Source of the DNA: Planctomycetia bacterium
GTDB lineage: Bacteria > Planctomycetota > Planctomycetia > Pirellulales > UBA1268
Length of the DNA stretch: 59,008 nucleotides
Direction: 5' to 3'
Assembly (NCBI GenBank): GCA_037129475.1
Contig: JBAXUY010000005.1
Location: 1 to 59,008, forward strand
In this document: positions 1-59,008 of the stretch, piece after piece
Numbering within the stretch: the stretch's first letter is position 1
Layout of the letters: every line of letters begins with the position of its first letter
The notes under the pieces: generated by a model
What the model was told of the DNA's origin: nothing
Seen by the model: the letters and a program-made list of their open reading frames with translations, nothing else
Database searches by the model: none
Program-made: the position numbers and the translations under genes

Positions 1-360
<360 letters not shown>

Positions 361-364
<4 letters not shown>

Positions 365-735
365 GGCATCTCCCGCCGCGGTGGCCGAATCGGGCGCAGG
401 TAGGGGCGCATCTGGTCGAGCGTCGCCGGTCCGATGCCCGGCACGTCGAGCAGGGCTTCGAGCGTGGCGAACGGGCCGTGTGTGTCCCGATATGCGACGA
501 TCCTCGCCGCGGTCGCAGGACCCAGCCCCGGCAGCTGGGCGAGTTCGACGGCCGACGCGGTGTTGATGCTGGCGGTGAACGCCGCCTGCACCGCGGGGGG
601 CGCATCGTGGTCGACGAGCCGGTCCGCGGTGGCAAGCCACGTGAACGCCGCGAGCAGGAGCGCGGCCGCGATGCAGGCCACGAGCGGCTGCAGCCGGGCG
701 GGGATCGGGGCGGTGTCACCAGACGAGTCGGACAT
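361..735 (-). CDS. ComEA-like helix-hairpin-helix DNA-binding protein
   Basis: One N-terminal TM helix ([18 protein letters not shown]) is followed by tandem HhH motifs ([32 protein letters not shown]). I take the start at MSDSSGD (ATG 733-735) because the longer 264-aa ORF has an Arg/Ser/Ala-rich, non-protein-like extension. The stop TGA overlaps the uvrB ATG (ATGA). Confidence 0.7.
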
Positions 736-757
736 CGTGCTATAGGATACCGCCGCC

Positions 758-1702
758 ATGCCCGACCGCCTGCCGCCCACGTCGTCCGATTTTCGCCAGT
801 CCGCCTGGGGCGACGATCTCGCAGCCCATGTGGCCGCCAAGGCCCGCGAGTGGCTCGCCGAGGATCTGGGCCACGAGTGCGATTGGACGAGCGTGGCGAC
901 CGTCGCCCGGGATGCGTCTGCGCGGCTGAACGTGGTCTGCCGGCGGCCGGGAGTGATCGCCGGCCTCGATGCCGGCGGTGTCGTCGCCCGGGTCGCCGAC
1001 GAGCAACTCGACTGGCGGCCGCTCGTCGCCGACGGCGCCACCGTGCACAAGGGAGACGTGGTGGCGACACTCGCCGGCCCGACGCGCGCCGTTTTGGCCG
1101 CGGAGCGGGTGCTCTTGAACATGATCGGGCGGCTGTCCGGAGTGGCCACGGCCACGCGTCAACTCGTCGACGCCGTCGCCGGCACCGGCTGCCGGGTCTA
1201 CGACACGCGCAAGACCATTCCAGGGTGGAGGCTGCTCGACAAACTGGCCACCCGGCTCGGCGGCGGCTGGAACCATCGCATGGGCCTCTACGACGCGATT
1301 CTCGTCAAGGACAACCATCTGGCCGCGCTCGCCGCGCAGGGGCTCGGCCCCGCCGAGGCCGTTCGACAGGCGCGGGCGTTCGTCGCCCGCGCGTATCCGG
1401 CGGACCGGGCGGCCGCGACCGTCGTCGAAATCGAAGTCGACTCGCTGGCGCAACTCGCCGAGGTTTTGCCGACTGGCCCCGACATCGTCCTCCTCGACAA
1501 CATGTCGCTCGATGCGCTCGCCGAGGCCGTCGCGGTCCGCGACCGGCTTGGCGTCGCAGACGGACGGTCCGTGATCCTCGAGGCCTCCGGAGGCATTCGC
1601 CCCGACACGATCCGTCGAATCGCGGAAACGGGGGTTGATCGCGTGAGCAGCGGGTGGCCGACGCACGACGCCCCGTGGCTCGACGTGGCCCTCGACTGGT
1701 AG
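758..1702 (+). CDS. nadC: Nicotinate-nucleotide (quinolinate) pyrophosphorylase
   Basis: Motifs AERVLLNMIGRLSGVAT, YDTRKTIPGWRLLDK, GGGWNHRMGLYDAILVKDNH, VLLDNMS and EASGGI are typical of QPRTase. Confidence 0.9.
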   Translation: MPDRLPPTSSDFRQSAWGDDLAAHVAAKAREWLAEDLGHECDWTSVATVARDASARLNVVCRRPGVIAGLDAGGVVARVADEQLDWRPLVADGATVHKGDVVATLAGPTRAVLAAERVLLNMIGRLSGVATATRQLVDAVAGTGCRVYDTRKTIPGWRLLDKLATRLGGGWNHRMGLYDAILVKDNHLAALAAQGLGPAEAVRQARAFVARAYPADRAAATVVEIEVDSLAQLAEVLPTGPDIVLLDNMSLDALAEAVAVRDRLGVADGRSVILEASGGIRPDTIRRIAETGVDRVSSGWPTHDAPWLDVALDW

Positions 1703-1721
1703 TGTCCCGAGGCTGCGGAAG

Positions 1722-1742
1722 CCCCTGTTTTCACGGGGTTTT
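1722..1742 (+). terminator. Weak hairpin plus T-run after nadC
   Basis: cccc-tgttttcac-gggg followed by tttt, about 20 nt after the nadC stop. The stem is short (4 bp), so this is weak. Confidence 0.2.
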
Positions 1743-1774
1743 GGGCGACAGTGGGAAAAATTGCGGGCTGCTGC

Positions 1775-1804
1775 TTGACAGGTTGGAGCGACCCTGCATA
1801 TTCT
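1775..1804 (+). promoter_or_regulatory. Sigma70-like promoter candidate (TTGACA-N18-TATTCT)
   Basis: A perfect -35 hexamer TTGACA lies at 1775-1780, with a TAtxxT-type hexamer 18 nt downstream. It sits in the 395-nt intergenic region upstream of the PEP-CTERM gene. This is motif reading only. Confidence 0.25.
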
Positions 1805-2097
1805 TCGTGTGGCGGCGGAAAACAGGTTTCAGCCGCGTTCTTTCTCGTAATTAGGCAGTCCGCTCGTGAGTTCCTCAGGCCGCGTTCGTCCCGGATTCCG
1901 GGCACGTGGTCGAAGTTGAGCCGAGTTTCAGGACCTTCGCCTTTTTCTGTCTCACTTCGACTGGTTGCCCGGTGTCGTCCGTCCTGTGATGGCAGACGTC
2001 GACTCCGGGCAGGTTCGCAGGGACTTTCGAGCCCTTTCTTCGAGAGTACGGCCGGGGGAATTCATGGTCGGTGCCCGCAGCGCAAGGGGGCGTCGTC

Positions 2098-2961
2098 ATG
2101 TCTGGGAACAACCAGTTCGGCAGGAACCACGAAAGCCGTCGCACGGCCAGTGCCGTCGCGAGGCGTGCCTTGGCCGTGGGCCTCGCCGTCGTGTGCACGC
2201 TCTGTCCTTGCCTGCGGGCGCAGGCCGAGACGCTGACATCCGCCGCCTACCGCATCGACATCGCCAACAACCTCGTGTGGTACGACAACCAGGGGCAGCC
2301 GATCGTGCAGGCGACGGCCTCGCGGCTCTCGGTGCTTCAGCGTTGGAACCTGCAGTCGCAGCCGAACGTGCGGATCACGAATACGTCGAGCGACATCTCC
2401 CTCGTCGGCGTCCAACTCGACCTGAGCAACTCGGCGTCGAAGATCATCTCCTGCACCTGGCTCGAAACGCCCGGGCAGGCGGATTGGAACTGGAATGATT
2501 CCACGGCATCGGCGTATTTCCAGTTTCTCGATCCGATCGCACCGGGCGGCGTCGTGAGCATGCGGTTGGGAACGGCAGCTCGGACCAGCGATCCGTCCGG
2601 GATCATGCTGGCTTCGAGTGGAGCAAATCTCACGTACACGATGAATCAGTCCTTCTTCCACCCCTGCATCGCCGGGTGCGTCGATACCAACATGGGCTAC
2701 GGGGAGTTCACGGTCTTCTCCCGGCCCGCCTCCGACACCGCGCCGCCGGTGTTCGATCCGACGGGCCTGCCAGTCGGAGATACCATCGTGCAGCAGACGG
2801 TGAACCTCGGCGACTATCCGTTGACGTCGGCCGACATCAATGATCCCGCATCCGGCACATCGACGATCGTTCCGGTTCCGGAACCCCACACGATCGCCCT
2901 GGCCGCGTCTGCGGCGGCCGTCGTGGCGGCCCGATTCCTGGGTCGGCGCCGCGCCGCCTGA
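2098..2961 (+). CDS. Secreted PEP-CTERM-anchored protein of unknown function
   Basis: It has an N-terminal signal-like region (ALAVGLAVVCTLCPCLRAQA). The C-terminus is VPEPHTIALAASAAAVVAARFLGRRRAA, i.e. a PEP motif, a TM helix and an Arg cluster. The start could be 2071 or 2098. Confidence 0.75.
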   Translation: MSGNNQFGRNHESRRTASAVARRALAVGLAVVCTLCPCLRAQAETLTSAAYRIDIANNLVWYDNQGQPIVQATASRLSVLQRWNLQSQPNVRITNTSSDISLVGVQLDLSNSASKIISCTWLETPGQADWNWNDSTASAYFQFLDPIAPGGVVSMRLGTAARTSDPSGIMLASSGANLTYTMNQSFFHPCIAGCVDTNMGYGEFTVFSRPASDTAPPVFDPTGLPVGDTIVQQTVNLGDYPLTSADINDPASGTSTIVPVPEPHTIALAASAAAVVAARFLGRRRAA

Positions 2962-3134
2962 GCGTAAAGGTGGGCTGGCTGCGGTGGATGTGGCAAGGGT
3001 GCGGGAAGGCACGCCGCTGCCGGTCGGGCAAACCTTGCGGGTTTTTCTCATCGTGCGGTCGGCCTCGGGCCGATCACGAAGTCGGAGTCGGCCGGGTTCA
3101 GGCCGGCCGCTTCCGGCTCTCAGGATGACGAACC

Positions 3135-4229
3135 ATGCGTGGCATTGTTCAACGACTCGGCGAAGCAGTTGGCCGGCTGGTGCTGGCCCTCGTCGCCGTG
3201 TCCCTGCCGTTCGCCGCCTCGGCGAACGATGACGTCGAAGCGATCGTGATGCCCGAAGACGCGGTATGCCCGCCGGCGACCGGCGCGCTGCCGACGGTCG
3301 ACTGCCCGCCGCGATTCGTGTTCGGAGCCGACTACCTGCTGCTGCGGCCGTCGTTCAGCAACTCCACGGCCCTGTATCAGGCGACCGCCGTGGGCGGGCA
3401 GTCGATCGCGCTCTCGCCGGTCAACTACGACTTCGGCTACGCCAGCGGCGTCCGCGGCTTCATCGGCTACAACTTTTCCGACGACACACTCGGGCGATTC
3501 AGCTACCTCGGCATCGATGCGGCCACGTCCGTCGCCGGCACCGCGACGGGCAACTATGTCGGTGGCAACGGCACGGCCTACGTCGGTCCGTTCTACACCG
3601 AGGCCCTCCCGCCGACGGCGTCGATCACGTCGACCGCCAATGTCAGTCTCGACCTCTACGACCTGGAGCTCGCCCGCCGCTTCGAGATCGACACCGAAAC
3701 CGACGGCGCCACTCGCTGGGATACGGCCGGATCCGCGGGCATCCGCTTCATGGATTCATCCGTCGCCACGACGGTCGACAACTACTGCCCGCTCTGTCCC
3801 AACTACCTGGTCACCACGAAACGGGTATTCCATGGGGTGGGGCCGCGGCTCGCGATCCAGGGCCGCCGCTATCTCGGGCCGGCGCGCCGCTGGAGCGCGT
3901 TCGCCACCGGCGGCGCCGCCCTGCTCGTCGGCAGCTACTCGAACGTCGACACCCGGTTCACGAAGGTCGTCAACCTGCTCGAAACGCAGTCGACGGGTGG
4001 CACGCTGGTCGTCCCCAATTTCGACATCGCCCTCGGCACGAGTTGGCAATGGGGCCCGCGAACGAGCATCTCAGCCGGCTGGATGCTGATGTTCTTCGGG
4101 AATCTGGGCTATTCCGAGACGATCGACACCAACGGCATCAATGCGGGAGCCGTCGCGACCAGCGTCCCGCTGACGAACTCGAGCCTGGCATACGATGGTG
4201 CGTTTTTCCGGCTGACGCACTCGTTTTGA
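3135..4229 (+). CDS. Putative outer-membrane beta-barrel protein
   Basis: It has a signal peptide (LVLALVAVSLPFAASAND), a Gly/Tyr/Ser/Thr-rich alternating pattern, and a C-terminal ...AYDGAFFRLTHSF ending in an aromatic residue, as in OMP beta-signals. Confidence 0.6.
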   Translation: MRGIVQRLGEAVGRLVLALVAVSLPFAASANDDVEAIVMPEDAVCPPATGALPTVDCPPRFVFGADYLLLRPSFSNSTALYQATAVGGQSIALSPVNYDFGYASGVRGFIGYNFSDDTLGRFSYLGIDAATSVAGTATGNYVGGNGTAYVGPFYTEALPPTASITSTANVSLDLYDLELARRFEIDTETDGATRWDTAGSAGIRFMDSSVATTVDNYCPLCPNYLVTTKRVFHGVGPRLAIQGRRYLGPARRWSAFATGGAALLVGSYSNVDTRFTKVVNLLETQSTGGTLVVPNFDIALGTSWQWGPRTSISAGWMLMFFGNLGYSETIDTNGINAGAVATSVPLTNSSLAYDGAFFRLTHSF

Positions 4230-4259
4230 CCGGCGGCCGGCGGGCGTGCCGCTTCGGGG

Positions 4260-4454
4260 CTACACGCCGAGCAGGCGGTTGCGCTTCGTGCGACGCTCGG
4301 CCCGCAGGCGGGCGCGGCGCTTGGTCTCGCTGGGCTTCTCGAAGAACTCACGGCGACGCATCTCCTTCTTGATGCCGCTGCGTTCCACCAACTTCCGAAA
4401 GCGGCGGACCGCCTCTTGGATGCTTTCGCGATCTCTGACCGTGAGCTTGACCAT
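4260..4454 (-). CDS. rpsU: 30S ribosomal protein S21
   Basis: [64 protein letters not shown] (64 aa) is the classic S21 sequence. The longer 113-aa ORF extension is rejected. Confidence 0.9.
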
Positions 4455-4642
4455 GTCGTTCCTGGGGCGAATGGGAGCAAATCGAGCCCCTGAGGGTAGC
4501 GGCCGCCGGCCAGAAAGTCCATAACGTCGCGGCCGCGCCCGGCGGTCAGGCCGTCGAGCCCCGCGCCGGCGATTTGCCGGGGAGGCGGACGGCCTCCACA
4601 ATGCGGCCCCGCGGGCCGCCGCGTCTCCAAGGCCGATCCACC

Positions 4643-6145
4643 ATGCACCACGCTCTTTTCATCGCGGAAATCACGGGCTCCAGCGTTTTCGCGGTGCCCT
4701 GGGGGGCCGAAGTCGTCGGCGCGGTCGTGTCGGCGGCGTTCGTCTGCCCCCTCCTGCCGCGTGGACGTCGCTGGCTGGCCTGGATGCCGCTGACCCTGGT
4801 CGCGGGAGCCCTGCTCGTGGCCGCGGGTGCCGCGGCGTTCCCGGGAAGCAGCCCGGTGGTGGCTGGTTTCGTGCGGTTCTTCGCGATCGCCGCGATCCTG
4901 CAGTGCCTCGTGCTGTTCGTCGCCGTCTCGATCTGGGAGTGGTTTGCGGCGCCGCTTCCCAAGATCTTTCTCGACGTGATGCGGTGGCTCGCGTTCGCGG
5001 TGGCGATCCTCGTCGTGGCCTGGGAGGCCGGAGTCGACGCGGGTGAGTTGCTGACCGGCTCCGCACTCGTCACCGCCGTGCTCGGGTTTGCGCTCAGGGA
5101 CACGCTCGGCAACGTGTTCGCCGGCCTGGCGATTCATGCCGAGCATCCGTTCGAGATCGGTGATTGGATCCAGTATGACGCCAATCCGGCCCACATCGGC
5201 CGCGTGGTGGAGATCAACTGGCGGGCCACGAAGGTGCTCACGCTCGACGAGGCGTTCGTGATCATCCCCAACGGGCAGCTCGCCCAGGCGTCGATCCGCA
5301 ACTTCACGAAGCCCGAGCCCTGGTCGCGGCGCTCGCTGTTCGTCATCACGCCGTACGACGTGCCGCCGCAGCGGGTGCAGGCGATCATCCTCGACGCGAT
5401 CCGGGGGAGTTTCGGCGTGCTCGAGCACCCCGCCCCGTCGGTCGTGACCAGCGATTTCAAGGAACGCGGCGTCGAGCACTGGGTGCGGCTGTTCACGACG
5501 GAGTTCGGCAAGCGAGACCGCGTCGACGGCATGGCCCGCGATCGCATCTGGTACGCCCTCGCCCGGCACGGCATCGAAATTCCGGTGGCGACCCAGGCGA
5601 TCCGGCTCACCCAGCTGCCGACGCCCGCCGCGGAGCCACCCCAGTCCGCGGCGGAGCGGCGCGAACGCTGCCTGCGGCAGGTCGGGCTGCTCGCCGCGCT
5701 CGGCCCCGCCCACCTGCACGGGCTCGCCGCGGACACCGTCGACCGCGTCTACGCGGCAGGCGAGCAGGTCATCCGGCAGGGCGACTCCGGGAGCTGCATG
5801 TTCGTGGTCATGGAGGGCCGGGTGGAGGTCACGGCCGCCGCCGAGCATACCGCCCCGGTCCGGGTCGCCACGCTCGAAGCCGGCGACTACTTCGGCGAAA
5901 TGTCGCTCATGACCGGTGCTCCGCGGGTGGCGACGGTGACCGCGCTCGTCGAGACGCGGCTTCTCGAAGTCGGCAAGGAATCGTTCGGCCGTGTGTTGAC
6001 GGCGCAGCCCGCGCTCGTGGAGCGACTCGGCGCGGCGCTCCGTGAACGGCAGGTCGACCGCGATCAGGCGATCGCCGGCGCGGAGCGGACGGTGCCGGAA
6101 GAGCAGGACGTGTTCCGGAAGATTCGTGACTTCTTCGCGGTGTGA
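4643..6145 (+). CDS. MscS-family mechanosensitive channel with a C-terminal cyclic-nucleotide-binding domain
   Basis: Several TM helices are followed by the MscS core ([27 protein letters not shown]...[16 protein letters not shown]). A cNMP-binding domain follows ([17 protein letters not shown]...[21 protein letters not shown]). The start is uncertain (4574 or ATG 4643). Confidence 0.85.
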
Positions 6146-6933
6146 CCGCTGCTGCCCGGAGACCACCCCCGATGCGGATCGAACTTCTCCCCTCGAGCGT
6201 CCCCGTGGCTGACGGGCAGTTCCTCACGTCGTACCTCGTGAACGACGAAGTGGCGATCGACGCCGGATCGCTCGGCCTGCTCGCCGACCTCCGCCGGCAG
6301 CGACGGGTGCGACACGTGTTCATCACGCACGAGCACCTCGATCACGTCGCCACGCTGCCGATCTTCCTGGAGAACGTCTACGATCCCGGCCCCGACAGCG
6401 TCGAGCTGCTCGCGTCCCCCGGCGTGCTCGACGGCCTGCGTGCCGACATCTTCAACGGCCGGGTGTGGCCCGACTTCTTCGAACTCTCCCGGCCGGACGA
6501 CGCATTCGTGACCGCCACGGCCCTCGAACCGGCGGTGCTCGTGCGGCGGGCCGGTCTGACCATCACGCCGGTGCCGGTCTCGCACGGCAACGACACGCTC
6601 GGGCTCGTCGTCGACGACGGGGCGTCGGCCGTGGCCTTTCCCTCCGACACCGGGCCCACCGACGCGCTCTGGCGGCACCTGGCCGCCATCCCCACCCTGC
6701 GGGCCGTGTTCCTCGAAGCGACGTTTCCGAACAGCCTCGCCTGGCTCGCCACCGAGACCGGGCACCACTGCACGGCCACGTTCGCCGCGGAACTTCCCAA
6801 GCTCGCCCGCGACGTCCGCTGGCTCGTCGTCCACCGGAAGCCCCGCTACGCGGCCGAGATCGCCCGCGAAATCGCCGCCCTCGGCCTCCCCAACGTCGAG
6901 CTCATGCAGCCCGGACGGGTGTACGAGTTTTGA
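6142..6933 (+). CDS. Class-II 3',5'-cyclic-nucleotide phosphodiesterase-like metallo-beta-lactamase-fold hydrolase
   Basis: FITHEHLDHVATLPIFLEN matches the class-II PDE signature HxHLDH[LIVM]. The start is either GTG 6142, overlapping the MscS stop (GTGA), or ATG 6172 (MRIELLPS). Confidence 0.7.
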   Translation: MTAAARRPPPMRIELLPSSVPVADGQFLTSYLVNDEVAIDAGSLGLLADLRRQRRVRHVFITHEHLDHVATLPIFLENVYDPGPDSVELLASPGVLDGLRADIFNGRVWPDFFELSRPDDAFVTATALEPAVLVRRAGLTITPVPVSHGNDTLGLVVDDGASAVAFPSDTGPTDALWRHLAAIPTLRAVFLEATFPNSLAWLATETGHHCTATFAAELPKLARDVRWLVVHRKPRYAAEIAREIAALGLPNVELMQPGRVYEF

Positions 6934-6951
6934 CGGCCAACGGCCGCCGCG

Positions 6952-8817
6952 TCACTTGGCCCGGCTTTGGCGCTTGCGGTCGTGCTCGGAGAGGAGGATC
7001 TTGCGGAGCCGGATCACGTCGGGCGTCACCTCGACGAGCTCGTCTTCCTCGATGTATTCGAGCGCTTCCTCGAGCGACATCCGGCGTGGCGGCTTCAAGA
7101 GGATGTTGCGGTCGCTGCCGCTGGCCCGCATGTTCGTGAGTTTCTTTTCCTTCGTCGGGTTTACGATCATGTCCTCGCTGCGGGCGTTCTCGCCGCACAC
7201 CATGCCCTCGTAGACCTCGTCACCCGGGGCGATGAACAGATCGGCCCGCTCCTGGAGACCGTCGAGACCGAACGCCACCGCCTTGCCCGGCACCATCGAG
7301 ATGAGCACGCCGTTGGGACGGCCGGCCACGTCCCCCTCCATGGGCGCCCACTTCTCGAAACGGTGGTGCATGATCGCCGTGCCCTGCGTGGCGTTGAGCA
7401 CGCGGGTGCGGAGGCCGATCAGGCCGCGGGCGGGGATCGAAAACACGGCGTGGGCGAACTCGCCGCGGTTGCCCATGTGCACGAGCTGCCCGCGGCGCGA
7501 ACCGGTGAGCTCCATCACGGGCCCGAGCTTGTCGTGCGGAACCTCGACGACGAGCGTCTCGAACGGCTCGTAGACCGTGTCGCCTTCCTTGCGGAGGATC
7601 ACCTTCGGCTTGCCGACGGAAATCTCGAATCCTTCCCGCCGCATCGTCTCGATGAGCACGGAGAGGTGGAGGAGGCCGCGGCCCGCGACGGCGAACTGCT
7701 CGGTGCCCTCGATCGGCTCCACCCGCAGGGCCACGTTCCTCTCCAGCTCCTTGTCGAGCCGGTCGCGGAGGTGGCGCGTGGTGAGAAACTTGCCCGACTT
7801 GCCGACCAGCGGCGAGGTGTTGATGCCGAACACCATCGACAGCGTCGGCTCGTCCACGGTCAGCCGGGGGAGCGGCCGGGGGTCGATCGCGTCGCAGATC
7901 GTGTCGCCGATCTCGACGTCCTCGATGCCGCTCACGGCCGCGATGTCGCCGGCCGTCACCTCCTCGACGTCGATGCGACCGAGCTTGTCGAACGACTGCA
8001 CGCCGACGAGTTTCGCCGGCAGGAGCGTGCCCGCCGCGGTTGAGCGGACGACGGCCGAGCCCTTGGTGAGCGTGCCCGACTCGACCCGGCCGATGGCAAT
8101 CCGGCCCACGTAGTCGGACCAGTCGAGCGTGGTCACGAGCACCCGCAGAGGGGCCGTCGGATCGACGGCCGGCCCCGGGATCTTCTCGAGCACGAGGTCG
8201 AGGAGCGGCTGCATCGTCCCCTCGCGGACGGCGGGGTCGTGCGAGGCGTAGCCGCCGCGGCTCGAGGCGTAGACGAAGGGAAAGTCGGCCAGGTCGTCGT
8301 CGGCGCCGAGTTCCAGGAAGAGCCCCAGGATCTCGTCGAGCACCTCCAGGGGCCGGGCGTCGGGCCGGTCGATCTTGTTGACGACGACCACCGGCCGCAG
8401 CCGGCACTCGAGCGCCTTCGAGAGCACGAACCGCGTCTGGGGCATCGGCCCCTCGGCCGCGTCGACGAGCACCAGGGCGCCGTCGGCCATCCGCAGAACC
8501 CGCTCCACCTCGCCGCCGAAGTCGGCGTGGCCGGGCGTGTCCATGATGTTGATCTTCGTGCCCTTCCACTCCACCGCGATGTTCTTGGCGAGGATCGTGA
8601 TGCCCCGCTCGCGCTCGAGGTCGTTGGAGTCGAGGATCCGTTCCCCCGTGAGTTGGCTGGCCCGGAACTGGCCGCTCTGGCGGAGCAGGCAGTCGACGAG
8701 CGTCGTCTTGCCGTGGTCGACGTGGGCGATGATCGCGATGTTGCGGATGTCGGCGCGGCGTTCGAGTGCGGCGAGACCGGAAGCGGGGGCAGGTGCGGAG
8801 GCGGGCATGGGGCTCAT
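6952..8817 (-). CDS. typA: Translational GTPase TypA/BipA
   Basis: [38 protein letters not shown] and the C-terminal ...[37 protein letters not shown] are diagnostic of BipA. Confidence 0.95.
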
Positions 8818-8848
8818 GGCGGGGTGAAGCGGCGGGAACCCCGATTAT

Positions 8849-9247
8849 TCAGGAACCGCGGACCGTTGCATAGAGCCGATCGATGAGCGTTTCGCGTGTT
8901 TCGGCGGCCGTGCCGGTCGCGATTCCCACGCGCAACCGGGGCTCCTCGCCCGCAGCCGCGAGCGATCCCGCCGCGGCCGCGGCTGCGGCGGGATCGCTAA
9001 ACACCGCGAGAAGTTCATCCCCGCCGAGCCGAGCCACGAGCAGCGCCGCCGTGGCGGCCTGGCACAGCCGCGCCGCCGCAGCCCGCAACAGATCGTCACC
9101 CGCCAAAAACCCCAGCGTCTCGTTCGCCCGCTTGAGCCCGACGACGTCGACGATCACGAACGCCACGTCGGCGAGCGATTCACGCGTGTTGAGCCACGCC
9201 TCGAAATCCCCTCGCGACGCCAATCCTGTCACGTGATCGGTTGCCAT
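8849..9247 (-). CDS. Stand-alone minimal GGDEF-domain protein (GGDEL variant)
   Basis: MATDHVTGLASRGDF...VIVDVVGLKRANETLGFLAGDDLL...ARLGGDELLAVF...RVGIATG follows the GGDEF-domain order of motifs. There is no sensor domain and no RxxD I-site. The start is set at ATG 9245-9247 because the longer ORF reads through tRNA-Ala. Confidence 0.6.
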   Translation of the reverse strand: MATDHVTGLASRGDFEAWLNTRESLADVAFVIVDVVGLKRANETLGFLAGDDLLRAAAARLCQAATAALLVARLGGDELLAVFSDPAAAAAAAGSLAAAGEEPRLRVGIATGTAAETRETLIDRLYATVRGS

Positions 9248-9263
9248 GGGCGAGAAGACCAGA

Positions 9264-9296
9264 GGTCTGCAGGGGCCGTGGATGGCCCTGCAGACC
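9264..9296 (-). terminator. Strong hairpin between tRNA-Ala and the GGDEF gene
   Basis: ggtctgcagg(g)gcc-gtggat-ggccctgcagacc forms a stem of about 13 bp with one bulge, immediately downstream (minus strand) of tRNA-Ala. There is no clean U-tract. Confidence 0.3.
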
Positions 9297-9303
9297 CCGA
9301 AGA

Positions 9304-9377
<74 letters not shown>

Positions 9378-9387
9378 AAAAACCGAA

Positions 9388-9461
9388 TGCGCGCGCCAAG
9401 ATTCGAACTTGGGACCTCTACCTTATCAGGGTAGCGCTCTAACCAACTGAGCTACGCGCGC
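9388..9461 (-). tRNA. tRNA-Ile (anticodon GAT)
   Basis: The reverse complement is GCGCGCGTAGCTCAGTTGGTTAGAGCGCTACCCTGATAAGGTAGAGGTCCCAAGTTCGAATCTTGGCGCGCGCA. The anticodon loop is CTGATAA and the arms are canonical. Confidence 0.95.
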
Positions 9462-9647
9462 CCGTGGTGAACCGGACGGGCAGGCGGGCTGTTTCGTCCG
9501 ACTGCCGGGATCGAGTGTAGGTCTGGCGGAGAGGTTTTAAAAGGGGCCGCGGTCACCGTGCGGTGGCGGAATGGCCGCAAAATGGCGCTGGCGCCGCCGG
9601 CCGTTCCCGGTATTTTTCAGGGGTCACTCCAGGAAGGAACCCCAGCC

Positions 9648-11567
9648 ATGGCCACGACGGTCTCCCGATTCACCATGCGGCGCCTTGCCGGCGCGTTCGC
9701 TCTCCAGGTCGCCCTCGTGGCGACGACTGGCGCGGCCCAGCCGACGGTCGAATATGCCCTCGGTCTCTCCCCGTTCCAGAAGAATGTCGAGTACGACCGC
9801 GTGGCGGCCGACCAGGTGAAGGCCTGCACGATCAAGATGGAGAAGGAGGGCGGCCTCAACGCCTGGGTCGTGCGCGGACCCCGCGGCGAGGTTTTGCGGT
9901 CGTTCTCCGACACCAATGCCGACCGCGTCGTCGACCGCTGGAGTTATTACAAGGACGGTGCCGAGGTCTACCGCGACGTCGATTCCAACCACAACACGAA
10001 AGCCGATCAGGCGCGCTGGCTCGGTGCCGGCGGCAGCCGGTGGGGTGTCGACGAGGACGAGAACGGCTCGATCGACAGTTGGAAGGTGATCTCGGCCGAG
10101 GAGGCCACGGCGGAGATCGTCGAGGCCCTCCGCTCCCGTGAGGCGTCGGTGTTCACGCGGCTCTTGCCGACCAACGCCGACCTGCAGGCCGCCGGCTTCG
10201 AGGACCCGCTGCTGAGCGAACTCACGGCCCGGGTGACGGCCGCGGCGAAGGGGTTCGCGAAGCTCGTGGCGGCCCCGAGCAACACGCTCGGGCCCCAGGC
10301 CCGCTGGAACAACATGCTCGCACCGCAGCCGGGCACGCTGCCGGCGGGTACGGCGGGCGTGGCCAAGGACGTGACTGCGTATGACAACGTGGTCGCGCTC
10401 GTGGACGGCGGCGACGGCAAGTCGGGCGGCCCCGGACAGATCTACGTCGGGTCGCTCGTGCGCATCGGCGACGCCTGGCGGCCGGTCGACCTGCCGCAAT
10501 TGCCCGGGACGCAGGGGGAGATCGCGGATGCCACGGGGTTCTTCTCGCCGCGCGCGAGCGAGCGCGGCGGCGGGGAAACGGGCGGGCAGGATAGTGAAAA
10601 GCTCAAGCCGCTCCTGGCGAAGCTGCGCGACATCGAAACGAAGCTGTCGACGGCCGATCTCGCCACCCGGCGGCAGTTGGCGGGCGAGCAGGTGGCCCTG
10701 CTCGAGCAGGTCACGGCCGCAGCCGATGCCGCCGAAAAGCCGTTCTGGGTGAAGCAACTCGCGGAGACGGTCGCCGCCGGCGTGCAGGACGGGGCGCTGC
10801 CCGAGGGCATCAAGCGGCTCGAGCAGCTGGCGGGTGCCGTGTCGGCCGACGAATCGCTCGAAGCGTTCGTGCGGTTCCGGCTCGCTTCCGCCCGGTACGC
10901 CGCGGGGATGCAGGAGTCCGGGGCTGACGTGGCGAAGGTGCAGGCGGCGTGGCTCGACGACCTGAAGCAGTTCGTGGAGAAGCATCCACAGGCCCCTGAC
11001 GCCGCCGAGGCGATGCTGCAGATGGGCATTTCCGACGAATTCTCGGGCAACGAGAAGGAGGCGATCGAGCGGTACGCTGCGATCGTGAAGGGGTTCCCCG
11101 AATCGCCGTCGGCGCGGAAGGCCCGTGGTGCCGCACGGCGGCTCGAGAGCGTGGGCAAGCCGCTCGCGCTCTCCGGCACCGGCATCGACGGCCGGCCCAT
11201 CGCCGTCGAGTCGCTGCGCGGACGGCCCGTGCTCGTTCACTACTGGGCCACGTGGTGCGAGCCCTGCAAGGTCGACATCGCGCAGATCCGCGAACTCTAT
11301 GCGAAGTATGGCCCCAAGAAGTTCGCCGTGGTCGGCATCGCGCTCGACACCGACAAGGCGCAGCTCGCGAAGTTCCTGGCCGCCAAGCCGATCCCGTGGC
11401 CACAGTTGCACGAGGCGGGCGGCCTCGATGGACGGCTGGCCGAGGAGCTCGGGGTGCTCACGCTGCCGACCATGCTCCTCGTCGACGCCCAGGGGAACGT
11501 GGTCGATCGCAACCTCGTGATCACCGACCTGGAAAAGAAGCTCGACTCGCTTCTCGGCGCAAACTGA
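9648..11567 (+). CDS. Secreted TlpA/ResA-like thiol-disulfide oxidoreductase with a long N-terminal and TPR-like region
   Basis: The C-terminus reads LRGRPVLVHYWATWCEPCKVDIAQIRELYAKYGPKKFAVVGIALD, a redoxin fold with a CxxC. The start is at MATTVSRF, preceded by AGGAAGGA. Confidence 0.8.
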   Translation: MATTVSRFTMRRLAGAFALQVALVATTGAAQPTVEYALGLSPFQKNVEYDRVAADQVKACTIKMEKEGGLNAWVVRGPRGEVLRSFSDTNADRVVDRWSYYKDGAEVYRDVDSNHNTKADQARWLGAGGSRWGVDEDENGSIDSWKVISAEEATAEIVEALRSREASVFTRLLPTNADLQAAGFEDPLLSELTARVTAAAKGFAKLVAAPSNTLGPQARWNNMLAPQPGTLPAGTAGVAKDVTAYDNVVALVDGGDGKSGGPGQIYVGSLVRIGDAWRPVDLPQLPGTQGEIADATGFFSPRASERGGGETGGQDSEKLKPLLAKLRDIETKLSTADLATRRQLAGEQVALLEQVTAAADAAEKPFWVKQLAETVAAGVQDGALPEGIKRLEQLAGAVSADESLEAFVRFRLASARYAAGMQESGADVAKVQAAWLDDLKQFVEKHPQAPDAAEAMLQMGISDEFSGNEKEAIERYAAIVKGFPESPSARKARGAARRLESVGKPLALSGTGIDGRPIAVESLRGRPVLVHYWATWCEPCKVDIAQIRELYAKYGPKKFAVVGIALDTDKAQLAKFLAAKPIPWPQLHEAGGLDGRLAEELGVLTLPTMLLVDAQGNVVDRNLVITDLEKKLDSLLGAN

Positions 11568-11652
11568 GCGGATTGCGAAGCGGCCGAAGGCGCGGTTTGG
11601 CTTTGCACCATCGGCCGAGCGTCGCTACGGTGCCGCTCCCTGCCGCGGGTCT

Positions 11653-11943
11653 GTGCATCTCCGGAGTCGGTTCATGACGCTGTTCGCCCTTGCCGTGAGT
11701 CCTGTCTTGTGTGCGATGAGCGTCGTTCAGCTGCTCGGCCTGGCCGCGGCGGGCCTTGCCCGGCTCGCGGAGGGCACGCGCCACGAGCGCGGCTGCCAGT
11801 GGCTGCTCGTGGTCGCGCTGGCGGCGGTGGGAGGCCTGTGCGGTTTCGCCCTGCAGTTTGGGCCGGCGTCCGCGGCGTTCTGCGCGGTCACGCTCACGCT
11901 GATGACGATGATCGCCGTGTTCGACGTCAGTTCGCGTGGCTGA
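11653..11943 (+). CDS. Small hypothetical membrane protein
   Basis: It has three hydrophobic segments and third-position GC bias consistent with coding. I recognise no family, and the start may be at MTLFAL (11674). Confidence 0.4.
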   Translation: MHLRSRFMTLFALAVSPVLCAMSVVQLLGLAAAGLARLAEGTRHERGCQWLLVVALAAVGGLCGFALQFGPASAAFCAVTLTLMTMIAVFDVSSRG

Positions 11944-12117
11944 CTCGTTTGGCCCTGCTTGCGCCGTCGGCCCGCAGTGCCGCGGTTTCCTGGATTGCCG
12001 CGACGTTCGGCGTTTCCGTTTGAATCGGAAAAAAACTCCCCTCCGGTGCGACCGGCAGCCGAAATCAGTCTCCAGCGGTGGTTTATCCGCCTCCACTGCC
12101 GAGCCAAGGAGCCTGCC

Positions 12118-13287
12118 ATGTCCATTTCGAGGTCCGCATATCTGGCCGCCGTCGTCGTGTTGCTGACGACGACTGCCGTGAGCGCCGCCGATCTGGCGGC
12201 GAACGTCGCCGCCAAGATGAAGGAGTCGGGGGCCCTCAAGGGCTACCGGGTCAATGTAAAGGCCAAGGCGGGCACGGTCTGGCTCGAAGGAACCGTGTCC
12301 GACGCCCGCCAGATTGACGCCGCGATCGCTGCCGCCGAGGAGGTGACAGGGGTCGAGCGCGTGGTCAATCGCCTGTCGGTCGCAGGCCCGGCCCCGGCGG
12401 AGCGTGGCTTTAGCCTGCCAGCCTCGGTCCGGTCGCTCGTCGGGATGCCGTCACCCGCGGCCGCCCCGGAGGCCGAGGCCGACGCCGAGGTGGCTGCCGC
12501 CGAAGAGGTGCAGGCTGCCGAGCAGGCGCTGCTCGTCGATCGCGAAGACAAGGAAGGCGTCGTTGAATCCGGCATTGCCCTGACGCAGGCCGTGGGGCGC
12601 GCGATACCGCAACCGCAACCGCAACCGCAGCAGGCCGCGCCGGCAAAGCCCGCCCGGCAGTCGAAGCAGGCTGGCCCCCGACCGCTCGGCAGCCAGCAGG
12701 CCAAGCCCGTGCCGCAGCCGCGGCAGGCCCGCAACGCCGCCGGCGGCGTGCAACGCACGGCGATGAAAAGCCAGGTGTACGGCCAGCCGCTGATGATGCC
12801 CGGCTCCGACGAGGGCTATGTCGGCGGTGAGAATGCGGTCGTCGACGGCGGGTATCCCGCTCAGGGCGGACTCGTCGACGGTCAGATGGTGCCGGGTTCG
12901 ATGCGCTTCACCGAAGGTCCTGCGGGTGAATACTGCCCGCCGGGGCAAGGTGGCATGGGTGGTCGGGGTGGCATGGGCGGCCCGATGCCCATGGGCGCCG
13001 GCGGCATGGGCGGCCCGGGCATGGGTGGCGCGGGCGGCATGCCTGTGCCGGTGCGGGGCAACGGTCCCAACATGCCGAACTACGCCTGGCCGAGCTACGC
13101 CGCCTCTCCCAATTACGCGGCCCTCCAGTACCCCACGCAGTACTCACCGACGGCCTGGCCCTACATCGGCCCGTTCTATCCCTACCCGCAGGTGCCGCTC
13201 GGCTGGCGGCGGGTGTCGCTCGAGTGGGACGACGGCTGGTGGTGGCTCGACTTCGACGAGCGGCACGTGCACAGCCACCACCGCTGA
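12118..13287 (+). CDS. BON-domain protein with PQ repeats, a Gly/Met-rich segment and an aromatic-rich C-terminal module
   Basis: The start MSISRSAYLAAVVVLL (signal peptide) is preceded by AAGGAG. The BON motif is KGYRVNVKAKAGTVWLEGTVSDARQIDAAIAAAEEVTGVERVVNRLSV. Then come GGMGGRGGMGGPMPMGAGGMGGPGMGGAGGMP and ...PLGWRRVSLEWDDGWWWLDFDERHVHSHHR. Confidence 0.75.
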   Translation: MSISRSAYLAAVVVLLTTTAVSAADLAANVAAKMKESGALKGYRVNVKAKAGTVWLEGTVSDARQIDAAIAAAEEVTGVERVVNRLSVAGPAPAERGFSLPASVRSLVGMPSPAAAPEAEADAEVAAAEEVQAAEQALLVDREDKEGVVESGIALTQAVGRAIPQPQPQPQQAAPAKPARQSKQAGPRPLGSQQAKPVPQPRQARNAAGGVQRTAMKSQVYGQPLMMPGSDEGYVGGENAVVDGGYPAQGGLVDGQMVPGSMRFTEGPAGEYCPPGQGGMGGRGGMGGPMPMGAGGMGGPGMGGAGGMPVPVRGNGPNMPNYAWPSYAASPNYAALQYPTQYSPTAWPYIGPFYPYPQVPLGWRRVSLEWDDGWWWLDFDERHVHSHHR

Positions 13288-13487
13288 GCCGCCGACCGTC
13301 TGACCATGCACGAAGAGCCCGCCCCCGCCATCGCGAGGGCGGGCTTCTTCATGCGCCTTCCGGGGCACCGGGCACGGCCGCAGCCTTTGCGCCGCCGGAA
13401 AATCCCGCAAGTTTTCCACCGGCCTGGTCGATACAACCCGCAGAGATTTCCAGACGACCGCCCCGCGGGCAGCCCGAGGAGTTCGCC

Positions 13488-14066
13488 ATGAAGATTCGTG
13501 CCAGACTGATCGCCATCGCCCTCGTCGTCGCCACGGGCGCCGTCACGCAGAGCGGCTGTTTCTGGATCACGTCGGCCGGTCCCAATCTCGGCCCCCTCGC
13601 CTTCCCCATCCCGGTGCCGGTGGGCATCCAGAAGAGCAAGGAAGACCAGTTCTGGAACTACGAACGCTACGAGCGGGCCCCCGTGCTCGGCCCGATTCCG
13701 CCCGGCGGCCCGTGCGAGGCGGTCGACGAGCCGAGCGACGACGAGGTGATGCGGGCCCTGGAGAAGGCCCGGCCGGTGCAGGGCAACTGGCCCTTCCTGT
13801 ACGAGATCCAGCGGAACCACGTACGGATCACCAAGTGCAAGATCGCCGACTACCTCGATCCGCCTCGGCACTATCCGCTCGCGGGCCCCGCCCAGCTGCA
13901 CCACGCCCACTACAAGTGCACGGTCTACTTCCAGGAAGTGAAGCGGATCGGCTGGCCGGTGCCGCACACCTTGGTGGATGAAGACTGCCAGGAAGTGGTC
14001 TACATCGATCACGACCACCTGCACATGGTGGGCGACGTCGACACGGGCTGCAACGCAAACTTTTAG
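13488..14066 (+). CDS. Hypothetical lipoprotein
   Basis: MKIRARLIAIALVVATGAVTQSGC is a lipobox-type signal (L-x-x-C). The longer 280-aa ORF extension is Arg/Pro-rich and is rejected. Confidence 0.6.
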   Translation: MKIRARLIAIALVVATGAVTQSGCFWITSAGPNLGPLAFPIPVPVGIQKSKEDQFWNYERYERAPVLGPIPPGGPCEAVDEPSDDEVMRALEKARPVQGNWPFLYEIQRNHVRITKCKIADYLDPPRHYPLAGPAQLHHAHYKCTVYFQEVKRIGWPVPHTLVDEDCQEVVYIDHDHLHMVGDVDTGCNANF

Positions 14067-14233
14067 CCGCACTCCACGAGGCCTTGCCTCGTGTGCCGGT
14101 TGTGCGGGTGGCGAGCGGGGGCGGCAAAGGATTCGCCCGCTGGTGCCGCAGCGGTCGATGCCACCAGGGACGGGCGCTGCGCCGAGGGATTGGCCCGAGC
14201 TCCCGGTCTTTCATCCTGCTGGACTCGCTCGGC

Positions 14234-15094
14234 ATGGTGCCATGGATGGCCCGCTCAGTGACGTGGATGGTGTGCGGCTTTGCCGTGCTCACCGCCCTGC
14301 CCGTCTTCGCCCAGGGGCCGCGGGCCTGGGCCGGATCGACCGCGGCGCCGAAGCGGGCCGACGACGGGCGCCGCGCCGACGTGCGGATCGCCACGGCGCC
14401 TGAATCGGTGACCGCGGTCGGTGTCGCCGGTACCGAGGCCGACGACACGGCCATTCCCACGGGCAACCTGCTCGCGACGATCCGCGACGGCGGCATCCTC
14501 ATGGTGCCGCTTCTGGGCTGCTCGTTCCTGCTCGCCGCGTTCGGCTTCGAGCGGCTCGTGAGCCTGCGGTGGAGCCGCGTCGTGCCGAAGCCGTTCGTCA
14601 CGCGGTTCATCGAGCAACTCCAGGCCGGCACGCTCTCCCGCGGCGAGGCGCTCGACGCCTGTGATGAGAACGGCAGCCCTGCCGCACGGGTGTTCGCCGC
14701 CGCGGTGCGCCGCTGGGGCCGGCCCGCCGTCGAGATCGAGCAGGCGGCGATCGACGCGTGCGAACGCGAGGTGAACCACCTGCGCCGCTACCGCCGCGTG
14801 TTCAACGGCATCGCCACGATCGGCCCGCTTCTCGGTCTGCTCGGCACCGTCTTCGGCCTGATCCGCTCCTTCAACGACGTCGCCAGCTCCGGCGCGATGG
14901 GGCGGCCCGACCTCCTGGCCCGCGGGTTCGGCGAGGCGCTGATCACCACGGCGATGGGGCTGCTCGTGGCGATTCCGGCGATGGTGCTCCACTGGGTGTT
15001 CACGAGCCGGGTCGACCGGCTGGCGATGCGGCTCGACGAAACCTGCCAGCAGGTGATCGACGAGATCTCGCTCGAGGCCAAGGCGGGAGCCTGA
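14234..15094 (+). CDS. exbB: MotA/TolQ/ExbB-family proton channel
   Basis: ...GIATIGPLLGLLGTVFGLIRSFNDVA...GFGEALITTAMGLLVAIPAMVLHWVF is the ExbB/TolQ signature. The start is chosen at MVPWMARSV (signal/TM). Confidence 0.85.
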   Translation: MVPWMARSVTWMVCGFAVLTALPVFAQGPRAWAGSTAAPKRADDGRRADVRIATAPESVTAVGVAGTEADDTAIPTGNLLATIRDGGILMVPLLGCSFLLAAFGFERLVSLRWSRVVPKPFVTRFIEQLQAGTLSRGEALDACDENGSPAARVFAAAVRRWGRPAVEIEQAAIDACEREVNHLRRYRRVFNGIATIGPLLGLLGTVFGLIRSFNDVASSGAMGRPDLLARGFGEALITTAMGLLVAIPAMVLHWVFTSRVDRLAMRLDETCQQVIDEISLEAKAGA

Positions 15095-15098
15095 CACC

Positions 15099-15524
15099 AT
15101 GCCGCTCGTCCGCCTTGCCGACGACGAGGAGCCGGCGCCGAACCTCGCGCCCATGATCGACGTCGTGCTCGTGCTCACGATCTTCTTCATGTGCGCCACG
15201 AAGTTCTCCGGCGATGAACGGAAGTTCGACCTCGAGCTGCCGCAGGTGGGCGCGGCAGCGGCCGTCACGGGCAGCCGGCCGGAGATCGTCGAAGTGGACG
15301 AGACAGGCGGTCTGCGGCTCGCCGGTGAGGAGGTAACGCTGGGCGACCTGTCGGCGCGGCTGGCAACGCTGCGTGCAGACCGGCCGGAGATGGCCGTGCT
15401 GATCCGCGGGGCCAACGCGGTGTCGCACGGACGGATGGCGGAGGTCTACGAGGCCTGCCGGGTGGCCGACGTGCGGCACGTCGGCATTTCGGTGCAGGTG
15501 CGGGGCGAGACCCGGCGCCGGTGA
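15099..15524 (+). CDS. exbD: ExbD/TolR biopolymer transport protein
   Basis: ...NLAPMIDVVLVLTIFFM... followed by ...VLIRGANAVSHGRMAEVYEACRVADV is the typical ExbD layout. Confidence 0.85.
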   Translation: MPLVRLADDEEPAPNLAPMIDVVLVLTIFFMCATKFSGDERKFDLELPQVGAAAAVTGSRPEIVEVDETGGLRLAGEEVTLGDLSARLATLRADRPEMAVLIRGANAVSHGRMAEVYEACRVADVRHVGISVQVRGETRRR

Positions 15525-15539
15525 CGAGGGCACGCGGCG

Positions 15540-17138
15540 ATGCATCACCACTGGCTGCTCTGGGGCGGGCTCGCCGTCTGTTGTGCGGGCGGACTGGCGT
15601 TGGTCGCACATGCCCGCTGGCTGCAGTCGCAGACGCTGAAGAAGTGCGTGCTCCTCTCCGTCGGCGTGCACGCGGTGCTCGCGATCGTGGCGGCGTTCGT
15701 CGGCGTGGCCCGGCCCGCCTCGTGGGGGCAGGCCGACGACGGGCGGATGACGATGCACGTCGTGCCGGTCGCGGAATCACTCGATGAAGCCGCCGCCGAC
15801 GTGGCGGCGCTCCCGAACGAGGTCGAATCCGACGACGAGGCCGCGGCCGCCAGCAAGGCCAATGCCGCCGTCGATCCACCGCCGCCCGACCTCGTGCCGC
15901 TCCTGCCTGCGGTGGCGAATGCCGATGATGCGTCTTTGCCCGCCGACGCGGCCCAGTCCCCTGCCCCGTTGACCACCGACGGCGCGCGCCCGACACCGTC
16001 GGCCATCCCCCCGCTCTACACCGACCGCGTCGGCGTGAAGCGCGCGGCTGCGGCCGCCGCGCGGGGCGGGTCGCTCGAGACGGAGCGGGCTGTGCAGGCG
16101 GCGCTCGCCTGGCTGGCCGCGGCACAGGCGTCCGACGGGCGGTGGAGCGTGGTCGAGCACGGCGGCGGCGTGGAGCGGACCGTGCAAGGGCACGACCGCC
16201 GCGGGGCGGGCGCGAAAAGCGATCACGGCGTCACAGGCCTCGCGCTGCTCGCATTCCTGGGCGCGGGCCACACGCACCGCGACGGGCCCTATGCCAATGT
16301 GGTGGCCCGAGGACTCACGTTTCTCGTCGAGCGGCAGCGGGCCGACGGGTCGCTCGCCGGCGACGCCGAGTTTTTCGCGGCCCTCTACTGCCACGGCATG
16401 GCCACGCTCGCGCTCGGCGAGGCCTGTGCGCTCACGCAGGACGCCACGCTGCGACCGGCGGTCGATCGCGCCGTGCGTCACACGCTCGCAATGCAGCATC
16501 CGACGACGGGCGGCTGGAGATATGCCGCCGGCGATCGCGGCGACACGAGCCAATTGGGCTGGCAGGTGATGGTGCTGGCGACGGCGCGGCAGGCGGGGCT
16601 CGACGCCGGTATCGAACCGGCGGAGGTCCGGGCCCGCACGTTTCTCCAGAGTGTCTCGTCGGGCCGAGCGGGCGGGCTCGCTTCGTATCGCCGCGGCGAG
16701 CGGCCGAGCGTGGCGATGACGGCCGAGGCACTCGCGTGCCGGCTGTTTCTCGGCCTGCCGGTCGAGCATGCGGCGGTGCAGGAGGCGCTCGAGTCGCTCG
16801 CCGCGGCGCCTCCCGACGCCGCCCGTCCCAATGCCTACACCTGGTACTACGCCACGCTCGCGTCGTTTCATGCCGGTGGCCCGCAGTGGGAAGCGTGGAA
16901 CGCGCGGCTCCTGGCAGCCCTCCTGCCGCTGCAGCGCCAGGGGCCGGGAGCCCTTGCCGGCAGTTGGGATCCCGATCCGGTCTGGGGTGGCCACGGTGGC
17001 CGCGTGTACGCGACGGCGCTGTCCGCCATGACGCTCGAGGTGTATTACCGCCATGCCCCGGTGCACGAGCGGCAGAAGGCGTCGCGCGAGCGCACGCAAT
17101 TTGCTTCCCAGACCACCGGGATTAGACTTGAGAAGTGA
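15540..17138 (+). CDS. Membrane-anchored protein with a Pro/Ala-rich linker and prenyltransferase/squalene-oxidase (terpenoid-cyclase-like) repeats
   Basis: An N-terminal TM region and an acidic/Pro-rich spacer are followed by repeated motifs: AQASDGRWS, ERQRADGSL, QHPTTGGWRY, and ...GSWDPDPVWGGHGGRVYATALSAMTLEVYYRH. Confidence 0.8.
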   Translation: MHHHWLLWGGLAVCCAGGLALVAHARWLQSQTLKKCVLLSVGVHAVLAIVAAFVGVARPASWGQADDGRMTMHVVPVAESLDEAAADVAALPNEVESDDEAAAASKANAAVDPPPPDLVPLLPAVANADDASLPADAAQSPAPLTTDGARPTPSAIPPLYTDRVGVKRAAAAAARGGSLETERAVQAALAWLAAAQASDGRWSVVEHGGGVERTVQGHDRRGAGAKSDHGVTGLALLAFLGAGHTHRDGPYANVVARGLTFLVERQRADGSLAGDAEFFAALYCHGMATLALGEACALTQDATLRPAVDRAVRHTLAMQHPTTGGWRYAAGDRGDTSQLGWQVMVLATARQAGLDAGIEPAEVRARTFLQSVSSGRAGGLASYRRGERPSVAMTAEALACRLFLGLPVEHAAVQEALESLAAAPPDAARPNAYTWYYATLASFHAGGPQWEAWNARLLAALLPLQRQGPGALAGSWDPDPVWGGHGGRVYATALSAMTLEVYYRHAPVHERQKASRERTQFASQTTGIRLEK

Positions 17139-17188
17139 GCGATCCGCGGCTTGCCGCCGCCAGTCATGGAGTGCTTCAGGTGCCACAG

Positions 17189-17374
17189 ATGTTTGCGTTC
17201 ATGGGATTGGGAACGGTCGAGCTCATCATCGTGGCCGCGGTGATCCTCCTGCTGTTTGGTTCCCGGCTGCCGCGGGTGATGCGGTCGCTCGGCGAGGGCA
17301 TCGTCGAGTTCAAGCGCGGCGTGCAGGGCATCGAGGAAGACGGCTCGGCCAAGCGCGGCGACGGTCACCACTGA
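17189..17374 (+). CDS. tatA: Twin-arginine translocase TatA/E-family protein (copy 1)
   Basis: MFAFMGLGTVELIIVAAVILLLFGSRLPRVMRSLGEGIVEFKRGV is the TatA TM helix plus amphipathic helix. Confidence 0.8.
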   Translation: MFAFMGLGTVELIIVAAVILLLFGSRLPRVMRSLGEGIVEFKRGVQGIEEDGSAKRGDGHH

Positions 17375-17415
17375 ATCGTGCCGCCGACGCATCCTGCGCC
17401 CTGGAGACGCACCGC

Positions 17416-17697
17416 ATGTTCGGGCTCGGACCGGTCGAGATCGTGGTGATCGGCGCCATCGCCGTGATGCTGTATGGCAAGCGGCTGCCCGAAGTGGGGC
17501 GGTCGGTCGGCCAGGGGATCGGCGAACTGCGGAAGCAGATGGCGTCGCTCTCCCGCGAGATGGATCTGGCCGCCCATGTCGACGGCAGTGGCGCCAAGCG
17601 CACCTCGCGTCGGATCGGTGCCGGCGACGAGGGTCCCCAGGCCACCGGTCCGCGGTTCGACCCGCCGGCTGCCGCGGAGGAAACGGCCCCATCGTGA
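17416..17697 (+). CDS. Twin-arginine translocase TatA/TatB-family protein (copy 2)
   Basis: MFGLGPVEIVVIGAIAVMLYGKRLPEVGRSVGQGIGELRKQM... with a longer charged tail. It lies inside the frame of the 214-aa ORF 17053..17697, with the start at ATG 17416. Confidence 0.75.
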   Translation: MFGLGPVEIVVIGAIAVMLYGKRLPEVGRSVGQGIGELRKQMASLSREMDLAAHVDGSGAKRTSRRIGAGDEGPQATGPRFDPPAAAEETAPS

Positions 17698-17740
17698 CGG
17701 CTCAAGGTCGGGATGCTACGATCCCGAAGAATTGATCGCA

Positions 17741-17814
17741 GGGCGGCTAGCTCAGTTGGTTAGAGCGCTACGTTCACACCGTAGAGGTCACAGGTTCGAA
17801 TCCTGTGCCGCCCA
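17741..17814 (+). tRNA. tRNA-Val (anticodon CAC)
   Basis: GGGCGGCTAGCTCAGTTGGTTAGAGCGCTACGTTCACACCGTAGAGGTCACAGGTTCGAATCCTGTGCCGCCCA has a 7-bp acceptor stem, anticodon loop TTCACAC and the T-loop GGTTCGAATCC. Confidence 0.95.
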
Positions 17815-17901
17815 CTGGATGGTTGAGTGCTGAAAAGACGAATCAAAGCTACCTGCCCGCGGTGGGCAGTGCCTTCGGGATGCGGCTGAAAGCGCGGCAT
17901 T
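17778..17901 (+). repeat. Left copy of the ~124-nt imperfect direct repeat (tRNA-Val 3' half plus downstream element)
   Basis: It aligns with 25435-25558. The first 38 nt have 3 mismatches, followed by a 35-nt unrelated spacer of identical length, then about 52 nt at roughly 80% identity. Confidence 0.7.
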
Positions 17902-18180
17902 TCTAGCTTTCCCACTTTCGGGGTCAACGCGGCGCCCGGGGGCAGGTCAAAACTGACCGCCTCGCTGATCGTCGAGGGCCGTCTCCCGTGGGCCGCGGGG
18001 GCGCCGCGGTGTGAGATTGCCGCGAGGCTCGGCATCAGCATCGACACGCTTCGAGCCTGCGAGGCTGACCAACTGGTGGGCATGCCCCAGCGAATGCGCA
18101 GGATGAACTCGGGGCGACGGGGCGAGGTGCCCGACGAGGACGAGATCCGCCTTCGGTGCGCGATGCTGCGGCGGTCCTGA
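17890..18180 (+). pseudogene. Possible decayed HTH-protein gene next to the tRNA
   Basis: This open frame has no ATG near its 5' end and contains RCEIAARLGISIDTLRACE (HTH-like). It ends ...DEDEIRLRCAMLRRS-TGA. The same frame continues as PAERFIPLWKDGERLGHMAESAAF to 18255, so the TGA may be a mutated TGG. Confidence 0.2.
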
Positions 18181-18388
18181 CCTGCCGAGCGATTCATTCC
18201 GCTCTGGAAAGACGGCGAGCGGCTGGGACACATGGCCGAAAGCGCGGCGTTCTGAGGCGGCAGTGAGCCGCTATTTGCCGCTGCAACGGCCGCCATGCCC
18301 CAAGGTTGTCCCTGTCGTCTGGACAGTGGAAGGACTGCTCTCTGCAATAGAGGGGTATGCTCCCCAAACAACAGGTGAGAACCAGCGC

Positions 18389-19753
18389 ATGAGTGAGGGT
18401 AAGTCGAAGACGGGACTGCTGAATTGGCTCGGTAAGGCCGTCAGCGGAGTGCTTGATCCCGACAGGGAGGCTCGGCTCCAGGAGTATGTTGCCAAAGTTG
18501 ATGCCGAGATCAGTCGGCTTCGCCACGACTTTGACTTCTCGAAGACCGTTGCTCGTCTCGATATGGCTCCAAGCGACGAGCCGCTTGTTGCGGAGCGTCT
18601 GTACCGACAGTTTCTAGAACGAGCGTGGAAAGATCAGCAGATCACAGCCCGCGAGATCGAGTTGCTCGCGTGGGTCGCCGGTGCCCTGGAGTTGGAAGAC
18701 GGTGTTGTAGCGCGGCTCAACTATGAGTTCGCAGCAGCCAGGTTCCGTAGGGCGTTCGCTCAGGCGATGTCCGACGGCCGCGTGGACGAAGCAGAGGCGG
18801 CGCGGCTCCAGGCGATAGCGAGCGGCTGTGGCCAGACTGTCGGCGGCCTTGTTTCGCACTTCTTCAAGGCCGACGGTGAGCCGCTGCTTCGGAGCATATT
18901 CAGCGGCCTCGCCATGGATGGGCAAATCGACAAGGCCGAGTGGCAATCGTTCCAAGAGACTGTGGAAAGGCTGGGCGTGCCGCGCGAGTTGGTGCTGCAG
19001 GCCATTCAAACCCCAGCGCATCAACTGGTTGAACATGCGCTGGCTGATGCACGTGTCGACGGGGAAATCTCTGAGAACGAGGAGCGGGGTATCGAGTGGC
19101 TTCTTCGAAACGTCGTAGGCGACACGCCATTCGCGGCCTACGTTCGGAAGGAGATCGCCGAGGCAAAGGAAATGCAGGCCCTTCAAAAAGGCGTTCTGCA
19201 GAGTGTTGCTGCCCCACCAGGCACGGCTCTACGTGCAGGTGAGATCGTGCACTGGTTTGGGCCAGCCAAGTACGTGCGCAAACGTGAACTCGCGAGCGGC
19301 ATCAAGTTCGACGAAGTGGATGGGGAACTGGTCATCACGGACACGAGGACGATCCTCAACGCCCAGGAGAAGTCCCTCGAACTGAACCACCGAAAAGTTT
19401 TAGCGCACGTGCCGTTTGGTGATGGAATCGAGATTCGATGCGGCGGCAAGGGGAGCGGTCACTACATTTTTGCTCGCGATGGCGAACGTGCAGTCCCCAT
19501 ATGGCAGGTTGCGATTAGTCGTGCGAATCAAACGATCGTCGCATCCGATGATAAAGCAGCGCGGCGGCGAATTTCCCGCGAAGTGAGACAGCGCGTGTGG
19601 CAGCGGTATGGGGGGCGGTGCGCGGAGTGTCAGGCGGACACGTACCTCGAGTTCGACCATATAGTGCCGGTCGCCAAGGGTGGCAGTAATTCCGACACGA
19701 ACGTGCAACTACTTTGCCGGAAGTGCAACCTCGCCAAGAGCGACAACATCTGA
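18389..19753 (+). CDS. TerB-like repeat / PH-like / HNH endonuclease protein
   Basis: There are four helical repeats with the TerB-type signature (DQQITAREIELLAWVAGALEL; DGRVDEAEAARLQAIASGCG; DGQIDKAEWQSFQETVERLGV; DGEISENEERGIEWLLRNV). A bacterial-PH-like beta segment follows (GEIVHWFGPAKYVRKRE...DGELVITDTRTIL...IEIRCGG). The C-terminus is an HNH domain (CAECQADTYLEFDHIVPVAKGGSNSDTNVQLLCRKCNLAKS). The start ATG 18389 is preceded by AGGTGA; the ORF-track start at 18263 is a GTG. Confidence 0.8.
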   Translation: MSEGKSKTGLLNWLGKAVSGVLDPDREARLQEYVAKVDAEISRLRHDFDFSKTVARLDMAPSDEPLVAERLYRQFLERAWKDQQITAREIELLAWVAGALELEDGVVARLNYEFAAARFRRAFAQAMSDGRVDEAEAARLQAIASGCGQTVGGLVSHFFKADGEPLLRSIFSGLAMDGQIDKAEWQSFQETVERLGVPRELVLQAIQTPAHQLVEHALADARVDGEISENEERGIEWLLRNVVGDTPFAAYVRKEIAEAKEMQALQKGVLQSVAAPPGTALRAGEIVHWFGPAKYVRKRELASGIKFDEVDGELVITDTRTILNAQEKSLELNHRKVLAHVPFGDGIEIRCGGKGSGHYIFARDGERAVPIWQVAISRANQTIVASDDKAARRRISREVRQRVWQRYGGRCAECQADTYLEFDHIVPVAKGGSNSDTNVQLLCRKCNLAKSDNI

Positions 19754-22700
19754 TGAAGGTTGGCATGCGTTTCGAACAGATCGAATTCATCATCCGCCGT
19801 GACGCCGATGGGACGAGTTTCGGACGCGATTTCGAGTGGCTGTGTAAGTGGTACCTGGAGAACGCTCCGCTGTACCGCGGCAAGTTCCGGAAGGTCTGGC
19901 GATGGGACGAGTGGCCGGATCGCTGGGGCCGTGACTGCGGTATCGACCTCATTGCGGAGACAATTGACGGCGAACTGTGGGCCGTTCAGTGCAAGGCGGT
20001 GTCGCCAGAGCACGCCGTCACGAAGGCTGAAATCGACTCGTTCCTCTCTGAATCCAATCGAAAGCAGATCGCTTACCGGCTGCTGATCGCGACAACCGAC
20101 AACATCGGGACGAACGCCCTGCGAACCATCGAGAACCAGGCGAGGCACGCATCTGTCGTGCTGCGGGGTGACCTGGTTACGGCGGAGGTCGATTGGCCCA
20201 GCAAAATCGGCGGCACTGCTCTGAAGCCGCCACGCTGGAAGCCTCTCCCCCATCAGCGGGCAGCGATCAGCGACGTCCTGGCGGGCTTCAAAAAACACGA
20301 GCGCGGCCGCCTCATCATGGCCTGCGGCACCGGCAAGACGCTGACGGGCCTCTTGATCAGCGAAGCCGTCGGTAGCCAGCGCACGTTGTTGCTGGTTCCG
20401 TCGATCAGTCTGGCCCAGCAGAACCTGAAAGAATGGGGCCGCCACGCGAAGGAGGATTTCGATTGCCTGGTCGTGTGCTCCGACGAGACGGTGGCAAGCG
20501 ACCGCGACGATCCCGCGTTGCGATACGTCGCCGACCTGGGGATCAGGCCGACGACCAACCCGAAAGAGATAGCCGCATTCTTATCGAAGCGGCGAAGCCG
20601 ACCCGCCCTGGTGATCTCGACCTACCAATCCTGTGAGCGCGTCTCACGGGGGCAGTCGATGGCGAAGAAGTGGTTTGATCTCGCGCTCTGCGACGAGGCT
20701 CACCGGCTTGTCGGCCATTCGGACAGCCAGTTCGCCACGGTGCTGCACGACAAAAAGATCCGCGCCCGTCGCCGGTTGTTCATGACGGCCACACCCCGCT
20801 ACTTCACGCAGCGGGCAAAGGAGCGCGGCGCGGAGCAGGACATCGAATTGGTATCGATGGATGACGAGACGAAGTTCGGCCCCGAGTTCCACGTGCTCAC
20901 CTTCCACGAGGGGATCACGGCCAAGCCGGAGCCGTTGCTGACCGATTACCAGGTAGTCGTGATCGGCGTAACCAACGCAGAAGCGAAGGCGTGGGCCGCA
21001 GACGCGAAACTCATTCGCACGAAGGATGGCCTCGAAACCGATGCCAGGACGCTCGCCTCGCAGATCGGGCTCGCGAAGGCGATGAAGCAATATGATCTCA
21101 CGCGGATGATCACGTTCCATCGGTCGATCCGCAGGGCGTCGCGGTTCGTCGATGGCGAGCGTCGTGATTCACTGCCCGCCGTGATCGCGAAGATGCGGCC
21201 CGAAAACCAGCCCGCAGGCCGACTATGGGCGACACACGTTTCCGGCGAAACAGCGGCCAGCAAACGGGCCTCACTCCTGAAGGAACTTGGAGACTTGCCA
21301 AAAGGCACGTGCGGGCTGATTTCGAATTGCGCGTGCCTGGGGGAAGGCGTTGATGTTCCTGCCCTCGACGGCGTGGCCTTCATCGACCCGAAGGGTTCGA
21401 TGGTGGACATCATTCAGGCCGTCGGCCGCGTGATCCGCAAATCGCCCGACAAAAAGATCGGCACCATCGTCATCCCCGTATTCGTAGACGAGTCGGAGGA
21501 CGCCGATCACGCACTTAAAAACTCCGCTTTCGATCCCGTGTGGCAGGTGCTCAAGGCACTACGTGCCCACGACCGGCGGCTCGCCGACGAACTGGACGGA
21601 TTGCGGACTTCGCTGGGGAAGCAGGCCGGTGGCGGGAGGCGAATCAAACTTCCCTCGAATGTCGTGCTTGATGTGCCACGGCTGTTGCTCCAGGACTTCG
21701 AGCAGGCGTTCTACGTCCGGGCTGTGAAGGCAGCCACAGAGAAGCCCGCGTTAACCGTTGAACAGATTCTGCAATGGGCCGACGAATGGAAACTAAGGAC
21801 AGGAGACTGGCCGAATGCCAAGTCTGGGGCCATACCTGACACGCAAGAGACGTGGGCAGGCATAGCCCACGCGCTGAATCGTGGGCACCGTGGACTAAAC
21901 GCGAGTCGCTGTTCCCTGCCGCAGTTCCTGCACGACTTCCGAGGTGTTCGCAACAGAGCGGGCCTGGGGATGCTTGCCGAAGAGCAGATCCTCGAATGGG
22001 CAGATCGCTACTTTGAGCATCACAGTTCGTGGCCCACCCACTCGTCTGGGGATATACCCGAAACATATGACACATGGGCCGGTGTTAGTGTCGCCCTCCG
22101 AAACGGCGCTCGCGGGCTACCTCGGCAAATAACGCTGGCAAACCTTCTCTGGGAGAAGCGGGGAGTTCCTAACAGGGCAAACCGTCCGCGGTTGTCTATC
22201 GAACAGATTTTGAGGTGGAGCGACGATCACAAACGGCGGACGGGAGATTGGCCCGATCAAACCTCCGGGCAGGTTTATGGCACAACCGAGACCTGGGGAG
22301 GCATTCAAGTCGCGCTCAACGGTGGAAAACGTGGGCTCCGCGGCAAATCGTCAATTCGGCTCCTACTGCATGAGCACCGCGGAGTCCCTCACTTAAGGCG
22401 CCAGCCGCGACTGTCTGTGCCTCTGATTCTGAGGTGGGCTGATGACTACCATCGCATGACTGGGCGGTGGCCGAAGAACAAAAAAACTTCTGACAAAATC
22501 TCAGGAACAGATGACAGTTGGGCCAGCATCGACGCTGCTCTCCGCGCAGGAAGACGCGGCCTGCGCAAGTCGTCGCTCGCGGACTTGCTCGAGAAGCGTC
22601 GTGGCGTCAGAAACCATCTAAAGGCTCGGCCACTTACGTTAAAACAGATTCTGAGATGGGCAGATCGGCATAGAAGAAAGACCGGTGAATGGCCCATCGC

Positions 22701-23496
22701 GGAATCCGGCCAGATCATAGGGGCCAGAGGCGAGAAATGGTCGAGCGTGCAGGCGGCTCTTTCGCAGGGCACGCGCGACCTTCCCGGAGGTGACTCGCTG
22801 TCTCGCTTACTCGCGCGTGAACGTGGCGTCCGCAACCGACTCGACACCCCGAAACTAACGGTTCGCAGGATTCTCGCGTGGGCTGATGCGCACCACCAGA
22901 ATCATGGCGACTGGCCAACTGTCGGTGATCGCCGTGATCCTGCTGCAGGAGAGAATTGGAACGCCATTAATGCGGCTCTTGAGCGCGGATCCCGCGGTCT
23001 ACCGGGGGGCAGTTCCTTGGCGACTTTGCTGGCTGAAAAGCGAGGGGTGCGTCGCGGCCGTCATGCCCAGAGGCTCACGGTAAACATGATCGCCAAATGG
23101 GCGAAAGCGCATCACAGGCGCACGGGCAAATGGCCGACGTTGAGTTCCGGTTTAGTCCACGGCACAAACGAGCGATGGAATAATTTGGATCAGTTGTTGG
23201 CCAAGGGGCTCCGCGGTTTACCTGGCGGTCAAAGACTGGCCAACGTTCTTGCGGATCACTGCGGAGTTCGCAACCACCTGAACATTTCCGACCTGTCGGT
23301 GAAGCAATTATTGGTGTGGGCCGATGAGCACCATGCCCGGAATGGAACCTTTCCGACCAAGGACTCGGGCCCCGTTTTCGGAACCGAGGAGAACTGGTCG
23401 AAAATTGATACCTCGTTAAGGGCTGGGAATCGCGGACTTCCCGGCGGCTCATCGCTCGCCAAGTTGCTGGATCGGCATCGACGAGGCAGGGATTAA
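19753..23496 (+). CDS. Mrr-type PD-(D/E)xK nuclease + SF2 DEAH helicase + 8x ~73-aa C-terminal repeat protein (1247 aa)
   Basis: The N-terminus has GRDCGIDLIAETIDGELWAVQCKA (Mrr_cat-like D...QxK). Helicase motifs are I MACGTGKTLTG, II LCDEAHRL, III FMTATPR, V/VI GEGVDVPALDGVAFIDP...QAVGRVIRK. Eight tandem repeats follow. The start ATG 19753 overlaps the upstream stop (TGATG). Confidence 0.85.
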   Translation: MKVGMRFEQIEFIIRRDADGTSFGRDFEWLCKWYLENAPLYRGKFRKVWRWDEWPDRWGRDCGIDLIAETIDGELWAVQCKAVSPEHAVTKAEIDSFLSESNRKQIAYRLLIATTDNIGTNALRTIENQARHASVVLRGDLVTAEVDWPSKIGGTALKPPRWKPLPHQRAAISDVLAGFKKHERGRLIMACGTGKTLTGLLISEAVGSQRTLLLVPSISLAQQNLKEWGRHAKEDFDCLVVCSDETVASDRDDPALRYVADLGIRPTTNPKEIAAFLSKRRSRPALVISTYQSCERVSRGQSMAKKWFDLALCDEAHRLVGHSDSQFATVLHDKKIRARRRLFMTATPRYFTQRAKERGAEQDIELVSMDDETKFGPEFHVLTFHEGITAKPEPLLTDYQVVVIGVTNAEAKAWAADAKLIRTKDGLETDARTLASQIGLAKAMKQYDLTRMITFHRSIRRASRFVDGERRDSLPAVIAKMRPENQPAGRLWATHVSGETAASKRASLLKELGDLPKGTCGLISNCACLGEGVDVPALDGVAFIDPKGSMVDIIQAVGRVIRKSPDKKIGTIVIPVFVDESEDADHALKNSAFDPVWQVLKALRAHDRRLADELDGLRTSLGKQAGGGRRIKLPSNVVLDVPRLLLQDFEQAFYVRAVKAATEKPALTVEQILQWADEWKLRTGDWPNAKSGAIPDTQETWAGIAHALNRGHRGLNASRCSLPQFLHDFRGVRNRAGLGMLAEEQILEWADRYFEHHSSWPTHSSGDIPETYDTWAGVSVALRNGARGLPRQITLANLLWEKRGVPNRANRPRLSIEQILRWSDDHKRRTGDWPDQTSGQVYGTTETWGGIQVALNGGKRGLRGKSSIRLLLHEHRGVPHLRRQPRLSVPLILRWADDYHRMTGRWPKNKKTSDKISGTDDSWASIDAALRAGRRGLRKSSLADLLEKRRGVRNHLKARPLTLKQILRWADRHRRKTGEWPIAESGQIIGARGEKWSSVQAALSQGTRDLPGGDSLSRLLARERGVRNRLDTPKLTVRRILAWADAHHQNHGDWPTVGDRRDPAAGENWNAINAALERGSRGLPGGSSLATLLAEKRGVRRGRHAQRLTVNMIAKWAKAHHRRTGKWPTLSSGLVHGTNERWNNLDQLLAKGLRGLPGGQRLANVLADHCGVRNHLNISDLSVKQLLVWADEHHARNGTFPTKDSGPVFGTEENWSKIDTSLRAGNRGLPGGSSLAKLLDRHRRGRD
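21751..23493 (+). repeat. Eight in-frame tandem coding repeats (period 219-222 nt, ~73 aa)
   Basis: Repeat starts are at 21751, 21973, 22192, 22411, 22633, 22855, 23074 and 23293. The approximate consensus is L[ST]VxQIL.WAD.H..RTG.WP...SG.I.G..E.W..I..AL..G.RGLPGGSSLA.LL...RGVRN. The copies are divergent at the DNA level. Confidence 0.85.
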
Positions 23497-23502
23497 CTGG
23501 TC

Positions 23503-24189
23503 ATGCGACTGGTCGGCTGGAATGCCAACTACAACAACCATCCGCGCACCTTCGAAGAAAACGTCGCCCTCCTGGAGCCGTTCAAGGCCGACGTGCTGGT
23601 GATCTGTGAGACCGCGCCGCCGCAGCCTGGTGGTCGGGCGTTCTTCGTGGGCGGTTCGCCTGGGCTGGCCGTTGTGGCCCCTGATGGCATCGAGATCCAG
23701 CCGCACCCGATGAACGACGGTGCGCCGCCGCTGTTTGCCGGATTTCGTGTTGCTGGGCCTCTGGCGTTCGATCTGCTGGCGACCTGGCCCGTCAGCCGAA
23801 AGGGTATGCCCTCCTACCACGAGGTGCTGATGGCGTCCCTGGGGCGATACGCCGACTTCTGGGCGGCTGGTCGCGCGGTGATGCTGGGTGACTTCAATTC
23901 GAGCACCCGGGTCGGCAGCCAGAAGCGGTCACATCCGGTGTTCGTCCAGGCCGCTCTGGATCGCGGGCTCGTGAGCGCGTACCACGAGCAGACAGGCGAG
24001 AGCCACGGCGAGGAAACCGTGTCGACGTACCTCCACGGCAATGGTGCGGAGTTTCACGTGGACTACGGCTTCGTGTCGCAGCCGCTCGTCGAGTCAGTCC
24101 GCTGCCGGATTCCCGACGAGCCGCGATGGTTCGAGATCGGCGATCACCGGCCGATCGTCTTGGATATCGACGAGGCCGTGGGAGAGTGA
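23503..24189 (+). CDS. Endonuclease/exonuclease/phosphatase (EEP) family protein
   Basis: MRLVGWNANY..., ...ADVLVICET..., ...VMLGDFNSS..., ...EIGDHRPIVLDI follow the EEP (ExoIII/DNase I-like) motif order. It starts 6 nt after the helicase stop. Confidence 0.7.
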   Translation: MRLVGWNANYNNHPRTFEENVALLEPFKADVLVICETAPPQPGGRAFFVGGSPGLAVVAPDGIEIQPHPMNDGAPPLFAGFRVAGPLAFDLLATWPVSRKGMPSYHEVLMASLGRYADFWAAGRAVMLGDFNSSTRVGSQKRSHPVFVQAALDRGLVSAYHEQTGESHGEETVSTYLHGNGAEFHVDYGFVSQPLVESVRCRIPDEPRWFEIGDHRPIVLDIDEAVGE

Positions 24190-24203
24190 CTTCTCTCGCC
24201 GCG

Positions 24204-24286
24204 GATTCGTCCCTCGATTTGCCCGATTCGTCCCGCGCGTTTCGAGTGCGCGCCCGATTCGTCCCTAGCCGTGCCGGATTCGTCAC
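24204..24286 (+). promoter_or_regulatory. Four phased direct repeats of GATTCGTC(C/A)C
   Basis: Copies lie at 24204-24213, 24225-24234, 24256-24265 and 24277-24286, with start-to-start spacing of 21, 31 and 21 nt. They sit between the EEP stop and the island PEP-CTERM gene, and a GC palindrome (cgcgcg...gcgcgc) lies between copies 2 and 3. Confidence 0.5.
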
Positions 24287-24416
24287 ATTTTCGGCACCGA
24301 CGGGCTGGGTGATCGTATGCGGCTGGTAGTCTGCAGGGGGCTTCGTGCCGCCGCGCGTCACGCGTGGCGGACGACGCCCCCGTGCGCCAGCAATCCAGAG
24401 TTTTCCGCCCCATCCT

Positions 24417-25073
24417 ATGAAAGAGACAGCAATGCGAAGTAGACGTTTGCCGGAAATGTTATCCGCCGTGCGATGCATCGTCGTCATGGCGATCGTGGTC
24501 GCTTCCGTCCTAAGCGCCTGCGCGGCAATCGCCGCATCGACGACAAACTTTTTACTCGAGGCAGCCGACGGCGGCGCCAAGTCGCGACTGTCATGGACAT
24601 TCGGAGATGGCTGGCTTTCGCCCTCGGGCGTCGAGACAAAAACCATGACCTACCTTGGCACATTTGGCGCGGGGGCGATCGATCCCACCTTCGTCTCGGG
24701 GACGTTCGCCGTCAGCGGTGCCGGTTCGTACAACAACATCACCACGGGATCCTCCTTTCAGATAACTAACCTCGGGTTCACGCAGATGAACACGTCTGAT
24801 CTGTTCATCAGCTTGATGCAGACACAAAGCGTTCTTGTCTCCGGCTCAGGCCAGTTCGTCTCATACACGCCAGGGACTGATTCGTTTGTGGTCGACATCC
24901 CGTTTTCGAAGTTCGTTCCGGGTATCTATGCGATCAACAACGGGGTGTCGACACCGCCGACCCCGCAGACGTTGACGATCACCGCCGTGCCCGAGCCATG
25001 GACGTGGGTGATGGCTACGGGCGGGTTCGCCTATGCAGCATTTGAAATGTTCCGGCGCCGCAGGCGGGCCTGA
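24417..25073 (+). CDS. Secreted PEP-CTERM-anchored protein (island cargo)
   Basis: It has a signal/TM region (VRCIVVMAIVVASVLSACAAIAAS), and its C-terminus is AVPEPWTWVMATGGFAYAAFEMFRRRRRA. An alternative start is MRSRRL at 24432. Confidence 0.75.
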   Translation: MKETAMRSRRLPEMLSAVRCIVVMAIVVASVLSACAAIAASTTNFLLEAADGGAKSRLSWTFGDGWLSPSGVETKTMTYLGTFGAGAIDPTFVSGTFAVSGAGSYNNITTGSSFQITNLGFTQMNTSDLFISLMQTQSVLVSGSGQFVSYTPGTDSFVVDIPFSKFVPGIYAINNGVSTPPTPQTLTITAVPEPWTWVMATGGFAYAAFEMFRRRRRA

Positions 25074-25102
25074 CGCCGAGTGCCTGATGTGATTCACACG
25101 AT

Positions 25103-25134
25103 GAGGGGAGCGGGCCACGCGGTTCGCTCCCCTC
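25103..25134 (+). terminator. Hairpin after the island PEP-CTERM gene
   Basis: gaggggagcg-ggccacgcggtt-cgctcccctc is a perfect 10-bp stem, followed by gctcgtttgt (weak T-tract), 30 nt after the stop. Confidence 0.4.
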
Positions 25135-25434
25135 GCTCGTTTGTGGGCTGACCGCGAGCCGGTGCCGCCGTGGGAATGGTGGGCGGGCGGGGCGCCAGCC
25201 GGCGGGTAGGCGAATCCTGTCTACATCACTCGACCCCCGCCCTGCCCCGCAGTCGCAGCGGCTCACGCTGGGCCAGAACATCCCCGCTTCCCCGCTTCTG
25301 AATGGTGGAGTGTGTTTTTTCAGTGGAAAGCGGGGAAAGTGTTGCTTCTGTTGTCGGCCTTCGAAAGGGCTGATATTCTCGTTGCAAACCGTCATTTCGA
25401 CGGCACGGAAGTGCGTGTCTGAAGGTTGGTTCCC

Positions 25435-25558
25435 ACCGTAGAGGCCGCAGGTTCGAATCCTGTGCTGCCCACTCGGTCGAAAGACCTTGTTTTGCAGGAG
25501 AGACGCGACCTGCCCTCGCTGGGCGGCGCCCTCGGGATGCGACTGAACGCGGGGCATT
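25435..25558 (+). repeat. Right copy of the direct repeat (decayed tRNA-Val 3' fragment plus downstream element)
   Basis: accgtagaggccgcaggttcgaatcctgtgctgcccac is followed by a 35-nt spacer and a homologous 52 nt. The upstream ..gaaggttggtt|ccc| looks like a D-arm remnant joined directly to the variable/T-arm region, i.e. the anticodon arm is missing. Confidence 0.7.
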
Positions 25559-26982
25559 CGCGACTCACGCGAGCACAGGCCATCGCCGCCGAGGATCTGC
25601 ATGAGGCGCAGACCGGGATCGGGCGCTTGTTTTCCCGCGGCATGCGGCCGGTGATCCGCTGGATCAAGGGGGATGGGCTCGACGATGCGGTGACGCGGTC
25701 GGCGATCGGGCAGGCAACGCGGCTCTTTGGCGGCCGCGTCGACTATTGCCTCTGTACGCAGGGCATCGATGGGGCCCGAGTGCGCTCCATTCTCCAATGG
25801 GCTGCCCAGCCGGTGGAATGGTGGCCGGTATCGGCAAACGACAACCAACACCTCGCCGCCTTTCTCCAGCGGGCCGGCTGTCCGCCCGAGAAATTTGGCT
25901 ACTGGTGGAAATGGTTTCCGGAGCGGGTGCGGCCGGACGGCCCGGAGTGGATTCTCGACGGCGATATGGTGGTTACGGCTGCTCCGCCCTGGTTCGCTGC
26001 CTGGGCCACTGGCCGCGATGGCGTGCGGGTCGCCCAAGACGACAAGGAAGGTCCGCACATCTACGGCGCCTACGCACGCCTCGTCGATCCATCGCTGAAA
26101 CTCTATTCGGGCCTCGTGTCGCTGCCGCCGCGGTGTCGTTACATGCCGCAGATGTCGCAGGTGCTGAAGCGGTGGCCGCTTGCGTTTGGCCACGACGGCC
26201 GGCGCGACATGTGCGAGCAGGGCGTGGTGGCGGCGACGTTTCAGGCGTTGTGGGCAACGCCGATTCCGCTGCACCAGTTTCCGTTCGGCCGGGCGTTCCA
26301 GCCGCATTTGGATTTCGGTCTCGCCGGTGATCAGGGGCATGTGTGGGGATATCACTTCGGCAACGCCTTCCGTCGTGCCAATCCCCACTATGAACGGCTC
26401 ACGGCCGAGGGCGTGGTGTTTTCCAAGGGGTGGGGCGACGTGATCGAGCGGCATCGCTGGCTGGGCGGCACGGGCGCGTGGGGCGTTCCGGGCTGGACGA
26501 TGCCCGATGGCATGGCCCGCACCATCCTCTCGCGAGCGATGGCGTTCACTGGCCGAGCCGTGCTGGAACTGGGCACCTCGCGGGGCCGCCTGACTGCGAT
26601 GCTGGCCGAGCAAGGCTGCCGGGTGACGACGGTCGATCATGTCGATCGTGGCGCCGCAACGAACGTGTCCGGCTTGCCGGTGGAGGTCGTCGTCGCAGAC
26701 GTGGTCGAGTATTTGCAGCGCACGCCGCGATCGTTCGATCTGATCATCTGCGACGTGCACGGCAATTCGCCGGCGGAATGGGCCCGCTTCGCGGAGCCGC
26801 TGACGATGCGGCTCGCTCCCGGCGGTATGCTTCTGGCCAGCAATGCGACGCTGCACGAGGTTCCGGGATGGCACGAGGAGACGGGCGTGCAGGCATTCGC
26901 CGCTCAACTGCCTCCCGACTGGGCGGTCGAGCTGGATCGTTCCGAGGTGCCGGGGCTGGCGATCGTAAGAAAGCCGCTGTGA
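25537..26982 (+). CDS. Fusion protein: N-terminal GT-A-like domain (DxD) + C-terminal class-I SAM-dependent methyltransferase
   Basis: WILDGDMVV is a DxD-type motif in a domain of about 300 aa that I cannot otherwise place. The C-terminal AVLELGTSRGRLTAMLAEQGCRVTTVDHVD...FDLIICDVHG is a Rossmann SAM-methyltransferase motif I plus post-I. The start is uncertain: 25537 (MRLNAGH, conserved in the repeat) or 25642 (MRPVIRW). Confidence 0.6.
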   Translation: MRLNAGHSRLTRAQAIAAEDLHEAQTGIGRLFSRGMRPVIRWIKGDGLDDAVTRSAIGQATRLFGGRVDYCLCTQGIDGARVRSILQWAAQPVEWWPVSANDNQHLAAFLQRAGCPPEKFGYWWKWFPERVRPDGPEWILDGDMVVTAAPPWFAAWATGRDGVRVAQDDKEGPHIYGAYARLVDPSLKLYSGLVSLPPRCRYMPQMSQVLKRWPLAFGHDGRRDMCEQGVVAATFQALWATPIPLHQFPFGRAFQPHLDFGLAGDQGHVWGYHFGNAFRRANPHYERLTAEGVVFSKGWGDVIERHRWLGGTGAWGVPGWTMPDGMARTILSRAMAFTGRAVLELGTSRGRLTAMLAEQGCRVTTVDHVDRGAATNVSGLPVEVVVADVVEYLQRTPRSFDLIICDVHGNSPAEWARFAEPLTMRLAPGGMLLASNATLHEVPGWHEETGVQAFAAQLPPDWAVELDRSEVPGLAIVRKPL

Positions 26983-27986
26983 CAACGATTCCTTTTTGTG
27001 ATCTCGCCCGCGCTCACGCGCCGATCCGGGCCGACATCGAGCAGGCCGTGCGAGGCTGCATCGACCGGGCGTCGTTTCTGCGCGGACCCGAGACGCAGGC
27101 CTTCGAAGAAGAGTGGGCGGCCTTCTGCGGCCAGAAGTATGGCGTGGCGTGCAACAGCGGCACCGACGCGCTCACGATCGCGGCCGCCGCCCTCGGCCTG
27201 GAGCAGGCGCGGATTTCTTCCACGACACTTCCGTTGACGGCCATCGGTCTGCATCGAGCGGGCACACGCGTGATCCTCGCCGACGTGGACGAAGACGGGC
27301 ACATGCAGCGGCCGTGTGAGGATACGGTGCCTGTGTTGTTCTATGGCCGGCTTCCTCCCTCGGGCCATCCCGTGGCACGGCTCTACGATGCCGCCCATGC
27401 CCATGGGTGGCAGCCCAGCCAGGGCACGGCAGCGGCGTGGAGTTTCTATCCCACCAAGACTCTGGGCGGGCTGGGCGACGGCGGGGCCGTGACGACCGAC
27501 GACGAGAGCCTCGCCCGCACGATGCGTGACCTGTGCGGCCGCGACGACGTGCTGCGCGACCGGCGTCAGCTGACGTCGCGGATGGACGAGATCCAGGCGG
27601 CCGTGCTTCGCGTCAAGCTCCGGCATCTTCCCGAGTGGTTGCAGATGCGCCGCGAGATCGGTGAGCGATACGGCGCGTGGCTCGGGCCTGCCGGGCTCGC
27701 ACTGCCCGGGCCGTCGCTTCACCACCTCTACTGCATTCGCGTGCCCGATCGTGATGGGTTGCGGTCGCACCTCACCGAGCGGGGCATCGGTTCAAAGGTG
27801 CACTGGGAGATGCCTCTCCATCGGCAGGATGGCCCCTGGCAGGCCGAGGCCGCGCTTCCCAATGCCGACCGCTGGTGCGATACGATCGTGAGCCTACCGT
27901 GCTTTCCCGGCCTGGAGTCGGGTGAGGTTGATCGGGTCTGCGAGGCGGTGTTGGAACATCAAGCCGCTCTCCACAAGGCGGTGTGA
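26979..27986 (+). CDS. DegT/DnrJ/EryC1/StrS-family PLP-dependent sugar aminotransferase
   Basis: VTTIPFCDLARAHAPIRADIEQAV..., FEEEWAAFCGQKYGVACNSGTDALTIA and SFYPTKTLGGLGDGGAVTTDD (PLP lysine) fit the family. The GTG start overlaps the upstream stop (GTGA). The 518-aa ORF-track entry has a spurious N-terminal extension. Confidence 0.85.
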   Translation: MTTIPFCDLARAHAPIRADIEQAVRGCIDRASFLRGPETQAFEEEWAAFCGQKYGVACNSGTDALTIAAAALGLEQARISSTTLPLTAIGLHRAGTRVILADVDEDGHMQRPCEDTVPVLFYGRLPPSGHPVARLYDAAHAHGWQPSQGTAAAWSFYPTKTLGGLGDGGAVTTDDESLARTMRDLCGRDDVLRDRRQLTSRMDEIQAAVLRVKLRHLPEWLQMRREIGERYGAWLGPAGLALPGPSLHHLYCIRVPDRDGLRSHLTERGIGSKVHWEMPLHRQDGPWQAEAALPNADRWCDTIVSLPCFPGLESGEVDRVCEAVLEHQAALHKAV

Positions 27987-28149
27987 ACTCCCCCGCGACC
28001 GTGCGGATTCTGCCGGCTGGACGGGCCTTGGCCGCGCCGGTTCTTCCGGTCATGCCGTTGCGAAGGGCCTTCGCGATGCGACGCTTTCGCAAGGGACGAT
28101 GCTTCTCCTCGGGGACGGCAACACTCTCGCCACGCACACGGGGGGCGGT

Positions 28150-29001
28150 ATGCGGATTTCTCGGTTCATCATCGTGGCCATGCTCTCGATCGCTTGCACG
28201 CGGGCGATTGCCGACGATCTGGGCGAACCGATCGACCTGTCGAGTTTTTCGAGCCTCGATTCCGTGCTCGCCGACGCGGGTCAGGCAGTCGGCGACGACG
28301 CCTTCGCGTTCACGCCGGTGGCCTTCGACGGCGAACCCTCCCGGATTCGCGGCTACGTCTCCGCCATCGCCGGCGGGTCGTTCGGGACGATCAACGCCGG
28401 CGGCACAAGCTTTTTTGGCAGTAATGAGATCCGGACCGTCGGGGCGGCCAGCGAGGCGATGTTCACCGGCGGCGGTGCGATCGGCATGGCCCTCGACCGG
28501 CCGTCCGGATTGCTGCGCATGGAGGTGGAAGGGCGGGCCCGGGGGCCGCTGAACGGGCAGACCGAACTCCTCGTCGTCAATGCCGATCCGCAGTTCAGCT
28601 TTCCGATCAACACCACGGTATCCGGTGGCTGGTCGGCGATGACCAATTTCTGGCGCGACTGGTTCGTGTCCGACCGCTTCGGCGTGTACGGTGGTGGCGG
28701 GTTTGGAATTGGTGGGTATCAGTACTCATCCCAAATAAACATCCTTGGAGCCGGGTTTGAGGCGGCGAGCACCGTGAACACGTTTGCCTGGCAGGTGGGC
28801 ACGGGGTTCACCTACCGTCTCAGCGATCGGGTGACCTTCGACACGGGCTACCGATTCTTCGCGATGACCCCCGGTTCGTCGCCGCTCATCCTGGCGACAC
28901 CGTTGTACTCCCAAGTCATCGGCACCACGTCGTCGGCCTTCAGCGCGAGCGAGCTGCTGCTCTCCGTTCGCATCTACGAGCCGTTCCGTAGTTGGCACTA
29001 A
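28150..29001 (+). CDS. Putative outer-membrane beta-barrel protein
   Basis: It has a signal peptide (MRISRFIIVAMLSIACTRAIADD), Gly-rich alternating strands (FGVYGGGGFGIGGY, WQVGTGFTYRLSDRVTFDTGYRFF) and an aromatic C-terminal region. Confidence 0.6.
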   Translation: MRISRFIIVAMLSIACTRAIADDLGEPIDLSSFSSLDSVLADAGQAVGDDAFAFTPVAFDGEPSRIRGYVSAIAGGSFGTINAGGTSFFGSNEIRTVGAASEAMFTGGGAIGMALDRPSGLLRMEVEGRARGPLNGQTELLVVNADPQFSFPINTTVSGGWSAMTNFWRDWFVSDRFGVYGGGGFGIGGYQYSSQINILGAGFEAASTVNTFAWQVGTGFTYRLSDRVTFDTGYRFFAMTPGSSPLILATPLYSQVIGTTSSAFSASELLLSVRIYEPFRSWH

Positions 29002-29232
29002 GCTGAGCAGTCGGCGGATTGAAACGGGGCAGGCATGGTGCTTTGCCGAGACCCCGGGGCTGAGAACTTGGCGAAGGAAGCCCGACTTTTTCTGTGGTCG
29101 TGACCGTCGGGAAGGTCGTCCCGGCCGATGGGCCGAATCCAGACGCGTCGGCCGCAGCGAGCGCGAACGGGGCGATGGACGACCCCGTCTGCGTTCCCGG
29201 CTCGGCGAACGAGGCCCACGGGAACGTCGAGC

Positions 29233-30549
29233 ATGCCCTGTGTCGGGAAGGTAGTCCTCGGGTGCGCCGCGGTCCTGCTGGCCACACTGATGCCCGCGGT
29301 GAGCGTCGTCGCGCAGGAAGCGCCGTTCGTCGGCGGGCCCAGCCAGGCCGGTGCGTTCGAAGCGTTCGACCCGGTGCTCACCGACGAGGTCAGGACGGGG
29401 ATCATTCCCTCCGGGCAGGACTGGTTCCTGTTCGGCGAGCGCGAGCGCGGCGGCGTCTACGGCTGGCTCGACGGCGGGTTCGTGGGCAACTTCGGCGTGC
29501 CGGCGAGCAAGTTCAACGGCCCCTACAACGCAGTCGACCGGGCCAACGAAGCGATGATGAACCAGGTGTATGTCATCGCCGAACGCACGCTGCCCACCGA
29601 CGGCTCGAACGGGATCGGGGCGCGGACGGACCTGCTCTATGGCGAGGATTTCCCGCTCGCCATGTCGTTGGGGTGGGAGACGAATCCGGGGCCGAGCGAC
29701 TGGAACAGCGGCGAATACTACGGCCTCGCCATCCCGCAGCTCTACGCCGAGGTCGGCAACCAGGATCTCTCGCTCAAGCTCGGCCACTTCTACACGATCG
29801 TGGGCTACGAGGGCGTGCCGGCGGTCGGCAACTTCTTCTACTTCAAGAGCTACAGCTATCAGTTCGCCGGCCCCTTCACCCACTGGGGCGGCCTCGTGAA
29901 CTGGAAGGCCTCGGACAATGTGGAGGTGGATGCCGGGATCGTGAACGGGTGGAACGGCCTCGCGTCGCCTTACAGCAAGGCGAACTTCCTCGGCCGCATT
30001 CGCGTCAGGAACGACGACAACTCGTTCGCGACATCGTTCGCGATCATCACCGGCGACGAGGGCAACGACTTCTCGCCCCTCTTTCAGCCGGCGCCTCCGC
30101 TCACGTCCGCCAATCGCACCCGCTACAGCCTGATCTTCGAGTCGCGCCCGGCCGACAACTGGGAATACCTGTTCCACCAGTGGCTCGGCACGCAGGCCCA
30201 GGGCCTCGCCGACGGTGGCACGGCGCTCTGGGTGGGCATCGACCAATACCTCTACTACCGCGTGAACGATGCGTGGGCCTGGGGCGCACGCTTCGAGTGG
30301 TTTCAGGACACCGACGGCACCCGTGTCGGCCTCAATCGACCGAGCAATCCCAACCACGTGCCGCTGCCGGGCAACTTCTACTCGCTCACGCTCGGCCCGA
30401 ACTGGACGCCCACCGGCAATTTCCTGATGCGGCCGGCGTTCCGCTGGGACTTTTTCGGCGGCCCCTCCGGCGGGCCGCGGGCGCCCTACAACGACGGCGT
30501 CAGCAACCAGCAGACGATGCTCGGTTTCGACATGATCCAGAAGTTCTGA
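29233..30549 (+). CDS. Putative outer-membrane porin-like beta-barrel protein
   Basis: It has a signal peptide (MPCVGKVVLGCAAVLLATLMPAVSVVAQE), a Gly/Tyr/Phe/Asn-rich alternating pattern, and ends ...TMLGFDMIQKF with a terminal Phe. Confidence 0.6.
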   Translation: MPCVGKVVLGCAAVLLATLMPAVSVVAQEAPFVGGPSQAGAFEAFDPVLTDEVRTGIIPSGQDWFLFGERERGGVYGWLDGGFVGNFGVPASKFNGPYNAVDRANEAMMNQVYVIAERTLPTDGSNGIGARTDLLYGEDFPLAMSLGWETNPGPSDWNSGEYYGLAIPQLYAEVGNQDLSLKLGHFYTIVGYEGVPAVGNFFYFKSYSYQFAGPFTHWGGLVNWKASDNVEVDAGIVNGWNGLASPYSKANFLGRIRVRNDDNSFATSFAIITGDEGNDFSPLFQPAPPLTSANRTRYSLIFESRPADNWEYLFHQWLGTQAQGLADGGTALWVGIDQYLYYRVNDAWAWGARFEWFQDTDGTRVGLNRPSNPNHVPLPGNFYSLTLGPNWTPTGNFLMRPAFRWDFFGGPSGGPRAPYNDGVSNQQTMLGFDMIQKF

Positions 30550-30663
30550 CGTCGCACTTGCCGGCCATAGTGCCCGCCATCGTGCTCACCAGCGCCATGG
30601 CGTCGCTGGCGCTGCCACGAGTCCGAGGCTGACTTCGATCGTGCGCCGTGCAGGCAGCGGCGC

Positions 30664-32232
30664 TCAGCGGCCCGTGGTCGCCCCCGCCGTCACCGCCTCC
30701 ATGACGTGGGCCAGGTTGAAGCTGCCCGGCTTCTGCCGTGGCGGAAACTCCCGGAAGCTCTGCAGCCACTCGCCCACGTGGGCCGCGGCCGGCGCGATCA
30801 TGAACATGTGCTCGAGGTACCAGCGCTGGTAGTCCATCCCGATGTCCTGCGCCAGTTCGAAGGGATCCATCCGCAGGTTGACGAGCTTCGGGGCCCGCAA
30901 CTCCACGAACGGCTGCTGCCAGACGTGCATGCCGTGAGCCGGCTGCTCGAGGAACGTGGCCTTCCAGTTGCCGTAGCGCAGGGCGGCCACGCTGCCGTCA
31001 TCGGTCCAGTAGATGAAGTCCTTCCGCGGCCACGGGGCCTCGCCGCGCAGGGCCGGGCTCAGGTCGTAGCCGTCGAGGTGCACCTTGTAGGTGCGGTCGC
31101 CGATCCGGCGGCCCTTCTTGAGCTCTTCCTTCGCGGTCGTGTCGCCCGCGGCCGCCACGAGCGTGGTGAGCATGTCCTCGTGGGCGCCGATGTCGTTGAC
31201 CACGGTGCCCGGCTTGATCGTGCCCGGCCACTTGATCGCACAGGGAACGCGGTAGCCCCCCTCCCATTGCGTGTTCTTCTCGCCGCGGAACATCGTCGTG
31301 CCACCGTCGGGCCAGGTGAAGGCCTCGGCGCCGTTGTCGGTCGAATACATCACGATCGTGTTATCGTCGAGGCCCAGTTCCTCGAGCTTCGCGAGAATCT
31401 CGCCCACCTGGCGGTCGTGCTCGACCATGCCGTCGGCGTAGATGCCGAGGCCCGTCTTCCCCGCCACGCCGTCCTTGAGGTGCGTGAAGATGTGCATCTT
31501 CGTGGAGTTCCACCAGATGAAGAACGGCTTGTTGGCATGCTTCGCCCGCTGCATGAAGTCGATCGTCTTGGCATTCACCTCCTCGTCGATCGTTTGCATG
31601 CGTGTCTTCGTGAGCGGGCCGGTGTCGGTGATCTTCCCGTTGGCGAACGAGTGGATCACGCCCCGTGGACCGAACTTCTTTTTGAACTCAGGATTCTTCG
31701 GGTAGTCGGAGTGCTCCGGCTCCTCCTCGGCGTTGAGGTGGTAGAGGTTGCCGTAGAACTCGTCGAAGCCGTGGGCGGTGGGGAGCATGTCGTCGCGGTC
31801 GCCGAGATGGTTCTTGCCGAACTGCCCGGTCATGTAGCCCTTCGCCCGCAGGAGCGTGGCGATCGTCGGGTCTTCCTTCTTCATCCCCTCGGGTGCGCCC
31901 GGGAGGCCGACCTTCGTGAGGCCCGTGCGGATCGGCGACTGGCCGGTGATGAACGCAGCGCGGCCCGCCGTGCAGCTCTGCTGGCCATACCAATCGGTGA
32001 ACAGGGCGCCCTCGCGGGCGATCCGGTCGATGTTGGGCGTCTTGTAGCCCAGCATGCCGAGGTTGTAGGCCCCGACGTTGAACTGCCCGATGTCGTCGCC
32101 CCAGATGACGAGGATGTTGGGCTGACGGGGAGCCTGGGCGACCACGCGGGTCGCGGGCAGAAGGCCGGCGGCGGCCACGCAGGCGAGCGCGGCGTGAAGC
32201 AGGCGAGGGCAGCGGGAGGCGTTCATCGGCAT
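30664..32232 (-). CDS. Arylsulfatase (formylglycine-dependent)
   Basis: MPMNASRCPRLLHAALACVAAAGLL (signal peptide), NILVIWGDDIG, and QQSCTAGRAAFITGQ (C-x-A-x-R FGly motif) are followed by GKNHLGD. The 792-aa ORF-track entry over-extends the N-terminus across the RRM gene. Confidence 0.9.
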   Translation of the reverse strand: MPMNASRCPRLLHAALACVAAAGLLPATRVVAQAPRQPNILVIWGDDIGQFNVGAYNLGMLGYKTPNIDRIAREGALFTDWYGQQSCTAGRAAFITGQSPIRTGLTKVGLPGAPEGMKKEDPTIATLLRAKGYMTGQFGKNHLGDRDDMLPTAHGFDEFYGNLYHLNAEEEPEHSDYPKNPEFKKKFGPRGVIHSFANGKITDTGPLTKTRMQTIDEEVNAKTIDFMQRAKHANKPFFIWWNSTKMHIFTHLKDGVAGKTGLGIYADGMVEHDRQVGEILAKLEELGLDDNTIVMYSTDNGAEAFTWPDGGTTMFRGEKNTQWEGGYRVPCAIKWPGTIKPGTVVNDIGAHEDMLTTLVAAAGDTTAKEELKKGRRIGDRTYKVHLDGYDLSPALRGEAPWPRKDFIYWTDDGSVAALRYGNWKATFLEQPAHGMHVWQQPFVELRAPKLVNLRMDPFELAQDIGMDYQRWYLEHMFMIAPAAAHVGEWLQSFREFPPRQKPGSFNLAHVMEAVTAGATTGR

Positions 32233-32550
32233 GATGCTCCAGGTCGAGGAATGTTCAGCTGTGGATAGCGTGTCGTATGGCCGGTCCGGCCGTGTCTGCA
32301 ATGCGAAACCGGCCAGAATGCCAGCGTGGGTTCGTCGCCCGCAAGCGTGGGCCTCCGATCGGCGGGAGGCCCGGATTTCGGCCGGAAGGTGCCGCTGTTG
32401 TTCAGGCGGTTCCGAAATGCTAGAAAATCGCAGGTTCGACTGACTTTCGTCCGCACCCACTCCGTCGGGAACTGCGGTTCGTGCACCTGGCGATGGTCGT
32501 GAGTCGATTGGTTCGTGAGCCAGTTCCCGAGTCCCTGAGGTTTTGTTTTT

Positions 32551-32922
32551 ATGGCCCGGAAGATTTACGTGGGGAACCTCCCCTGGTCCACCACGTCCTC
32601 CGATCTGGAGGCGATGTTTTCTCCGCACGGCGCCGTGCGGAGTGCCGAGGTGATCTCCGATCGTGAGACCGGACGTTCCCGCGGATTTGGTTTCGTGGAG
32701 ATGGAGACCGACGAAGGTCTGCAGGCTGCGATCAACGCCCTCAACGGGCATGAGATCAACGGCCGGCCCCTGACGGTCAATGAGGCCCGTGAGCGCACGC
32801 CCCGTCCGGGCGGAGGCGGCGGTCGCTCCGGCGGCTACGGTGGTGGTGGCGGTGGCGGCGGTCGTGGTGGCTACGGTGGCGGCGGCGGTGGCGGCGGCTA
32901 CCGTGGCGGCGACCGCTACTAG
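32551..32922 (+). CDS. RRM-type RNA-binding protein with an RGG/Gly-rich tail
   Basis: KIYVGNLPW (RNP2) and RGFGFVEM (RNP1) are followed by a GGGGRSGGYGGGGGGGGRGGYGGGGGGGGYRGGDRY tail. Confidence 0.9.
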   Translation: MARKIYVGNLPWSTTSSDLEAMFSPHGAVRSAEVISDRETGRSRGFGFVEMETDEGLQAAINALNGHEINGRPLTVNEARERTPRPGGGGGRSGGYGGGGGGGGRGGYGGGGGGGGYRGGDRY

Positions 32923-33077
32923 GACAGCGATCCATCGCAGGTTCCCCTTTCGACATGCCATCGCAGGGGTCGGGTTGGTCACGCTCCCGACCCCTGCGAT
33001 CCATGTGTCGAGCAATGCAACGCGGTTTTGATTCGTTCGCACAACTCTTTCACCAGACCACGGACTGACACACTTTC

Positions 33078-33356
33078 ATGCCCCCTGCCAATCCCAAGTT
33101 TGCCAAGTTCGCCAAGAAGAAGGCCAAGCCGCGCACGAAGGTGAAGCGGAAGGATCCGATCTTCATCGACGGCGCCCGTCCCCGTCCGATGTACGTCGAC
33201 TACAAGGACCTCGAACTCCTCGGCAAGCTCATCAACCGGCAGGGAAAGATCCTCGGCCGGCGCAAGAGCGGTTGCACGGCGGCGAGCCAGCACGCCGTGA
33301 CCAGCGCCATCAAGCGGGCGCGGTTCATGGCCCTCCTGCCCTACGTCGGCGAGTGA
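33078..33356 (+). CDS. rpsR: 30S ribosomal protein S18
   Basis: ...[51 protein letters not shown] is the S18 core. Confidence 0.9.
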
Positions 33357-33369
33357 CGCCGCGGCCTTC

Positions 33370-33792
33370 ATGCCAGCCCTGACGACCCGGCGCCGAGTCG
33401 AGTTTCGCGACACCGACGCCGCCGGAATCGTCCATTTCTCCGCCTTCTTCTTCTGGATGGAGTCGGCGGAGCACGAGCTCCTGCGGGCGGCCGGCCTGCA
33501 CGTGTTCGACCCGCTCCCCGACGGCGGCACGGCGAGCTGGCCCCGGGTGTCGGCTTCCTGCGACTACAAGTCGGCCGTACGGTTCGGCGACGAGGTGGAG
33601 ATCACGGTGCACGTGGCCGAGCTCGGCCGTTCGAGCGTGACGTTCGCATTTCGTTTCGAGCACGCCGGCGCGCACGTGGCCGAGGGAAAAGTCGTCGCGG
33701 TGCGGTGCTTGATGCATCCGGGACGCAAGCCGCAGGCGGTGCCGATCCCGGAGGAGATCGTGGCGCGGCTCGCGCCGTTTCGCGCCGCCTGA
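33370..33792 (+). CDS. YbgC/4HBT-family acyl-CoA thioesterase
   Basis: VEFRDTDAAGIVHFSAFFFWMESAEHELLRAAG is the hot-dog-fold thioesterase N-terminal motif. Confidence 0.8.
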   Translation: MPALTTRRRVEFRDTDAAGIVHFSAFFFWMESAEHELLRAAGLHVFDPLPDGGTASWPRVSASCDYKSAVRFGDEVEITVHVAELGRSSVTFAFRFEHAGAHVAEGKVVAVRCLMHPGRKPQAVPIPEEIVARLAPFRAA

Positions 33793-33801
33793 CCGCGGGC
33801 G

Positions 33802-34497
33802 ATGCGGCGTCGCCAGGGCCCGGAGAAACGCAGCATGCTCGAGGTCGATCGGCTCGTGAAGACGTTTCCGGGAGCCGCGGCTCCCGTGTGCGTGCTTGAC
33901 GGCGTGTCGCTGCGAATCGCACCGGGCGGCCGGATGGCTGTCATGGGGCCGAGCGGCTCGGGCAAGAGCACGCTGCTCTCGATCCTCGGCACGCTCGACG
34001 AGCCGACGACGGGCACCGTGCGGCTCGACGGCAGCGATCCCTTTGCGCTCTCTGCGGTGGCGCGGGCGGCGTTTCGCAATCGCGCGATCGGCTTCGTCTT
34101 TCAGGAACACCATCTGCTCGGCGGTTGCACGGCGCTCGACAACGTCGTGCTGCCGGCGCTCGCGACGGGCTCGGTCGCGGCCGCCGTCGTCGAACGGGCG
34201 CGCATGCTGCTCGATCGCGTCGGCCTCGCGAGCCGTATCCACGCCCTGCCCGGTGAGCTCTCCGGCGGTGAACGGCAGCGTGTGGCCGTGGCCCGCGCGC
34301 TCGTGCTCGGGCCGCGGCTCATTCTCGCCGACGAGCCCACCGGCCAGCTCGACGCCGCGCACGCCTCAGTGGTGACCGATCTGCTCGTGGAGCTCGCCGG
34401 CGACGTGGGCGGCATGCTCGTGGTGGCCACGCACGCGCGGGCCGTGGCCGAGCGGGTCGGCACCGTGCGGCAGCTCGTGTCGGGGCGGCTCGAGTGA
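33802..34497 (+). CDS. ABC transporter ATP-binding protein (LolD/MacB type)
   Basis: It has Walker A GPSGSGKST, the signature LSGGERQRVAVARAL and Walker B LILADEPTG. The start may be MLEVDRL (33835). Confidence 0.9.
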   Translation: MRRRQGPEKRSMLEVDRLVKTFPGAAAPVCVLDGVSLRIAPGGRMAVMGPSGSGKSTLLSILGTLDEPTTGTVRLDGSDPFALSAVARAAFRNRAIGFVFQEHHLLGGCTALDNVVLPALATGSVAAAVVERARMLLDRVGLASRIHALPGELSGGERQRVAVARALVLGPRLILADEPTGQLDAAHASVVTDLLVELAGDVGGMLVVATHARAVAERVGTVRQLVSGRLE

Positions 34498-37400
34498 TGG
34501 CCGGAGTCGCGGGGGAGCGAGCGGGCGAGGCCGGGCAGCCGGTGGCGTCGGTGACGGGGCTCGCCCTGCGGCTCGTACGTCACTGGTGGAGGCAGCTCGC
34601 GGCGCTCGCAGCAGCCTGCGGCGTGGTGGCGGCCACGATCTCCGGGGCGCTCGGCGTGGGAGCGGCCGTGGAACAGGGGCTGCTCAGGCTCGCGATGTCG
34701 CGGCTCGGGCGGATCGATGCCGCGGTCGTGGGCGAGGATTTTTTTCGGGCGGCGCTGGCCGGCGACATGGCCGCGGGGGCCGCGCCTGGCGACTCGGCCA
34801 CACTCGTGCCCGCGATCGTGATCGAGGCCGTGGTGGAGACGGCGGCCGACGGCCGCGGGCCAGCCCGCAGCACGCGGGCGCTGGTGCTCGCCTGCGACGA
34901 TCCGGCAACGCTCGGCTTCGCGGGGCCGGTGCCCACGCTTTCCGTTGACACGGTCGCCGTGAACGGGCCGCTCGCTTCCGCGCTCGGTGCCGAAGCGGGC
35001 ACGCCGCTCGTGCTCCGGATCGCCGAGCGGTCGACGGCGCCGGCCGACAGTCCGCTCGGCCGCCGCGAGACGCGATCAACGGGCCGACGCGTCGCCGTGG
35101 CGACGGTTCTGTCGGACGAGGGTCTCGGTCAGTTCGCGCTCGAGCCGGCGCAGGTCACGCAGCCGCTGGTGGTCGCACCGCTTGCCATGGTGCAGAAACT
35201 CGTCGACCGGGGCGACGTGGCCAACGTGATCTTCGCCGTGTCAGGCGGTGCGCGGCGAGCAGGCGCAGGCGACACCGCGGCCAGTCTGCGGGCTCGGCTC
35301 GCGCCCGCGCTCGACGACTACGGCCTCGTCTTCCAAGAGGTGTCGTCGGATCCCGCCACGCTCCGGCTGACGAGCCGACGGCTGATCCTGCCGGACGCCG
35401 TCGATCGTGCCGCCGAGGCAGTCCTCGCGCCGCTCGGTGGCCAGCCGTCGCTCGTGTTTCTGGCGAATGCGATCACGACGGGCTCCGCCCCCGCGGCCAC
35501 GATCCCGTACTCCACGGTCCTCGGCATCGCCGACACGTCGCTCCCATGCGGTGATCTCGTCGATGCGAGCGGCACGCGGCTCGCATCGCCAGGGCCCGAC
35601 GAGATCGTGATCGATCGCTGGGTGGCCGATGACTTCGCCGCGCAGGACCGCCCCGTCGCCGTTGGCGACACGCTCGAGGTGGCGTATTTTCTGCCGGAGA
35701 CCATTCACGGCCGCGTCGAGGAGGCCCGCGCGCGTTTGCGGGTGAGCGGGATCGCGGCGATGCAGGCCGCCGCCGTCGATTCCACGCTCGTGCCCGAGGT
35801 GGAGGGCGTCAGCGATGAAGCCTCGATCACCGACTGGGATCCACCGTTTCCGTTCGACGCATCGCGGGTGCGCTCGACGCCGCCGCACGACGAGGATGAC
35901 CGGTATTGGAAAACGTACGGCACGACGCCGAAGGCGTTCGTCTCGATGGCGACGGCGCGCAGGCTGGCGGGCAGCCGGTTTGGCATGTCGACGGCCTGGC
36001 ACGTGCCGCGCGACCGGGTGGCCGACCGCGCCACGCTCGGCCGTTCGCTCGCCGCTCGGCTCCGGCCCGAGGCGGTCGGCCTCAGGGTCGTGCCGTTGGC
36101 CGCGGAAGCCCGCGCCGCCGCGCGGGGCTCGACGCCGTTCGGCCCGTTGTTCCTCGCGCTCGCGTCGTTCGTCGTCGTCGCCGGCCTCCTTCTCGAATGG
36201 CTCCTGTTTCGACTGCTCGTGGTGGCCCGGCGGCGCGAGATCGGCGTGCTCGCCGCGATCGGCTGGCCGCCGCGGCGACTGGCGATGCTCCTGGCGCTGA
36301 TCGGACTCGTGGCCGCCGTCGCGGGTTCCGTCGTGGGCGCCTGTCTCGGCCCGCTGTGGGCAGGCGTGATGCTCGAGGCACTCGCCCGCACGTGGACGAC
36401 GGCCGTCGCGGCGGGGTCGCAGCAGGCGTTTGGCGACGGCGCGAGTGCCAGCCGGCCGCTGCTGGGAGCCCTCGCGGCGAGCCTCGTCGCATCGGTCGGG
36501 GCCCTCGCCTGGGCGGCCGGGCGCGCGGCCCGCGCGCGACCGCTGGCCCTTCTGCGCGGCACGTCCGAGTCACCGGGCAGGAACGGACGCCCGCGCCCGT
36601 GGCTGCCGATCACCGCGGCTGCGGGTGCGGTGGTCCTCGGCTGGCTCGGCCTCAACGCCGGGCCCGAGCAGGCCGTGGCGATGTTTTTTCTGTCGGGGGC
36701 CGCGGCACTCGTGGCGTTCGTGGCGGCCGCCCGGAGTGCCCTCGTCGTGCAGCGTGCCGCGCCCGTCACGTCGCTTGTCACGCTCGCCTGGCGGTCGCTG
36801 TGCGGCCAGCGATCGCGGGCGTCGAGCGTGATCGCGATCGTGGCGGTGGCGGAGTTTCTCGTCGTGTCGCTCTCGGCGTTCACGCTCGGGCCGCCGCCCG
36901 ATCCGGCTGATCGGCGATCGCCGACCGGCGGCTATGCGTTGCTGGCGTCGTTCGGCACGCCCGTCAGCGCCGAGTCGGTCGCCGCGCTCGACGGTGTCGA
37001 TACGGCGCTGATTCGGTCGAGCGGCGGCAACGATGCCAGTTGCACCAATCTCTACGCGGCCATGCGGCCCACCGTGCTCGGCGTCGGGCCGGCGTTCGTG
37101 GCCCGCGCGGGTTTTTCATTCGTGGCCCATCGGCTGCTGCCGCCGGGCACGAGCAACCCGTGGACGCTCCTCGACTGCGCACCCGACGCCCAGGGCCCGA
37201 TTCCCGCGATCCTCGATCAGGCCACGGCCCAGTGGGCGCTGAAGCTCGGCGGCCTGGGGGCACGGTTCACGGTGCCCGACGACGATGGGGCGGCCGTCGA
37301 GTACGAAATCGTCGGTCTCCTCGCGCCCGGGATCCTGCAGGGATTCGTGGTCGTCGCCGAGCGGTCGTTCGAGCGGTCGTTTCCGCGACGGTCGGGCTAT

Positions 37401-37919
37401 GCCTTCGGGCTGCTCGATGCTGACTCGCGTGTCTCCGTGGAGAGCCTCACACGGCAGGCTCGCGACGTCTGGGCCGACGCGGGGGTGACGCTCGAACCGA
37501 CGCTCGACCGACTGGCCCGGCTGTCGGCCGTGCAGAATACGTTCCTCGCCGGTTTTCAGACGCTCGGCCTGCTCGGCCTGCTGTTGGGCACCGCGGGCGT
37601 GGCGGCCGTCCAGGCCCAGGGGGTGCTCGAACGGCTCGGGCAGTTCGGGCTCCTGCAAGCGATCGGATTCGCGCCGGGCAGGATCCGGGCGCTCGTGACC
37701 CTCGAGTCGATGGCGCTGGTCGGGGCCGGGCTCGTGGCTGGCGCGGTCGCGGGCCTCGTCGCCCTCGCGCCTGCGCTCCTCGCCGGCCGCGCGGTGCTGC
37801 CGGTCGGCTGGGTCGCGACGACCTGCGGGCTGACGCTCGCGGCTGCCGCGGCCGCGGGCTTGGTCGCGTCGCGGCACGCGACGCAGACGAGTCCCCGCGA
37901 GGCGCTCCGCGCCCCGTGA
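34494..37919 (+). CDS. Large FtsX/MacB-like ABC transporter permease (two FtsX modules)
   Basis: It overlaps the ATPase stop (ATGA). TM clusters lie near the middle and at the C-terminus with FtsX-like segments (GVLAAIGWPPRRLAMLLAL...; LLQAIGFAPGRIRALVTLES...). Confidence 0.8.
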   Translation: MMAGVAGERAGEAGQPVASVTGLALRLVRHWWRQLAALAAACGVVAATISGALGVGAAVEQGLLRLAMSRLGRIDAAVVGEDFFRAALAGDMAAGAAPGDSATLVPAIVIEAVVETAADGRGPARSTRALVLACDDPATLGFAGPVPTLSVDTVAVNGPLASALGAEAGTPLVLRIAERSTAPADSPLGRRETRSTGRRVAVATVLSDEGLGQFALEPAQVTQPLVVAPLAMVQKLVDRGDVANVIFAVSGGARRAGAGDTAASLRARLAPALDDYGLVFQEVSSDPATLRLTSRRLILPDAVDRAAEAVLAPLGGQPSLVFLANAITTGSAPAATIPYSTVLGIADTSLPCGDLVDASGTRLASPGPDEIVIDRWVADDFAAQDRPVAVGDTLEVAYFLPETIHGRVEEARARLRVSGIAAMQAAAVDSTLVPEVEGVSDEASITDWDPPFPFDASRVRSTPPHDEDDRYWKTYGTTPKAFVSMATARRLAGSRFGMSTAWHVPRDRVADRATLGRSLAARLRPEAVGLRVVPLAAEARAAARGSTPFGPLFLALASFVVVAGLLLEWLLFRLLVVARRREIGVLAAIGWPPRRLAMLLALIGLVAAVAGSVVGACLGPLWAGVMLEALARTWTTAVAAGSQQAFGDGASASRPLLGALAASLVASVGALAWAAGRAARARPLALLRGTSESPGRNGRPRPWLPITAAAGAVVLGWLGLNAGPEQAVAMFFLSGAAALVAFVAAARSALVVQRAAPVTSLVTLAWRSLCGQRSRASSVIAIVAVAEFLVVSLSAFTLGPPPDPADRRSPTGGYALLASFGTPVSAESVAALDGVDTALIRSSGGNDASCTNLYAAMRPTVLGVGPAFVARAGFSFVAHRLLPPGTSNPWTLLDCAPDAQGPIPAILDQATAQWALKLGGLGARFTVPDDDGAAVEYEIVGLLAPGILQGFVVVAERSFERSFPRRSGYAFGLLDADSRVSVESLTRQARDVWADAGVTLEPTLDRLARLSAVQNTFLAGFQTLGLLGLLLGTAGVAAVQAQGVLERLGQFGLLQAIGFAPGRIRALVTLESMALVGAGLVAGAVAGLVALAPALLAGRAVLPVGWVATTCGLTLAAAAAAGLVASRHATQTSPREALRAP

Positions 37920-37986
37920 TGGCGGTGTGCATCCCGCACCGAAACTGGCTTTGCGGGTTCCACCGGTCGGCCGCTACGGTGGAACC

Positions 37987-39054
37987 ATGCACATCGTCGT
38001 GATTCTGCCCCGCTGGGTCGGCGACCTCGTCATGTCGACCCCCCTGCTCCGCGCACTCCGCTGCCATTTCGGCGACCGCGCCCGGATCACGGGCGTGATG
38101 AAGCCGATGTTCGTCGAACTGCTCGAGGGCACGCCGTGGCTCGACGACACGGTGTTGTATGACCGGCGCAGCAAGGATCCCGCGCGCCGATTCCGCGCCG
38201 TGGCGCGGAAGCTTCGCGCCGATCGGCCCGACATCGCGCTGCTCGTGCCCAATTCGCTCTCGACGGCGGCGCTGGCGTTCATGGGCGGCGCCCGGCGGCG
38301 CGTCGGCTTCGCCCGCCATTGGCGGCGGCTCCTGCTCACCGATCCACTCGCGCCGCCCCGCGACGGATTTCGCATCCGGCCCGTCTCGACCGCCGAGCAT
38401 GCGATGGACCTCGCCGAGCGCATCGGCGTGCCGCGGCAGCCGCTCGCGCTCGAACTGGCGACCACTCCGGCCGACGAGGCGATCGCCGAGGCCGTGCTCG
38501 CCCGGCTGTTTCCCTGGAGTGATCCCGCCGGACCGCTCGTCGTGTTCAACGACAACGGTGCATTCGGCCCCTCGAAGTCGTGGGGGGCCGACAGGTTCGC
38601 GGCGCTCGGGCGGCTCGTCGCGGAGCGCGTTCCCGGCGCCCGTGTACTGGTTCACTGCGGCCCCGGCGATCGTGACGACGCGCGGGCGATCGAGCGCGAG
38701 GCGGCGCTGCCGGCCGTGCGCAGCCTCGCCGACGAAGCCAAGCTACCGTTCGGCCTCGCGAAGGCCGTGATCCGCCGCGCAGCCGCGGTCGTCACCACCG
38801 ACAGCGGGCCCCGGCACATCGCCGCCGCCTTCCGTCGGCCCACGATCGTGCTTCACGGGCCGATGGATCCGCGGCTGAGCCGGTCGGACGAGCCGCGACT
38901 CGTGGAGATGCGGCTCGACCTCCCCTGCTCTCCCTGCGGCAAGCGCACCTGCCCGCTCGGCCACCACGATTGCATGCGGCTGCTTTCGGTGGATGATGTG
39001 GGGCGTGCGCTGATCGCCACCCTCGAGGAGAATGCCGGATGTTCCAGTTCCTGA
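37987..39054 (+). CDS. Glycosyltransferase family 9 (heptosyltransferase-like)
   Basis: MHIVVILPRWVGDLVMSTPLLRALR and ...VVTTDSGPRHIAAAF... are typical GT9 motifs. Confidence 0.85.
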   Translation: MHIVVILPRWVGDLVMSTPLLRALRCHFGDRARITGVMKPMFVELLEGTPWLDDTVLYDRRSKDPARRFRAVARKLRADRPDIALLVPNSLSTAALAFMGGARRRVGFARHWRRLLLTDPLAPPRDGFRIRPVSTAEHAMDLAERIGVPRQPLALELATTPADEAIAEAVLARLFPWSDPAGPLVVFNDNGAFGPSKSWGADRFAALGRLVAERVPGARVLVHCGPGDRDDARAIEREAALPAVRSLADEAKLPFGLAKAVIRRAAAVVTTDSGPRHIAAAFRRPTIVLHGPMDPRLSRSDEPRLVEMRLDLPCSPCGKRTCPLGHHDCMRLLSVDDVGRALIATLEENAGCSSS

Positions 39055-40085
39055 GCCTGATTGGCGCGATCGCGCTCACCGCCTGCTGCTGGGGCATCTA
39101 CGGCCCCGTGCTGCATTTTGGCCGGGAGGCGATGCACTCGAGCCTCCGGCCGTTCGTGTGCGTCGGGGCCGCGTACTTCGTGATCGCCGTGCTCGCGCCG
39201 TTGGCCCTGCTCGCCCGGGGCGGCGAACGCGGTGCGTGGTCGGCGAGGGGCGTGCTCTGGAGCCTGCTCGCCGGCAGCGCGGGCGCCTTCGGGGCTCTCG
39301 GCGTGATCCTGGCGCTCGGATTCGGCGGCAAGCCGATCTACGTGATGCCGCTCGTGTTCGGTGGGGCGCCGGTCGTGAACACCCTGCTCACGGCGTTCAT
39401 GAACAAGGCGTTCAACCAGCTCAAGGCCCCATTTTTGGCCGGTCTGATCCTCGTGGTGCTCGGGGCCGTGACGGTGCTCGTGTTCAAGCCGCAGCCGCAG
39501 GCACACGCCGCGCCCGTGGCCGCAGCGGTGGTGACGGCTGATGCGCCGGCGCCGGCGGAGCCTGGGATCGGAGCTCCGGCGAAGACGACCGAGCAGAAGA
39601 CCGAGCGGTTTTTTGAAGTGTTGCTGGCGACGGCGCTGGCGATGTTTTCATGGGGTGCCTACGGCCCGGTGCTCCATCGGGGCCAGGGGGCGATGGGGGG
39701 CAGCCGGTTGCGGCCGCTCATTTGCATCGGCGTGGCCTACTTTCTGATCGCCGTCCTCGTGCCGCTCGCGCTGCTCGTGCCGATGGGCGACACAGGCACG
39801 TGGGACGCCCGCGGCACGCTCTGGAGTCTGGGAGCCGGATCCTTGGGCGCGCTCGGCGCTCTCGGCACGATCCTCGCCTTCACGTGCGGTGGCAAGCCGT
39901 TCACGGTGATGCCGGTCGTGTTCGGCTGTGCCCCCGTGCTCAACACACTGGCCACGATCGCCCTGGCCCACACGCCGCCGGCGGCGGTGAGCCCGTTCTT
40001 TCTCGCCGGGATGCTGATCGTGGCGGTGGGCGCCGCCACCGTGCTCACGTTCGGCCCCCGCGGCCACGCCCCCGCCAACACGTAG
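39039..40085 (+). CDS. Integral membrane protein made of two homologous halves
   Basis: Half 1 reads CCWGIYGPVLHFGREAMHSSLRPFVCVGAAYFVIAVLAPLALL...GKPIYVMPLVFGGAPVVNTL. Half 2 reads FSWGAYGPVLHRGQGAMGGSRLRPLICIGVAYFLIAVLVPLALL...GKPFTVMPVVFGCAPVLNTL. A Pro/Ala-rich linker joins them. The gene overlaps the GT9 gene by 16 nt. Confidence 0.6.
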   Translation: MFQFLSLIGAIALTACCWGIYGPVLHFGREAMHSSLRPFVCVGAAYFVIAVLAPLALLARGGERGAWSARGVLWSLLAGSAGAFGALGVILALGFGGKPIYVMPLVFGGAPVVNTLLTAFMNKAFNQLKAPFLAGLILVVLGAVTVLVFKPQPQAHAAPVAAAVVTADAPAPAEPGIGAPAKTTEQKTERFFEVLLATALAMFSWGAYGPVLHRGQGAMGGSRLRPLICIGVAYFLIAVLVPLALLVPMGDTGTWDARGTLWSLGAGSLGALGALGTILAFTCGGKPFTVMPVVFGCAPVLNTLATIALAHTPPAAVSPFFLAGMLIVAVGAATVLTFGPRGHAPANT

Positions 40086-40142
40086 GACAGGCTTCAGCCT
40101 GTCCTGCTCCTGCAGCACGCGCCAGATCTGGCAGAGACTCGA

Positions 40143-41993
40143 GTGATGTTCGAACCACGCGGTAGCCCCGGCGCCGGAGAGGCGGCTCGTGCACCTGCAC
40201 GGTTCGAGGTGCGCGTGCTCTACGGCCCCAGCCTGTTCGCCGCGCATCCGGCGGTGGTGCTCAGTTGGGACGAGGCCGAGGAGACGTTCATCCCATGGCC
40301 GCGGCTCTTCGCGACGGTCACCGAGCTGGGCGTCGGGATCGATGCCCCCGATCTGGCGGCGTGCTGCGCGGGCGACGGCACCATCTCCCGGCTGCACCTC
40401 GTTGCCTGCCTGGCAAAGTGGCTCGACCGACACCCCCGCGCCGCGTCGCATCCCGGCCTGATGGTGCACGCCACGCGATCGGGCACGCATTCGGCGGTGG
40501 CCGCATCGTTCATCGACGACGCTCGCACCACCGCGATTCTCGAAAGTGCCTGGGGCCTTGCCGACATCGTGGTGAGGCGCTGCGCGCACGACGAGCCAAC
40601 CGTGGCTGCGGATTCCCGTATCGTCGCCGCCGTCAGACGCCTGTGCGATACGGGCACCATCGACTGCGAATGGGGCAAGGAATTCGCCATGTTCTTCGTG
40701 CAAGCACGCCGGCGGGGCATCCCGTCGCTCCTGCTGCAAAACACGAAGAAGGTGCTGCTCCTCGGCGAGGGCTGCCACGGACGGCTCCTCCAGAGCACCT
40801 CCAACGACCGCGATTCGTCGGTGGGAACGTCACTGGCGATCGACAAGTTCATGTCGAACTCACTCGTTGCCCGGCTCGGCTTGCCCGCAGTGCAGCATGT
40901 GATGGTTCCGCATGGGCTCGCCGACGTGGTGGAGCAGGTGGCGGCAGAGGCGCCGAAATTCATCGGGTTTCCCCTCGTCGTCAAGCCGGTGTCCAACGGC
41001 AAGGGCAACGGCGTGTTCGCCGGAATCACGAGCGTCGCGGAGTGCGCCACCGCGATCCGCGAGGCTCTGCGGTATTGCCCGCGCGGAGCCCTCGTCGAAC
41101 GCCAGGTGGCCGGCGATGACCATCGCCTGGCCGTGATCGGCGGACGATTGGCCTGGGTGGTGGTGCGGCGCCCCGCCGCGGTGACCGGCGACGGCACGAG
41201 CACCGTGGCCGAACTCATCCACCGTGAGAACGAGCGGCGGCAGGCGGTCACAAGCGGGAAGCGGCCAATCCAGTCGCTGATCAATCCGGACGCTGAACTC
41301 ATCGGCCATCTGGCCAAGCAGGGGCTGTCGCTCCAAAGCGTGCCACAGGCCGGGAGCAACGTCGTGCTCCGCAGCATTTCGAACGTGTCGAAGGGGGGCA
41401 CCTACGAGGATGTCTCGGACCGCATTCACCCCGACAACCGTGCCATGGCCGAGACGATCGCGGCCGCGTTTCGGATGGACATTTTGGGGATCGACTACAT
41501 CACGACCGACATCACGCGCTCGTGGCGCGAGGTGGGGGGCGGGATCATCGAGGTCAACCAGACGCCCGCGGCCGGCACCCAGCACTACGCGGATGTCGTG
41601 CTGGCCCACATGTTTCCCGAGCAGACGCAGGTGCGGGTGCCCTACGTGATCTTCGTGAACGATCACACCGGCTCCGCAACGGCCGCCTGGATGACACAGG
41701 CCCGGGCCAAGGGATACCGCATCGGCTTCTTGAACGCGACGACGACGAAACTCGACGACGAATCGCGCGGCTCACCCGCCGACGGACTCAATCAGCGCAT
41801 GCTGGCGCTGATTCTCGACCCCCGGGTGAGCCTGCTCGTGGCCCAGGTCTCGAGCGCCGATCTCGCTCGCGATGGTCTGCTTCGCGAACTTGTCGACAAG
41901 GTGTTTCTCGGTCCGGGCGTCGCGCCCGAAGTCGAACACCTCCTCCGCAGCCGCGCCCACGAGGTGCTGCCCTTGCCCGGCGTCGGAGGGTAG
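40143..41993 (+). CDS. Cyanophycin-synthetase-like ATP-grasp protein with a vestigial, truncated Mur-ligase (M) domain
   Basis: The ATP-grasp core (FIGFPLVVKPVSNGKGNGVF...ERQVAGDDHRLAVIGGRL...NVSKGGTYEDV...LGIDYITTDI...GIIEVNQTP) resembles the CphA N and G domains. The following segment aligns with the start of the CphA M domain, but the P-loop is decayed (VIFVNDHTGSAT instead of VTGTNGKTT). The protein ends about 130 aa later. Confidence 0.7.
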   Translation: MMFEPRGSPGAGEAARAPARFEVRVLYGPSLFAAHPAVVLSWDEAEETFIPWPRLFATVTELGVGIDAPDLAACCAGDGTISRLHLVACLAKWLDRHPRAASHPGLMVHATRSGTHSAVAASFIDDARTTAILESAWGLADIVVRRCAHDEPTVAADSRIVAAVRRLCDTGTIDCEWGKEFAMFFVQARRRGIPSLLLQNTKKVLLLGEGCHGRLLQSTSNDRDSSVGTSLAIDKFMSNSLVARLGLPAVQHVMVPHGLADVVEQVAAEAPKFIGFPLVVKPVSNGKGNGVFAGITSVAECATAIREALRYCPRGALVERQVAGDDHRLAVIGGRLAWVVVRRPAAVTGDGTSTVAELIHRENERRQAVTSGKRPIQSLINPDAELIGHLAKQGLSLQSVPQAGSNVVLRSISNVSKGGTYEDVSDRIHPDNRAMAETIAAAFRMDILGIDYITTDITRSWREVGGGIIEVNQTPAAGTQHYADVVLAHMFPEQTQVRVPYVIFVNDHTGSATAAWMTQARAKGYRIGFLNATTTKLDDESRGSPADGLNQRMLALILDPRVSLLVAQVSSADLARDGLLRELVDKVFLGPGVAPEVEHLLRSRAHEVLPLPGVGG

Positions 41994-42009
41994 TGGGAAG
42001 GTTTGGGGA

Positions 42010-42116
42010 CAACGGATCGCCACAGCCTCGGCAACGGTCTTACCCCGACCAGCCTCAACCTCGACGTCCCGGAACGTGGGAATGACCTGCTCGGCATGCC
42101 CCTTCCCTCGTGGCAT
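42010..42116 (-). pseudogene. Relic of an IS3-family transposase OrfA (N-terminal ~35 codons)
   Basis: The minus-strand translation MPRGKGHAEQVIPTFRDVEVEAGRGKTVAEAVAIR resembles the IS3/IS407-group OrfA N-terminus (..EEIVAKLRQVDVLVSQGQSVAEAVR..). The rest of the element is absent. Confidence 0.4.
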
Positions 42117-42246
42117 CGGTTGCCCGCCCTTGGTTTCGGCCACCTCGGACTGTCGTTCCCGAGGAGGCCTCGTTGAAGGGGGGCAGGTCACTTAGGATGA
42201 TCGCGACATTCCCGACGATTCGTTCCCCACAGGTTGAGGCACTGCC

Positions 42247-43551
42247 GTGACAGGCATCCCCGGAATGCCGCTTCCGCGCGAGACAGGCCGGCACATCGCC
42301 GCGCTCGAGCATCTGTTGGAGGTGGCCCGCCAGTTGGGCGCAACCGTCGAACTGGATCCGCTGCTCGAGGCAATCGCCATGGCGGCCACCACGGTGCTCG
42401 ATTGCGAGCGGGCCACGGTCTTTCTCTACGACACCGGCACGGAGACTCTCTACAGCCGCATGGCCACCGGCCTCGAAGGCTCTGCGACGAAAGAGATTCG
42501 CTTTCCGGTCAGCCTCGGCATTGCCGGCGAGGTGGTCCGGACGGGAAGCGTGATCACGATTTCCGATGCCTACGCCGACCCCCGCTTCAACCCGGAGTTT
42601 GATCGGCAGACCGGCTTCCGCACCCGCACCATGCTCGCCTTTCCGTTGCGAGGGTACGACTCCAAGACGGTCGGCGTGCTGCAGGTGCTGAACAAGCGCA
42701 GCGGGCAGTTCGACCGCGACGACGAGCAACTGGTCAACTTTCTCGGCGCGCAGGCCGGAGTCGCCATCCAGCGGCAGATGCTCCTGCAGGAATACGCCGA
42801 CAAACAGCGGATCCAACGCGAACTGAACATCGCCCGCAACATCCAGCAGGGTCTGCTTCCGCGGGAGCAGCCGACGGTGGCCGGCTACGACATCGCCGGG
42901 TGGAACCAGCCGGCCGACGAAACCGGCGGAGACAGCTTCGACTTCCTGCCACTCGACGACGGCACGCTGGCGATCGCCCTGGCCGATGCCACAGGCCACG
43001 GCATCGGAGCGGCGCTGATCATGGCCGAAACGCGGGCGCTCTTCCGGGCGACCATCCGGCAGACGAGGGATCTCCCGCGGGTGATGACGGAGATCAACGA
43101 CCTGCTCTGCATCGATCTGCCCGATGGAAAATTCAATACGGCATTCTTCGGGTTTCTCGACCCGGCGGAACACACCGTGCGGTTCCTGAGCGCCGGCCAG
43201 GGCCCGATCCTCGTCTACACGGCGGCCACGGGCGACGTCCGGGAACTGGAGACGCACGGCCTGCCGCTCGGGATCATTCCGGAGGCCGAGTACGATTCCA
43301 CCACCCTCCTGCACCTGGCGCCAGGTGACATGCTGGTGCTGCTGACCGACGGCTTCTATGAGTGGGACCGCCCCGACGGGAAGCAGTTCGGCACCGAGCG
43401 GATCACAGACCTCATCCGCCGGCATCACACGCTGCCAGCGGCCGAATTCATCCGGGTGGTCTATCGGGCCGTGGTCGAGTTTTCAGCCGGCACGCGGCAG
43501 GGCGACGACCTGACGGCCGTCATCGTCCGCCGCGACCCCGGCAAGAGCTGA
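42247..43551 (+). CDS. GAF-domain PP2C (SpoIIE/RsbU-type) serine phosphatase
   Basis: The GAF region is ATVFLYD...FPVSLGIAGEVVRTGSVITISDAYADPRFN...VLQVLNK. The PPM region is GGDSFDFLPL...ADATGHGIGAALIMA...LLTDGFYEW...QGDDLTAVIV. Confidence 0.85.
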   Translation: MTGIPGMPLPRETGRHIAALEHLLEVARQLGATVELDPLLEAIAMAATTVLDCERATVFLYDTGTETLYSRMATGLEGSATKEIRFPVSLGIAGEVVRTGSVITISDAYADPRFNPEFDRQTGFRTRTMLAFPLRGYDSKTVGVLQVLNKRSGQFDRDDEQLVNFLGAQAGVAIQRQMLLQEYADKQRIQRELNIARNIQQGLLPREQPTVAGYDIAGWNQPADETGGDSFDFLPLDDGTLAIALADATGHGIGAALIMAETRALFRATIRQTRDLPRVMTEINDLLCIDLPDGKFNTAFFGFLDPAEHTVRFLSAGQGPILVYTAATGDVRELETHGLPLGIIPEAEYDSTTLLHLAPGDMLVLLTDGFYEWDRPDGKQFGTERITDLIRRHHTLPAAEFIRVVYRAVVEFSAGTRQGDDLTAVIVRRDPGKS

Positions 43552-43576
43552 CCCGTGCTGAACGCGATGAACTGCC

Positions 43577-44218
43577 ATGCGGAACGATAACTTGAGGATT
43601 GCGATCAGCGGGCCGAATGCTTCGGGCAAGACCACGCTTGCAAAAGCCATTTCGAAAAAATTCGCGATTCCCATGATCGAAGAGGATTTGGGCGTTCTTT
43701 TTGGCGCGCAGAAGAAATTGGATCAACTTCGCAGTCAATCCGCGCCCCAGGAAGAGGTCAAATCGGCACTCGGCAGATGGCAGGAGTGCTTCTTCGAATG
43801 GGCAAAGAGCCGTGAAGCAGCGTATTCGAAATACGACAGCTTTGTCGCTGACCGTTGGGAAGCCGACCTGTTGGATATTTGGCTCGTTCTCATGCGGCGT
43901 CTGGAGAACATCGATCCTCAAACCGTGCGTCTTGTACGACACCTGAAGGCGGTGGCAGCTCGTATGAGTTTCGCCATACTGATGCCTATTGCAAAGCCAT
44001 TGAGTGATGTTCCGAACGACGCGGGCTTGGTACGTGTAGCCTCGTTCTCGAACCGCCTCTTGAACAGCATGACCACTGCAGGAATCATCTTTTCACTGCC
44101 GAACTTGAACGTTCTGAGGATGCCAGCGGGATTATCCTCCACTGACGATCAGATCAAGATTGTTGAAAGTGCTTGGTCGAAGGACAGGACGGTCAACGAT
44201 ACTTCCGCAAGCGTTTGA
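43577..44218 (+). CDS. P-loop NTPase (AAA_28/NadR-kinase-like ATPase), in an AT-rich patch
   Basis: The Walker A motif is IAISGPNASGKTTLAKAI. Composition is clearly more AT-rich than the surroundings. Family assignment is tentative. Confidence 0.6.
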   Translation: MRNDNLRIAISGPNASGKTTLAKAISKKFAIPMIEEDLGVLFGAQKKLDQLRSQSAPQEEVKSALGRWQECFFEWAKSREAAYSKYDSFVADRWEADLLDIWLVLMRRLENIDPQTVRLVRHLKAVAARMSFAILMPIAKPLSDVPNDAGLVRVASFSNRLLNSMTTAGIIFSLPNLNVLRMPAGLSSTDDQIKIVESAWSKDRTVNDTSASV

Positions 44219-44221
44219 GTT

Positions 44222-44470
44222 GTGACGAACGGTCGATTGGGTAGGGTGTCAGCGCAGGCCGTCCCCGAACTCGGCCGGCGGCCCGACGAGGCGTACTCCT
44301 GGGCCCCGCACCAAGGCGCGGAACTCGATCTGTTGCTGTTCAAAAACGGACGCCAGATCGGGATCGAATGCAAACGCACCGACGCCCCCGCGCTCACGCC
44401 TTCGATGCGAATTGCCCTGGCCGATCAGATCGAGGTCGTACCTCTGGTAGCGCTGGTAGGAACGCGATAA
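44222..44470 (+). pseudogene. C-terminal fragment of a DUF4143-type AAA+ ATPase
   Basis: ...YSWAPHQGAELDLLLFKNGRQIGIECKRTDAPALTPSM... resembles the nuclease-like C-terminal module of DUF4143 ATPases. The ATPase part is missing. Confidence 0.4.
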
Positions 44471-44486
44471 GCAGGCGCGGCGTCAG

Positions 44487-45185
44487 TCAGGTGCCACGGG
44501 TGTTGCCGAACCACTCGATGTGGTGACGACGTGCGAGGCGGACGCCGAGCCGCGGGCATTCCTCCGCGAGCCAGGCCGTCTTCGCAGCGAGTTCCTCGCG
44601 GGTGCGGCCCTGCGGCATGAAGAGCACGCGGCCGCGATCGATCGGCGGGCCCGCCCGCTCGAGGTCGGCGATCCAGGCGAGCGTCTCGGCGATGTCGGCC
44701 GCGGAGTCGATCACGAACTTGAGCTGGTAGGGCGCCGCGGCCATCAGTCTTCGCAGCACGGCGTCGTCGCGGCGCGTCGCCTCGTGCCGCTCGCGCCAGC
44801 CACCGGGCGTGTCGGCCGGTGGGGCCGACGTCGCGAGCTTGGGGCTGATCGACATGAGATCCGCCGGTGCATCGAGCCACACGGTGCCCGCCGTCTCGAT
44901 CGTGACGTGCCGGCCAGTGGCTCGTAGTCGGCGACACAGGTCTGCAACATCGGCGAAAAGCATCGGCTCGCCGCCCGTCACGACGACGTGCCGCGGCTCG
45001 AGTGCATCGACGGCCGCCAGCACGTCGGTGACATCTCGGTCTGCGCCCTCGGGCTGCCACGACGTGAACGGCGTGTCGCACCACGTGCACCGCAGGTTGC
45101 AGCCGCTCGTGCGCACGAACGTGCTCGGCGTGCCGGCGAAGAGCCCTTCTCCCTGGAGCGAGGCATAGATCTCGGCGATGCGCAT
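44487..45185 (-). CDS. queE: 7-carboxy-7-deazaguanine synthase (radical SAM)
   Basis: MRIAEIYASLQGEGLFAGTPSTFVRTSGCNLRCTWCDTPFTSW...VVVTGGEP has the QueE CxxxCxxC cluster context. The ORF-track entry (487 aa) over-extends upstream through queC. Confidence 0.9.
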   Translation of the reverse strand: MRIAEIYASLQGEGLFAGTPSTFVRTSGCNLRCTWCDTPFTSWQPEGADRDVTDVLAAVDALEPRHVVVTGGEPMLFADVADLCRRLRATGRHVTIETAGTVWLDAPADLMSISPKLATSAPPADTPGGWRERHEATRRDDAVLRRLMAAAPYQLKFVIDSAADIAETLAWIADLERAGPPIDRGRVLFMPQGRTREELAAKTAWLAEECPRLGVRLARRHHIEWFGNTRGT

Positions 45186-45205
45186 GCGGCCGGCCCTCGT
45201 GTCGA

Positions 45206-45943
45206 TCAGGCCCCGGCGGCGGCTCGCGGGTCGACCGCGCCGGCTGCCGCGAACCCTGCGGCTCGCAGCAGGCACGAGTCGCACGCGCCGCACGGGCGCC
45301 CGTTGGCGTCGGGATCGTAGCAACTGCTCGTGAGACCGTAGTCGAGGCCGAGATCGAGGCCGAGCCGGATGATCTCCTGCTTCGAGAGCGTGGCCAGCGG
45401 AGCCAGCACGTCGAGCGGCCGGCCCTCGACGCCCGCCTTCGTGGCCAACCGCGCGAGGTGGGCGAAGGCGGCGATGAACTCGGGGCGGCAGTCGGGGTAG
45501 CCGCTGTAGTCGATCGCGTTCACGCCGATCACGAGCGCGTCGGCGCCGCGGGTCTCGGCCATCGCGAGCGCGAGCGCGAGGAACACGGTGTTGCGGGCCG
45601 GCACATACGTGACCGGAATCCCCTGCCCGATCGCCACGTCGGACCGGCCCTTGGGCACGGCGACGCCCATGTCGACGAGCGCACTGCCGCCGAACGCGGA
45701 GAGATCGACGGGCAGGATCACGTGGTCGGTGATCCCGAGCGCCGCGGCGACGGCGCGGGCACAGTCGAGCTCGCAGCGGTGCCTTTGGCCGTAGTCGAGC
45801 GAGAGCGCCGAGAGCCGGTAGCCTTCGCGGCGGGCCCAGGCGGCGGCCGTGGCCGAGTCGAGACCACCGGAGAGCAGCACGACCGCCGCCCGGCCCGTGG
45901 TCAGCGGCGTTCCGGGGGCCGCTTTGCCCGTGTTCTGTTTCAT
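45206..45943 (-). CDS. queC: 7-cyano-7-deazaguanine synthase
   Basis: [18 protein letters not shown] (PP-loop), DYGQRH, and the C-terminal Zn-cysteine cluster [21 protein letters not shown]. The start MKQNTG is preceded by GGAGGAG. Confidence 0.9.
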
Positions 45944-45961
45944 GGCACACTCTCCTCCATC

Positions 45962-46348
45962 ATGAGCACCCACCAGAAGCCGTCGCGCGACCAGCTGGAA
46001 ACGTTCGCCAACCAGTTTCCGGGCCGCGACTACCTGATCGAGATCGTCTGCCCCGAGTTCACGTCGATGTGCCCGAAGACGGGGCAGCCCGACTTCGGCA
46101 CGCTCACGTTTCGCTACGTCGCCGACAAGCTCTGCGTGGAGCTCAAGAGCCTCAAATTGTACCTGCAGGCGTTTCGCAACGAAGGCATCTTCTACGAGAA
46201 CGTCACCAACCGCATTCTCGACGACCTCGTCGCCGTGCTCCAGCCGCGGCGGATGACGCTCGTCGCCCAGTTCACGCCGCGCGGCGGCATCAGTTCGCGG
46301 ATCGTCGTCTCGCACCCGTCGGGCGAGCACTTGCCAGCCGCCGGCTGA
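45962..46348 (+). CDS. queF: NADPH-dependent 7-cyano-7-deazaguanine reductase (unimodular type)
   Basis: [50 protein letters not shown] contains the QueF catalytic Cys and the E(S/L)K(S/A)hK(L/Y)(Y/F/W) motif. Confidence 0.9.
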
Positions 46349-46393
46349 TCATCGCTCCGTCCCGTGTCTTCCCCTGTCCGAAAGGTTTCCATC

Positions 46394-47407
46394 ATGGCTC
46401 AGTCCGCGCGTGTCCTCCTCTCCGCCCTCGCCGACGAGGCGGCGTTTCACCTCTCCGCCGTGGAGCAGTTCACGGCGCTGGCGGCGCTCGGGCTCGAGTA
46501 CTACTCGCTGCGGCACATCGACGTTGGCAAGGGCGTGAAGAACGTGATGAAGCTGACGCTTTCGGAGATCCAGAAGCTCCGCCACCTCGAGGACGAATAC
46601 GGCCTCAACGTGGCTTCGATCGCCTCGCCGATCGGCAAGGTCAAGCTCGTCGACAAGGCCGACGGCACGAAGAACGTGTACGTGCCGTTCAAGCAGTATC
46701 TCGCCAAGGACGTGGCCCGGGCCTGCGAACTCGCCCATGCCTTCGAGACGAAGCTCATCCGCGGCTTCTCGTTCTATCCGCCGAAGGGGGCGAAGCCGGA
46801 GGCGTACCTCGAGGAGGCGGCCGACCGCCTCGGGCAGATCGCCGAGGCCTGCCACCGCTCCGACCTTACCTTCGGCCTCGAAGTGGAGGCCAATCTCGTG
46901 GGGCAAACGGGCGCACTCCTCGCCGAGATCCACCGCCGCGTGAACCACCCCGCCCTCGTGCTCGTGTTCGACGCGGCCAACCTCACCGTGCAGGGATTTT
47001 CCACCGCCGAGGTGTACCGCGAGTGGGAGGCGATGAAGCCTGGGCTCGGCTGGGTGCACATCAAGGACTACCGCAAGGTGTCGGGCAAGGCCCGCGGCAA
47101 GCACGTCGACGAACACATGCTCGCGAACTTCGTGCCCGCCGACATCGGGGCGGGCGGCCACGACAAGATCCTCGCCGACCTGAAGACGATGCTGCCGAGC
47201 CTGTCGAAGAAGCTCGAACGGCGCGGCATCCCGGGCGTGTTCCTCGATCTCGAGCCACACGTGCGCGGCGGCGGCCAGTTTGGCGGCACGAGCGGCCCCG
47301 ACGGCATGGGTATCGCGCTCAGAAGCCTGTGCCGCGTCCTCGACCGGGTGAAGGTCGACTATCATCTCAGGGATTTCGACGATCTCCTCGCGGCCCGAGG
47401 CCTGTAA
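46394..47407 (+). CDS. Xylose-isomerase-like TIM-barrel protein (sugar phosphate isomerase/epimerase family)
   Basis: The pattern is ...YYSLRHIDVG...NVASIASPIGK...LIRGFSFY...FGLEVEANLVGQT...LVFDAANL...VHIKDY..., typical of AP_endonuc_2 TIM barrels. The start is ATG 46394 (or GTG 46364). Confidence 0.7.
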   Translation: MAQSARVLLSALADEAAFHLSAVEQFTALAALGLEYYSLRHIDVGKGVKNVMKLTLSEIQKLRHLEDEYGLNVASIASPIGKVKLVDKADGTKNVYVPFKQYLAKDVARACELAHAFETKLIRGFSFYPPKGAKPEAYLEEAADRLGQIAEACHRSDLTFGLEVEANLVGQTGALLAEIHRRVNHPALVLVFDAANLTVQGFSTAEVYREWEAMKPGLGWVHIKDYRKVSGKARGKHVDEHMLANFVPADIGAGGHDKILADLKTMLPSLSKKLERRGIPGVFLDLEPHVRGGGQFGGTSGPDGMGIALRSLCRVLDRVKVDYHLRDFDDLLAARGL

Positions 47408-47419
47408 GCGGCGGAGCGT

Positions 47420-48697
47420 ATGAGCGACGAAGCCGAGCGGACCGAGCCGGGCAGCTATTTCGTCGCCAACTATCCGCCGTTTTCGCGGTGGCATGCGGAC
47501 GCGGTGCCCGACGTGCTCGCCGCGTTCGCGGCCCCGCCAACGACGGCCCCGCTCGGCCTCTACCTGCACGTGCCGTTCTGCCGCAAGCGGTGCAAGTTCT
47601 GCTACTTCCGCGTCTACACAGACGTGGCGGCGCACGACGTGGAGCGGTATTCGCAGGCACTCGAGCGGGAGGCCGAGCTGGCTGCGGCGCGGCCGGCCAT
47701 CGCGGGCCGTGCGCTCAAATACGTCTACTTCGGCGGCGGCACGCCCTCGTTCCTCTCCGTGAAGCAGCTCGAGCGGCTGGTGGAGCGCCTCCACAAGAGC
47801 TTCGGTTGGGACGACGCCGAGGAGGTGACGTTCGAGTGTGAGCCGGGCACGCTCTCCGAGGCCAAGGTGCACGCGCTCAAGGGGCTGGGCATGACCCGCA
47901 TCTCGCTCGGCGTCGAGAACTTCGATGATCGCGTTCTCGAGGCGAACGGCCGGGCTCATCTCTCGGCTGAGATCGAGCGGGCCTGGGGATGGATCAAGGC
48001 CGCGGGCTTTCCGAATACGAACGTGGATCTGATCGCCGGCATGGTGGGCGAGACCGACGAGTCGTGGGAGCGAACCGTTGAGAAGACACTCGCGCTCGAG
48101 CCCGACAGCCTGACCATCTACCAGATGGAACTTCCGCCCAACACGGTGTTCGTGCACGACGCGAAGGAGACAGGCACCGCCACCGCCGTGGCCGACTGGC
48201 CGACGAAGCGACGCTGGGTGAGCGAGGCCTTCGACCGGTTTTTGGAGAGGGGCTATGCGATCTCGAGCGGCTACACGCTGGTGCGGGATCCAGCCCGGGT
48301 GCACTTCCGTTACCGCGACATGCTCTGGGAGGGCAGCGACCTCGTGGCGCTCGGCGTCGCGAGCTTCGGCCATCTCTCCGGCATGCACTACCAGAATGCG
48401 ACGCACTGGGACGACTACCTCGGAGCCGTCGAGGCGGGAACGCTGCCGATCGCCCGCGGCCTCGTGCCGCCGCGCCGGGAGTTGCTCCTGCGCGAGGTCG
48501 TGCTGGGGCTGAAGCGCGGCAGCCTCGACGTCGAGCGGCTCACCGGGAAGTACGGCATCGACCCGCTCGTCGCCTGGCGCCCGCAGTGGGAGTCGCTGGC
48601 CGCCGAGGGCTGGCTGGAGGCCGTCCGTCCGCGGCCTGTCCTCACGCGGGCCGGCCTCCTTCGCGTCGACGCCCTCTTGCACCGGTTTTTCGAGTGA
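47420..48697 (+). CDS. HemN-like radical SAM protein (coproporphyrinogen III oxidase family)
   Basis: LYLHVPFCRKRCKFCYFRVY (CxxxCxxC), YFGGGTPS and ...RISLGVENFDD... with a HemN_C-like tail. Confidence 0.85.
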   Translation: MSDEAERTEPGSYFVANYPPFSRWHADAVPDVLAAFAAPPTTAPLGLYLHVPFCRKRCKFCYFRVYTDVAAHDVERYSQALEREAELAAARPAIAGRALKYVYFGGGTPSFLSVKQLERLVERLHKSFGWDDAEEVTFECEPGTLSEAKVHALKGLGMTRISLGVENFDDRVLEANGRAHLSAEIERAWGWIKAAGFPNTNVDLIAGMVGETDESWERTVEKTLALEPDSLTIYQMELPPNTVFVHDAKETGTATAVADWPTKRRWVSEAFDRFLERGYAISSGYTLVRDPARVHFRYRDMLWEGSDLVALGVASFGHLSGMHYQNATHWDDYLGAVEAGTLPIARGLVPPRRELLLREVVLGLKRGSLDVERLTGKYGIDPLVAWRPQWESLAAEGWLEAVRPRPVLTRAGLLRVDALLHRFFE

Positions 48698-48737
48698 CAC
48701 CCCTGTGGCGTGACAGTCCGGCCTGTTTTCGCAGAGA

Positions 48738-50672
48738 ATGCGAGCGCCCCGCCTCCAAGCCTCCGGCGGCGGGCCTACCATTTCTCGTCAGGAGGCGCTC
48801 CACGTGGCATCGACACCGGTAACCTTGAATCCGTCCAGCAGCCTTTCCTCCCCCGTGATCGCTCCGGCCCGCGCCGGCCTTGCCTGCCCGGCCCCGCGCC
48901 AACTTCGCGACCGGCTGCGGGCGCTCGCTTCGGATCTCGTCAGCTCGTGGCGCGCCGGAGGCATGCCCGGCGCGGCGAAAACGGCGGCGGGTCTGCGCCG
49001 TGAGGCGGAGACGCTCGTCGCGCGGGCGGGCGGCTCGGCCGATCTCGTGGGCTGGACGATGGTCACGATCGTGTCGGAATACTGGCGGGAACGGCTCGCA
49101 GCCGGCGCCAGCGGGCGCCGGCTGCTGCTCTTGCCCGACTGCCCGGCGGCAGGCGGTGCGGGTGACGCGGGCTCCACGCCCAAGGTCTGCGGCCCGTCGT
49201 GCTCGATCGGCACGGTGTGGTCGGCTGCCCGGGAGAGCGGCTGGGTCGTCGAATCGACCGAACGAGCCGTGTCGGCGATCGGTGCCCTGCTCACCGGCCA
49301 ATACGACGGCATTCTCGGCGTGGCCAAACTTTCGCATCTCGAGAAGGCGTTCGCCATGCTGCCCGCATTTTCGCTGCCGATCGCAGCCGTCCCCTACGAC
49401 CCCGCGGGAGCCGCCGGGGCGGACGGTGGCTCGTGCAGCACCATCCAGACAGCGGCGGCATTCGACGTCGACTGGGTGCTTGGGCTGCTCGGCGTCGCCG
49501 GTGGCGGGGCGGCGCCGGTGGGCGACTATCTGCCGCTGTTGCGCGAGGCAGCCGAGTTGTTTTCAGGCCCGGCGCTCGCCGACGTGGCCCGGCGCTGCGG
49601 GAGCCCCGATGCGTTCGGGCCGCCGGTTGGGGCGAGTCCCTCCGCATGGCAGCCGCTCGATGCCACTGCGGCCATGTCGGGTGATTATCTGACCCGCGGA
49701 GGGAAGTTTCTCCGGCCGTTCATCGCCCTTGCAGCATTCGACGCCGTCGAGGCGGATCGGGCCGGAACGACGCGGCAGCCGTCCTCGCCCCGTGATGCCG
49801 TGAAGGCCGCGGCCGTCGCCATCGAGATCTTCCACAAGGCGTCGCTCGTCCACGACGACATTGAGGATGCCGACACGATGCGGTATGGAAGGCCGACGCT
49901 CCATCTCGATCATGGCGTGCCGTCGGCCATCAACGCCGGCGATTACCTGCTCGGGCTGGGCTATCGGATCGTGTCCACGCTGCCCGGGGTCGATGCCGAG
50001 ACGCAGCGCGACCTCGTGGCGATTCTGGCCGATGCGCATGTGCGCCTGGCCCGCGGCCAGGGTGCCGAGCTGTGGTGGCGCAACGCCGCCGACAAGCGGC
50101 TCACCCCCGCCGCAGCCCTGGAAATCTACGGTTTGAAGACGTCCCCGGCGTTCGAGGCGGCAGTGGCGATGGGAATCCGGCTGGCCGGTGTCCAGCCCGA
50201 GGCCGCCGGCGCGATTGCCCGGTATGCCCTCCACGTCGGCACCGGTTTCCAGGTGCTCAACGACCTCAAGGACTGGTGCGGCGACCTCGAAAACGATCGC
50301 CGCGCCGCCGGTGATCTGCTCGGCGGCAGGCCGACCGTCATGTGGGCGCTCGCGCTCGAGCGGCTGCCCGCCGCATCGGTGCAGCGGCTTGCCACGCTCG
50401 CCGGCGAGGCCGCGGGCGCCACCGATCCGACGCAGGTCGCCCACGCGCTCGCCGCGGCACGGCTGTACTACCAGGAAGCCGACGTGTTCGAGCGAGCGGC
50501 TGCGATCGTGGAGGAGCAGCGGCGATCGGCTGCGGCCGCGGCGGCCACCTGCGGTTTGGGCCGCCTGCGCGACGTCCTTGAATTCCTTCTCGACCTCGCC
50601 GTGCCCGAGCAGGCGGCTGCCCAGTACTGCGGCCTGCCGGACCGGGGGCGCCCTCCGCATGATGGCCGCTGA
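48738..50672 (+). CDS. DUF116-like Cys-rich domain fused to a polyprenyl diphosphate synthase domain
   Basis: The N-terminal half (RLLLLPDCPAAG...VCGPSCSIGTVW...YDGILGVAKLSHLEKA) resembles DUF116. The C-terminal half has the first Asp-rich motif FHKASLVHDDIEDADTMRYGRPTLH, and the second motif reads GTGFQVLNDLKDW (NDxxD). The start is uncertain. Confidence 0.7.
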   Translation: MRAPRLQASGGGPTISRQEALHVASTPVTLNPSSSLSSPVIAPARAGLACPAPRQLRDRLRALASDLVSSWRAGGMPGAAKTAAGLRREAETLVARAGGSADLVGWTMVTIVSEYWRERLAAGASGRRLLLLPDCPAAGGAGDAGSTPKVCGPSCSIGTVWSAARESGWVVESTERAVSAIGALLTGQYDGILGVAKLSHLEKAFAMLPAFSLPIAAVPYDPAGAAGADGGSCSTIQTAAAFDVDWVLGLLGVAGGGAAPVGDYLPLLREAAELFSGPALADVARRCGSPDAFGPPVGASPSAWQPLDATAAMSGDYLTRGGKFLRPFIALAAFDAVEADRAGTTRQPSSPRDAVKAAAVAIEIFHKASLVHDDIEDADTMRYGRPTLHLDHGVPSAINAGDYLLGLGYRIVSTLPGVDAETQRDLVAILADAHVRLARGQGAELWWRNAADKRLTPAAALEIYGLKTSPAFEAAVAMGIRLAGVQPEAAGAIARYALHVGTGFQVLNDLKDWCGDLENDRRAAGDLLGGRPTVMWALALERLPAASVQRLATLAGEAAGATDPTQVAHALAAARLYYQEADVFERAAAIVEEQRRSAAAAAATCGLGRLRDVLEFLLDLAVPEQAAAQYCGLPDRGRPPHDGR

Positions 50673-51267
50673 GCGCGGAGCGGACGATCGGGCCAGGGCC
50701 GAGAGGCTCATCGCCCTCTTCCATCGGCCGACGGCCGGCTTCGCCCGGGTTTCCCCGGTCGAAGGGTCCGCCCTGCCGCCGCCGTTCGCCGGGCTGCTCG
50801 ATCATGCCAGCCACATGACCGTGGCGATGGAGCGGTTCTACAAGGGGCCGGTGAGCGTCGCGATCCTGGCGGTTCACGATCTTGAAGACGGTTCGGCGAA
50901 TGGTCGAACCTGGTACGAACGGGAGATTCTCCTGCGGACGGCGGATGGGCAGGTCGTGCAGCATGGGATCGTGCGGATCGACCTGGGGTGCGTCAGCTCC
51001 CGAGTGGCCGCCGAGATCCGCGACGGCCAGACGCCGCTCGGTCACGTGCTGATCGCTGCGGGATTGCTGCTCGAAGTGCAGCGAGTGGGGCTGATCCGTG
51101 TCGACATCGGCCCGCAACTGGGGGCCCTGTTCGGCCCCGGCGGGCCCGACAGCGATCCTGCGCGCCAGACGTTCGGGCGAGTCGCGGAGATCACGCTCGA
51201 TGGCGTGCCTGCGGTGGAGTTGCTCGAAATCGTCGCTCCCGGGCCTTTACCGAAAGTGTTGCCGTGA
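50659..51267 (+). CDS. Chorismate-lyase-fold (UbiC/DUF98-like) protein
   Basis: LLDHASHMTVAMERFY..., YEREILLRTADGQVVQHGIVRIDL, and TPLGHVLIAAGLLLEV follow the chorismate pyruvate-lyase/UTRA-like pattern. It overlaps the upstream gene by 14 nt. Confidence 0.55.
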   Translation: MMAAERGADDRARAERLIALFHRPTAGFARVSPVEGSALPPPFAGLLDHASHMTVAMERFYKGPVSVAILAVHDLEDGSANGRTWYEREILLRTADGQVVQHGIVRIDLGCVSSRVAAEIRDGQTPLGHVLIAAGLLLEVQRVGLIRVDIGPQLGALFGPGGPDSDPARQTFGRVAEITLDGVPAVELLEIVAPGPLPKVLP

Positions 51268-51293
51268 AGCCGTTTGTGGCGAACGAGGCGATA

Positions 51294-51323
51294 TTGACTC
51301 ACTGCGCAAGATGGCTGTAGAGT
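51294..51323 (+). promoter_or_regulatory. Sigma70-like promoter candidate (TTGACT-N18-TAGAGT)
   Basis: It lies about 110 nt upstream of the response-regulator ATG, which itself has a strong AAGGAGG SD at 51423-51429. This is motif reading only. Confidence 0.25.
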
Positions 51324-51434
51324 TGGGCATCGGGCAAGGATGGCAAGCAGGGCAGCGGTCAATCGGGAGCTGGATGCTCCGGACGCTTCCCCCCCGAAGC
51401 TTGGTTCCTTTCGGACGGCAACAAGGAGGCCTCA

Positions 51435-52022
51435 ATGCAGAAGACCGTGTACACCACTGGCGAAGCCGCCAAGATTTGCAAGGTGAGTCAGCAGACGATC
51501 ATTCGCTGCTTCGACTCCGGACAGTTGAAGGGATTTCGGGTTCCGGGCAGCCGCTTCCGGCGGATTCCCCGTGACCAGCTGTTCCTGTTCATGCGGGACA
51601 ACGGCATTCCCACCGACGCGCTCGAGAGCGGCCGGCGGAAGATTCTCGTGGTCGACGACGACCAGGATCTCGTGGAACTGATCACCGACGTGCTCGAGCG
51701 GGACGGCCGGTTCGAGACGCGGAGCGTCAATAACGGCTTCGACGCCGGCATGATGGTGAAGGACTACCGTCCCGACCTGATCGTGCTCGACGTGATGCTG
51801 CCCGATATCAACGGCAAGGAAGTCTGCCAGCGGGTGCGCAGCGACTCGACGATGGACGAGGTGCGGATCATCTGCATCTCGGGCATGTGCGAGCCCGACA
51901 GGATCGAGGACCTCAAGGCCTCCGGGGCCAACGAGTTCCTGCAGAAGCCTTTCGAGGCCGAGGTGCTCGTCGACCGCATCTGCAGCCTGCTCGACATCGA
52001 GTCGGTGGCCGCAGGTTCCTGA
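51435..52022 (+). CDS. Response regulator with an N-terminal excisionase/MerR-type HTH and a C-terminal receiver domain
   Basis: The HTH is YTTGEAAKICKVSQQTIIRCFDSGQLKGFRVPGSRFRRIPRDQL. The REC domain is KILVVDDDQDLVELI...PDLIVLDVMLPDINGKEV...LQKPF. Confidence 0.85.
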   Translation: MQKTVYTTGEAAKICKVSQQTIIRCFDSGQLKGFRVPGSRFRRIPRDQLFLFMRDNGIPTDALESGRRKILVVDDDQDLVELITDVLERDGRFETRSVNNGFDAGMMVKDYRPDLIVLDVMLPDINGKEVCQRVRSDSTMDEVRIICISGMCEPDRIEDLKASGANEFLQKPFEAEVLVDRICSLLDIESVAAGS

Positions 52023-52117
52023 CAGTTCGCCGGGTTCGTCCCGGCGGAAAATACTCGCGGGGTTCCAAGGTGTCGCAGGATTCCGGTGCGTGGCTCGTGG
52101 TTCGTCCGCGGTCGCCC

Positions 52118-53200
52118 ATGCCCGATTCACGCGAGCCAGGTGCGTTGCCGGTCCCTCGCCAGGCCTGTCTGGGCCTGGCGAGGGCCGTGCTCGCCGATGA
52201 CGACGACGCCGCCCGTTGGCGGGCGTTCGTCGCTGACGACGCCACGGTGTCGGCGTGGCTATCCGAGATCGGCCCGGCCGACGCGCCGGGGGTCTGGCCG
52301 GCGCAGGGGCCGTCACGTTTTCTGCTGCATCGCTTGGCCGATGATCTCGTCGTGGGGGCTCCGCCTGCGGGTGCACGCGGGGCGGCCGCGTCGATCGTGG
52401 CGGGGCCGTCGGCGGAGGCGCTGGTCCTCGTCGAGTCGATCGAGCGAATGCGCTCGTTCGCGCGGCTGGCCGGCCATTTTGGCGAGTCGCTTCAGGCGGC
52501 CCGGCTCGAGGCGGCCCGCGAGTTGGCCTACGGGGCCGGGCACGAGATCAACAATCCGCTTGCGAACATCGCCACTCGCGCGCAATCGCTCCTGCTCGAG
52601 GAACGCGATGCCGAGCGGCGACGGCGTCTGGCCACGATCGTCGACCAGTCGTTTCGGGCGCGCGACATGATCGGCGGCCTGATGCTTTTCGCCCGGCCGC
52701 CGAAGCCGGCTCCCGACGAGATCGGGGTCGGCGCGCTGATCGACGCGGTGGCGGAAGCGGTGGGGCCCCTGGCTGGCGCGCGGGGGGTGCGGATGGAGTC
52801 GCGGCCCGGCTCCGAGCAGGTGACGGTGATCGTCGATCGCGGCCAGATTGAAGAGGCGTTGCGGGCGCTCGTGACGAACGCCGTGGAGGCGGCAGCGGAC
52901 GGCGGCAGCGTCGTTATCGCCGCCGAGCCGGTCGCCGGCGATCCGGCGTGGTGTGAGATCACCGTCGTCGACGACGGGGCCGGCATGGATGACGCGACCA
53001 TCCGTCGGGCCTTCGATCCGTTTTTCTGCGGTCGCGAGGCGGGCCGGGGCGCCGGGCTCGGTCTGTCGAAGGCGTGGCGGTTCATCGAGGCGAGTGGAGG
53101 GAGCGTGACGCTCTCGTCGCGGGTGGGGGCGGGCACGACCGCAGCCGTGCGGTTGCCGCGAGGCACGGCCCGCAAGGTCACCCCGAACCCCCCTGTCTGA
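52118..53200 (+). CDS. Cytoplasmic histidine kinase
   Basis: The H-box is AYGAGHEINNPLANI. The N/G boxes are LVTNAVEAA, VVDDGAGMD and GAGLGLSKA. There is no obvious TM segment. The start is uncertain (52118 ATG or an upstream GTG). Confidence 0.8.
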   Translation: MPDSREPGALPVPRQACLGLARAVLADDDDAARWRAFVADDATVSAWLSEIGPADAPGVWPAQGPSRFLLHRLADDLVVGAPPAGARGAAASIVAGPSAEALVLVESIERMRSFARLAGHFGESLQAARLEAARELAYGAGHEINNPLANIATRAQSLLLEERDAERRRRLATIVDQSFRARDMIGGLMLFARPPKPAPDEIGVGALIDAVAEAVGPLAGARGVRMESRPGSEQVTVIVDRGQIEEALRALVTNAVEAAADGGSVVIAAEPVAGDPAWCEITVVDDGAGMDDATIRRAFDPFFCGREAGRGAGLGLSKAWRFIEASGGSVTLSSRVGAGTTAAVRLPRGTARKVTPNPPV

Positions 53201-53310
53201 CATGCCCCCGGATTCGCCCCGTGTTGCCCTTGTCGGTGTTTCCGGCTTTCTCTATTCTCCGCCAACTGGCTTGGTTTCGGGCTCACGGTTGAAGCCCGTT
53301 CGCTTGGAGC

Positions 53311-55521
53311 ATGGATGCCCCTATGAGCTACGAAGGATCGTCCGTTCAGGGACGGACGCGGGTGCCCGCATGCCGGTCGGGCGAAGGTGATCTCGGCACG
53401 GGCGTGGGGGCGATCCCGACGCCCGGAATGGTGCGGGCTGGCATGGCCCGTGCACGCGACCGCCGAGCCGTGGTGCGCGACGTGTTGCAGTTGCACGACG
53501 CGCCAGTCCTGGAGGCGGAGGCCGAGCGGGAAGCCGATGTCGCGTCGGATGCCGCGATCCGCACGAGCCATTGGCTTGCTGAACGGCAGGCGATCGATGG
53601 CCACTGGCGCGGGCCGCTCGAGGGCGACACGATTCTCGAGAGCGAATACCTGCTGATTCTGGCCTGGGCGGGCCGCATGGCCGATCCGCACGCGCCGGGC
53701 GCGTGCCGGCGCATCCTCGCCGAGCAACTCCCGTCGGGTGGATGGGCCATCCATCCGGGCGGCCCTGTCGACGTGAGTGCGAGCGTCAAGGCGTATCTGG
53801 CGCTCAAGATCTTCGGGCACGACGCAGAGAGCGAGCCGCTCGTGCGCGCCCGAGCCGCGATCGCCGCCGCCGGCGGGCCGTGGGCCGTCAACAGCTTCAC
53901 GAAGTTCTACCTCGCGCTGCTCGGGCAGGTGCCGTATTCCGCCTGCCCCGCGGTGCCACCCGAGATGGTTCTCCTGCCGCGCTGGTTTCCCGTGAACCTC
54001 GACCGCGTCTCGGCGTGGTCTCGCACCATGATCGTGCCCCTGTCGCTGATGTGGTCGTTCAAGCCGGTGCGGATGCTGCCGGCGAGCCAGGGAATCGAGG
54101 AGCTGTTTTCCTCTGGTGATCGCGGGCGATGCCCGCCGCCAGCCACCGCCGGCGATCGTTGGGCGCGGTTCTTTCGCGGCGTGGATTCGTTCGTGAAGAC
54201 ATGCGAGTCGATCGGGCTCCGTCCGCTCCGAAGCCGGGCCGTGATGGCCTGCCGCCGCTGGATGCTCGAGCGGTTCACCGACAGCGACGGGCTCGGCGCG
54301 ATCTTTCCGCCGATCGTATGGAGCATCGTGGCGCTCAAAACGCTGGGCTGCGACGACGACTCCCCCGAGGTGCTGGAGTGCTGGCGGCAACTCGAGCGGC
54401 TGGTCGAGCCGCAGCCCGATGGCACCACGCGAATCGAGCCCTGCCGCTCGCCGGTGTGGGATACCGCGATCTGCGTACGAGCACTCTCCGATGCGCTCGT
54501 GGCGGCCGGATCCGGTGCGGAGCCGAGTCGCGATCTGGATCCGACACGGCTCGTCGCAGCCGTCGAATGGCTCCTGGATCGTGAGGTGCGCTCGGCTGGA
54601 GACTGGGTCCAATCGGCCGGCAAGGCGGCGCCATCGGGGTGGTCTTTCCAGTACGCCAACCGGTTCTATCCCGACGTGGATGACACGGCGATGGTGCTGA
54701 TCGCCCTCGCCACCTGGCGGTGTGCGTTCGGCGCGCAGCAGGCCCGGAGTCCTGCCGGCTCACGGCGGCTCGGGCGAATCGACGACGCCGTGGGGCGGGC
54801 TGTGTCCTGGCTCGAAGCGATGCAGAATTCCGACGGCGGCTGGGGTGCGTTTGATCGCGACAACGACTGCGAGTTGCTCTGCAGGGTGCCCTTCGCCGAC
54901 CACAACGCGATGATCGATCCCAGTTCGCCCGATCTTGCCGGCCGGGTGCTCGAGGCGTTCGGAAAACTCGGCCTTCGCTGCGGCCATCCGGCCGTGGATC
55001 GTGGCGTGGCGTATCTCCGCCGGGCCCAGCGGCCCGACGGTTCGTGGTTCGGCCGATGGGGCGTGAACTACGTGTACGGCACGTGGCAGGCCATCGAGGG
55101 CCTGCGGGCCGTGGGGCTGGCGGTGGACGATCCGGCCATCTCGTGCGGCGCCGACTGGCTCGCCAGCCATCAACAACCCTGCGGCGGCTGGGGTGAGACC
55201 TGCGACAGCTACGCGGACGAGCGGCTCGCCGGTGTGGGTACGCCAACCGCGTCGCAGACCGCGTGGGCGGTCGCCGGGCTCGTGGCGGCCGGGCGGGCGC
55301 ACGGCCGGGAGGCCCGGCGCGGCGTGCAGTGGCTCGTGACGCGGCAGGCCGAAGACGGCGGCTGGGAAGAAAAGGAATTCACAGGCACCGGTTTTCCGAA
55401 GGTCTTCTACCTGCGGTATCACTACTACCCGATCTATTTTCCGCTGATGGCCCTCGGCCGCTGGTCTCTCGCGAGACGGGCCGGTGCGGACGGCGGCATC
55501 CTCCGGGAGCGCGTGGCATGA
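53311..55521 (+). CDS. shc: Squalene-hopene cyclase
   Basis: It has the catalytic motif YPDVDDTAMVL (DxDDTA) and multiple QW repeats (QAIDGHWRG, QLPSGGWA, MQNSDGGWGAF, AQRPDGSWFGRWG, HQQPCGGWGE, RQAEDGGWEE). The C-terminus is GFPKVFYLRYHYYPIYFPLMAL. The true start is probably internal (e.g. MVRAGM at 53428). Confidence 0.9.
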   Translation: MDAPMSYEGSSVQGRTRVPACRSGEGDLGTGVGAIPTPGMVRAGMARARDRRAVVRDVLQLHDAPVLEAEAEREADVASDAAIRTSHWLAERQAIDGHWRGPLEGDTILESEYLLILAWAGRMADPHAPGACRRILAEQLPSGGWAIHPGGPVDVSASVKAYLALKIFGHDAESEPLVRARAAIAAAGGPWAVNSFTKFYLALLGQVPYSACPAVPPEMVLLPRWFPVNLDRVSAWSRTMIVPLSLMWSFKPVRMLPASQGIEELFSSGDRGRCPPPATAGDRWARFFRGVDSFVKTCESIGLRPLRSRAVMACRRWMLERFTDSDGLGAIFPPIVWSIVALKTLGCDDDSPEVLECWRQLERLVEPQPDGTTRIEPCRSPVWDTAICVRALSDALVAAGSGAEPSRDLDPTRLVAAVEWLLDREVRSAGDWVQSAGKAAPSGWSFQYANRFYPDVDDTAMVLIALATWRCAFGAQQARSPAGSRRLGRIDDAVGRAVSWLEAMQNSDGGWGAFDRDNDCELLCRVPFADHNAMIDPSSPDLAGRVLEAFGKLGLRCGHPAVDRGVAYLRRAQRPDGSWFGRWGVNYVYGTWQAIEGLRAVGLAVDDPAISCGADWLASHQQPCGGWGETCDSYADERLAGVGTPTASQTAWAVAGLVAAGRAHGREARRGVQWLVTRQAEDGGWEEKEFTGTGFPKVFYLRYHYYPIYFPLMALGRWSLARRAGADGGILRERVA

Positions 55522-56633
55522 GCGTTCCTGTCGGCCAAATGATCGCAGTGCTGCGGCACGTGGCCGTGCAGCGGCTGCGGGGCAACCATCGCTACCCGCT
55601 CGTGCTCATGCTCGAGCCGCTGTTTCGCTGCAATCTCGCCTGCGGCGGCTGCGGCAAGATCCAGCATCCGACGGAAATTCTGCGCTCGCACCTCACGCCC
55701 GAGCAGTGCTTCGTGGCGGTGGACGAGTGCGATGCGCCGATCGTGTCGATCCCGGGGGGCGAGCCGCTGCTGCATCCGCAGATCGAGCAGATCGTGGCGG
55801 GCATCGTGGCACGGAAGAAGTATCTCTACCTCTGCACGAACGCCCTCAAGCTCGAGGAAATGCTCCCGCATTTCACGCCATCGCCGTACTTCGCCTTCTC
55901 GGTGCATCTCGACGGCCCGCGTGAAGAGCACGACCATGCCGTGTGCCGTGAGGGTGTGTACGACACGGCCGTCGCCGCGATTCGTGCGGCTCGCAAGGCG
56001 GGCTTTCGCGTCACCACGAATTCGACGCTCTTTTCCGACGCCGATCCTGCCCGCTATCGGCGGTTCTTCGACGAGGTGATGGCGCTGGGCGTCGAGGGCA
56101 TGATGATCTCGCCCGGCTATTCCTATGCGAAGGCTCCCGACCAGGAGCATTTTCTGCTTCGGCAACGGAGCCAGTCGCTCTTCCAGCGGATCCTGGCCGA
56201 CGCTCCGGCCCGCTGGAAGTTCAACCAGTCGCCGGTCTTTCTCGAGTTCCTCAAAGGGGCGTGGGACCTGGAGTGCCGCCCATGGGGCACGCCGACCTAC
56301 AACCTGTTCGGCTGGCAACGCCCCTGCTACCTGCTCGATGAAGGCTATGTGAAGACGTTCCGCGAACTGATGGAGACGACCGACTGGGACGCCTACGGGC
56401 GGTCCAGTGGCAACCCCAAGTGCCAGGATTGCATGGTGCATTGCGGGTATGAGCCCGCCGCGGTGGAAGCGACGTTTGGTTCGCTCGGCGGCCTGCTGGC
56501 GACGGCCCGACTCGTGCTCTTCGGGGCGCCGCGGCGAAGGCTGGCCGATGCTCCGCCGCCATCCCCTGCCCCGGCACTGCGGCTTCAGTCGAACGGGCTG
56601 CCTGCGCTGCCGGTCATCGACCGGGTGGCCTAG
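55518..56633 (+). CDS. hpnH: Adenosyl-hopene transferase (radical SAM)
   Basis: RYPLVLMLEPLFRCNLACGGCGKIQHP, IVSIPGGEPLLHP, ...FSVHLDGPREEHD... and ...NPKCQDCMVHCGYEP fit HpnH. The start overlaps the shc stop (ATGA). Confidence 0.9.
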   Translation: MSVPVGQMIAVLRHVAVQRLRGNHRYPLVLMLEPLFRCNLACGGCGKIQHPTEILRSHLTPEQCFVAVDECDAPIVSIPGGEPLLHPQIEQIVAGIVARKKYLYLCTNALKLEEMLPHFTPSPYFAFSVHLDGPREEHDHAVCREGVYDTAVAAIRAARKAGFRVTTNSTLFSDADPARYRRFFDEVMALGVEGMMISPGYSYAKAPDQEHFLLRQRSQSLFQRILADAPARWKFNQSPVFLEFLKGAWDLECRPWGTPTYNLFGWQRPCYLLDEGYVKTFRELMETTDWDAYGRSSGNPKCQDCMVHCGYEPAAVEATFGSLGGLLATARLVLFGAPRRRLADAPPPSPAPALRLQSNGLPALPVIDRVA

Positions 56634-56640
56634 CAGGCTG

Positions 56641-57672
56641 TCAGCCGCGGACGATGCGAACCGCTTCGAGGGCCGCGCCCCTGGCCCCGGCCGTGTCGCC
56701 GTTGGGGATCACGTGCAGCCCGATGGTTGCCTGCTCGGCGCGTTGCGGCGGCATGCCGGCCCGGACTTCGTCGAGGAACCACCGCTGGAACTCCGGTGAT
56801 GCCTCGAGCGCGCCTCCGCCGACGATGAGTGCGTCGGGATCGAACACGTTGATCATCTCGTCGAAGAAGAGCCCGAGGGCCCGCGCCTGCACCTGGAAGA
56901 TGGCGCGGCACACGGAGTCGCCCGCGATGGCGAGCCCCCGCACCTGCTTCGCCGCGTCGGCGGGATCGAGACCGGCCAGTGGATGACCGGGATTTCGGGC
57001 CAGGAAAAACGGCAGGAGCGTGCGGCGGATCGCCGTGAGCGAGCAGAGCGACTCGAGGTCGCCCGTCCGGCCGCAATTGCACTGCGGCACGATGCCCTCG
57101 ATGCCGGGAATTGCCTGCCAGGGGATGAGCACGTGCCCCAATTCGCCGCCGAAGCCGTTGCGGCCCGTGACCACCCGCCCTTCGGTGATGACGCCGCCTC
57201 CGAGCCCCGTGCCGATGATCGCCGACAGGCTCGTGGCCCGGTTGTCGGACCCGAAGATCGACACGTGCCCCCAGAGGGCGGCGGCGTTGCCGTCGTTGAG
57301 GTAGACCACGGGCTTGCCGAGCCTTCGTTCCACACCGCCGCGGATGTCGAAGCCGGCCCAGGCGGGGTGCACGAAGTTCGTCGATCCGCGACTGCTCAAC
57401 ACGCCGGCCGCAGTGGCTGGCCCCGGGGTATCGAGCCCGACGGCGACGACCTGGGCGAGGTCGACGCGAGCGCGGTCCGCCGCCAGCGCGAGCCCGTCGG
57501 CGATCTGGGCGAGGCAGACATCCGGGCCGTCGACGCTCCGTGCGGGATGCTCGCACAGCCCGTCGATGCGGAAGTGCCCGGACTCGTCGAGAAACGTGTA
57601 ATTGATCGCCGTGCCGCCGAGGTCGATCCCCGCGACCAATCGCATCGCCATCATGGCATCCCCCCGGTACAC
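56641..57672 (-). CDS. ROK-family sugar kinase (glucokinase-like)
   Basis: LVAGIDLGGTAINY, ...VYLNDGNAAALWG..., and ...GTGLGGGVI...GELGHV...CNCGRTGDLESL (the ROK Zn motif). The GTG start is at 57672, or ATGs at 57645-57654. Confidence 0.85.
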   Translation of the reverse strand: MYRGDAMMAMRLVAGIDLGGTAINYTFLDESGHFRIDGLCEHPARSVDGPDVCLAQIADGLALAADRARVDLAQVVAVGLDTPGPATAAGVLSSRGSTNFVHPAWAGFDIRGGVERRLGKPVVYLNDGNAAALWGHVSIFGSDNRATSLSAIIGTGLGGGVITEGRVVTGRNGFGGELGHVLIPWQAIPGIEGIVPQCNCGRTGDLESLCSLTAIRRTLLPFFLARNPGHPLAGLDPADAAKQVRGLAIAGDSVCRAIFQVQARALGLFFDEMINVFDPDALIVGGGALEASPEFQRWFLDEVRAGMPPQRAEQATIGLHVIPNGDTAGARGAALEAVRIVRG

Positions 57673-57673
57673 G

Positions 57674-58117
57674 TCATGAAGCGCCGGCCTCGGCGCGTTC
57701 GAGCAGTCCCTTGCGGACGCGGCTCGTGATCGCGTGCAGCCCGCGGGCCCGCATCATACCAAGCACGTCGGCAAGCCCCATGCGCTCCAAAATGTCGTCG
57801 CGGAGCGCCGCAGCCTCGGCCAGCGGCCGGCCGGCGACCGCTTCGGCGAGGATCGCCACGAAGCCCTTCACGGTGGGGGCCTCGGGAGCCACCTCGGCCA
57901 CGAGCCGCGCGGCACCGTCGTCGGCTTCCATCCAGAGGAACACCGGCGTCTGGCACTCGTGCACCCGCCGGTCCTCCGCCGCCTTTCGCGCCTCGTACTC
58001 GGCCGTCAGCGGCGGCAGGCCATTCGCGAAATCGACCAGCAACTCGAGCTTTTCCCGACCGTCGAGATCGGCGAACTCTGCGATGATCGCGTCGAGGCGT
58101 TCCTGAACGCTGGGCAT
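57674..58117 (-). CDS. sufE: SufE-family sulfur acceptor protein
   Basis: ...REKLELLVDFANGLPPL...RVHECQTPVFLWME...VKGFVAILAEAVAGRP contains the SufE active-site Cys context. The start is set at MPSVQERL to avoid a 38-nt overlap with the upstream gene. Confidence 0.8.
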   Translation of the reverse strand: MPSVQERLDAIIAEFADLDGREKLELLVDFANGLPPLTAEYEARKAAEDRRVHECQTPVFLWMEADDGAARLVAEVAPEAPTVKGFVAILAEAVAGRPLAEAAALRDDILERMGLADVLGMMRARGLHAITSRVRKGLLERAEAGAS

Positions 58118-58130
58118 GGGTGCGATGGAT

Positions 58131-59008
58131 TCAGGCGGAGACGGCGGCGTAGTGGCCCGGCTCGGCACCCTTCGCGATCGGCACGCGTACGCAGTTGCCC
58201 CATTCGAGCCACGAACCGTCGTAGTTCTTCACGTTGCCGAAGCCGAGCAGGTAGGTGAGCACGAACCAGGTCAGGCTCGATCGCTCGCCGATCCTGCAGT
58301 AGGCGATCGTCGGCGACCGTCGCTTCATCTTCAGTTCCTTGACATAGAGCTTCTCGAGCTCCTTCACCGACTTGAACGTGCCGTCGTCGTTGCAGTTCAT
58401 CGGCCAGGGCACGTTCACTGCCCCGGGCACGTGCCCGCCACGGCAGGCACCTTCGTTCGGGTAATCGGGCATGTGCATCCGCTCGCCGCGATACTCTTCG
58501 GGGCTGCGGACGTCGAGCAATTGCTTGCCGGCCTTGCAGTGCTTGAGCACTTCGTCGCGCAGGGCGCGGATCGAGCCGTCCTGTTCGGAGGCCGTGTAGT
58601 GGGCCCGAGGGCAGCTGACCCGATCGCTGGACCACGGCCGGCCGTCGAGTTCCCAGCGCTTGCGGCCGCCGTTCATGATCCGGCAGTCTTTGTGGCCGTA
58701 GAGCTTGAACACCCAGAAGGCATAGCACGCCCACCAGTTGCTCTTGTCGCCATAAAAAACGACGGTCGTGTCGTTGGAAATGCCCCGTTCGGCACACAAT
58801 TTCTCGAAGGCGGCCTTGTCGATATAGTCGCGGCAGGTGGGGTCCTGGAGGTCGGTGATCCAGTCGATCTCGACCGCCCCGGGGACGTGTCCCTGCACGT
58901 AGAGTGCCCTGTCCTCGTCGGACTCCACGATCCGCACGTTCGGGTCGTGCAAGTGTCCGGCCACCCATTCGGTGGAAACCAGCACGTCGGGATGGGCGTA
59001 CTCAGCCA
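58131..59008 (-). CDS. Thiosulfate sulfurtransferase (tandem rhodanese); the start is at or just beyond the window edge
   Basis: ...[25 protein letters not shown]... and the active-site loop [11 protein letters not shown]. The frame stays open upstream of the GTG at 58985 (..[12 protein letters not shown]..), so the true start is probably outside the window. Confidence 0.85.

Follow-up and report, generated by a model that had tools for sequence, protein, structure and literature searches.

Probable tandem accretion and decay of related integrative elements at a tRNA-Val gene in freshwater Pirellulales

Classical tRNA-targeting elements with a tyrosine integrase, of the kind discussed by Williams in 2002, reportedly share with their target an att identity block that extends from the anticodon loop to the tRNA 3' end. 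The locus described here shows no essential difference from them and may be regarded as a decayed example, as its repeat begins at the anticodon loop and takes in the discriminator and 3' end, and in the element family the integrase gene lies beside the rebuilt tRNA. CIMEs (cis-mobilizable elements) and their tandem accretion have been described, for instance, for ICESt1/ICESt3-related elements of Streptococcus thermophilus (Pavlovic et al., 2004; Bellanger et al., 2011; reviewed in PMC5704250). Like a CIME, the element in the window (the whole stretch of 59,008 nucleotides analysed) has no integration genes yet has attL and attR, shares its tRNA-type target with a related element standing in tandem and appears to derive by deletion from an integrase-bearing relative. 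The three steps given in the review, namely integration, decay and integration of another element, fit the window layout (PMC5704250). It differs in that the parent looks phage-satellite-like (integrase, excisionase, small terminase subunit) and not conjugative or mobilizable, in that the integrase appears to be lost from both stacked units, and in that the host is a planctomycete.

The ssrA genomic islands of Dehalococcoides offer another parallel (McMurdie et al., 2011; PMC3146451). There too, one small-RNA gene is the hot spot, several islands stand in tandem, each bounded by a repeat of the gene 3' end, the integration module lies beside attL, many islands are without that module, and sequence conservation is added around each repeat. 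Recombinase and repeat differ, with a serine recombinase and 20 bp of ssrA there and a tyrosine integrase and a 45-nt tRNA half here, where the conserved arm is on the downstream side. In gene content alone, PICI-type satellites (phage-inducible chromosomal islands) with defence genes resemble L069, an intact 14.4-kb relative of the window island, which carries an integrase gene, an excisionase-like gene, a small terminase subunit gene and nuclease/helicase cargo and is without capsid, tail and large-terminase genes; the window island differs in having lost the first three of these.

The integration hot spot of this freshwater Pirellulales lineage is the tRNA-Val(CAC) gene. The synteny up532-TatA-tRNA-Val is kept in ~45 related Pirellulales/Planctomycetia MAG loci, and all comparison loci (L numbers) are metagenome contigs or MAGs, in any one of which misassembly at repeats is possible. 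The target and its right-hand neighbourhood comprise:

17741-17815, plus strand: intact tRNA-Val(CAC) gene, the integration target (ARAGORN; Rfam tRNA, 72.3 bits)
27922-32256: variable modules, namely a beta-barrel OMP gene (to 29001), a BBP2 porin gene (29128-30549) and a sulfatase gene (30664-32256, minus strand), from Pfam and locus comparison
32551-33356, plus strand: ancestral right flank of the tRNA-Val site, with an RRM RNA-binding protein gene (32551-32922; RRM_1, 4e-25) and rpsR (33078-33356; Ribosomal_S18, 8e-20)

The distance from the tRNA to the RRM gene and rpsR is 0.2-7 kb in relatives versus 14.6 kb in the window. In L039, L041 and L051, homology to window positions ~32392-32920, which hold the RRM gene, starts ~0.2-0.4 kb after tRNA-Val. 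Because this short distance is seen in many relatives, all of 17817-~32400 is considered accreted DNA. Many relatives have none of the OMP, porin and sulfatase modules between tRNA-Val and core flank, and a copy of the tRNA-Val repeat is located immediately upstream of the BBP2 gene in L006.

The first-pass annotation proposed a horizontally acquired island at tRNA-Val with tRNA-derived direct repeats at both ends, and this proposal stands. The last 38 nt of tRNA-Val recur at 25435-25472 with 3 mismatches, a match found 0 times in window shuffles, and the repeat can be extended to 45 nt (41/45 identical):

17772-17816, plus strand: attL core, repeat copy 1, from the anticodon loop to the tRNA 3' end
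25429-25473, plus strand: attR core of island A, repeat copy 2, the tRNA-Val 3' half only and no tRNA

The attL core is identical to L001 9929-9973. As had also been noticed, both copies are followed by an unrelated spacer of 34-35 nt with chance-level identity (11/34) at the same offset of 7657 nt, and then by a second similarity block at that offset, in which 17851-17901 and 25508-25558 agree at 43/51 positions; the best of 200,000 random pairs of window 51-mers reached 31/51. The further suggestion of a tRNA without its anticodon arm upstream of the right copy has to be abandoned. That sequence matches the tRNA 5' half at 10/31, which is chance, is not a tRNA according to ARAGORN, nor to Rfam even at E<=1, and can be aligned with the P arms that form the right ends of related elements. 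The ~124-nt "imperfect direct repeat" is made up of two att cores that each carry the arm of a different but related element, which explains the conserved spacing, the diverged spacer and the ~84% identity from hairpin to ATG. An in-situ segmental duplication or a very long (~130 nt) target-site duplication that later diverged would also leave copies that are direct and in register. It is barely conceivable, since the 34-nt spacer is at chance between blocks 84-91% identical, and each copy is closer to another locus than to its partner (right, L069, 85.6%; left, L043, 81% over 17741-17897).

The left-hand arm consists of the following parts:

17817-17946, plus strand: P' arm of island A, which in the parent element lay upstream of the integrase gene (covariance model, 73 bits)
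17817-17850, plus strand: spacer of this arm
17853-17869, plus strand: hairpin 1
17872-17879, plus strand: small CC-UUCG-GG hairpin

Past the small hairpin come degenerate AAAGCGGGG-type repeats, which may be integrase-binding sites, and then homology to the region before an integrase ATG. A covariance model built from the arms and run over 635 kb gave 13 matches after tRNA-Val or its fragment, in 11 loci and the window (49-86 bits, not counting a weak and partial one at the L010 end), and none away from tRNA-Val or its fragment. Spacer and hairpin stand directly upstream of a tyrosine integrase gene in L012, L056, L043 and L069 (PF00589) and in L015, where the homolog is truncated (tblastn). 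In L025, the arm follows the intact tRNA and precedes frameshifted integrase remains, and the second repeat copy precedes a non-arm flank like that of L011, L019, L037 and L047. The second block is therefore best read as the conserved integrase-proximal (P') arm of a tRNA-Val-targeting element family of freshwater Pirellulales.

Selection might instead have kept the block for a function in the host, such as that of a 3' trailer or terminator in tRNA-Val expression. This is quite improbable, even though pairing in hairpin 1 is 91% over 11 arms, 3/6 pairs show compensatory changes, and the arm has outlasted the integrase in four cases (both window copies, L022 and L027). The arm is absent from short, apparently unoccupied sites such as L039, L041 and L051, and from the clade whose native flank resembles a terminator (L011, L019, L037, L047), and a T-run is absent after the hairpin. 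Moreover, as the tRNA fragment before the right window copy is no gene, that copy cannot be kept by a role in tRNA expression. The reading as an integrase-proximal arm is compatible with the arm serving as an element-supplied trailer of the rebuilt tRNA.

The right-hand copy is followed by:

25474-25558, plus strand: arm B, the P' arm of an older integrase-less element (covariance model, 67 bits over 25470-25572), with spacer, hairpin 1 (25510-25526), small hairpin and ATG (25537)
25537-26982, plus strand: methyltransferase gene, with its start and first codons inside arm B (Pfam Methyltransf_25)
to 27986: DegT-family aminotransferase gene after the methyltransferase gene (Pfam DegT)

Core and arm B (25429-25553) are 85.6% identical to the core and pre-integrase arm of L069, and 82% identical to the sequence after intact tRNA-Val in L022 and L027. 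The search of the window found no third tRNA-Val fragment at the right end of the older element; we therefore infer its extent and site-specific origin from the arm alone. The left ATG (17880) is followed by TAG after 8 codons and the right one (25537) starts a 481-aa ORF, in agreement with the initial reading. This ATG is a feature of one arm subfamily and is present in L022 and L043 too, with no methyltransferase gene after it. The methyltransferase is 93% identical (aa) to the L001 protein, but the N-termini differ (MRAESTPVAAMSDEKNAGHSRL in L001 versus MRLNAGHSRL in the window), and of arm B, L001 retains no more than 16 nt at the start and about 14 nt at the end. As judged from these sequences, the methyltransferase gene has apparently come to use an ATG of the arm.

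Two origins had been offered for the long repeat, decay of a tandem island array, which the evidence supports, and capture of donor flanking DNA. The latter would mean that, after imprecise excision in a previous host, the element carried the donor's tRNA-distal flank together with the first methyltransferase codons. The exact register of the two blocks and the common ATG with a further 19/22 matching bases speak for such a capture, which is nevertheless very improbable. The same block is located upstream of integrase genes in five loci without a nearby methyltransferase gene, and ATGCG.CCGAAAGCGGGG is shared by L022 and L043, again with no such gene after it. In addition, left-copy homology to the arms extends 45 nt past the block, and past 'GCATT' the left copy is unlike the methyltransferase gene (15/35). 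The block is the element's own integrase-upstream arm, and the supposed duplication of flanking-gene codons falls away, as left-copy homology runs to the integrase start codon and not into methyltransferase sequence.

The intact relative L069 has its first core at 97-141 and its second at 14478, in the order core, arm, int, xis-like gene, terminase small subunit, Mrr-helicase and EEP-like gene; no relaxase or T4SS genes were seen in this parent-type element. Homology of the left arm (window 17889-17946, L069 228-288) extends no further than the start codon of int in L069. Beyond this point, island A contains:

17947-17971, no strand: deletion junction (nothing aligns between L069 288 and 6687)
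17972-18312, plus strand: remnant, 5'-truncated and without start codon, of a gene (105 aa) located ahead of the Mrr-helicase gene in the intact element
18389-19753, plus strand: HNH endonuclease gene with an N-terminal helical-repeat region (Pfam HNH, 3.8e-11; PADLOC PDC-S48, 1e-10)
19753-23496, plus strand: Mrr-type nuclease and SF2 helicase gene (Pfam Mrr_cat_2, 4.6e-34; ResIII, 1.6e-19)
23503-24189, plus strand: gene for a 228-aa protein, weakly endonuclease/exonuclease/phosphatase (EEP)-like, a conserved neighbour of the Mrr-helicase gene
24345-25073, plus strand: gene for a PEP-CTERM-type secreted protein, probable start near 24432 (weak NCBIfam PEP-CTERM matches; C-terminal VPEP...RRRRR)
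25270-25428, plus strand: P arm, the right end of island A

The deletion runs between 17946 and 17972 in the window, which correspond to 288 and 6687 in L069, and the island lacks ~6.4 kb present in L069 (int, xis, small terminase and others), from the int start codon on. The remnant has 71% nt identity to L069 6687-7020, and its frame contains an HTH-like motif and no start codon before the last ~34 codons. The left arm is only 74% identical to that of L069 and has an unlike spacer (11/34); therefore, the direct parent of island A would have had another arm variant than L069. Island A differs also by its HNH gene and right-hand cargo. The HNH gene, whose ORF is open from 18263, is extra cargo not present in L067-L070, with homologs elsewhere that occur without other island genes. 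The Mrr-helicase and its L069 counterpart are 84% (aa) and 81% (nt) identical, and the C-terminus of the window protein consists of eight repeats of 73-74 aa. PADLOC matches it to the N-terminal half of a Type IIG REase-MTase (3e-147), the methyltransferase domain being absent, and it is defence-type cargo common to the island and the intact element. The 228-aa protein has 84% aa identity (gene, 84.5% nt) to the product of L069 10961-11650, itself a weak Exo_endo_phos match (0.004). The PEP-CTERM-type gene is covered by metatranscriptome contigs and is 87% (aa) and 88% (nt) identical to L006 7023-8019; it is not in L069. In the P arm, three AAGCGGGG/CCCCGCTT 8-mers cluster at 25282-25335, half of the six copies in the whole window. 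This arm can be aligned with what precedes the attR cores in L006 and L069, and the 12 nt preceding the right core are identical in L006.

The composition of the island differs from its surroundings, as had been suspected, with a GC of 0.611 inside versus 0.691 and 0.687 in the core flanks; tetranucleotide distance is highest over the island (0.32; background ~0.09-0.13). The reported lack of any integrase or recombinase is likewise borne out. Pfam found no recombinase domain above the curated threshold in the four large ORFs, the sole integrase-related match being a sub-threshold Phage_int_M in the helicase repeat region, and a tblastn search of the whole window with three integrases from the element family gave no match at E<=0.01. 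Island A (17817-25472) is an integrase-less remnant between its att sites. Its mobility is hypothetical, and it could move only with a related integrase provided in trans.

The empty site that the annotation called for was found in L001. This locus, the closest relative with such a site, is without 17817-25472 and has flanks 82-91% identical to those of the window. This degree of identity indicates a long history between the two genomes and, together with 4 changes in the right core relative to the L001 tRNA, is consistent with assembly of the composite (island A, both cores and both arms) in another genome and not by two successive integrations here. Entry would then have been by homologous recombination via the conserved flanks, or the tandem would have excised and integrated as one unit; unit transfer of composite tandems is known (PMC5704250). 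Such an entry is unlikely, because the junction of arm B and the methyltransferase gene is common to L001, and it is simplest to assume that island A arrived at a site where arm B was already present. Related arrays occur elsewhere: L067, L068 and L069 have a different arm beyond the right-hand core of the element, and L068 is a full tandem array with a third core, repeat and arm following repeat and arm as in the window.

Taken together, it is highly probable that the locus arose by tandem accretion of related tRNA-Val elements followed by CIME-like decay. The elements would belong to a family of ~14-kb, phage-satellite-like integrative elements with tyrosine integrase, excisionase, small terminase subunit and cargo. 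Each attP would hold the tRNA 3' half as a 45-nt copy that starts at the anticodon loop and reaches the 3' end, followed by a P' arm (~35-nt spacer, covarying hairpin, small tetraloop hairpin and AAAGCGGGG-type repeats) and directly by the integrase gene. Integration would rebuild the tRNA, leaving tRNA, arm and int at the left end and the tRNA 3'-half copy at the right. The order of events suggested is that an older element integrated and then lost its integrase, its arm becoming fused to the methyltransferase gene, which now starts at the arm-internal ATG. A second element with the Mrr-nuclease/helicase and EEP-like genes would then have entered the rebuilt tRNA-Val, so that the old arm and the tRNA 3' half before it came to lie 7.66 kb further right. 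Finally, this second element (17817-25472) would have lost ~6.4 kb, from the int start codon to the gene upstream of the helicase gene. Stacking of related elements at one site is a known and fairly ordinary route by which genomic islands grow and decay.

The island is an insertion bounded by repeats of the 3' part of its target gene, tRNA-Val. The last 38 nt of this tRNA recur at 25435-25472 with 3 mismatches, for which 100 shuffles gave 0 matches. In full, the repeat comprises 45 nt (17772-17816 versus 25429-25473; hereafter the core), with 41/45 positions identical and one of the 4 differing positions within the anticodon-loop segment. The core starts at the anticodon loop, and an att identity block beginning there is reportedly typical of tyrosine-integrase elements. 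As the first-pass annotation had described, the sequence behind each core is at first unrelated (the next 34 nt at identical offset agree at 11/34, the chance level) and then becomes similar again (17851-17901 versus 25508-25558, 43/51 identical, against a maximum of 31 among 200,000 random 51-mer pairs), with an ATG that opens an 8-codon ORF on the left (17880) and a 481-aa ORF on the right (25537). The compositional shift was likewise recovered: GC is 0.611 inside versus 0.691 and 0.687 in the core DNA of the two flanks, and the tetranucleotide distance from this DNA reaches its maximum over the island segment. The degraded tRNA proposed upstream of the right copy was not borne out, since identity to the 5' half is at chance level, with no ARAGORN call and none from Rfam at E<=1.

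Features of the window at and downstream of tRNA-Val
17741-17815, intact tRNA-Val(CAC) gene (ARAGORN, Rfam), found at one island end only
18389-19753, + strand, HNH endonuclease gene (ORF open from 18263), between the remnant of a 105-aa gene and the helicase gene
19753-23496, + strand, Mrr-nuclease/SF2-helicase gene (Pfam Mrr_cat_2, ResIII, Helicase_C)
32551-32922, RRM RNA-binding protein gene, common right flank
33078-33356, rpsR, common right flank

An empty site is present in L001, an 18-kb metagenome contig whose sequence runs collinear with that of the window (82-91% nucleotide identity) and which encodes the nearest homolog of the methyltransferase found downstream (93% aa). In this contig tRNA-Val directly abuts the counterpart of the window sequence beyond 25473, and positions 9929-9973 of L001 match both window repeat copies, so the inserted unit is 17817-25472 or any equivalent 7657-nt frame within the repeat. 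Integration took place into tRNA-Val, and the gene was rebuilt from a 3' half borne by the element. The absence of an integrase, noted earlier, was confirmed: none of the four island genes has a recombinase domain above threshold in Pfam, and no integrase remains were found in the window by tblastn. Like a cis-mobilizable element (CIME), the island has no integration or transfer genes and retains attL and attR. An integrase gene of its own beside the att site, absent in the window, is carried by the homologous intact element of L069 and also by L012, L043 and L056.

The second block of similarity, with which the repeat runs beyond the tRNA into the adjoining gene, had been ascribed either to donor flanking DNA captured after imprecise excision or to the decay of a tandem island array. 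For each tRNA-Val and each tRNA-Val fragment, the following 125 nt were compared across loci, which revealed a common architecture, here called the arm, in L004, L012, L015, L022, L025, L026, L027, L043, L045 and L056. It consists of a spacer of about 35 nt, a hairpin CCTGCC-loop-GGCAGG and then a small CCC-tetraloop-GGG hairpin. Pairing in the first hairpin is 91%, and 3 of its 6 pairs show compensatory changes. A covariance model trained on 11 arms and run across 635 kb gave matches (49-86 bits) only beside tRNA-Val or its fragments; neither window arm matched any Rfam family at gathering threshold or at E<=1. Wherever the contig continues, the arm is followed directly by a gene for a tyrosine integrase of 420-460 aa (Pfam PF00589 in L012, L056, L043 and L069; the same gene by tblastn in L015), and this arm-integrase organisation is conserved. 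In L025, the arm with frameshifted integrase remains behind it follows the intact tRNA, and the second repeat copy is followed by a different, terminator-like flank common to the arm-less loci L011, L019, L037 and L047. These comparisons identify the arm as the integrase-proximal (P') end of the integrating elements rather than host flank, and capture of host DNA is contradicted by the position of the block upstream of the integrase in five loci.

Past the hairpins and before the integrase ATG, the arms of L069, L043 and L022 contain two direct AAAGCGGGG and two inverted CCCCGCTT units, which include the palindrome GCGGGGAATTCCCCGC. Clusters of the 8-mer AAGCGGGG/CCCCGCTT occur in the arms upstream of the integrase in intact elements (about 205-265 in L069; two copies direct and two inverted), and also at 25282-25335 in the right-end arm of the island (P arm), which holds 3/6 window copies of AAGCGGGG. 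We read these clusters as candidate arm-type integrase-binding sites.

L069, a contig of 14.7 kb, contains a complete element of 14.4 kb; a homolog of the Mrr-helicase at 84% aa identity is found in L067-L070.

Gene order of the intact element in L069
Left: tRNA-Val core (97-141), arm, integrase, excisionase-like gene (DUF1580/phrog_1840), terminase small subunit (phrog_83)
Middle: several genes of unknown function, the 105-aa gene, Mrr-helicase (81% nt to window 19792-23483)
Right: 229-aa endonuclease/exonuclease/phosphatase (EEP)-like gene (84.5% nt to window 23482-24178), LRR protein, DUF5131 protein, second core (14478-14522)

Five genes of this element had no match in PHROGs. Window 17889-17946 aligns to L069 228-288, ending at the integrase start codon, and window 17972-18312 aligns to 6687-7020, within the 105-aa gene, of which the window copy is 5'-truncated; the intervening L069 288-6687 is absent between 17946 and 17972. 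These alignment endpoints identify the island as a deletion derivative that lost about 6.4 kb, comprising the integrase, the excisionase, the small terminase and neighbouring genes. The direct parent had another variant of the arm, because the left-arm spacer is unlike the spacer in L069. The right-hand part of the island is unlike L069 and is common to the island of L006 (88% nt), and its right-end P arm aligns with the P arms of both L006 and L069. In addition, a sequence of about 80 nt recurs near the right island ends of three loci (window 25103-25184, L006 5076-5156, L068 14902-14985; 79-90% identity), with a second occurrence inside the L006 island, and may be a small repeat element.

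The right copy tells of another element. Window 25429-25553 (core, spacer and block) is 85.6% identical to the core and arm of L069, so that the right copy is most probably an arm left by an older element, one that belonged to the L069/L043 arm subfamily and has lost its integrase. The same copy is 82% identical to what follows the intact tRNA-Val in two loci that likewise have no integrase after it, L022 and L027. The sole plausible start of the methyltransferase ORF (25537-26982) is the ATG inside this second arm. The L001 ortholog has a different N-terminus, and L001 retains just the first 16 nt of the spacer; the stretch AACGC.GG.CATTCGCGACTC is shared by L001 and the window, and ATGCG.C.GAAAGCGGGG occurs also in L022 and L043, where no methyltransferase gene follows. 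A conserved coding start at the shared ATG was considered and rejected: the ATG is in frame with the integrase in L069 and out of frame in L043, which makes it a feature of the arm and not a duplicated gene start. Several further properties of the methyltransferase were recorded. Its N-terminal part of about 320 aa has no Pfam match, and PADLOC gives a match to mad2 (8e-13) in the methyltransferase domain only. The family, with 54-93% identity, occurs in MAGs labelled Planctomycetia, Pseudomonadota and Verrucomicrobia, and is sometimes fused to a DegT aminotransferase (fusions of 818-835 aa), DegT being the next gene in the window.

Species-representative genomes were scanned with the 532-aa protein encoded upstream of tRNA-Val, giving 55 loci in Pirellulales/Planctomycetia MAGs, mostly from lakes. 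The order of this gene, TatA and tRNA-Val is kept in about 45 of the 55, and the sequence downstream of the tRNA is variable, the locus being an insertion hot spot. The distance from the tRNA to the RRM flank is 0.2-0.4 kb in L039, L041 and L051, which likewise represent unoccupied sites, 0.4-7 kb in others and 14.6 kb in the window. The short distances in relatives indicate that 17817 to about 32400 is all accreted, in the order of the 7.66-kb island, then methyltransferase, DegT aminotransferase and OMP genes, and then BBP2 porin and sulfatase genes; the variable region at tRNA-Val thus extends over 14.6 kb, not 7.7 kb. The adjacent tRNA-Ala(TGC) and tRNA-Ile(GAT) genes on the minus strand (9304-9461) hold the same position in many related loci. 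Such a pair usually lies in rRNA spacers; no rRNA gene is present in the 59-kb window.

Second copies of the tRNA 3' half were also found in L006 (5.2-kb island) and L025 (2.9-kb island). Behind the right core of their integrase-bearing element, L067, L068 and L069 each have a second arm, which belongs to the subfamily typified by L004 and L025, and L068 9959-15211 is a three-core tandem of an integrase element, a second arm, an integrase-less segment of 5.2 kb and a third core (15167) with a non-arm flank. These tandem layouts make core plus arm, followed again by core plus arm, the normal signature of stacking at tRNA-Val, and the window likewise has a second P' arm after its right core. A third tRNA-Val fragment closing the older element was not found in the window by ungapped scan (<=17 mismatches) or T-arm seed search, and alignment of the OMP/BBP2 intergenic region showed the window to be without the repeat copy that L006 has there. 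The arrival order of the two stacked units is presumptive, as is the position of the crossover. As to gene content, the L025 island (3436-6308) carries the frameshifted integrase, a caudovirus prohead protease fragment, an SNase-family nuclease gene and a GLTTLSDEAAKALAQHKG-repeat protein; a similar repeat protein occurs in the L006 island, and the integrase-less segment of L068 contains an SNase-family gene.

All comparison sequences are metagenomic assemblies. Among assembler contigs of the source run, island depth equals flank depth, and no excision or empty-site joint was seen for this strain; contigs of other strains in the same sample have other sequences after the tRNA. One 4x contig of the source-sample run X1 joins 24533 to 17617 with 8 unmatched letters between, in a single occurrence, and may reflect either a co-occurring strain that is arranged differently or a chimeric assembly.

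The island has four + strand genes, encoding an HNH endonuclease, a 1247-aa Mrr-nuclease/SF2-helicase, a 228-aa weakly EEP-like protein and a PEP-CTERM-type protein. At the site of the HNH gene the intact relative has only about 146 nt, and L071 has a GIY-YIG/NUMOD gene. Homologs of the HNH protein elsewhere (53-70% aa) occur without other island genes, and the enzyme may be either a freestanding nuclease of the homing type or an exchangeable partner for the helicase. A metagenome scan with the HNH protein recovered stand-alone homologs only, with no other island genes, tRNA-Val fragment or integrase alongside, and therefore did not help in locating the parent element. A metatranscriptome run of the same study yielded contigs with full identity to segments of the HNH gene (18428-18625) and to most of the PEP-CTERM gene (24478-25086), and at least these two genes appear to be transcribed in situ. 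An exact-protein look-up with two window proteins returned nothing on record.

Over its N-terminal 640 aa, the 1247-aa protein matches that half of Type IIG/ISP enzymes which carries the nuclease and the motor (residues 37-624 to PADLOC REase_MTase_IIG, 3e-147), with an Mrr-type nuclease and an SF2 helicase-like motor in a single chain. A search for the methyltransferase domain that, with target recognition, forms the C-terminal part of Type ISP/IIG enzymes gave no match in this protein. Its C-terminal 584 residues (window 21742-23493) are eight tandem helical repeats of 73-74 aa with the motif ..QIL.WAD.H...TG.WP...SG......W..I..AL..G.RGLPGGSSLA.LL...RGVRN. Homologs, which are numerous in Planctomycetota, range from 947 to 1682 aa in steps of about 75 aa, suggesting a variable repeat number. 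An AlphaFold model of two repeats (pLDDT 83) has three helices per unit, and its fold search against the PDB gave no significant match, none better than E = 0.7.

The locus can be compared with two known systems. The deletion of the integration module and the accretion at one site follow the course that PMC5704250 sets out for ICESt1-related elements and CIMEs. A close parallel is provided by Dehalococcoides, whose tandem ssrA islands in many cases have no integration module and show extra conservation around each repeat (PMC3146451). The locus adds an example from a new host lineage and is not a new kind of mobile element. The parent elements may have been phage satellites in nature, as suggested by the integrase, excisionase (phrog_1840) and terminase small subunit (phrog_83) that L069 combines within 14.4 kb.

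A more far-reaching proposal would unite an undescribed tRNA-Val-specific, satellite-like family of Planctomycetota, an arm with a double duty, a main cargo related to Type ISP enzymes but lacking the methyltransferase, and modular DNA-recognition repeats; with all parts combined, we regard it as unlikely. Under this proposal the arm would have two roles, one as a 3' trailer that the element supplies to the rebuilt tRNA and the other as integrase control region with its cluster of arm sites, and its persistence after loss of the integrase gene would follow from them. The variable array of 74-aa three-helix repeats, whose number ranges from 4 to about 14 among homologs, would form the modular DNA-recognition domain of the cargo.

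The apparently odd att repeat of about 124 nt is most probably the outcome of a standard process, in which elements integrate more than once at a single tRNA gene and then lose their integrase modules. As a practical rule, conserved sequence after each copy of a tRNA fragment marks the integrase-side end of an element, which helps to delimit decayed islands in MAGs, where breaks at such sites are common. For the hosts, the locus points to a tRNA-Val-specific, satellite-like family that ferries nuclease/helicase genes of defence type among freshwater Pirellulales.

What the first reader, a model, noticed from the sequence alone, without database searches (positions are those of the whole stretch)
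18389..24189. Island-borne three-gene nuclease/helicase/nuclease operon: candidate undescribed defence or DNA-surveillance system
Three co-directional genes are packed with coupling signals: a TGATG stop/start overlap at 19751-19755 and a 6-nt gap at 23497-23502.
- Gene 1 is a TerB-like x4 / PH-like / HNH nuclease.
- Gene 2 is a 1247-aa protein. It joins an Mrr-type PD-(D/E)xK nuclease (GIDLIAE...WAVQCK) to a complete SF2 DEAH helicase (MACGTGKT, DEAH, TAT, QAVGRVIRK). An array of eight ~73-aa repeats follows.
- Gene 3 is an EEP (ExoIII/DNase I-fold) enzyme.

Three different nuclease folds and a translocase sit in one operon inside an AT-richer, tRNA-flanked island. That is the typical signature of anti-phage or anti-plasmid systems. 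TerB domains have been linked by comparative genomics to membrane-associated DNA-processing and stress complexes. I do not recognise this exact gene combination as any named system (it is not an RM, BREX, DISARM, Hachiman, Gabija, Zorya or Druantia layout). No methyltransferase is present, so it would not discriminate self from non-self by modification.
Basis: partly seen in the sequence, partly recalled or inferred. Interest (0 to 1): 0.85.

Follow-up and report, generated by a model that had tools for sequence, protein, structure and literature searches.

The report
Mosaic nuclease cargo of decayed island
Three intact nuclease genes sit at the end of a broken-down mobile island in a planctomycete; they are separable modules in a defence hotspot rather than one fixed three-gene system, and the central one is a methylase-less relative of Type ISP restriction enzymes that carries an undescribed array of small three-helix repeats.

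Summary
The gene coordinates, tight spacing, domains, eight ~73-aa repeats, lower-GC tRNA-Val island and absence of a methyltransferase are all confirmed.

The "three-gene system" reading is only partly supported.
- Gene 2 is the constant element. Residues 24-624 are homologous to the Mrr nuclease and SF2 motor of the Type ISP enzymes LlaBIII and LlaGI. The methylase and target-recognition domain are replaced by 4-14 copies of a basic three-helix repeat. This repeat has no Pfam family and no significant structural match.
- The EEP gene follows gene 2 in five independent contexts, usually with the same 6-nt gap. It is absent from most relatives.
- The TerB-HNH gene precedes gene 2 in only two other element types. 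Elsewhere it stands alone, twice beside CRISPR-Cas loci.
- The full trio was found only in this window.
- In a syntenic sister island, the slot held here by the TerB-HNH gene holds PD-Lambda-1, a named defence gene in PADLOC.
- Intact sister islands carry an integrase, an excisionase-like gene, a primase and a small terminase. The window's copy has lost these.

Best reading: this is a defence hotspot of a decayed satellite-like island. Its core is a new variant of ATP-dependent restriction enzyme. All functions are inferred.

The parts
17741..17815 (+). tRNA-Val(CAC); integration site and left end of the island
   Evidence: ARAGORN. Its 3' half is repeated at 25429-25471. Sister islands begin with the same tRNA followed by an integrase gene (L020).
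17805..17943 (+). Remnant of the first ~50 codons of the island integrase
   Evidence: tblastn with the L020 integrase matches only its residues 1-51. The rest of the mobility module is deleted.
17953..18255 (+). Pseudogene of the 105/106-aa island gene that precedes the cargo region in sister islands
   Evidence: 61-65% identity to the L020 and L026 proteins over 100 residues. It has an in-frame stop and no start. DNA identity is 75%.
18389..19753 (+). Gene 1: 454-aa TerB-like / HNH nuclease, a separable module
   Evidence: HNH in Pfam. Its family has 261 proteins of ~450 aa with TerB, DUF533 and HNH recorded. It lies upstream of gene 2 only in L025 and L118-120, and alone elsewhere. dN/dS is 0.08 against L118.
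19753..23496 (+). Gene 2: 1247-aa Mrr nuclease + SF2 translocase + eight-repeat array (alternative start at 19765)
   Evidence: dN/dS is 0.09-0.20 in both halves.
19861..20199 (+). Gene 2 Mrr-type nuclease domain (residues 37-149) with the D-x13-QxK motif
   Evidence: Mrr_cat_2 at 4.5e-34. GIDLIAE...WAVQCK aligns with GVDLVAE...VAIQAK of LlaBIII. D65 is invariant, and Q79 and K81 are nearly invariant, in 58 homologues.
20230..21624 (+). Gene 2 SF2 helicase-like motor (residues ~160-624)
   Evidence: ResIII, DEAD and Helicase_C. Motifs I, II, III and VI are conserved with LlaBIII and LlaGI. The match ends at residue 624.
21745..23493 (+). Gene 2 C-terminal array: eight 69-74-aa three-helix repeats, pI 11.1
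   Evidence: Repeat alignment. AlphaFold pLDDT is 83 for the array and 90 for a single repeat. No Pfam family matches and there is no significant Foldseek match. The repeat occurs in 3262 protein clusters. There is no tandem repeat at the DNA level.
23503..24189 (+). Gene 3: 228-aa EEP (exonuclease III-fold) enzyme, a facultative partner of gene 2
   Evidence: Family profile against PDB exonuclease III gives 1.4e-5 over the full length. PF03372 is recorded in homologues. N7, E36, D130, N132, D187, D214 and H215 are invariant. It follows gene 2 in L023, L018-21, L026-29/L051 and L121.
25429..25471 (+). Copy of the 3' end of tRNA-Val; right end of the island
   Evidence: Read from the sequence and aligned with the tRNA. 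It is followed by a second integrase-5' remnant at 25462-25563. Beyond it the sequence is 87% identical to the chromosomal flank of L026.

Best explanation
The region 17.8-25.5 kb is the remnant of a mobile island integrated at tRNA-Val. The island is of the satellite or small-prophage type. It has lost its integrase-to-terminase module but kept its cargo intact. The cargo is a defence-type hotspot made of separable nuclease modules, not an obligate three-gene machine.

**Gene 2, the core.** It is a single-polypeptide, ATP-driven translocating endonuclease descended from the nuclease-motor half of Type ISP restriction-modification enzymes. The methyltransferase and target-recognition domain are replaced by an array of basic three-helix repeats.

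Inferred mechanism:
1. The array binds DNA, or a feature of foreign DNA such as a base modification, and so takes over target recognition.
2. The SF2 motor then translocates along the DNA.
3. The Mrr (D-QxK) nuclease nicks or cuts, as in Type ISP enzymes.
4. With no methylase, self-discrimination must be of the Type IV kind (modification-dependent) or otherwise independent of modification.

**Gene 3.** The exonuclease III-like enzyme is a facultative helper in one subclade. A possible role, which is inference only, is to enlarge nicks into gaps or to process ends.

**Gene 1.** The TerB-HNH protein is an autonomous single-gene module that happens to occupy the variable slot upstream of gene 2.

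**Shown:** homology, architecture, intact motifs, purifying selection, mobile-element context and variable partnerships.
**Inferred:** DNA binding by the array, defence activity and any cooperation between the genes.
For: **Gene 2 homology and architecture**
- Type ISP homology of residues 24-624: PDB 4xqk 3e-82 and 5ffj 3e-61. The PADLOC REase_MTase_IIG model hits at 3e-147 but covers only positions 23-644 of 1646.
- Nuclease and helicase motifs are intact.
- Repeat copy number is 4-14 in 119 homologues. A two-repeat in-register difference separates the window from L118.
- The array has pI 11.1, a conserved W/P/G/R/L scaffold and variable hairpin and helix-2 positions.
- The same repeat is fused directly to an Mrr nuclease with no motor in P0283, P0333, P0353 and P0379.
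- 41 of 41 more distant relatives carry arrays of the HA domain in the same place. That domain is reported to bind DNA (Mills 2013, as cited in PMC12191111).

**Island**
- The att repeat, integrase stub and pseudogene are present.
- Sister islands carry an integrase, an excisionase-like gene, PrimPol or DUF3987, and a small terminase.
- L026 is syntenic, with flanks 87% identical. It carries PD-Lambda-1 (3.9e-154) where the window has gene 1.

**Partnerships**

**Selection**
- dN/dS is 0.08-0.26 for all three genes.

**Precedent**
- Satellites and prophages carry hotspots of anti-phage systems (PMC9122126).
Against: - There is no experimental evidence for defence by any of the three genes.
- The repeat has no significant structural or profile match. 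DNA binding rests on charge, position in the protein and analogy only.
- Gaps of -1/+11 nt and 6 nt, with no terminator between the genes, fit co-transcription. Some cooperation therefore cannot be excluded.
- The gene 2+EEP pair recurs with a fixed 6-nt gap in four of its five contexts. This argues the pair is more than chance adjacency in that subclade.
- The census rests on metagenome contigs. Many are short, so absences are partly uncertain.
Confidence: 0.6

Rival explanations
1. One reading: the three genes form one obligate defence system in which the TerB-HNH protein, the nuclease-helicase and the EEP enzyme act together.
For: - The genes are co-directional and tightly spaced, with no terminator-like site between them.
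- All three are intact and under purifying selection.
- TerB proteins partner with helicases in Shango (10.1101/2025.09.30.679545).
Against: - The trio was seen only in the window.
- Gene 2 occurs without either partner in most loci.
- Gene 1 occurs alone.
- The slot upstream of gene 2 holds unrelated genes in sister islands: PD-Lambda-1, a GIY-YIG protein, or nothing.
- No Shango model hit appears in the PADLOC results.
Confidence: 0.1
2. Gene 2 and the EEP gene form a real two-gene system in this subclade, with the EEP enzyme needed for the lethal step. The TerB-HNH gene is independent.
For: - The pair is found in five contexts with different repeat numbers (8, 8, 6, 5, 8). The 6-nt gap is the same in four of them.
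- Type ISP nucleases first nick one strand and need two colliding enzymes for a break (abstract of PMC3553963). An exonuclease III-like partner could make single nicks lethal. This last point is inference.
Against: - Gene 2 relatives at 71-84% identity lack the EEP gene (L025, L022, L118, L024).
- EEP homologues at 54-57% identity sit in other contexts without gene 2.
Confidence: 0.3
3. The genes serve the mobile element itself, or DNA repair, rather than host defence. Examples are interference with a helper phage, processing of DNA for packaging or replication, or addiction.
For: - The location is next to packaging and replication genes of a satellite-like element.
- Exonuclease III relatives are classically repair enzymes.
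Against: - The cargo survives intact here although the mobility, replication and packaging genes are gone.
- The N-terminal module is that of a restriction enzyme.
- Neighbours in sister loci are defence-type genes: PD-Lambda-1, TIR and HNH.
- Distribution is patchy and linked to mobile elements, including 748 plasmids for the N-terminal module.
Confidence: 0.12

Closest known systems
[quoted passage not shown]
   Same: - A single polypeptide with an N-terminal Mrr-like D-QxK nuclease followed by an SF2 helicase-like translocase.
- Clear sequence homology over residues 24-624, with all motor motifs conserved.
- Type ISP is defined in PMC3874165.
   Different: - No gamma-methyltransferase and no target-recognition domain.
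- The match stops at residue 624, before the coupler.
- The C-terminal half is an array of eight small repeats.
- No host-protecting methylation is therefore possible.
Mrr-SF2 helicase proteins with C-terminal HA (PF03457) repeats, annotated 'DEAD/DEAH box helicase', common on actinobacterial plasmids
   Same: - The same N-terminal nuclease-motor module (46-52% identity).
- The same plan: a variable-length C-terminal array of ~70-aa predicted three-helix repeats.
   Different: - The planctomycete repeat is not recognised by the Pfam HA model.
- Profile-profile comparison gives no signal (probability 0.2%).
- In a rough tree of the N-terminal module the two array types are interleaved.
- No function for the HA-type proteins turned up in two literature searches. 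These were limited and would not necessarily find one.
ATP-dependent Type IV restriction enzymes such as SauUSI (nuclease + helicase + C-terminal recognition domain)
   Same: A nuclease-motor-recognition domain order in one chain, without a methylase. SauUSI is described in PMC12191111 as a PLD nuclease fused to helicase domains that targets 5-methylcytosine DNA.
   Different: - A different nuclease fold (Mrr rather than PLD) and a different recognition module.
- Only weak PADLOC mREase_IV hits, over the helicase C-terminal region (4e-4).
- Dependence on modification is untested.
TerB-containing defence systems (Shango SngA, Bunzi BnzA, Dionysus DinB)
   Same: Gene 1 belongs to a family with TerB and DUF533 signatures. 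TerB proteins recur in defence systems (10.1101/2025.09.30.679545).
   Different: - Gene 1 fuses the TerB-like region to an HNH nuclease in one protein.
- No PADLOC hit to the Shango, Bunzi or other TerB systems. There is only a partial hit to candidate PDC-S48 (1e-11, residues 55-146).
Exonuclease III / EEP superfamily
   Same: Gene 3 matches over its full length at the profile level, and the catalytic residues are invariant.
   Different: It belongs to a small divergent family of 34 proteins found. It falls below the Pfam threshold itself (0.13) and is shorter than exonuclease III (228 against ~256 aa).
Defence hotspots of phage satellites and prophages (P4-like, PICI-like)
   Same: Sister islands have an integrase, an excisionase-like gene, a primase and a small terminase, followed by a variable cargo slot. 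That slot holds PD-Lambda-1 in one of them. The concept comes from PMC9122126.
   Different: - The host is a planctomycete.
- No helper phage is known.
- One relative also encodes a head protease/major head gene (L121), so the element class is not settled.
- The window's copy is a non-mobile remnant.

Membership tests
Type ISP restriction-modification enzyme | N-terminal Mrr-like (PD-QxK) endonuclease domain | tested here: met
   Mrr_cat_2 at 4.5e-34. The D65...Q79-x-K81 motif aligns with LlaBIII.
Type ISP restriction-modification enzyme | SF2 helicase-like translocase homologous to LlaGI/LlaBIII | tested here: met
   PDB 4xqk at 3e-82 and 5ffj at 3e-61. Motifs I, II, III and VI are conserved.
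Type ISP restriction-modification enzyme | Gamma-class adenine methyltransferase domain in the same chain | tested here: not met
   No methyltransferase family appears in Pfam or NCBIfam. The PADLOC model is matched only at positions 23-644 of 1646.
Type ISP restriction-modification enzyme | C-terminal target-recognition domain of the Type I/ISP kind | tested here: not met
   Residues 665-1247 are eight three-helix repeats. The LlaBIII match ends at residue 624.
Mrr-helicase-HA repeat proteins | Homologous Mrr + SF2 N-terminal module | tested here: met
   HMM of residues 1-660 matches 40 HA-type proteins end to end.
Mrr-helicase-HA repeat proteins | C-terminal repeats that match the Pfam HA domain (PF03457) | tested here: not met
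   No HA hit even at E<=10. hhalign gives probability 0.2% and E 0.3. A structural comparison with an HA structure could not be run.
Type IV (modification-dependent) ATP-dependent restriction enzyme | Cleaves only modified DNA, with no cognate methylase | not testable with these tools
   The absence of a methylase in the island is shown. Substrate preference needs experiment.
Shango (TerB protein + ATPase + helicase) | Matches to the SngA, SngB and SngC models | tested here: not met
   The PADLOC scan of all three proteins lists no Sng family at E<=0.01.
EEP (exonuclease-endonuclease-phosphatase) superfamily, for gene 3 | Full-length similarity to EEP enzymes with the catalytic Asn/Glu/Asp/Asn/Asp/Asp-His set | tested here: met
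   Family profile against exonuclease III structures gives 1.4e-5 over 1-225. Invariant residues are listed. PF03372 is recorded in homologues.
TerB-HNH family, for gene 1 | C-terminal HNH nuclease with CxxC...DH...N...CxxC | tested here: met
   Pfam HNH at 3e-11 and HNH_5 at 1e-9. The motif is read from the translation.
TerB-HNH family, for gene 1 | N-terminal TerB-like domain(s) | tested here: inconclusive
   In this protein TerB scores 0.055 and DUF533 1e-4, both below cut-off. PF05099 and PF04391 are recorded for many homologues, often as faint hits. The number of units and the PH-like domain were not tested.
Phage satellite / integrative island | Integrase, replication and small-terminase genes between att repeats at a tRNA | tested here: not met
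   The att repeats and tRNA are present. In the window the integrase is a ~50-codon stub and the other genes are absent. Sister islands have them. The window therefore holds a remnant.

The most novel reading that the evidence does not exclude
The ~73-aa repeat is a new modular nucleic-acid-recognition unit. Each copy would read a short stretch of DNA, or a modified base, through its variable hairpin and helix-2 surface. Arrays of 4-14 copies would then specify long targets for an attached nuclease. In nature the array occurs with the translocase and also without it, as Mrr-only fusions. That would make it a natural counterpart of engineered nuclease-array fusions and a possible new programmable DNA-binding scaffold.
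Probability: 0.12. Interest if true: 0.85.

Novelty: new variant of a known kind. Interest (0 to 1): 0.55.

Why it matters
- The nuclease-motor half of Type ISP restriction enzymes appears to have been re-used widely without a methylase. It is found in thousands of planctomycete proteins and on hundreds of actinobacterial plasmids, with tandem arrays of small helical domains in place of the recognition module.
- No functional study of these proteins turned up in the literature searches run here. How they tell self from foreign DNA is unknown.
- The planctomycete repeat has no family assignment and no structural relative at significance. It also occurs fused to the nuclease alone.
- If the array is the targeting device, this would be a new way of building ATP-dependent restriction. 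It might also be a useful DNA-binding scaffold.
- The locus is a clear example of a defence hotspot surviving after its carrier island decayed, in a phylum where mobile elements and immunity are little studied.

Tried and rejected
- **Foldseek.** The eight-repeat model and a single-repeat model were searched against PDB and BFVD. Nothing was significant: best E was 0.18-0.49, and the weak top hits were sigma region 3, LexA and CI helix-turn-helix domains.
- **Pfam.** A scan of the array at E<=10 found no family.
- **Profile comparison.** The planctomycete repeat was compared with HA repeats in all phases and gave no signal.
- **PDB sequence search for an HA-domain structure.** It was not found by sequence. 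The paper describing it is not held.
- **Positive selection at the variable repeat positions.** dN/dS is 0.12-0.35 there. This gives no evidence of diversifying selection between orthologues.
- **Tandem Repeats Finder.** There is no DNA-level array, so the repeats are old and diverged.
- **GIY-YIG protein upstream of gene 2 in L022.** Tested as a possible gene 1 variant with a swapped nuclease. It is unrelated and looks like a homing endonuclease.
- **Genome-collection scan with the single protein.** It returned only 17 loci, none with gene 1 or gene 3 beside gene 2.
- **Phage and plasmid reference collections.** None holds a protein that covers the array.
- **Promoter and terminator scan.** Not above chance overall, and no promoter-like site was found. 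The sigma-70 consensus may not apply to this phylum.

Full report
**Observation**

The window has about 68-70% G+C. This falls to 58-63% between about 17.8 and 25.5 kb. A tRNA-Val(CAC) gene lies at 17741-17815.

Three co-directional ORFs follow.
- Gene 1 runs 18389-19753.
- Gene 2 runs 19753-23496.
- Gene 3 runs 23503-24189.

One qualification applies. In relatives gene 2 begins at the MRFEQ methionine (window 19765), which is 13 nt after the gene 1 stop in L118. The overlap may therefore not be the real start.

**Gene 2**

Pfam finds Mrr_cat_2 (4.5e-34), ResIII, DEAD and Helicase_C. Against solved structures, residues 24-624 match the Type ISP enzymes LlaBIII (4xqk, 3e-82) and LlaGI (5ffj, 3e-61). 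The nuclease motif D-x13-QxK and helicase motifs I, II, III and VI are conserved.

The best PADLOC hit is a restriction-methylase model (3e-147). Only positions 23-644 of 1646 are matched. No methyltransferase or Type I-style recognition domain is present. By the published definition of Type ISP (nuclease, translocase, gamma-methylase, recognition domain; PMC3874165), gene 2 has the first two parts and lacks the last two.

Residues 665-1247 are eight repeats of 69-74 aa that are 38-49% identical to one another. There is no repeat at the DNA level.

**The repeat**

AlphaFold models are confident for each unit: pLDDT 83 for the array and 90 for one repeat. They are not confident for the arrangement of units relative to one another (pTM 0.35). 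Each unit is a long helix, a small hairpin and two shorter helices.

Nothing in PDB or BFVD matches significantly. The weak top hits are DNA-binding helical domains (sigma region 3, LexA, CI) and are not evidence. No Pfam family matches even at E<=10.

A profile of the eight repeats finds 3262 clusters among 1.84 billion representative proteins, 1177 of them at E<=1e-30. Among the 119 best gene 2 homologues the copy number runs from 4 to 14, with a mode of 7. The window and L118 differ by exactly two repeats.

Over 711 repeats, a scaffold is nearly fixed: W11, W22, P23, W37, L44, G47, R49 and L61. The loop, hairpin and helix-2 positions 24-26, 29, 31, 34, 38, 42, 45, 46 and 48 are highly variable. 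The array has pI 11.1.

Between orthologues these variable positions are still under purifying selection (dN/dS 0.12-0.35). Each repeat therefore keeps its own identity. This does not look like an arms-race pattern.

The same array is fused directly to an Mrr nuclease with no motor in four clusters, and to other helicase-like or unassigned N-termini in others.

**Wider family**

All 41 more distant relatives that share the N-terminal module but lack this repeat carry arrays of the Pfam HA (helicase-associated) domain at the same place. A paper held in the library cites an NMR study reporting that this domain binds DNA (PMC12191111).

I could not show that the two repeats are homologous. hhalign gives probability 0.2%.

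In a rough neighbour-joining tree of the N-terminal module, the planctomycete-type arrays fall in two groups among HA-type branches. This suggests array exchange, but the tree has no support values.

The N-terminal module alone is found on 748 reference plasmids, mostly from Streptomyces. It is annotated there as a DEAD/DEAH helicase or a Type ISP enzyme. No record covers the array.

**Genes 1 and 3**

*Gene 3.* It has no Pfam hit of its own. Its 34-member family includes many PF03372 proteins. The family profile matches exonuclease III structures over the full length (1.4e-5). The catalytic residues are invariant. The EEP call is correct.

*Gene 1.* It has a clear HNH domain. It belongs to a 261-member family of ~450-aa proteins for which TerB and DUF533 are recorded. 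In this protein those hits are below threshold. The "x4" count and the PH-like domain were not tested. PADLOC gives only a partial hit to candidate PDC-S48.

**Are the three genes a unit?**

No.

*The EEP gene.* It follows gene 2 in the window and in four other contexts:
- L023 (92% identical gene 2);
- L018-21;
- L026-29/L051 (six repeats);
- the IMG/VR contig L121 (five repeats).

The 6-nt gap is present in four of these five contexts. The EEP gene is absent after gene 2 in L025, L022, L024 and L118. It is present in only 3 of 31 deduplicated repeat-type loci with downstream sequence. EEP homologues at 54-57% identity sit elsewhere without gene 2.

*The TerB-HNH gene.* It precedes gene 2 only in L025 and L118-120. 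Homologues at 56-62% identity stand alone. Two lie beside CRISPR-Cas genes and one lies among housekeeping genes.

*Other neighbours.* Neighbours of gene 2 homologues are heterogeneous. They include SNase, GIY-YIG, HNH, HIRAN, kinases, a transposase and a TIR protein 13 nt downstream. The full trio was seen only here.

**The island**

A 43-nt copy of the tRNA 3' end at about 25429-25471 marks the right end. Beyond it the sequence is 87% identical to the flank of L026/L027.

Those loci and L018-24 show the intact island: integrase, an excisionase-like DUF1580 protein, PrimPol or DUF3987, a small terminase, three small genes, then the cargo. L121 also has a head protease/major head gene, an integrase, a DnaB-like helicase and a small terminase.

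In the window the integrase is a ~50-codon stub, and the 105-aa gene before the cargo has an in-frame stop. All three cargo genes nevertheless show dN/dS of 0.08-0.26.

In the syntenic L026 island, the slot held here by gene 1 holds a full-length PD-Lambda-1 (3.9e-154). PD-Lambda-1 is a named single-gene defence system in PADLOC. This is the behaviour of a cargo hotspot of the kind described for satellites and prophages (PMC9122126).

**Mechanism**

Shown: gene 2 has an intact Type ISP-type nuclease and motor. It also has a basic, modular, conserved C-terminal array where relatives have a recognition module.

Inferred:
- The array binds DNA and substitutes for the methylase-recognition half.
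- The motor translocates and the Mrr domain nicks or cuts.
- Discrimination cannot rest on self-methylation by this protein, so a Type IV-like or other modification-independent logic is likely.
- The EEP enzyme may enlarge nicks. Type ISP enzymes nick one strand first and need two colliding molecules for a break (PMC3553963, PMC3553950).

None of these steps has been tested.

**Verdict**

The three-gene-system reading is partly supported.

The noteworthy item is gene 2. It is a new variant of an ATP-dependent restriction enzyme with an undescribed repeat array. It is widespread in Planctomycetota and was not found characterised in the literature searches run here.

Noticed in passing
window 24417-25073 (+): An ORF inside the island has a signal-peptide-like N-terminus. 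Its C-terminus reads VPEP, then a hydrophobic stretch, then RRRRR. This looks like a PEP-CTERM sorting signal. A strong hairpin follows at 25102-25135.
   Followed up: no
window 24197-24284: Four copies of GATTCGTC(C) in direct orientation lie just downstream of the EEP gene. They could be a protein-binding site, or chance.
   Followed up: partly
window 25462-25563: A second remnant of the integrase 5' end follows the tRNA-end copy. This suggests a scar of tandem island insertions. L026 also shows two att-like copies, at 10155-10433 and 11758 onward.
   Followed up: partly
proteins P0283, P0333, P0353, P0379: These are complete-looking proteins in which the Mrr nuclease, with an intact D...QxK motif, is joined directly to 6-10 copies of the repeat. 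They have no helicase.
   Followed up: partly
L113 5504-9796 and 9917-14446; L082 139-4017 and 4447-7848; P0033/P0034 on one 34.8-kb contig: Two paralogous Mrr-helicase-repeat genes lie in tandem or on one contig. This is of interest because Type ISP cleavage needs two converging enzymes.
   Followed up: no
L047 3931-4923: A TIR-domain gene starts 13 nt after a six-repeat gene 2 homologue (Pfam TIR_2 at 3.5e-13).
   Followed up: no
L117 671-1363: A 231-aa HNH protein related to the C-terminal part of gene 1 abuts the start of an HA-type Mrr-helicase gene.
   Followed up: no
L026 3066-4610 and L020 13523-14287: Sister islands carry PD-Lambda-1 (3.9e-154). They also carry a DUF5131 protein that matches PADLOC candidates PDC-M41B and PDC-M30B (9e-62).
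   Followed up: partly
proteins P0319, P0352, P0408: Repeat arrays are preceded by a different, internally duplicated tryptophan-rich N-terminal domain with no Pfam match.
   Followed up: no
window 9304-9461 (-): A tRNA-Ala(TGC) and tRNA-Ile(GAT) pair of the kind usually found in rRNA spacers is here flanked by long protein-coding ORFs.
   Followed up: no

Follow-up and report, generated by a model that had tools for sequence, protein, structure and literature searches.

Tandem copies of a short helical unit C-terminal to a helicase are described in Pfam as helicase associated (HA) domains, for which three helices are predicted. The title of Mills et al. 2013, a study cited in PMC12191111, reports DNA binding by HA domains; PMC12191111 itself states that they were 'previously shown to bind DNA' and counts them with the domains found fused C-terminally to PLD nucleases. 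The Type ISP restriction enzymes LlaBIII and LlaGI are single chains in which an Mrr nuclease at the N-terminus precedes an SF2 double-stranded DNA translocase. According to PMC3553950, a conserved motor is joined to a divergent recognition part, the two enzymes being more than 95% identical except in the target-recognition domain (TRD). Type IV or modification-dependent enzymes (SauUSI, END nucleases) consist of a nuclease, with or without a helicase, that has no cognate methylase; their variable C-terminal domain is thought to select the substrate.

The window, the whole stretch of 59,008 nucleotides analysed here, contains a gene (19753..23496; this and all other window features given by coordinates are on the forward strand) encoding an Mrr nuclease, an SF2 motor and an array of eight repeat units, as delineated from the ORF listing and domain matches. 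The listing opens the gene at TTG 19714, which yields 1260 residues, and residue numbers are counted from this position. The start is probably ATG 19753 instead, since this codon overlaps the TGA of the upstream gene (TGATG) and orthologue alignments open near residue 20. The stop/start overlap suggests translational coupling with the upstream gene (18263..19753), which encodes a 496-residue protein with a C-terminal HNH nuclease (PF01844, E 3.8e-11). This HNH protein was rejected as a conserved partner because no homologue was present in the 29 fetched loci.

The nuclease domain (residues 50–162, 19861..20199) is of the Mrr-type PD-(D/E)xK class (PF13156 Mrr_cat_2, E 4.6e-34) and shares the GxDL...QxK motif with LlaBIII in the alignment with 4xqk_A. 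It is followed by an SF2 helicase-like double-stranded DNA translocase (residues 176–637, 20239..21624), delimited by matches to PF04851, PF00271, LlaBIII, LlaGI and PADLOC, with the sequences GTGKT, DEAH, TATP and QAVGR as motifs I, II, III and VI. Residues 37–637 align with residues 34–662 of LlaBIII (4xqk, E 3e-82), that is over about 600 residues, with the nuclease and helicase motifs intact. LlaGI (5ffj) also matches the motor (E 3e-61), and the PADLOC model REase_MTase_IIG matches over positions 23–644 of 1646 (E 3e-147); PADLOC has no model for the complete architecture. From these alignments, the N-terminal 640 residues or so are identified as the Mrr nuclease and SF2 translocase core of Type ISP enzymes. 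The earlier note, which was made from the letters of the DNA, had correctly recognized an Mrr-SF2 helicase but had overlooked both the Type ISP core and the replacement of the methyltransferase and TRD by the array.

The LlaBIII alignment ends at residue 637. After a linker of 42 residues (21625..21750), the remainder of the chain consists of repeat units, with no C-terminal TRD of the Type I/ISP kind, and no methyltransferase domain was found in the 1260-residue protein with Pfam and other profile searches. Judged from the alignment, the array occupies the place of the coupler, methyltransferase and TRD of Type ISP enzymes, in which, according to PMC4666363, the DNA-recognition part lies at the matching position. 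A methyltransferase gene is likewise absent, in contrast to Type ISP systems, from the island surrounding the gene (17.8–25.4 kb of the window) and from eight orthologue loci. As there is no methyltransferase within or nearby, the protein cannot strictly count as a restriction-modification enzyme. In this respect it resembles Type IV enzymes, although its putative sensor is a multi-unit array and not a single domain; known modification readers (PUA/SRA/EVE, iEndoIII) were not detected in it with Pfam.

Residues 680–1260 are made up wholly of eight in-frame units of 67–74 residues. These are unit 1 (residues 680–753, 21751..21972), unit 2 (754–826, 21973..22191), unit 3 (827–899, 22192..22410), unit 4 (900–973, 22411..22632), unit 5 (974–1047, 22633..22854), unit 6 (1048–1120, 22855..23073), unit 7 (1121–1193, 23074..23292) and unit 8 (1194–1260, 23293..23493), which is cut to 67 residues and followed by the stop codon (23494–23496). 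They belong to unit types 51, 52, 17, 7, 4, 32, 33 and 34, respectively. All eight starts are those proposed in the earlier note and are in frame with the ORF 19714–23496. With a unit HMM applied to the six-frame translation, each unit was recovered as one complete domain, and no further copy was found elsewhere in the 59-kb window. In a leave-one-out analysis of all eight, the held-out unit scored 80–96 bits against the HMM of the other seven, whereas 200 shuffles of each held-out unit scored at most 11 bits.

In pairwise comparison the units share 36–48% of their protein residues (mean 43%); at the nucleotide level, in a codon-threaded alignment, they are 43–57% identical (mean 49%). The same codon is used at only 21–50% of identical residues, and Tandem Repeats Finder did not detect the array in the DNA, the units being too divergent. 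These three results bear out the proposal that the array is old and maintained at the protein level. The consensus proposed earlier needs two corrections: W9 and W38 (alignment numbering) are invariant, but the third supposedly invariant tryptophan is a phenylalanine in unit 8, and the RGL turn is general except that unit 5 has D in place of G.

The fold was examined with AlphaFold. With the whole array as a single sequence, the model was unusable (pLDDT 36), whereas an 88-row alignment gave a model of three units, opening at unit 5, with a pLDDT of 94.6 and three helices per unit. Each unit is thus confidently modelled as a three-helix bundle; the arrangement between units is uncertain (pTM 0.68). 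This model and the domain matches agree with the description of a helical module of about 73 residues repeated C-terminal to an Mrr-SF2 helicase. Foldseek comparison of the three-unit model with the PDB yielded no significant match (best E about 1). The NMR structure 2kta of an HA domain (BVU_0683 residues 627–691) was missing from these matches, a 220-residue query of three domains being a poor probe for a domain of 74 residues. Among viral models, the top 14 included giant-virus SF2 helicases and a protein named 'Helicase associated domain' (best E 4.7e-3). Over its 581 residues the array has a net charge of +39, and the mean charge per unit across the family is +3.7, with conserved arginines at unit positions 47 and 63. 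Variable positions are scattered over all three helices and form no clear recognition surface.

The domain had been called unassigned, and the units are indeed without match in Pfam (E ≤ 10, any unit), NCBIfam and PDB sequences. PDB sequence searches with the 8-unit and 88-row profiles returned noise or nothing, and PHROGs and PADLOC gave nothing credible for the units. A match to PF22022 at residues 811–852 (E 0.0026), which fell below the cut-off, was taken as chance. The family comprises 3,220 clusters at 50% identity, with 3 to 14 units per protein. Short matches of 93–130 residues were rejected as a family of small proteins, as they are partly frameshifted fragments of long arrays. In a genome scan that covered close relatives, the orthologous motors found to bear the array were those of Planctomycetota.

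Resemblance to HA arrays in position and spacing had been noted earlier, and orthologous motors do carry PF03457 arrays at exactly the same junction (residues 663–689). Six orthologues, with motors 59–74% identical, have six genuine HA units there (E to 1e-139), and three genome loci have 5–8. Both modules are small helical units with a period of about 67–73 residues that follow the same Mrr_cat_2 and SF2 motor in tandem copies; the layout predicted for HA is seen here as three helices per unit in the AlphaFold model and eight copies after the SF2 motor. Their motif layouts are similar, running from a helix that closes with hG..(v/W)P through a central tryptophan and G.L to L..(l)G at the end. 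The unit differs in an additional G.RGLPGGSS loop and in its own invariant residues.

Homology is less clear. PF03457 did not match the eight units even at E ≤ 10, nor the full protein at E ≤ 1, while the orthologues P0317 and P0368, used as positive controls, scored 134–455 bits. Conversely, the unit HMM did not match HA arrays. Profile–profile alignment with hhalign gave P values of 0.0013 (probability 18%), 0.0056 and 0.015, with probabilities of 3–18% and an identical register in every run. Column-permuted controls reached the observed score in 2 of 200 and 11 of 300 cases, an empirical p of 0.01–0.04. Homology to HA is therefore suggested by the profile comparison, not proven. Other orthologous motors carry at this junction an AbiEi_4 winged helix, starting at residues 666–673, or a third repeat type of five units of about 78 residues with a faint match to PF14882.

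The array varies independently of the motor, a point that the earlier note had also missed. Across 97 orthologues, array identity and motor identity are uncorrelated (r = 0.09), and 11 of 14 motors that are at least 87% identical carry arrays at the background identity of about 50%. Strings of unit types display the exchange of blocks: 51-52-17-7-4-32-33-34 in the window compares with 2-1-17-7-4-5-3 and 2-1-13-14-15-5-3 elsewhere. Whole blocks are kept at 64–85% identity between genes with motors diverged to 74%. The arrays are, as read from these strings, in-register mosaics of unit blocks that are exchanged independently of the motor. Poor conservation of the repeat region among orthologues had been regarded in the earlier note as grounds to discard its interpretation; the region is literally poorly conserved, but by cassette exchange of intact units and not by decay. 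The situation parallels that of LlaBIII and LlaGI, nearly identical but for the TRD. Because the array replaces the methyltransferase and TRD and is exchanged independently of the motor, a role in target recognition is favoured. The array would be, with a probability somewhat above even, a swappable DNA-binding and target-selecting module on a restriction-like nuclease-translocase devoid of methylase.

A nonspecific DNA binder, serving as a basic flexible tether or as a 'ruler' from loading to cutting and varying by neutral drift and repeat recombination, would account for the strong positive charge, the freedom of copy number from 3 to 14, the variability over the entire unit surface and the homogenization of some arrays, such as that of P0349, which has seven units of one type. 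In most arrays, however, the units remain distinct and keep a conserved order, with just 1.1% of the pairs within arrays reaching 70% identity, and the preservation of blocks beside more diverged motors is hard to conceive without selection on particular units. The AbiEi winged helix, one of the alternatives at the junction, is moreover of a sequence-specific domain type. Nonspecific tethering is considered unlikely.

Most family members are stand-alone arrays without an attached enzyme. This observation counts against a role as target reader, and the role of the module may be broader. It would also suit a platform for proteins, sensing a phage protein or docking a partner enzyme, with no binding of nucleic acid: helical tandem repeats that have hypervariable surfaces and undergo cassette exchange also typify receptors that recognize proteins, and the nuclease genes beside the array-motor gene vary in type (HNH in the window, SNIPE/T5orf172 in loci L022 and L023). 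Yet the net charge of the array is hardly that of a protein platform, its position is equivalent to that of the HA and AbiEi DNA-binding modules and, according to PMC4666363, to the DNA-recognition part of Type ISP enzymes, and the fusion partners found are all DNA enzymes (Mrr with the SF2 motor, Mrr alone, and another ResIII helicase). A protein platform is accordingly rated as quite improbable. A split form, with the motor and a separate array subunit, was unsupported, as no array gene adjoins P0383 or P0387, orthologues that consist of the motor alone.

The low-GC island that contains the gene is bounded by a tRNA-Val and a partial copy of the 3' half of tRNA-Val. A 228-residue ORF (23503..24189) begins 7 nt after the stop codon of the array gene. 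By tblastn, it recurs at the same place in two related loci, at 89% in L023 (9295–9969) and 68% in L029 (3618–4280), and has a faint endonuclease/exonuclease/phosphatase signal (PF03372, E 0.13). Neighbours in orthologue loci include toxin-antitoxin genes, AbiEii, nucleases and Terminase_4. One orthologue comes from a viral contig of IMG/VR. Sequenced phages and plasmids, searched with the array by tblastn, yielded no match. The annotation of the HA family as merely 'helicase associated' and weak matches of the motor to RadD and XPB-type repair helicases could point to a housekeeping helicase-nuclease for repair or recombination, with the array as a structural accessory and no part in defence. 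Restriction enzymes are nevertheless by far the best matches of the motor, and the tRNA-flanked island, the variable neighbourhood of mobile and defence type and the hypervariable C-terminus would be unexpected for a core repair gene, which makes this reading very improbable.

Under the favoured reading, that of a target-selecting module, the protein would be a single-chain, ATP-driven nuclease-translocase with a putative function in defence. Its eight basic three-helix modules would hold the enzyme on particular DNA, marked out by its sequence pattern, by a modification or by its structure, and thereby set the site where the motor loads; the Mrr nuclease would then cut. Since no methyltransferase is present in the protein or beside the gene, the enzyme may be modification-dependent (Type IV-like) or otherwise self-sparing. 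It would be carried on a mobile island, its specificity being renewed by in-register block exchange among related genes. The nucleic-acid sensor envisaged in the earlier note is thus retained as a likely role, with DNA binding presumed, while its ruler and protein-docking ideas received no specific support.

A bolder possibility, which we hold with considerable doubt, is that the array reads DNA in a modular and ordered manner. Each unit would recognize a short segment or feature of DNA specific to it, and the succession of unit types would spell out a composite target of some length. Planctomycetes would re-programme their methylase-less motors by block exchange, and the thousands of stand-alone arrays would be free-standing readers. 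TALE, PUF and zinc-finger arrays are similar in their small helical tandem units with individual identity, conserved order and exchange of units or blocks. They differ in that no sequence or fold relationship to the unit was found, and in that the variability of the unit is not focused in one or two 'code' residues. The reading of one site by one unit is pure conjecture.

The analysis defines a large module (3,220 clusters, up to 14 copies) beyond Pfam, NCBIfam and the PDB, with a fold model and a testable role. It shows that the Type ISP nuclease-motor core circulates without a methyltransferase and that C-terminal modules of at least four kinds can follow it at one junction, namely the unit array, HA arrays, the AbiEi winged helix and the PF14882-like repeat. 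The poorly understood HA domain thereby gains a setting, as a probable target-recognition part of restriction-like enzymes. The independent exchange of blocks is the hallmark of a determinant of specificity that is subject to diversifying pressure. If the units read DNA serially, modular DNA recognition would gain a new natural scaffold, and the enzyme would be a natural nuclease-translocase with a programmable specificity driven by recombination.

A single forward-strand open reading frame of 1260 aa (19714–23496) holds all eight repeat units. Residues are numbered from its TTG at 19714, and the array covers residues 680–1260. The likely start codon is the ATG at 19753, because this in-frame ATG overlaps the TGA of the upstream gene (19751–19753; sequence TGATG) and because orthologue alignments start near residue 20. 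Read in frame from the eight start positions of the earlier note, the units are 73–74 aa long, the last being shortened to 67 aa, and align almost without gaps. An HMM built from them recovered exactly these eight domains, and no further copy, when scanned over all 59 kb of the window translated in six frames. As this HMM was derived from the very units it detected, a leave-one-out test was added. Each held-out unit scored 80–96 bits against the HMM of the remaining seven, versus a maximum of 11 bits for 200 shuffles of the held-out unit. The units share 36–48% pairwise identity at the protein level and 43–57% in codon-threaded nucleotide alignments. Identical residues are encoded by the same codon in only 21–50% of cases, and no DNA-level array was detected by Tandem Repeats Finder. 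The repeat is therefore real and ancient, and has been maintained at the protein level, as first proposed. Two of the three tryptophans thought to be invariant are so; the third is a phenylalanine in unit 8.

The N-terminal part consists of an Mrr nuclease domain (Pfam Mrr_cat_2, residues 50–162) and an SF2 translocase, the motor (ResIII/DEAD/Helicase_C, residues 176–580). No credible Pfam match was found beyond residue 580. Residues 37–637 align with residues 34–662 of the Type ISP enzyme LlaBIII (PDB 4xqk; E 3e-82), and LlaGI (5ffj) was also aligned. In the PADLOC model REase_MTase_IIG, this stretch of the protein covers positions 23–644 of 1646 (E 3e-147). The GxDL...QxK motif of the nuclease is conserved, as are motifs I, II, III, and VI of the helicase, and both the nuclease and the Type ISP-type motor are catalytically intact. 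According to two studies, Type ISP enzymes recognize a site, then translocate along DNA, then cleave it (PMC4666363, PMC3553950). They carry a methyltransferase and a target-recognition domain at the position that is occupied by the array in the window protein, after a linker of 42 aa. No methyltransferase was found in this protein, which represents the Type ISP architecture in a methylase-less form.

The repeat unit had been described as unassigned, and this description held. None of the eight units matched a Pfam family at E ≤ 10, PF03457 included; searches of NCBIfam, PHROGs, and PADLOC with the array returned nothing, and PDB sequence searches with 8-row and 88-row profiles gave noise or nothing. 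The module nevertheless forms a large family. An exhaustive profile search of 1.84 billion representatives returned 3,220 clusters at E ≤ 1e-3, of which 1,153 reach E ≤ 1e-30, and up to 14 units per protein. The best 150 representatives are mostly stand-alone arrays of 5–13 units. They contain 44 non-repeat segments of at least 60 aa, 19 of which form one similarity cluster matching the N-terminal part of the window protein, as full Mrr plus motor, Mrr nuclease alone, or motor pieces. Six others belong to a second ResIII helicase, without Mrr. An array that acts as a protein-binding sensor or docking platform is considered improbable. Two stand-alone array proteins (P0169 and P0197) have about 180–220 aa N-terminal to the array in which a Trp-rich motif (P..FW.d..NRR.YL.WL...LG...) occurs twice; it lacks a Pfam match and may be another small helical module tied to arrays. 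The first database search gave matches of 93–130 aa, many of which are fragments of longer arrays; on two long contigs they are frameshifted arrays of 7–9 units. In these contigs, of metagenomic origin (L024, 4063–5592; L026, 60–1355), the arrays are split between reading frames, through either pseudogene decay or indel errors in long-read assembly, and swell the number of 'small' family members.

The nearest known kind of module is the little-studied 'helicase associated' (HA) repeat, PF03457. Orthologues were searched with the N-terminal 679 residues as query, and units were then counted in the matches. Proteins with a motor 56–92% identical to that of the window protein mostly carry 3–7 units of the new module. 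Six lack it (P0317, P0325, P0333, P0355, P0368, and P0374; motors 59–74% identical) and have at the same junction six genuine PF03457 units each, scoring 135–455 bits. Among species-representative genomes, the array version was found in metagenome-assembled genomes (MAGs) of Planctomycetota (Pirellulaceae, Pirellulales, Planctomycetaceae, and others), with 4–12 units, and the same motor with 5–8 HA units in one Rickettsiales, one Actinomycetota, and one Planctomycetota MAG. The period of HA on these motors is 67–73 aa, like that of the new module. A profile–profile comparison of 608 new units with these HA units gave P = 0.0013 (probability 18%, 41 columns), a score reached by 2 of 200 column-permuted controls. 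A second hhalign comparison gave P = 0.0056; with a broader HA profile P was 0.015, and 11 of 300 controls scored at least as high. The register was constant in every comparison, the glycine after helix 1 and the central tryptophan coinciding. The likeness to HA in position and spacing suspected in the earlier note stands; PF03457 itself is unmatched at E ≤ 10, and distant homology is plausible, rather more likely than not. The two modules are equivalents in position and probably in function. A solved HA structure exists (2kta), and HA binds DNA according to the title of the accompanying paper and to a 2025 preprint citing it (PMC12191111).

Still other modules occur at this junction. In P0286, with a motor 87% identical to that of the window protein, and in P0339, an AbiEi_4 winged helix starts at residues 666–673. 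P0380 has five tandem units of about 78 aa (residues ~690–1035) that are unlike those of the array (F.eAR.FVRSLGLK...EW.QYC...KP.DIP..PD..Y...GW...DWLGTG), faintly match PF14882 'Integrase repeat unit', and constitute a further uncharacterised repeat module. With HA and the new array, this makes at least four interchangeable module types grafted onto one motor at a single point.

By sequence comparison, arrays are swapped INDEPENDENTLY of the motor. Over 97 orthologues, motor identity and best-match unit identity to the window protein have a correlation of 0.09. Arrays are at the family background of about 50% in 11 of the 14 proteins with motors at least 87% identical, and some motors only 74% identical have four or five units in common with the window array at 62% identity or more. 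When 583 units were clustered at 70% identity and each array was written as a string of unit types, in-register mosaics appeared. The window array reads 51-52-17-7-4-32-33-34, and those of orthologues 51-52-17-7-4-x-x (P0285), 17-7-4-32-33-34 (P0275), x-x-7-4-32-33-34 (P0279), 2-1-17-7-4-5-3 (P0314), and 2-1-13-14-15-5-3 (P0313 and four others). Exchange in blocks is thus decoupled from the motor. Within an array, 70% identity is reached by only 1.1% of unit pairs; each unit is therefore distinct and has its own place in the order. Homogenised arrays are few (P0349 and P0386). Exchange on a conserved motor fits the behaviour of a specificity part, as in LlaBIII and LlaGI, which are more than 95% identical over their first three domains (PMC3553950). 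The papers retrieved do not describe a repeat array on a restriction-type motor that is exchanged as in-register cassettes and decoupled from that motor.

AlphaFold modelling of the whole array from its single sequence gave a pLDDT of 36. With an 88-row alignment of three-unit segments from orthologues, units 5–7 were modelled with a mean pLDDT of 94.6 and a pTM of 0.68. Each predicted unit consists of three helices of about 15, 10, and 9 residues, a short β-bridge, and, joining helices 2 and 3, a G.RGLPGGSS loop of 10 residues, in agreement with the small helical modules envisaged beforehand. Foldseek found nothing significant in the PDB with the three-unit model; sigma factors, TetR, and an AraC-type protein came closest (E about 1). 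Among predicted viral structures the best match had an E of 4.7e-3. SF2 helicases of giant viruses, three in number, rank in the top 14 there, as does a phage protein bearing the name 'Helicase associated domain', a weak but pointed sign of resemblance to HA-type arrays. The invariant positions (L1, W9, W20-P21, W35, L42, G45, and L59) form a hydrophobic and aromatic core; conservation extends to R47 (92%) and R63 (85%). Variable sites lie scattered on the surface of each of the three helices and of the loops. The net charge is +39 over the 581 residues of the array and +13 over the 679 residues of the N-terminal part, the family mean being +3.7 per unit. The model is one of a basic array of three-helix modules. 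Such an array might serve as a non-specific DNA tether or ruler, which we regard as possible but unlikely.

The gene looks to be on a tRNA-flanked genomic island, as suggested by a tRNA-Val(cac) at 17741–17815, a direct copy of about 44 nt of its 3′ half 7.6 kb downstream (about 25429–25472), and a GC content of 0.58–0.63 between them, versus 0.67–0.75 outside. The copy is followed by further similarity, about 55 nt of it in flanking sequence, within ~25429–25560. No integrase was seen within the island. The upstream gene (18263–19753, forward strand), the stop codon of which overlaps the helicase start, encodes a protein of 496 aa that has an HNH nuclease at its C terminus and weakly matches PADLOC PDC-S48 at residues 99–188. 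It has no counterpart in 29 fetched loci, two of which (L022 and L023) have a SNIPE/T5orf172 nuclease gene in its place. A downstream 228-aa ORF (23503–24189, forward strand), 7 nt after the helicase gene, recurs at the same distance from orthologues in L023 (9295–9969, 89% identity) and in the IMG/VR viral contig L029 (3618–4280, 68% identity), which carries one motor orthologue. It has a faint Exo_endo_phos signal (E 0.13), and its product may work together with the enzyme in this sub-lineage. Another ORF of the island (24345–25073, forward strand; 242 aa) has a hydrophobic segment at the N terminus and matches no Pfam family at cut-off; its C-terminal tail, 'VPEP...hydrophobic...RRRR', resembles a PEP-CTERM sorting signal. 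Elsewhere in the window, adjacent tRNA-Ala(tgc) and tRNA-Ile(gat) genes (9304–9461, reverse strand) are the usual spacer pair of bacterial rRNA operons, and are probably flanked by rRNA genes.

In eight orthologue loci no adjacent methyltransferase was found. Neighbours there include a SNIPE/T5orf172 nuclease, PIN, HicA, AbiEii, YhcG, an ImmA/IrrE pair, and Terminase_4, these neighbourhoods being variable and of mobile or defence type. A housekeeping repair enzyme is considered very improbable. Two orthologues have a small-terminase gene of the P27 family (Terminase_4) within a few kb (L001, 300–767; L023, 2241–2732), and the nuclease–motor gene may be carried by prophage- or satellite-like elements.

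We lean somewhat towards a restriction-type role in which the array binds DNA and picks the loading site, the motor translocates and cuts, and the host is spared without a methylase. Caution is warranted because stand-alone arrays are abundant and no focused hypervariable patch was seen. Under this scheme the array would set where the motor is loaded on DNA, and the enzyme would then proceed in the manner of its Type ISP relatives. Host DNA would be spared either through the absence of the recognized feature from the host, as in Type IV systems, or by some other control.
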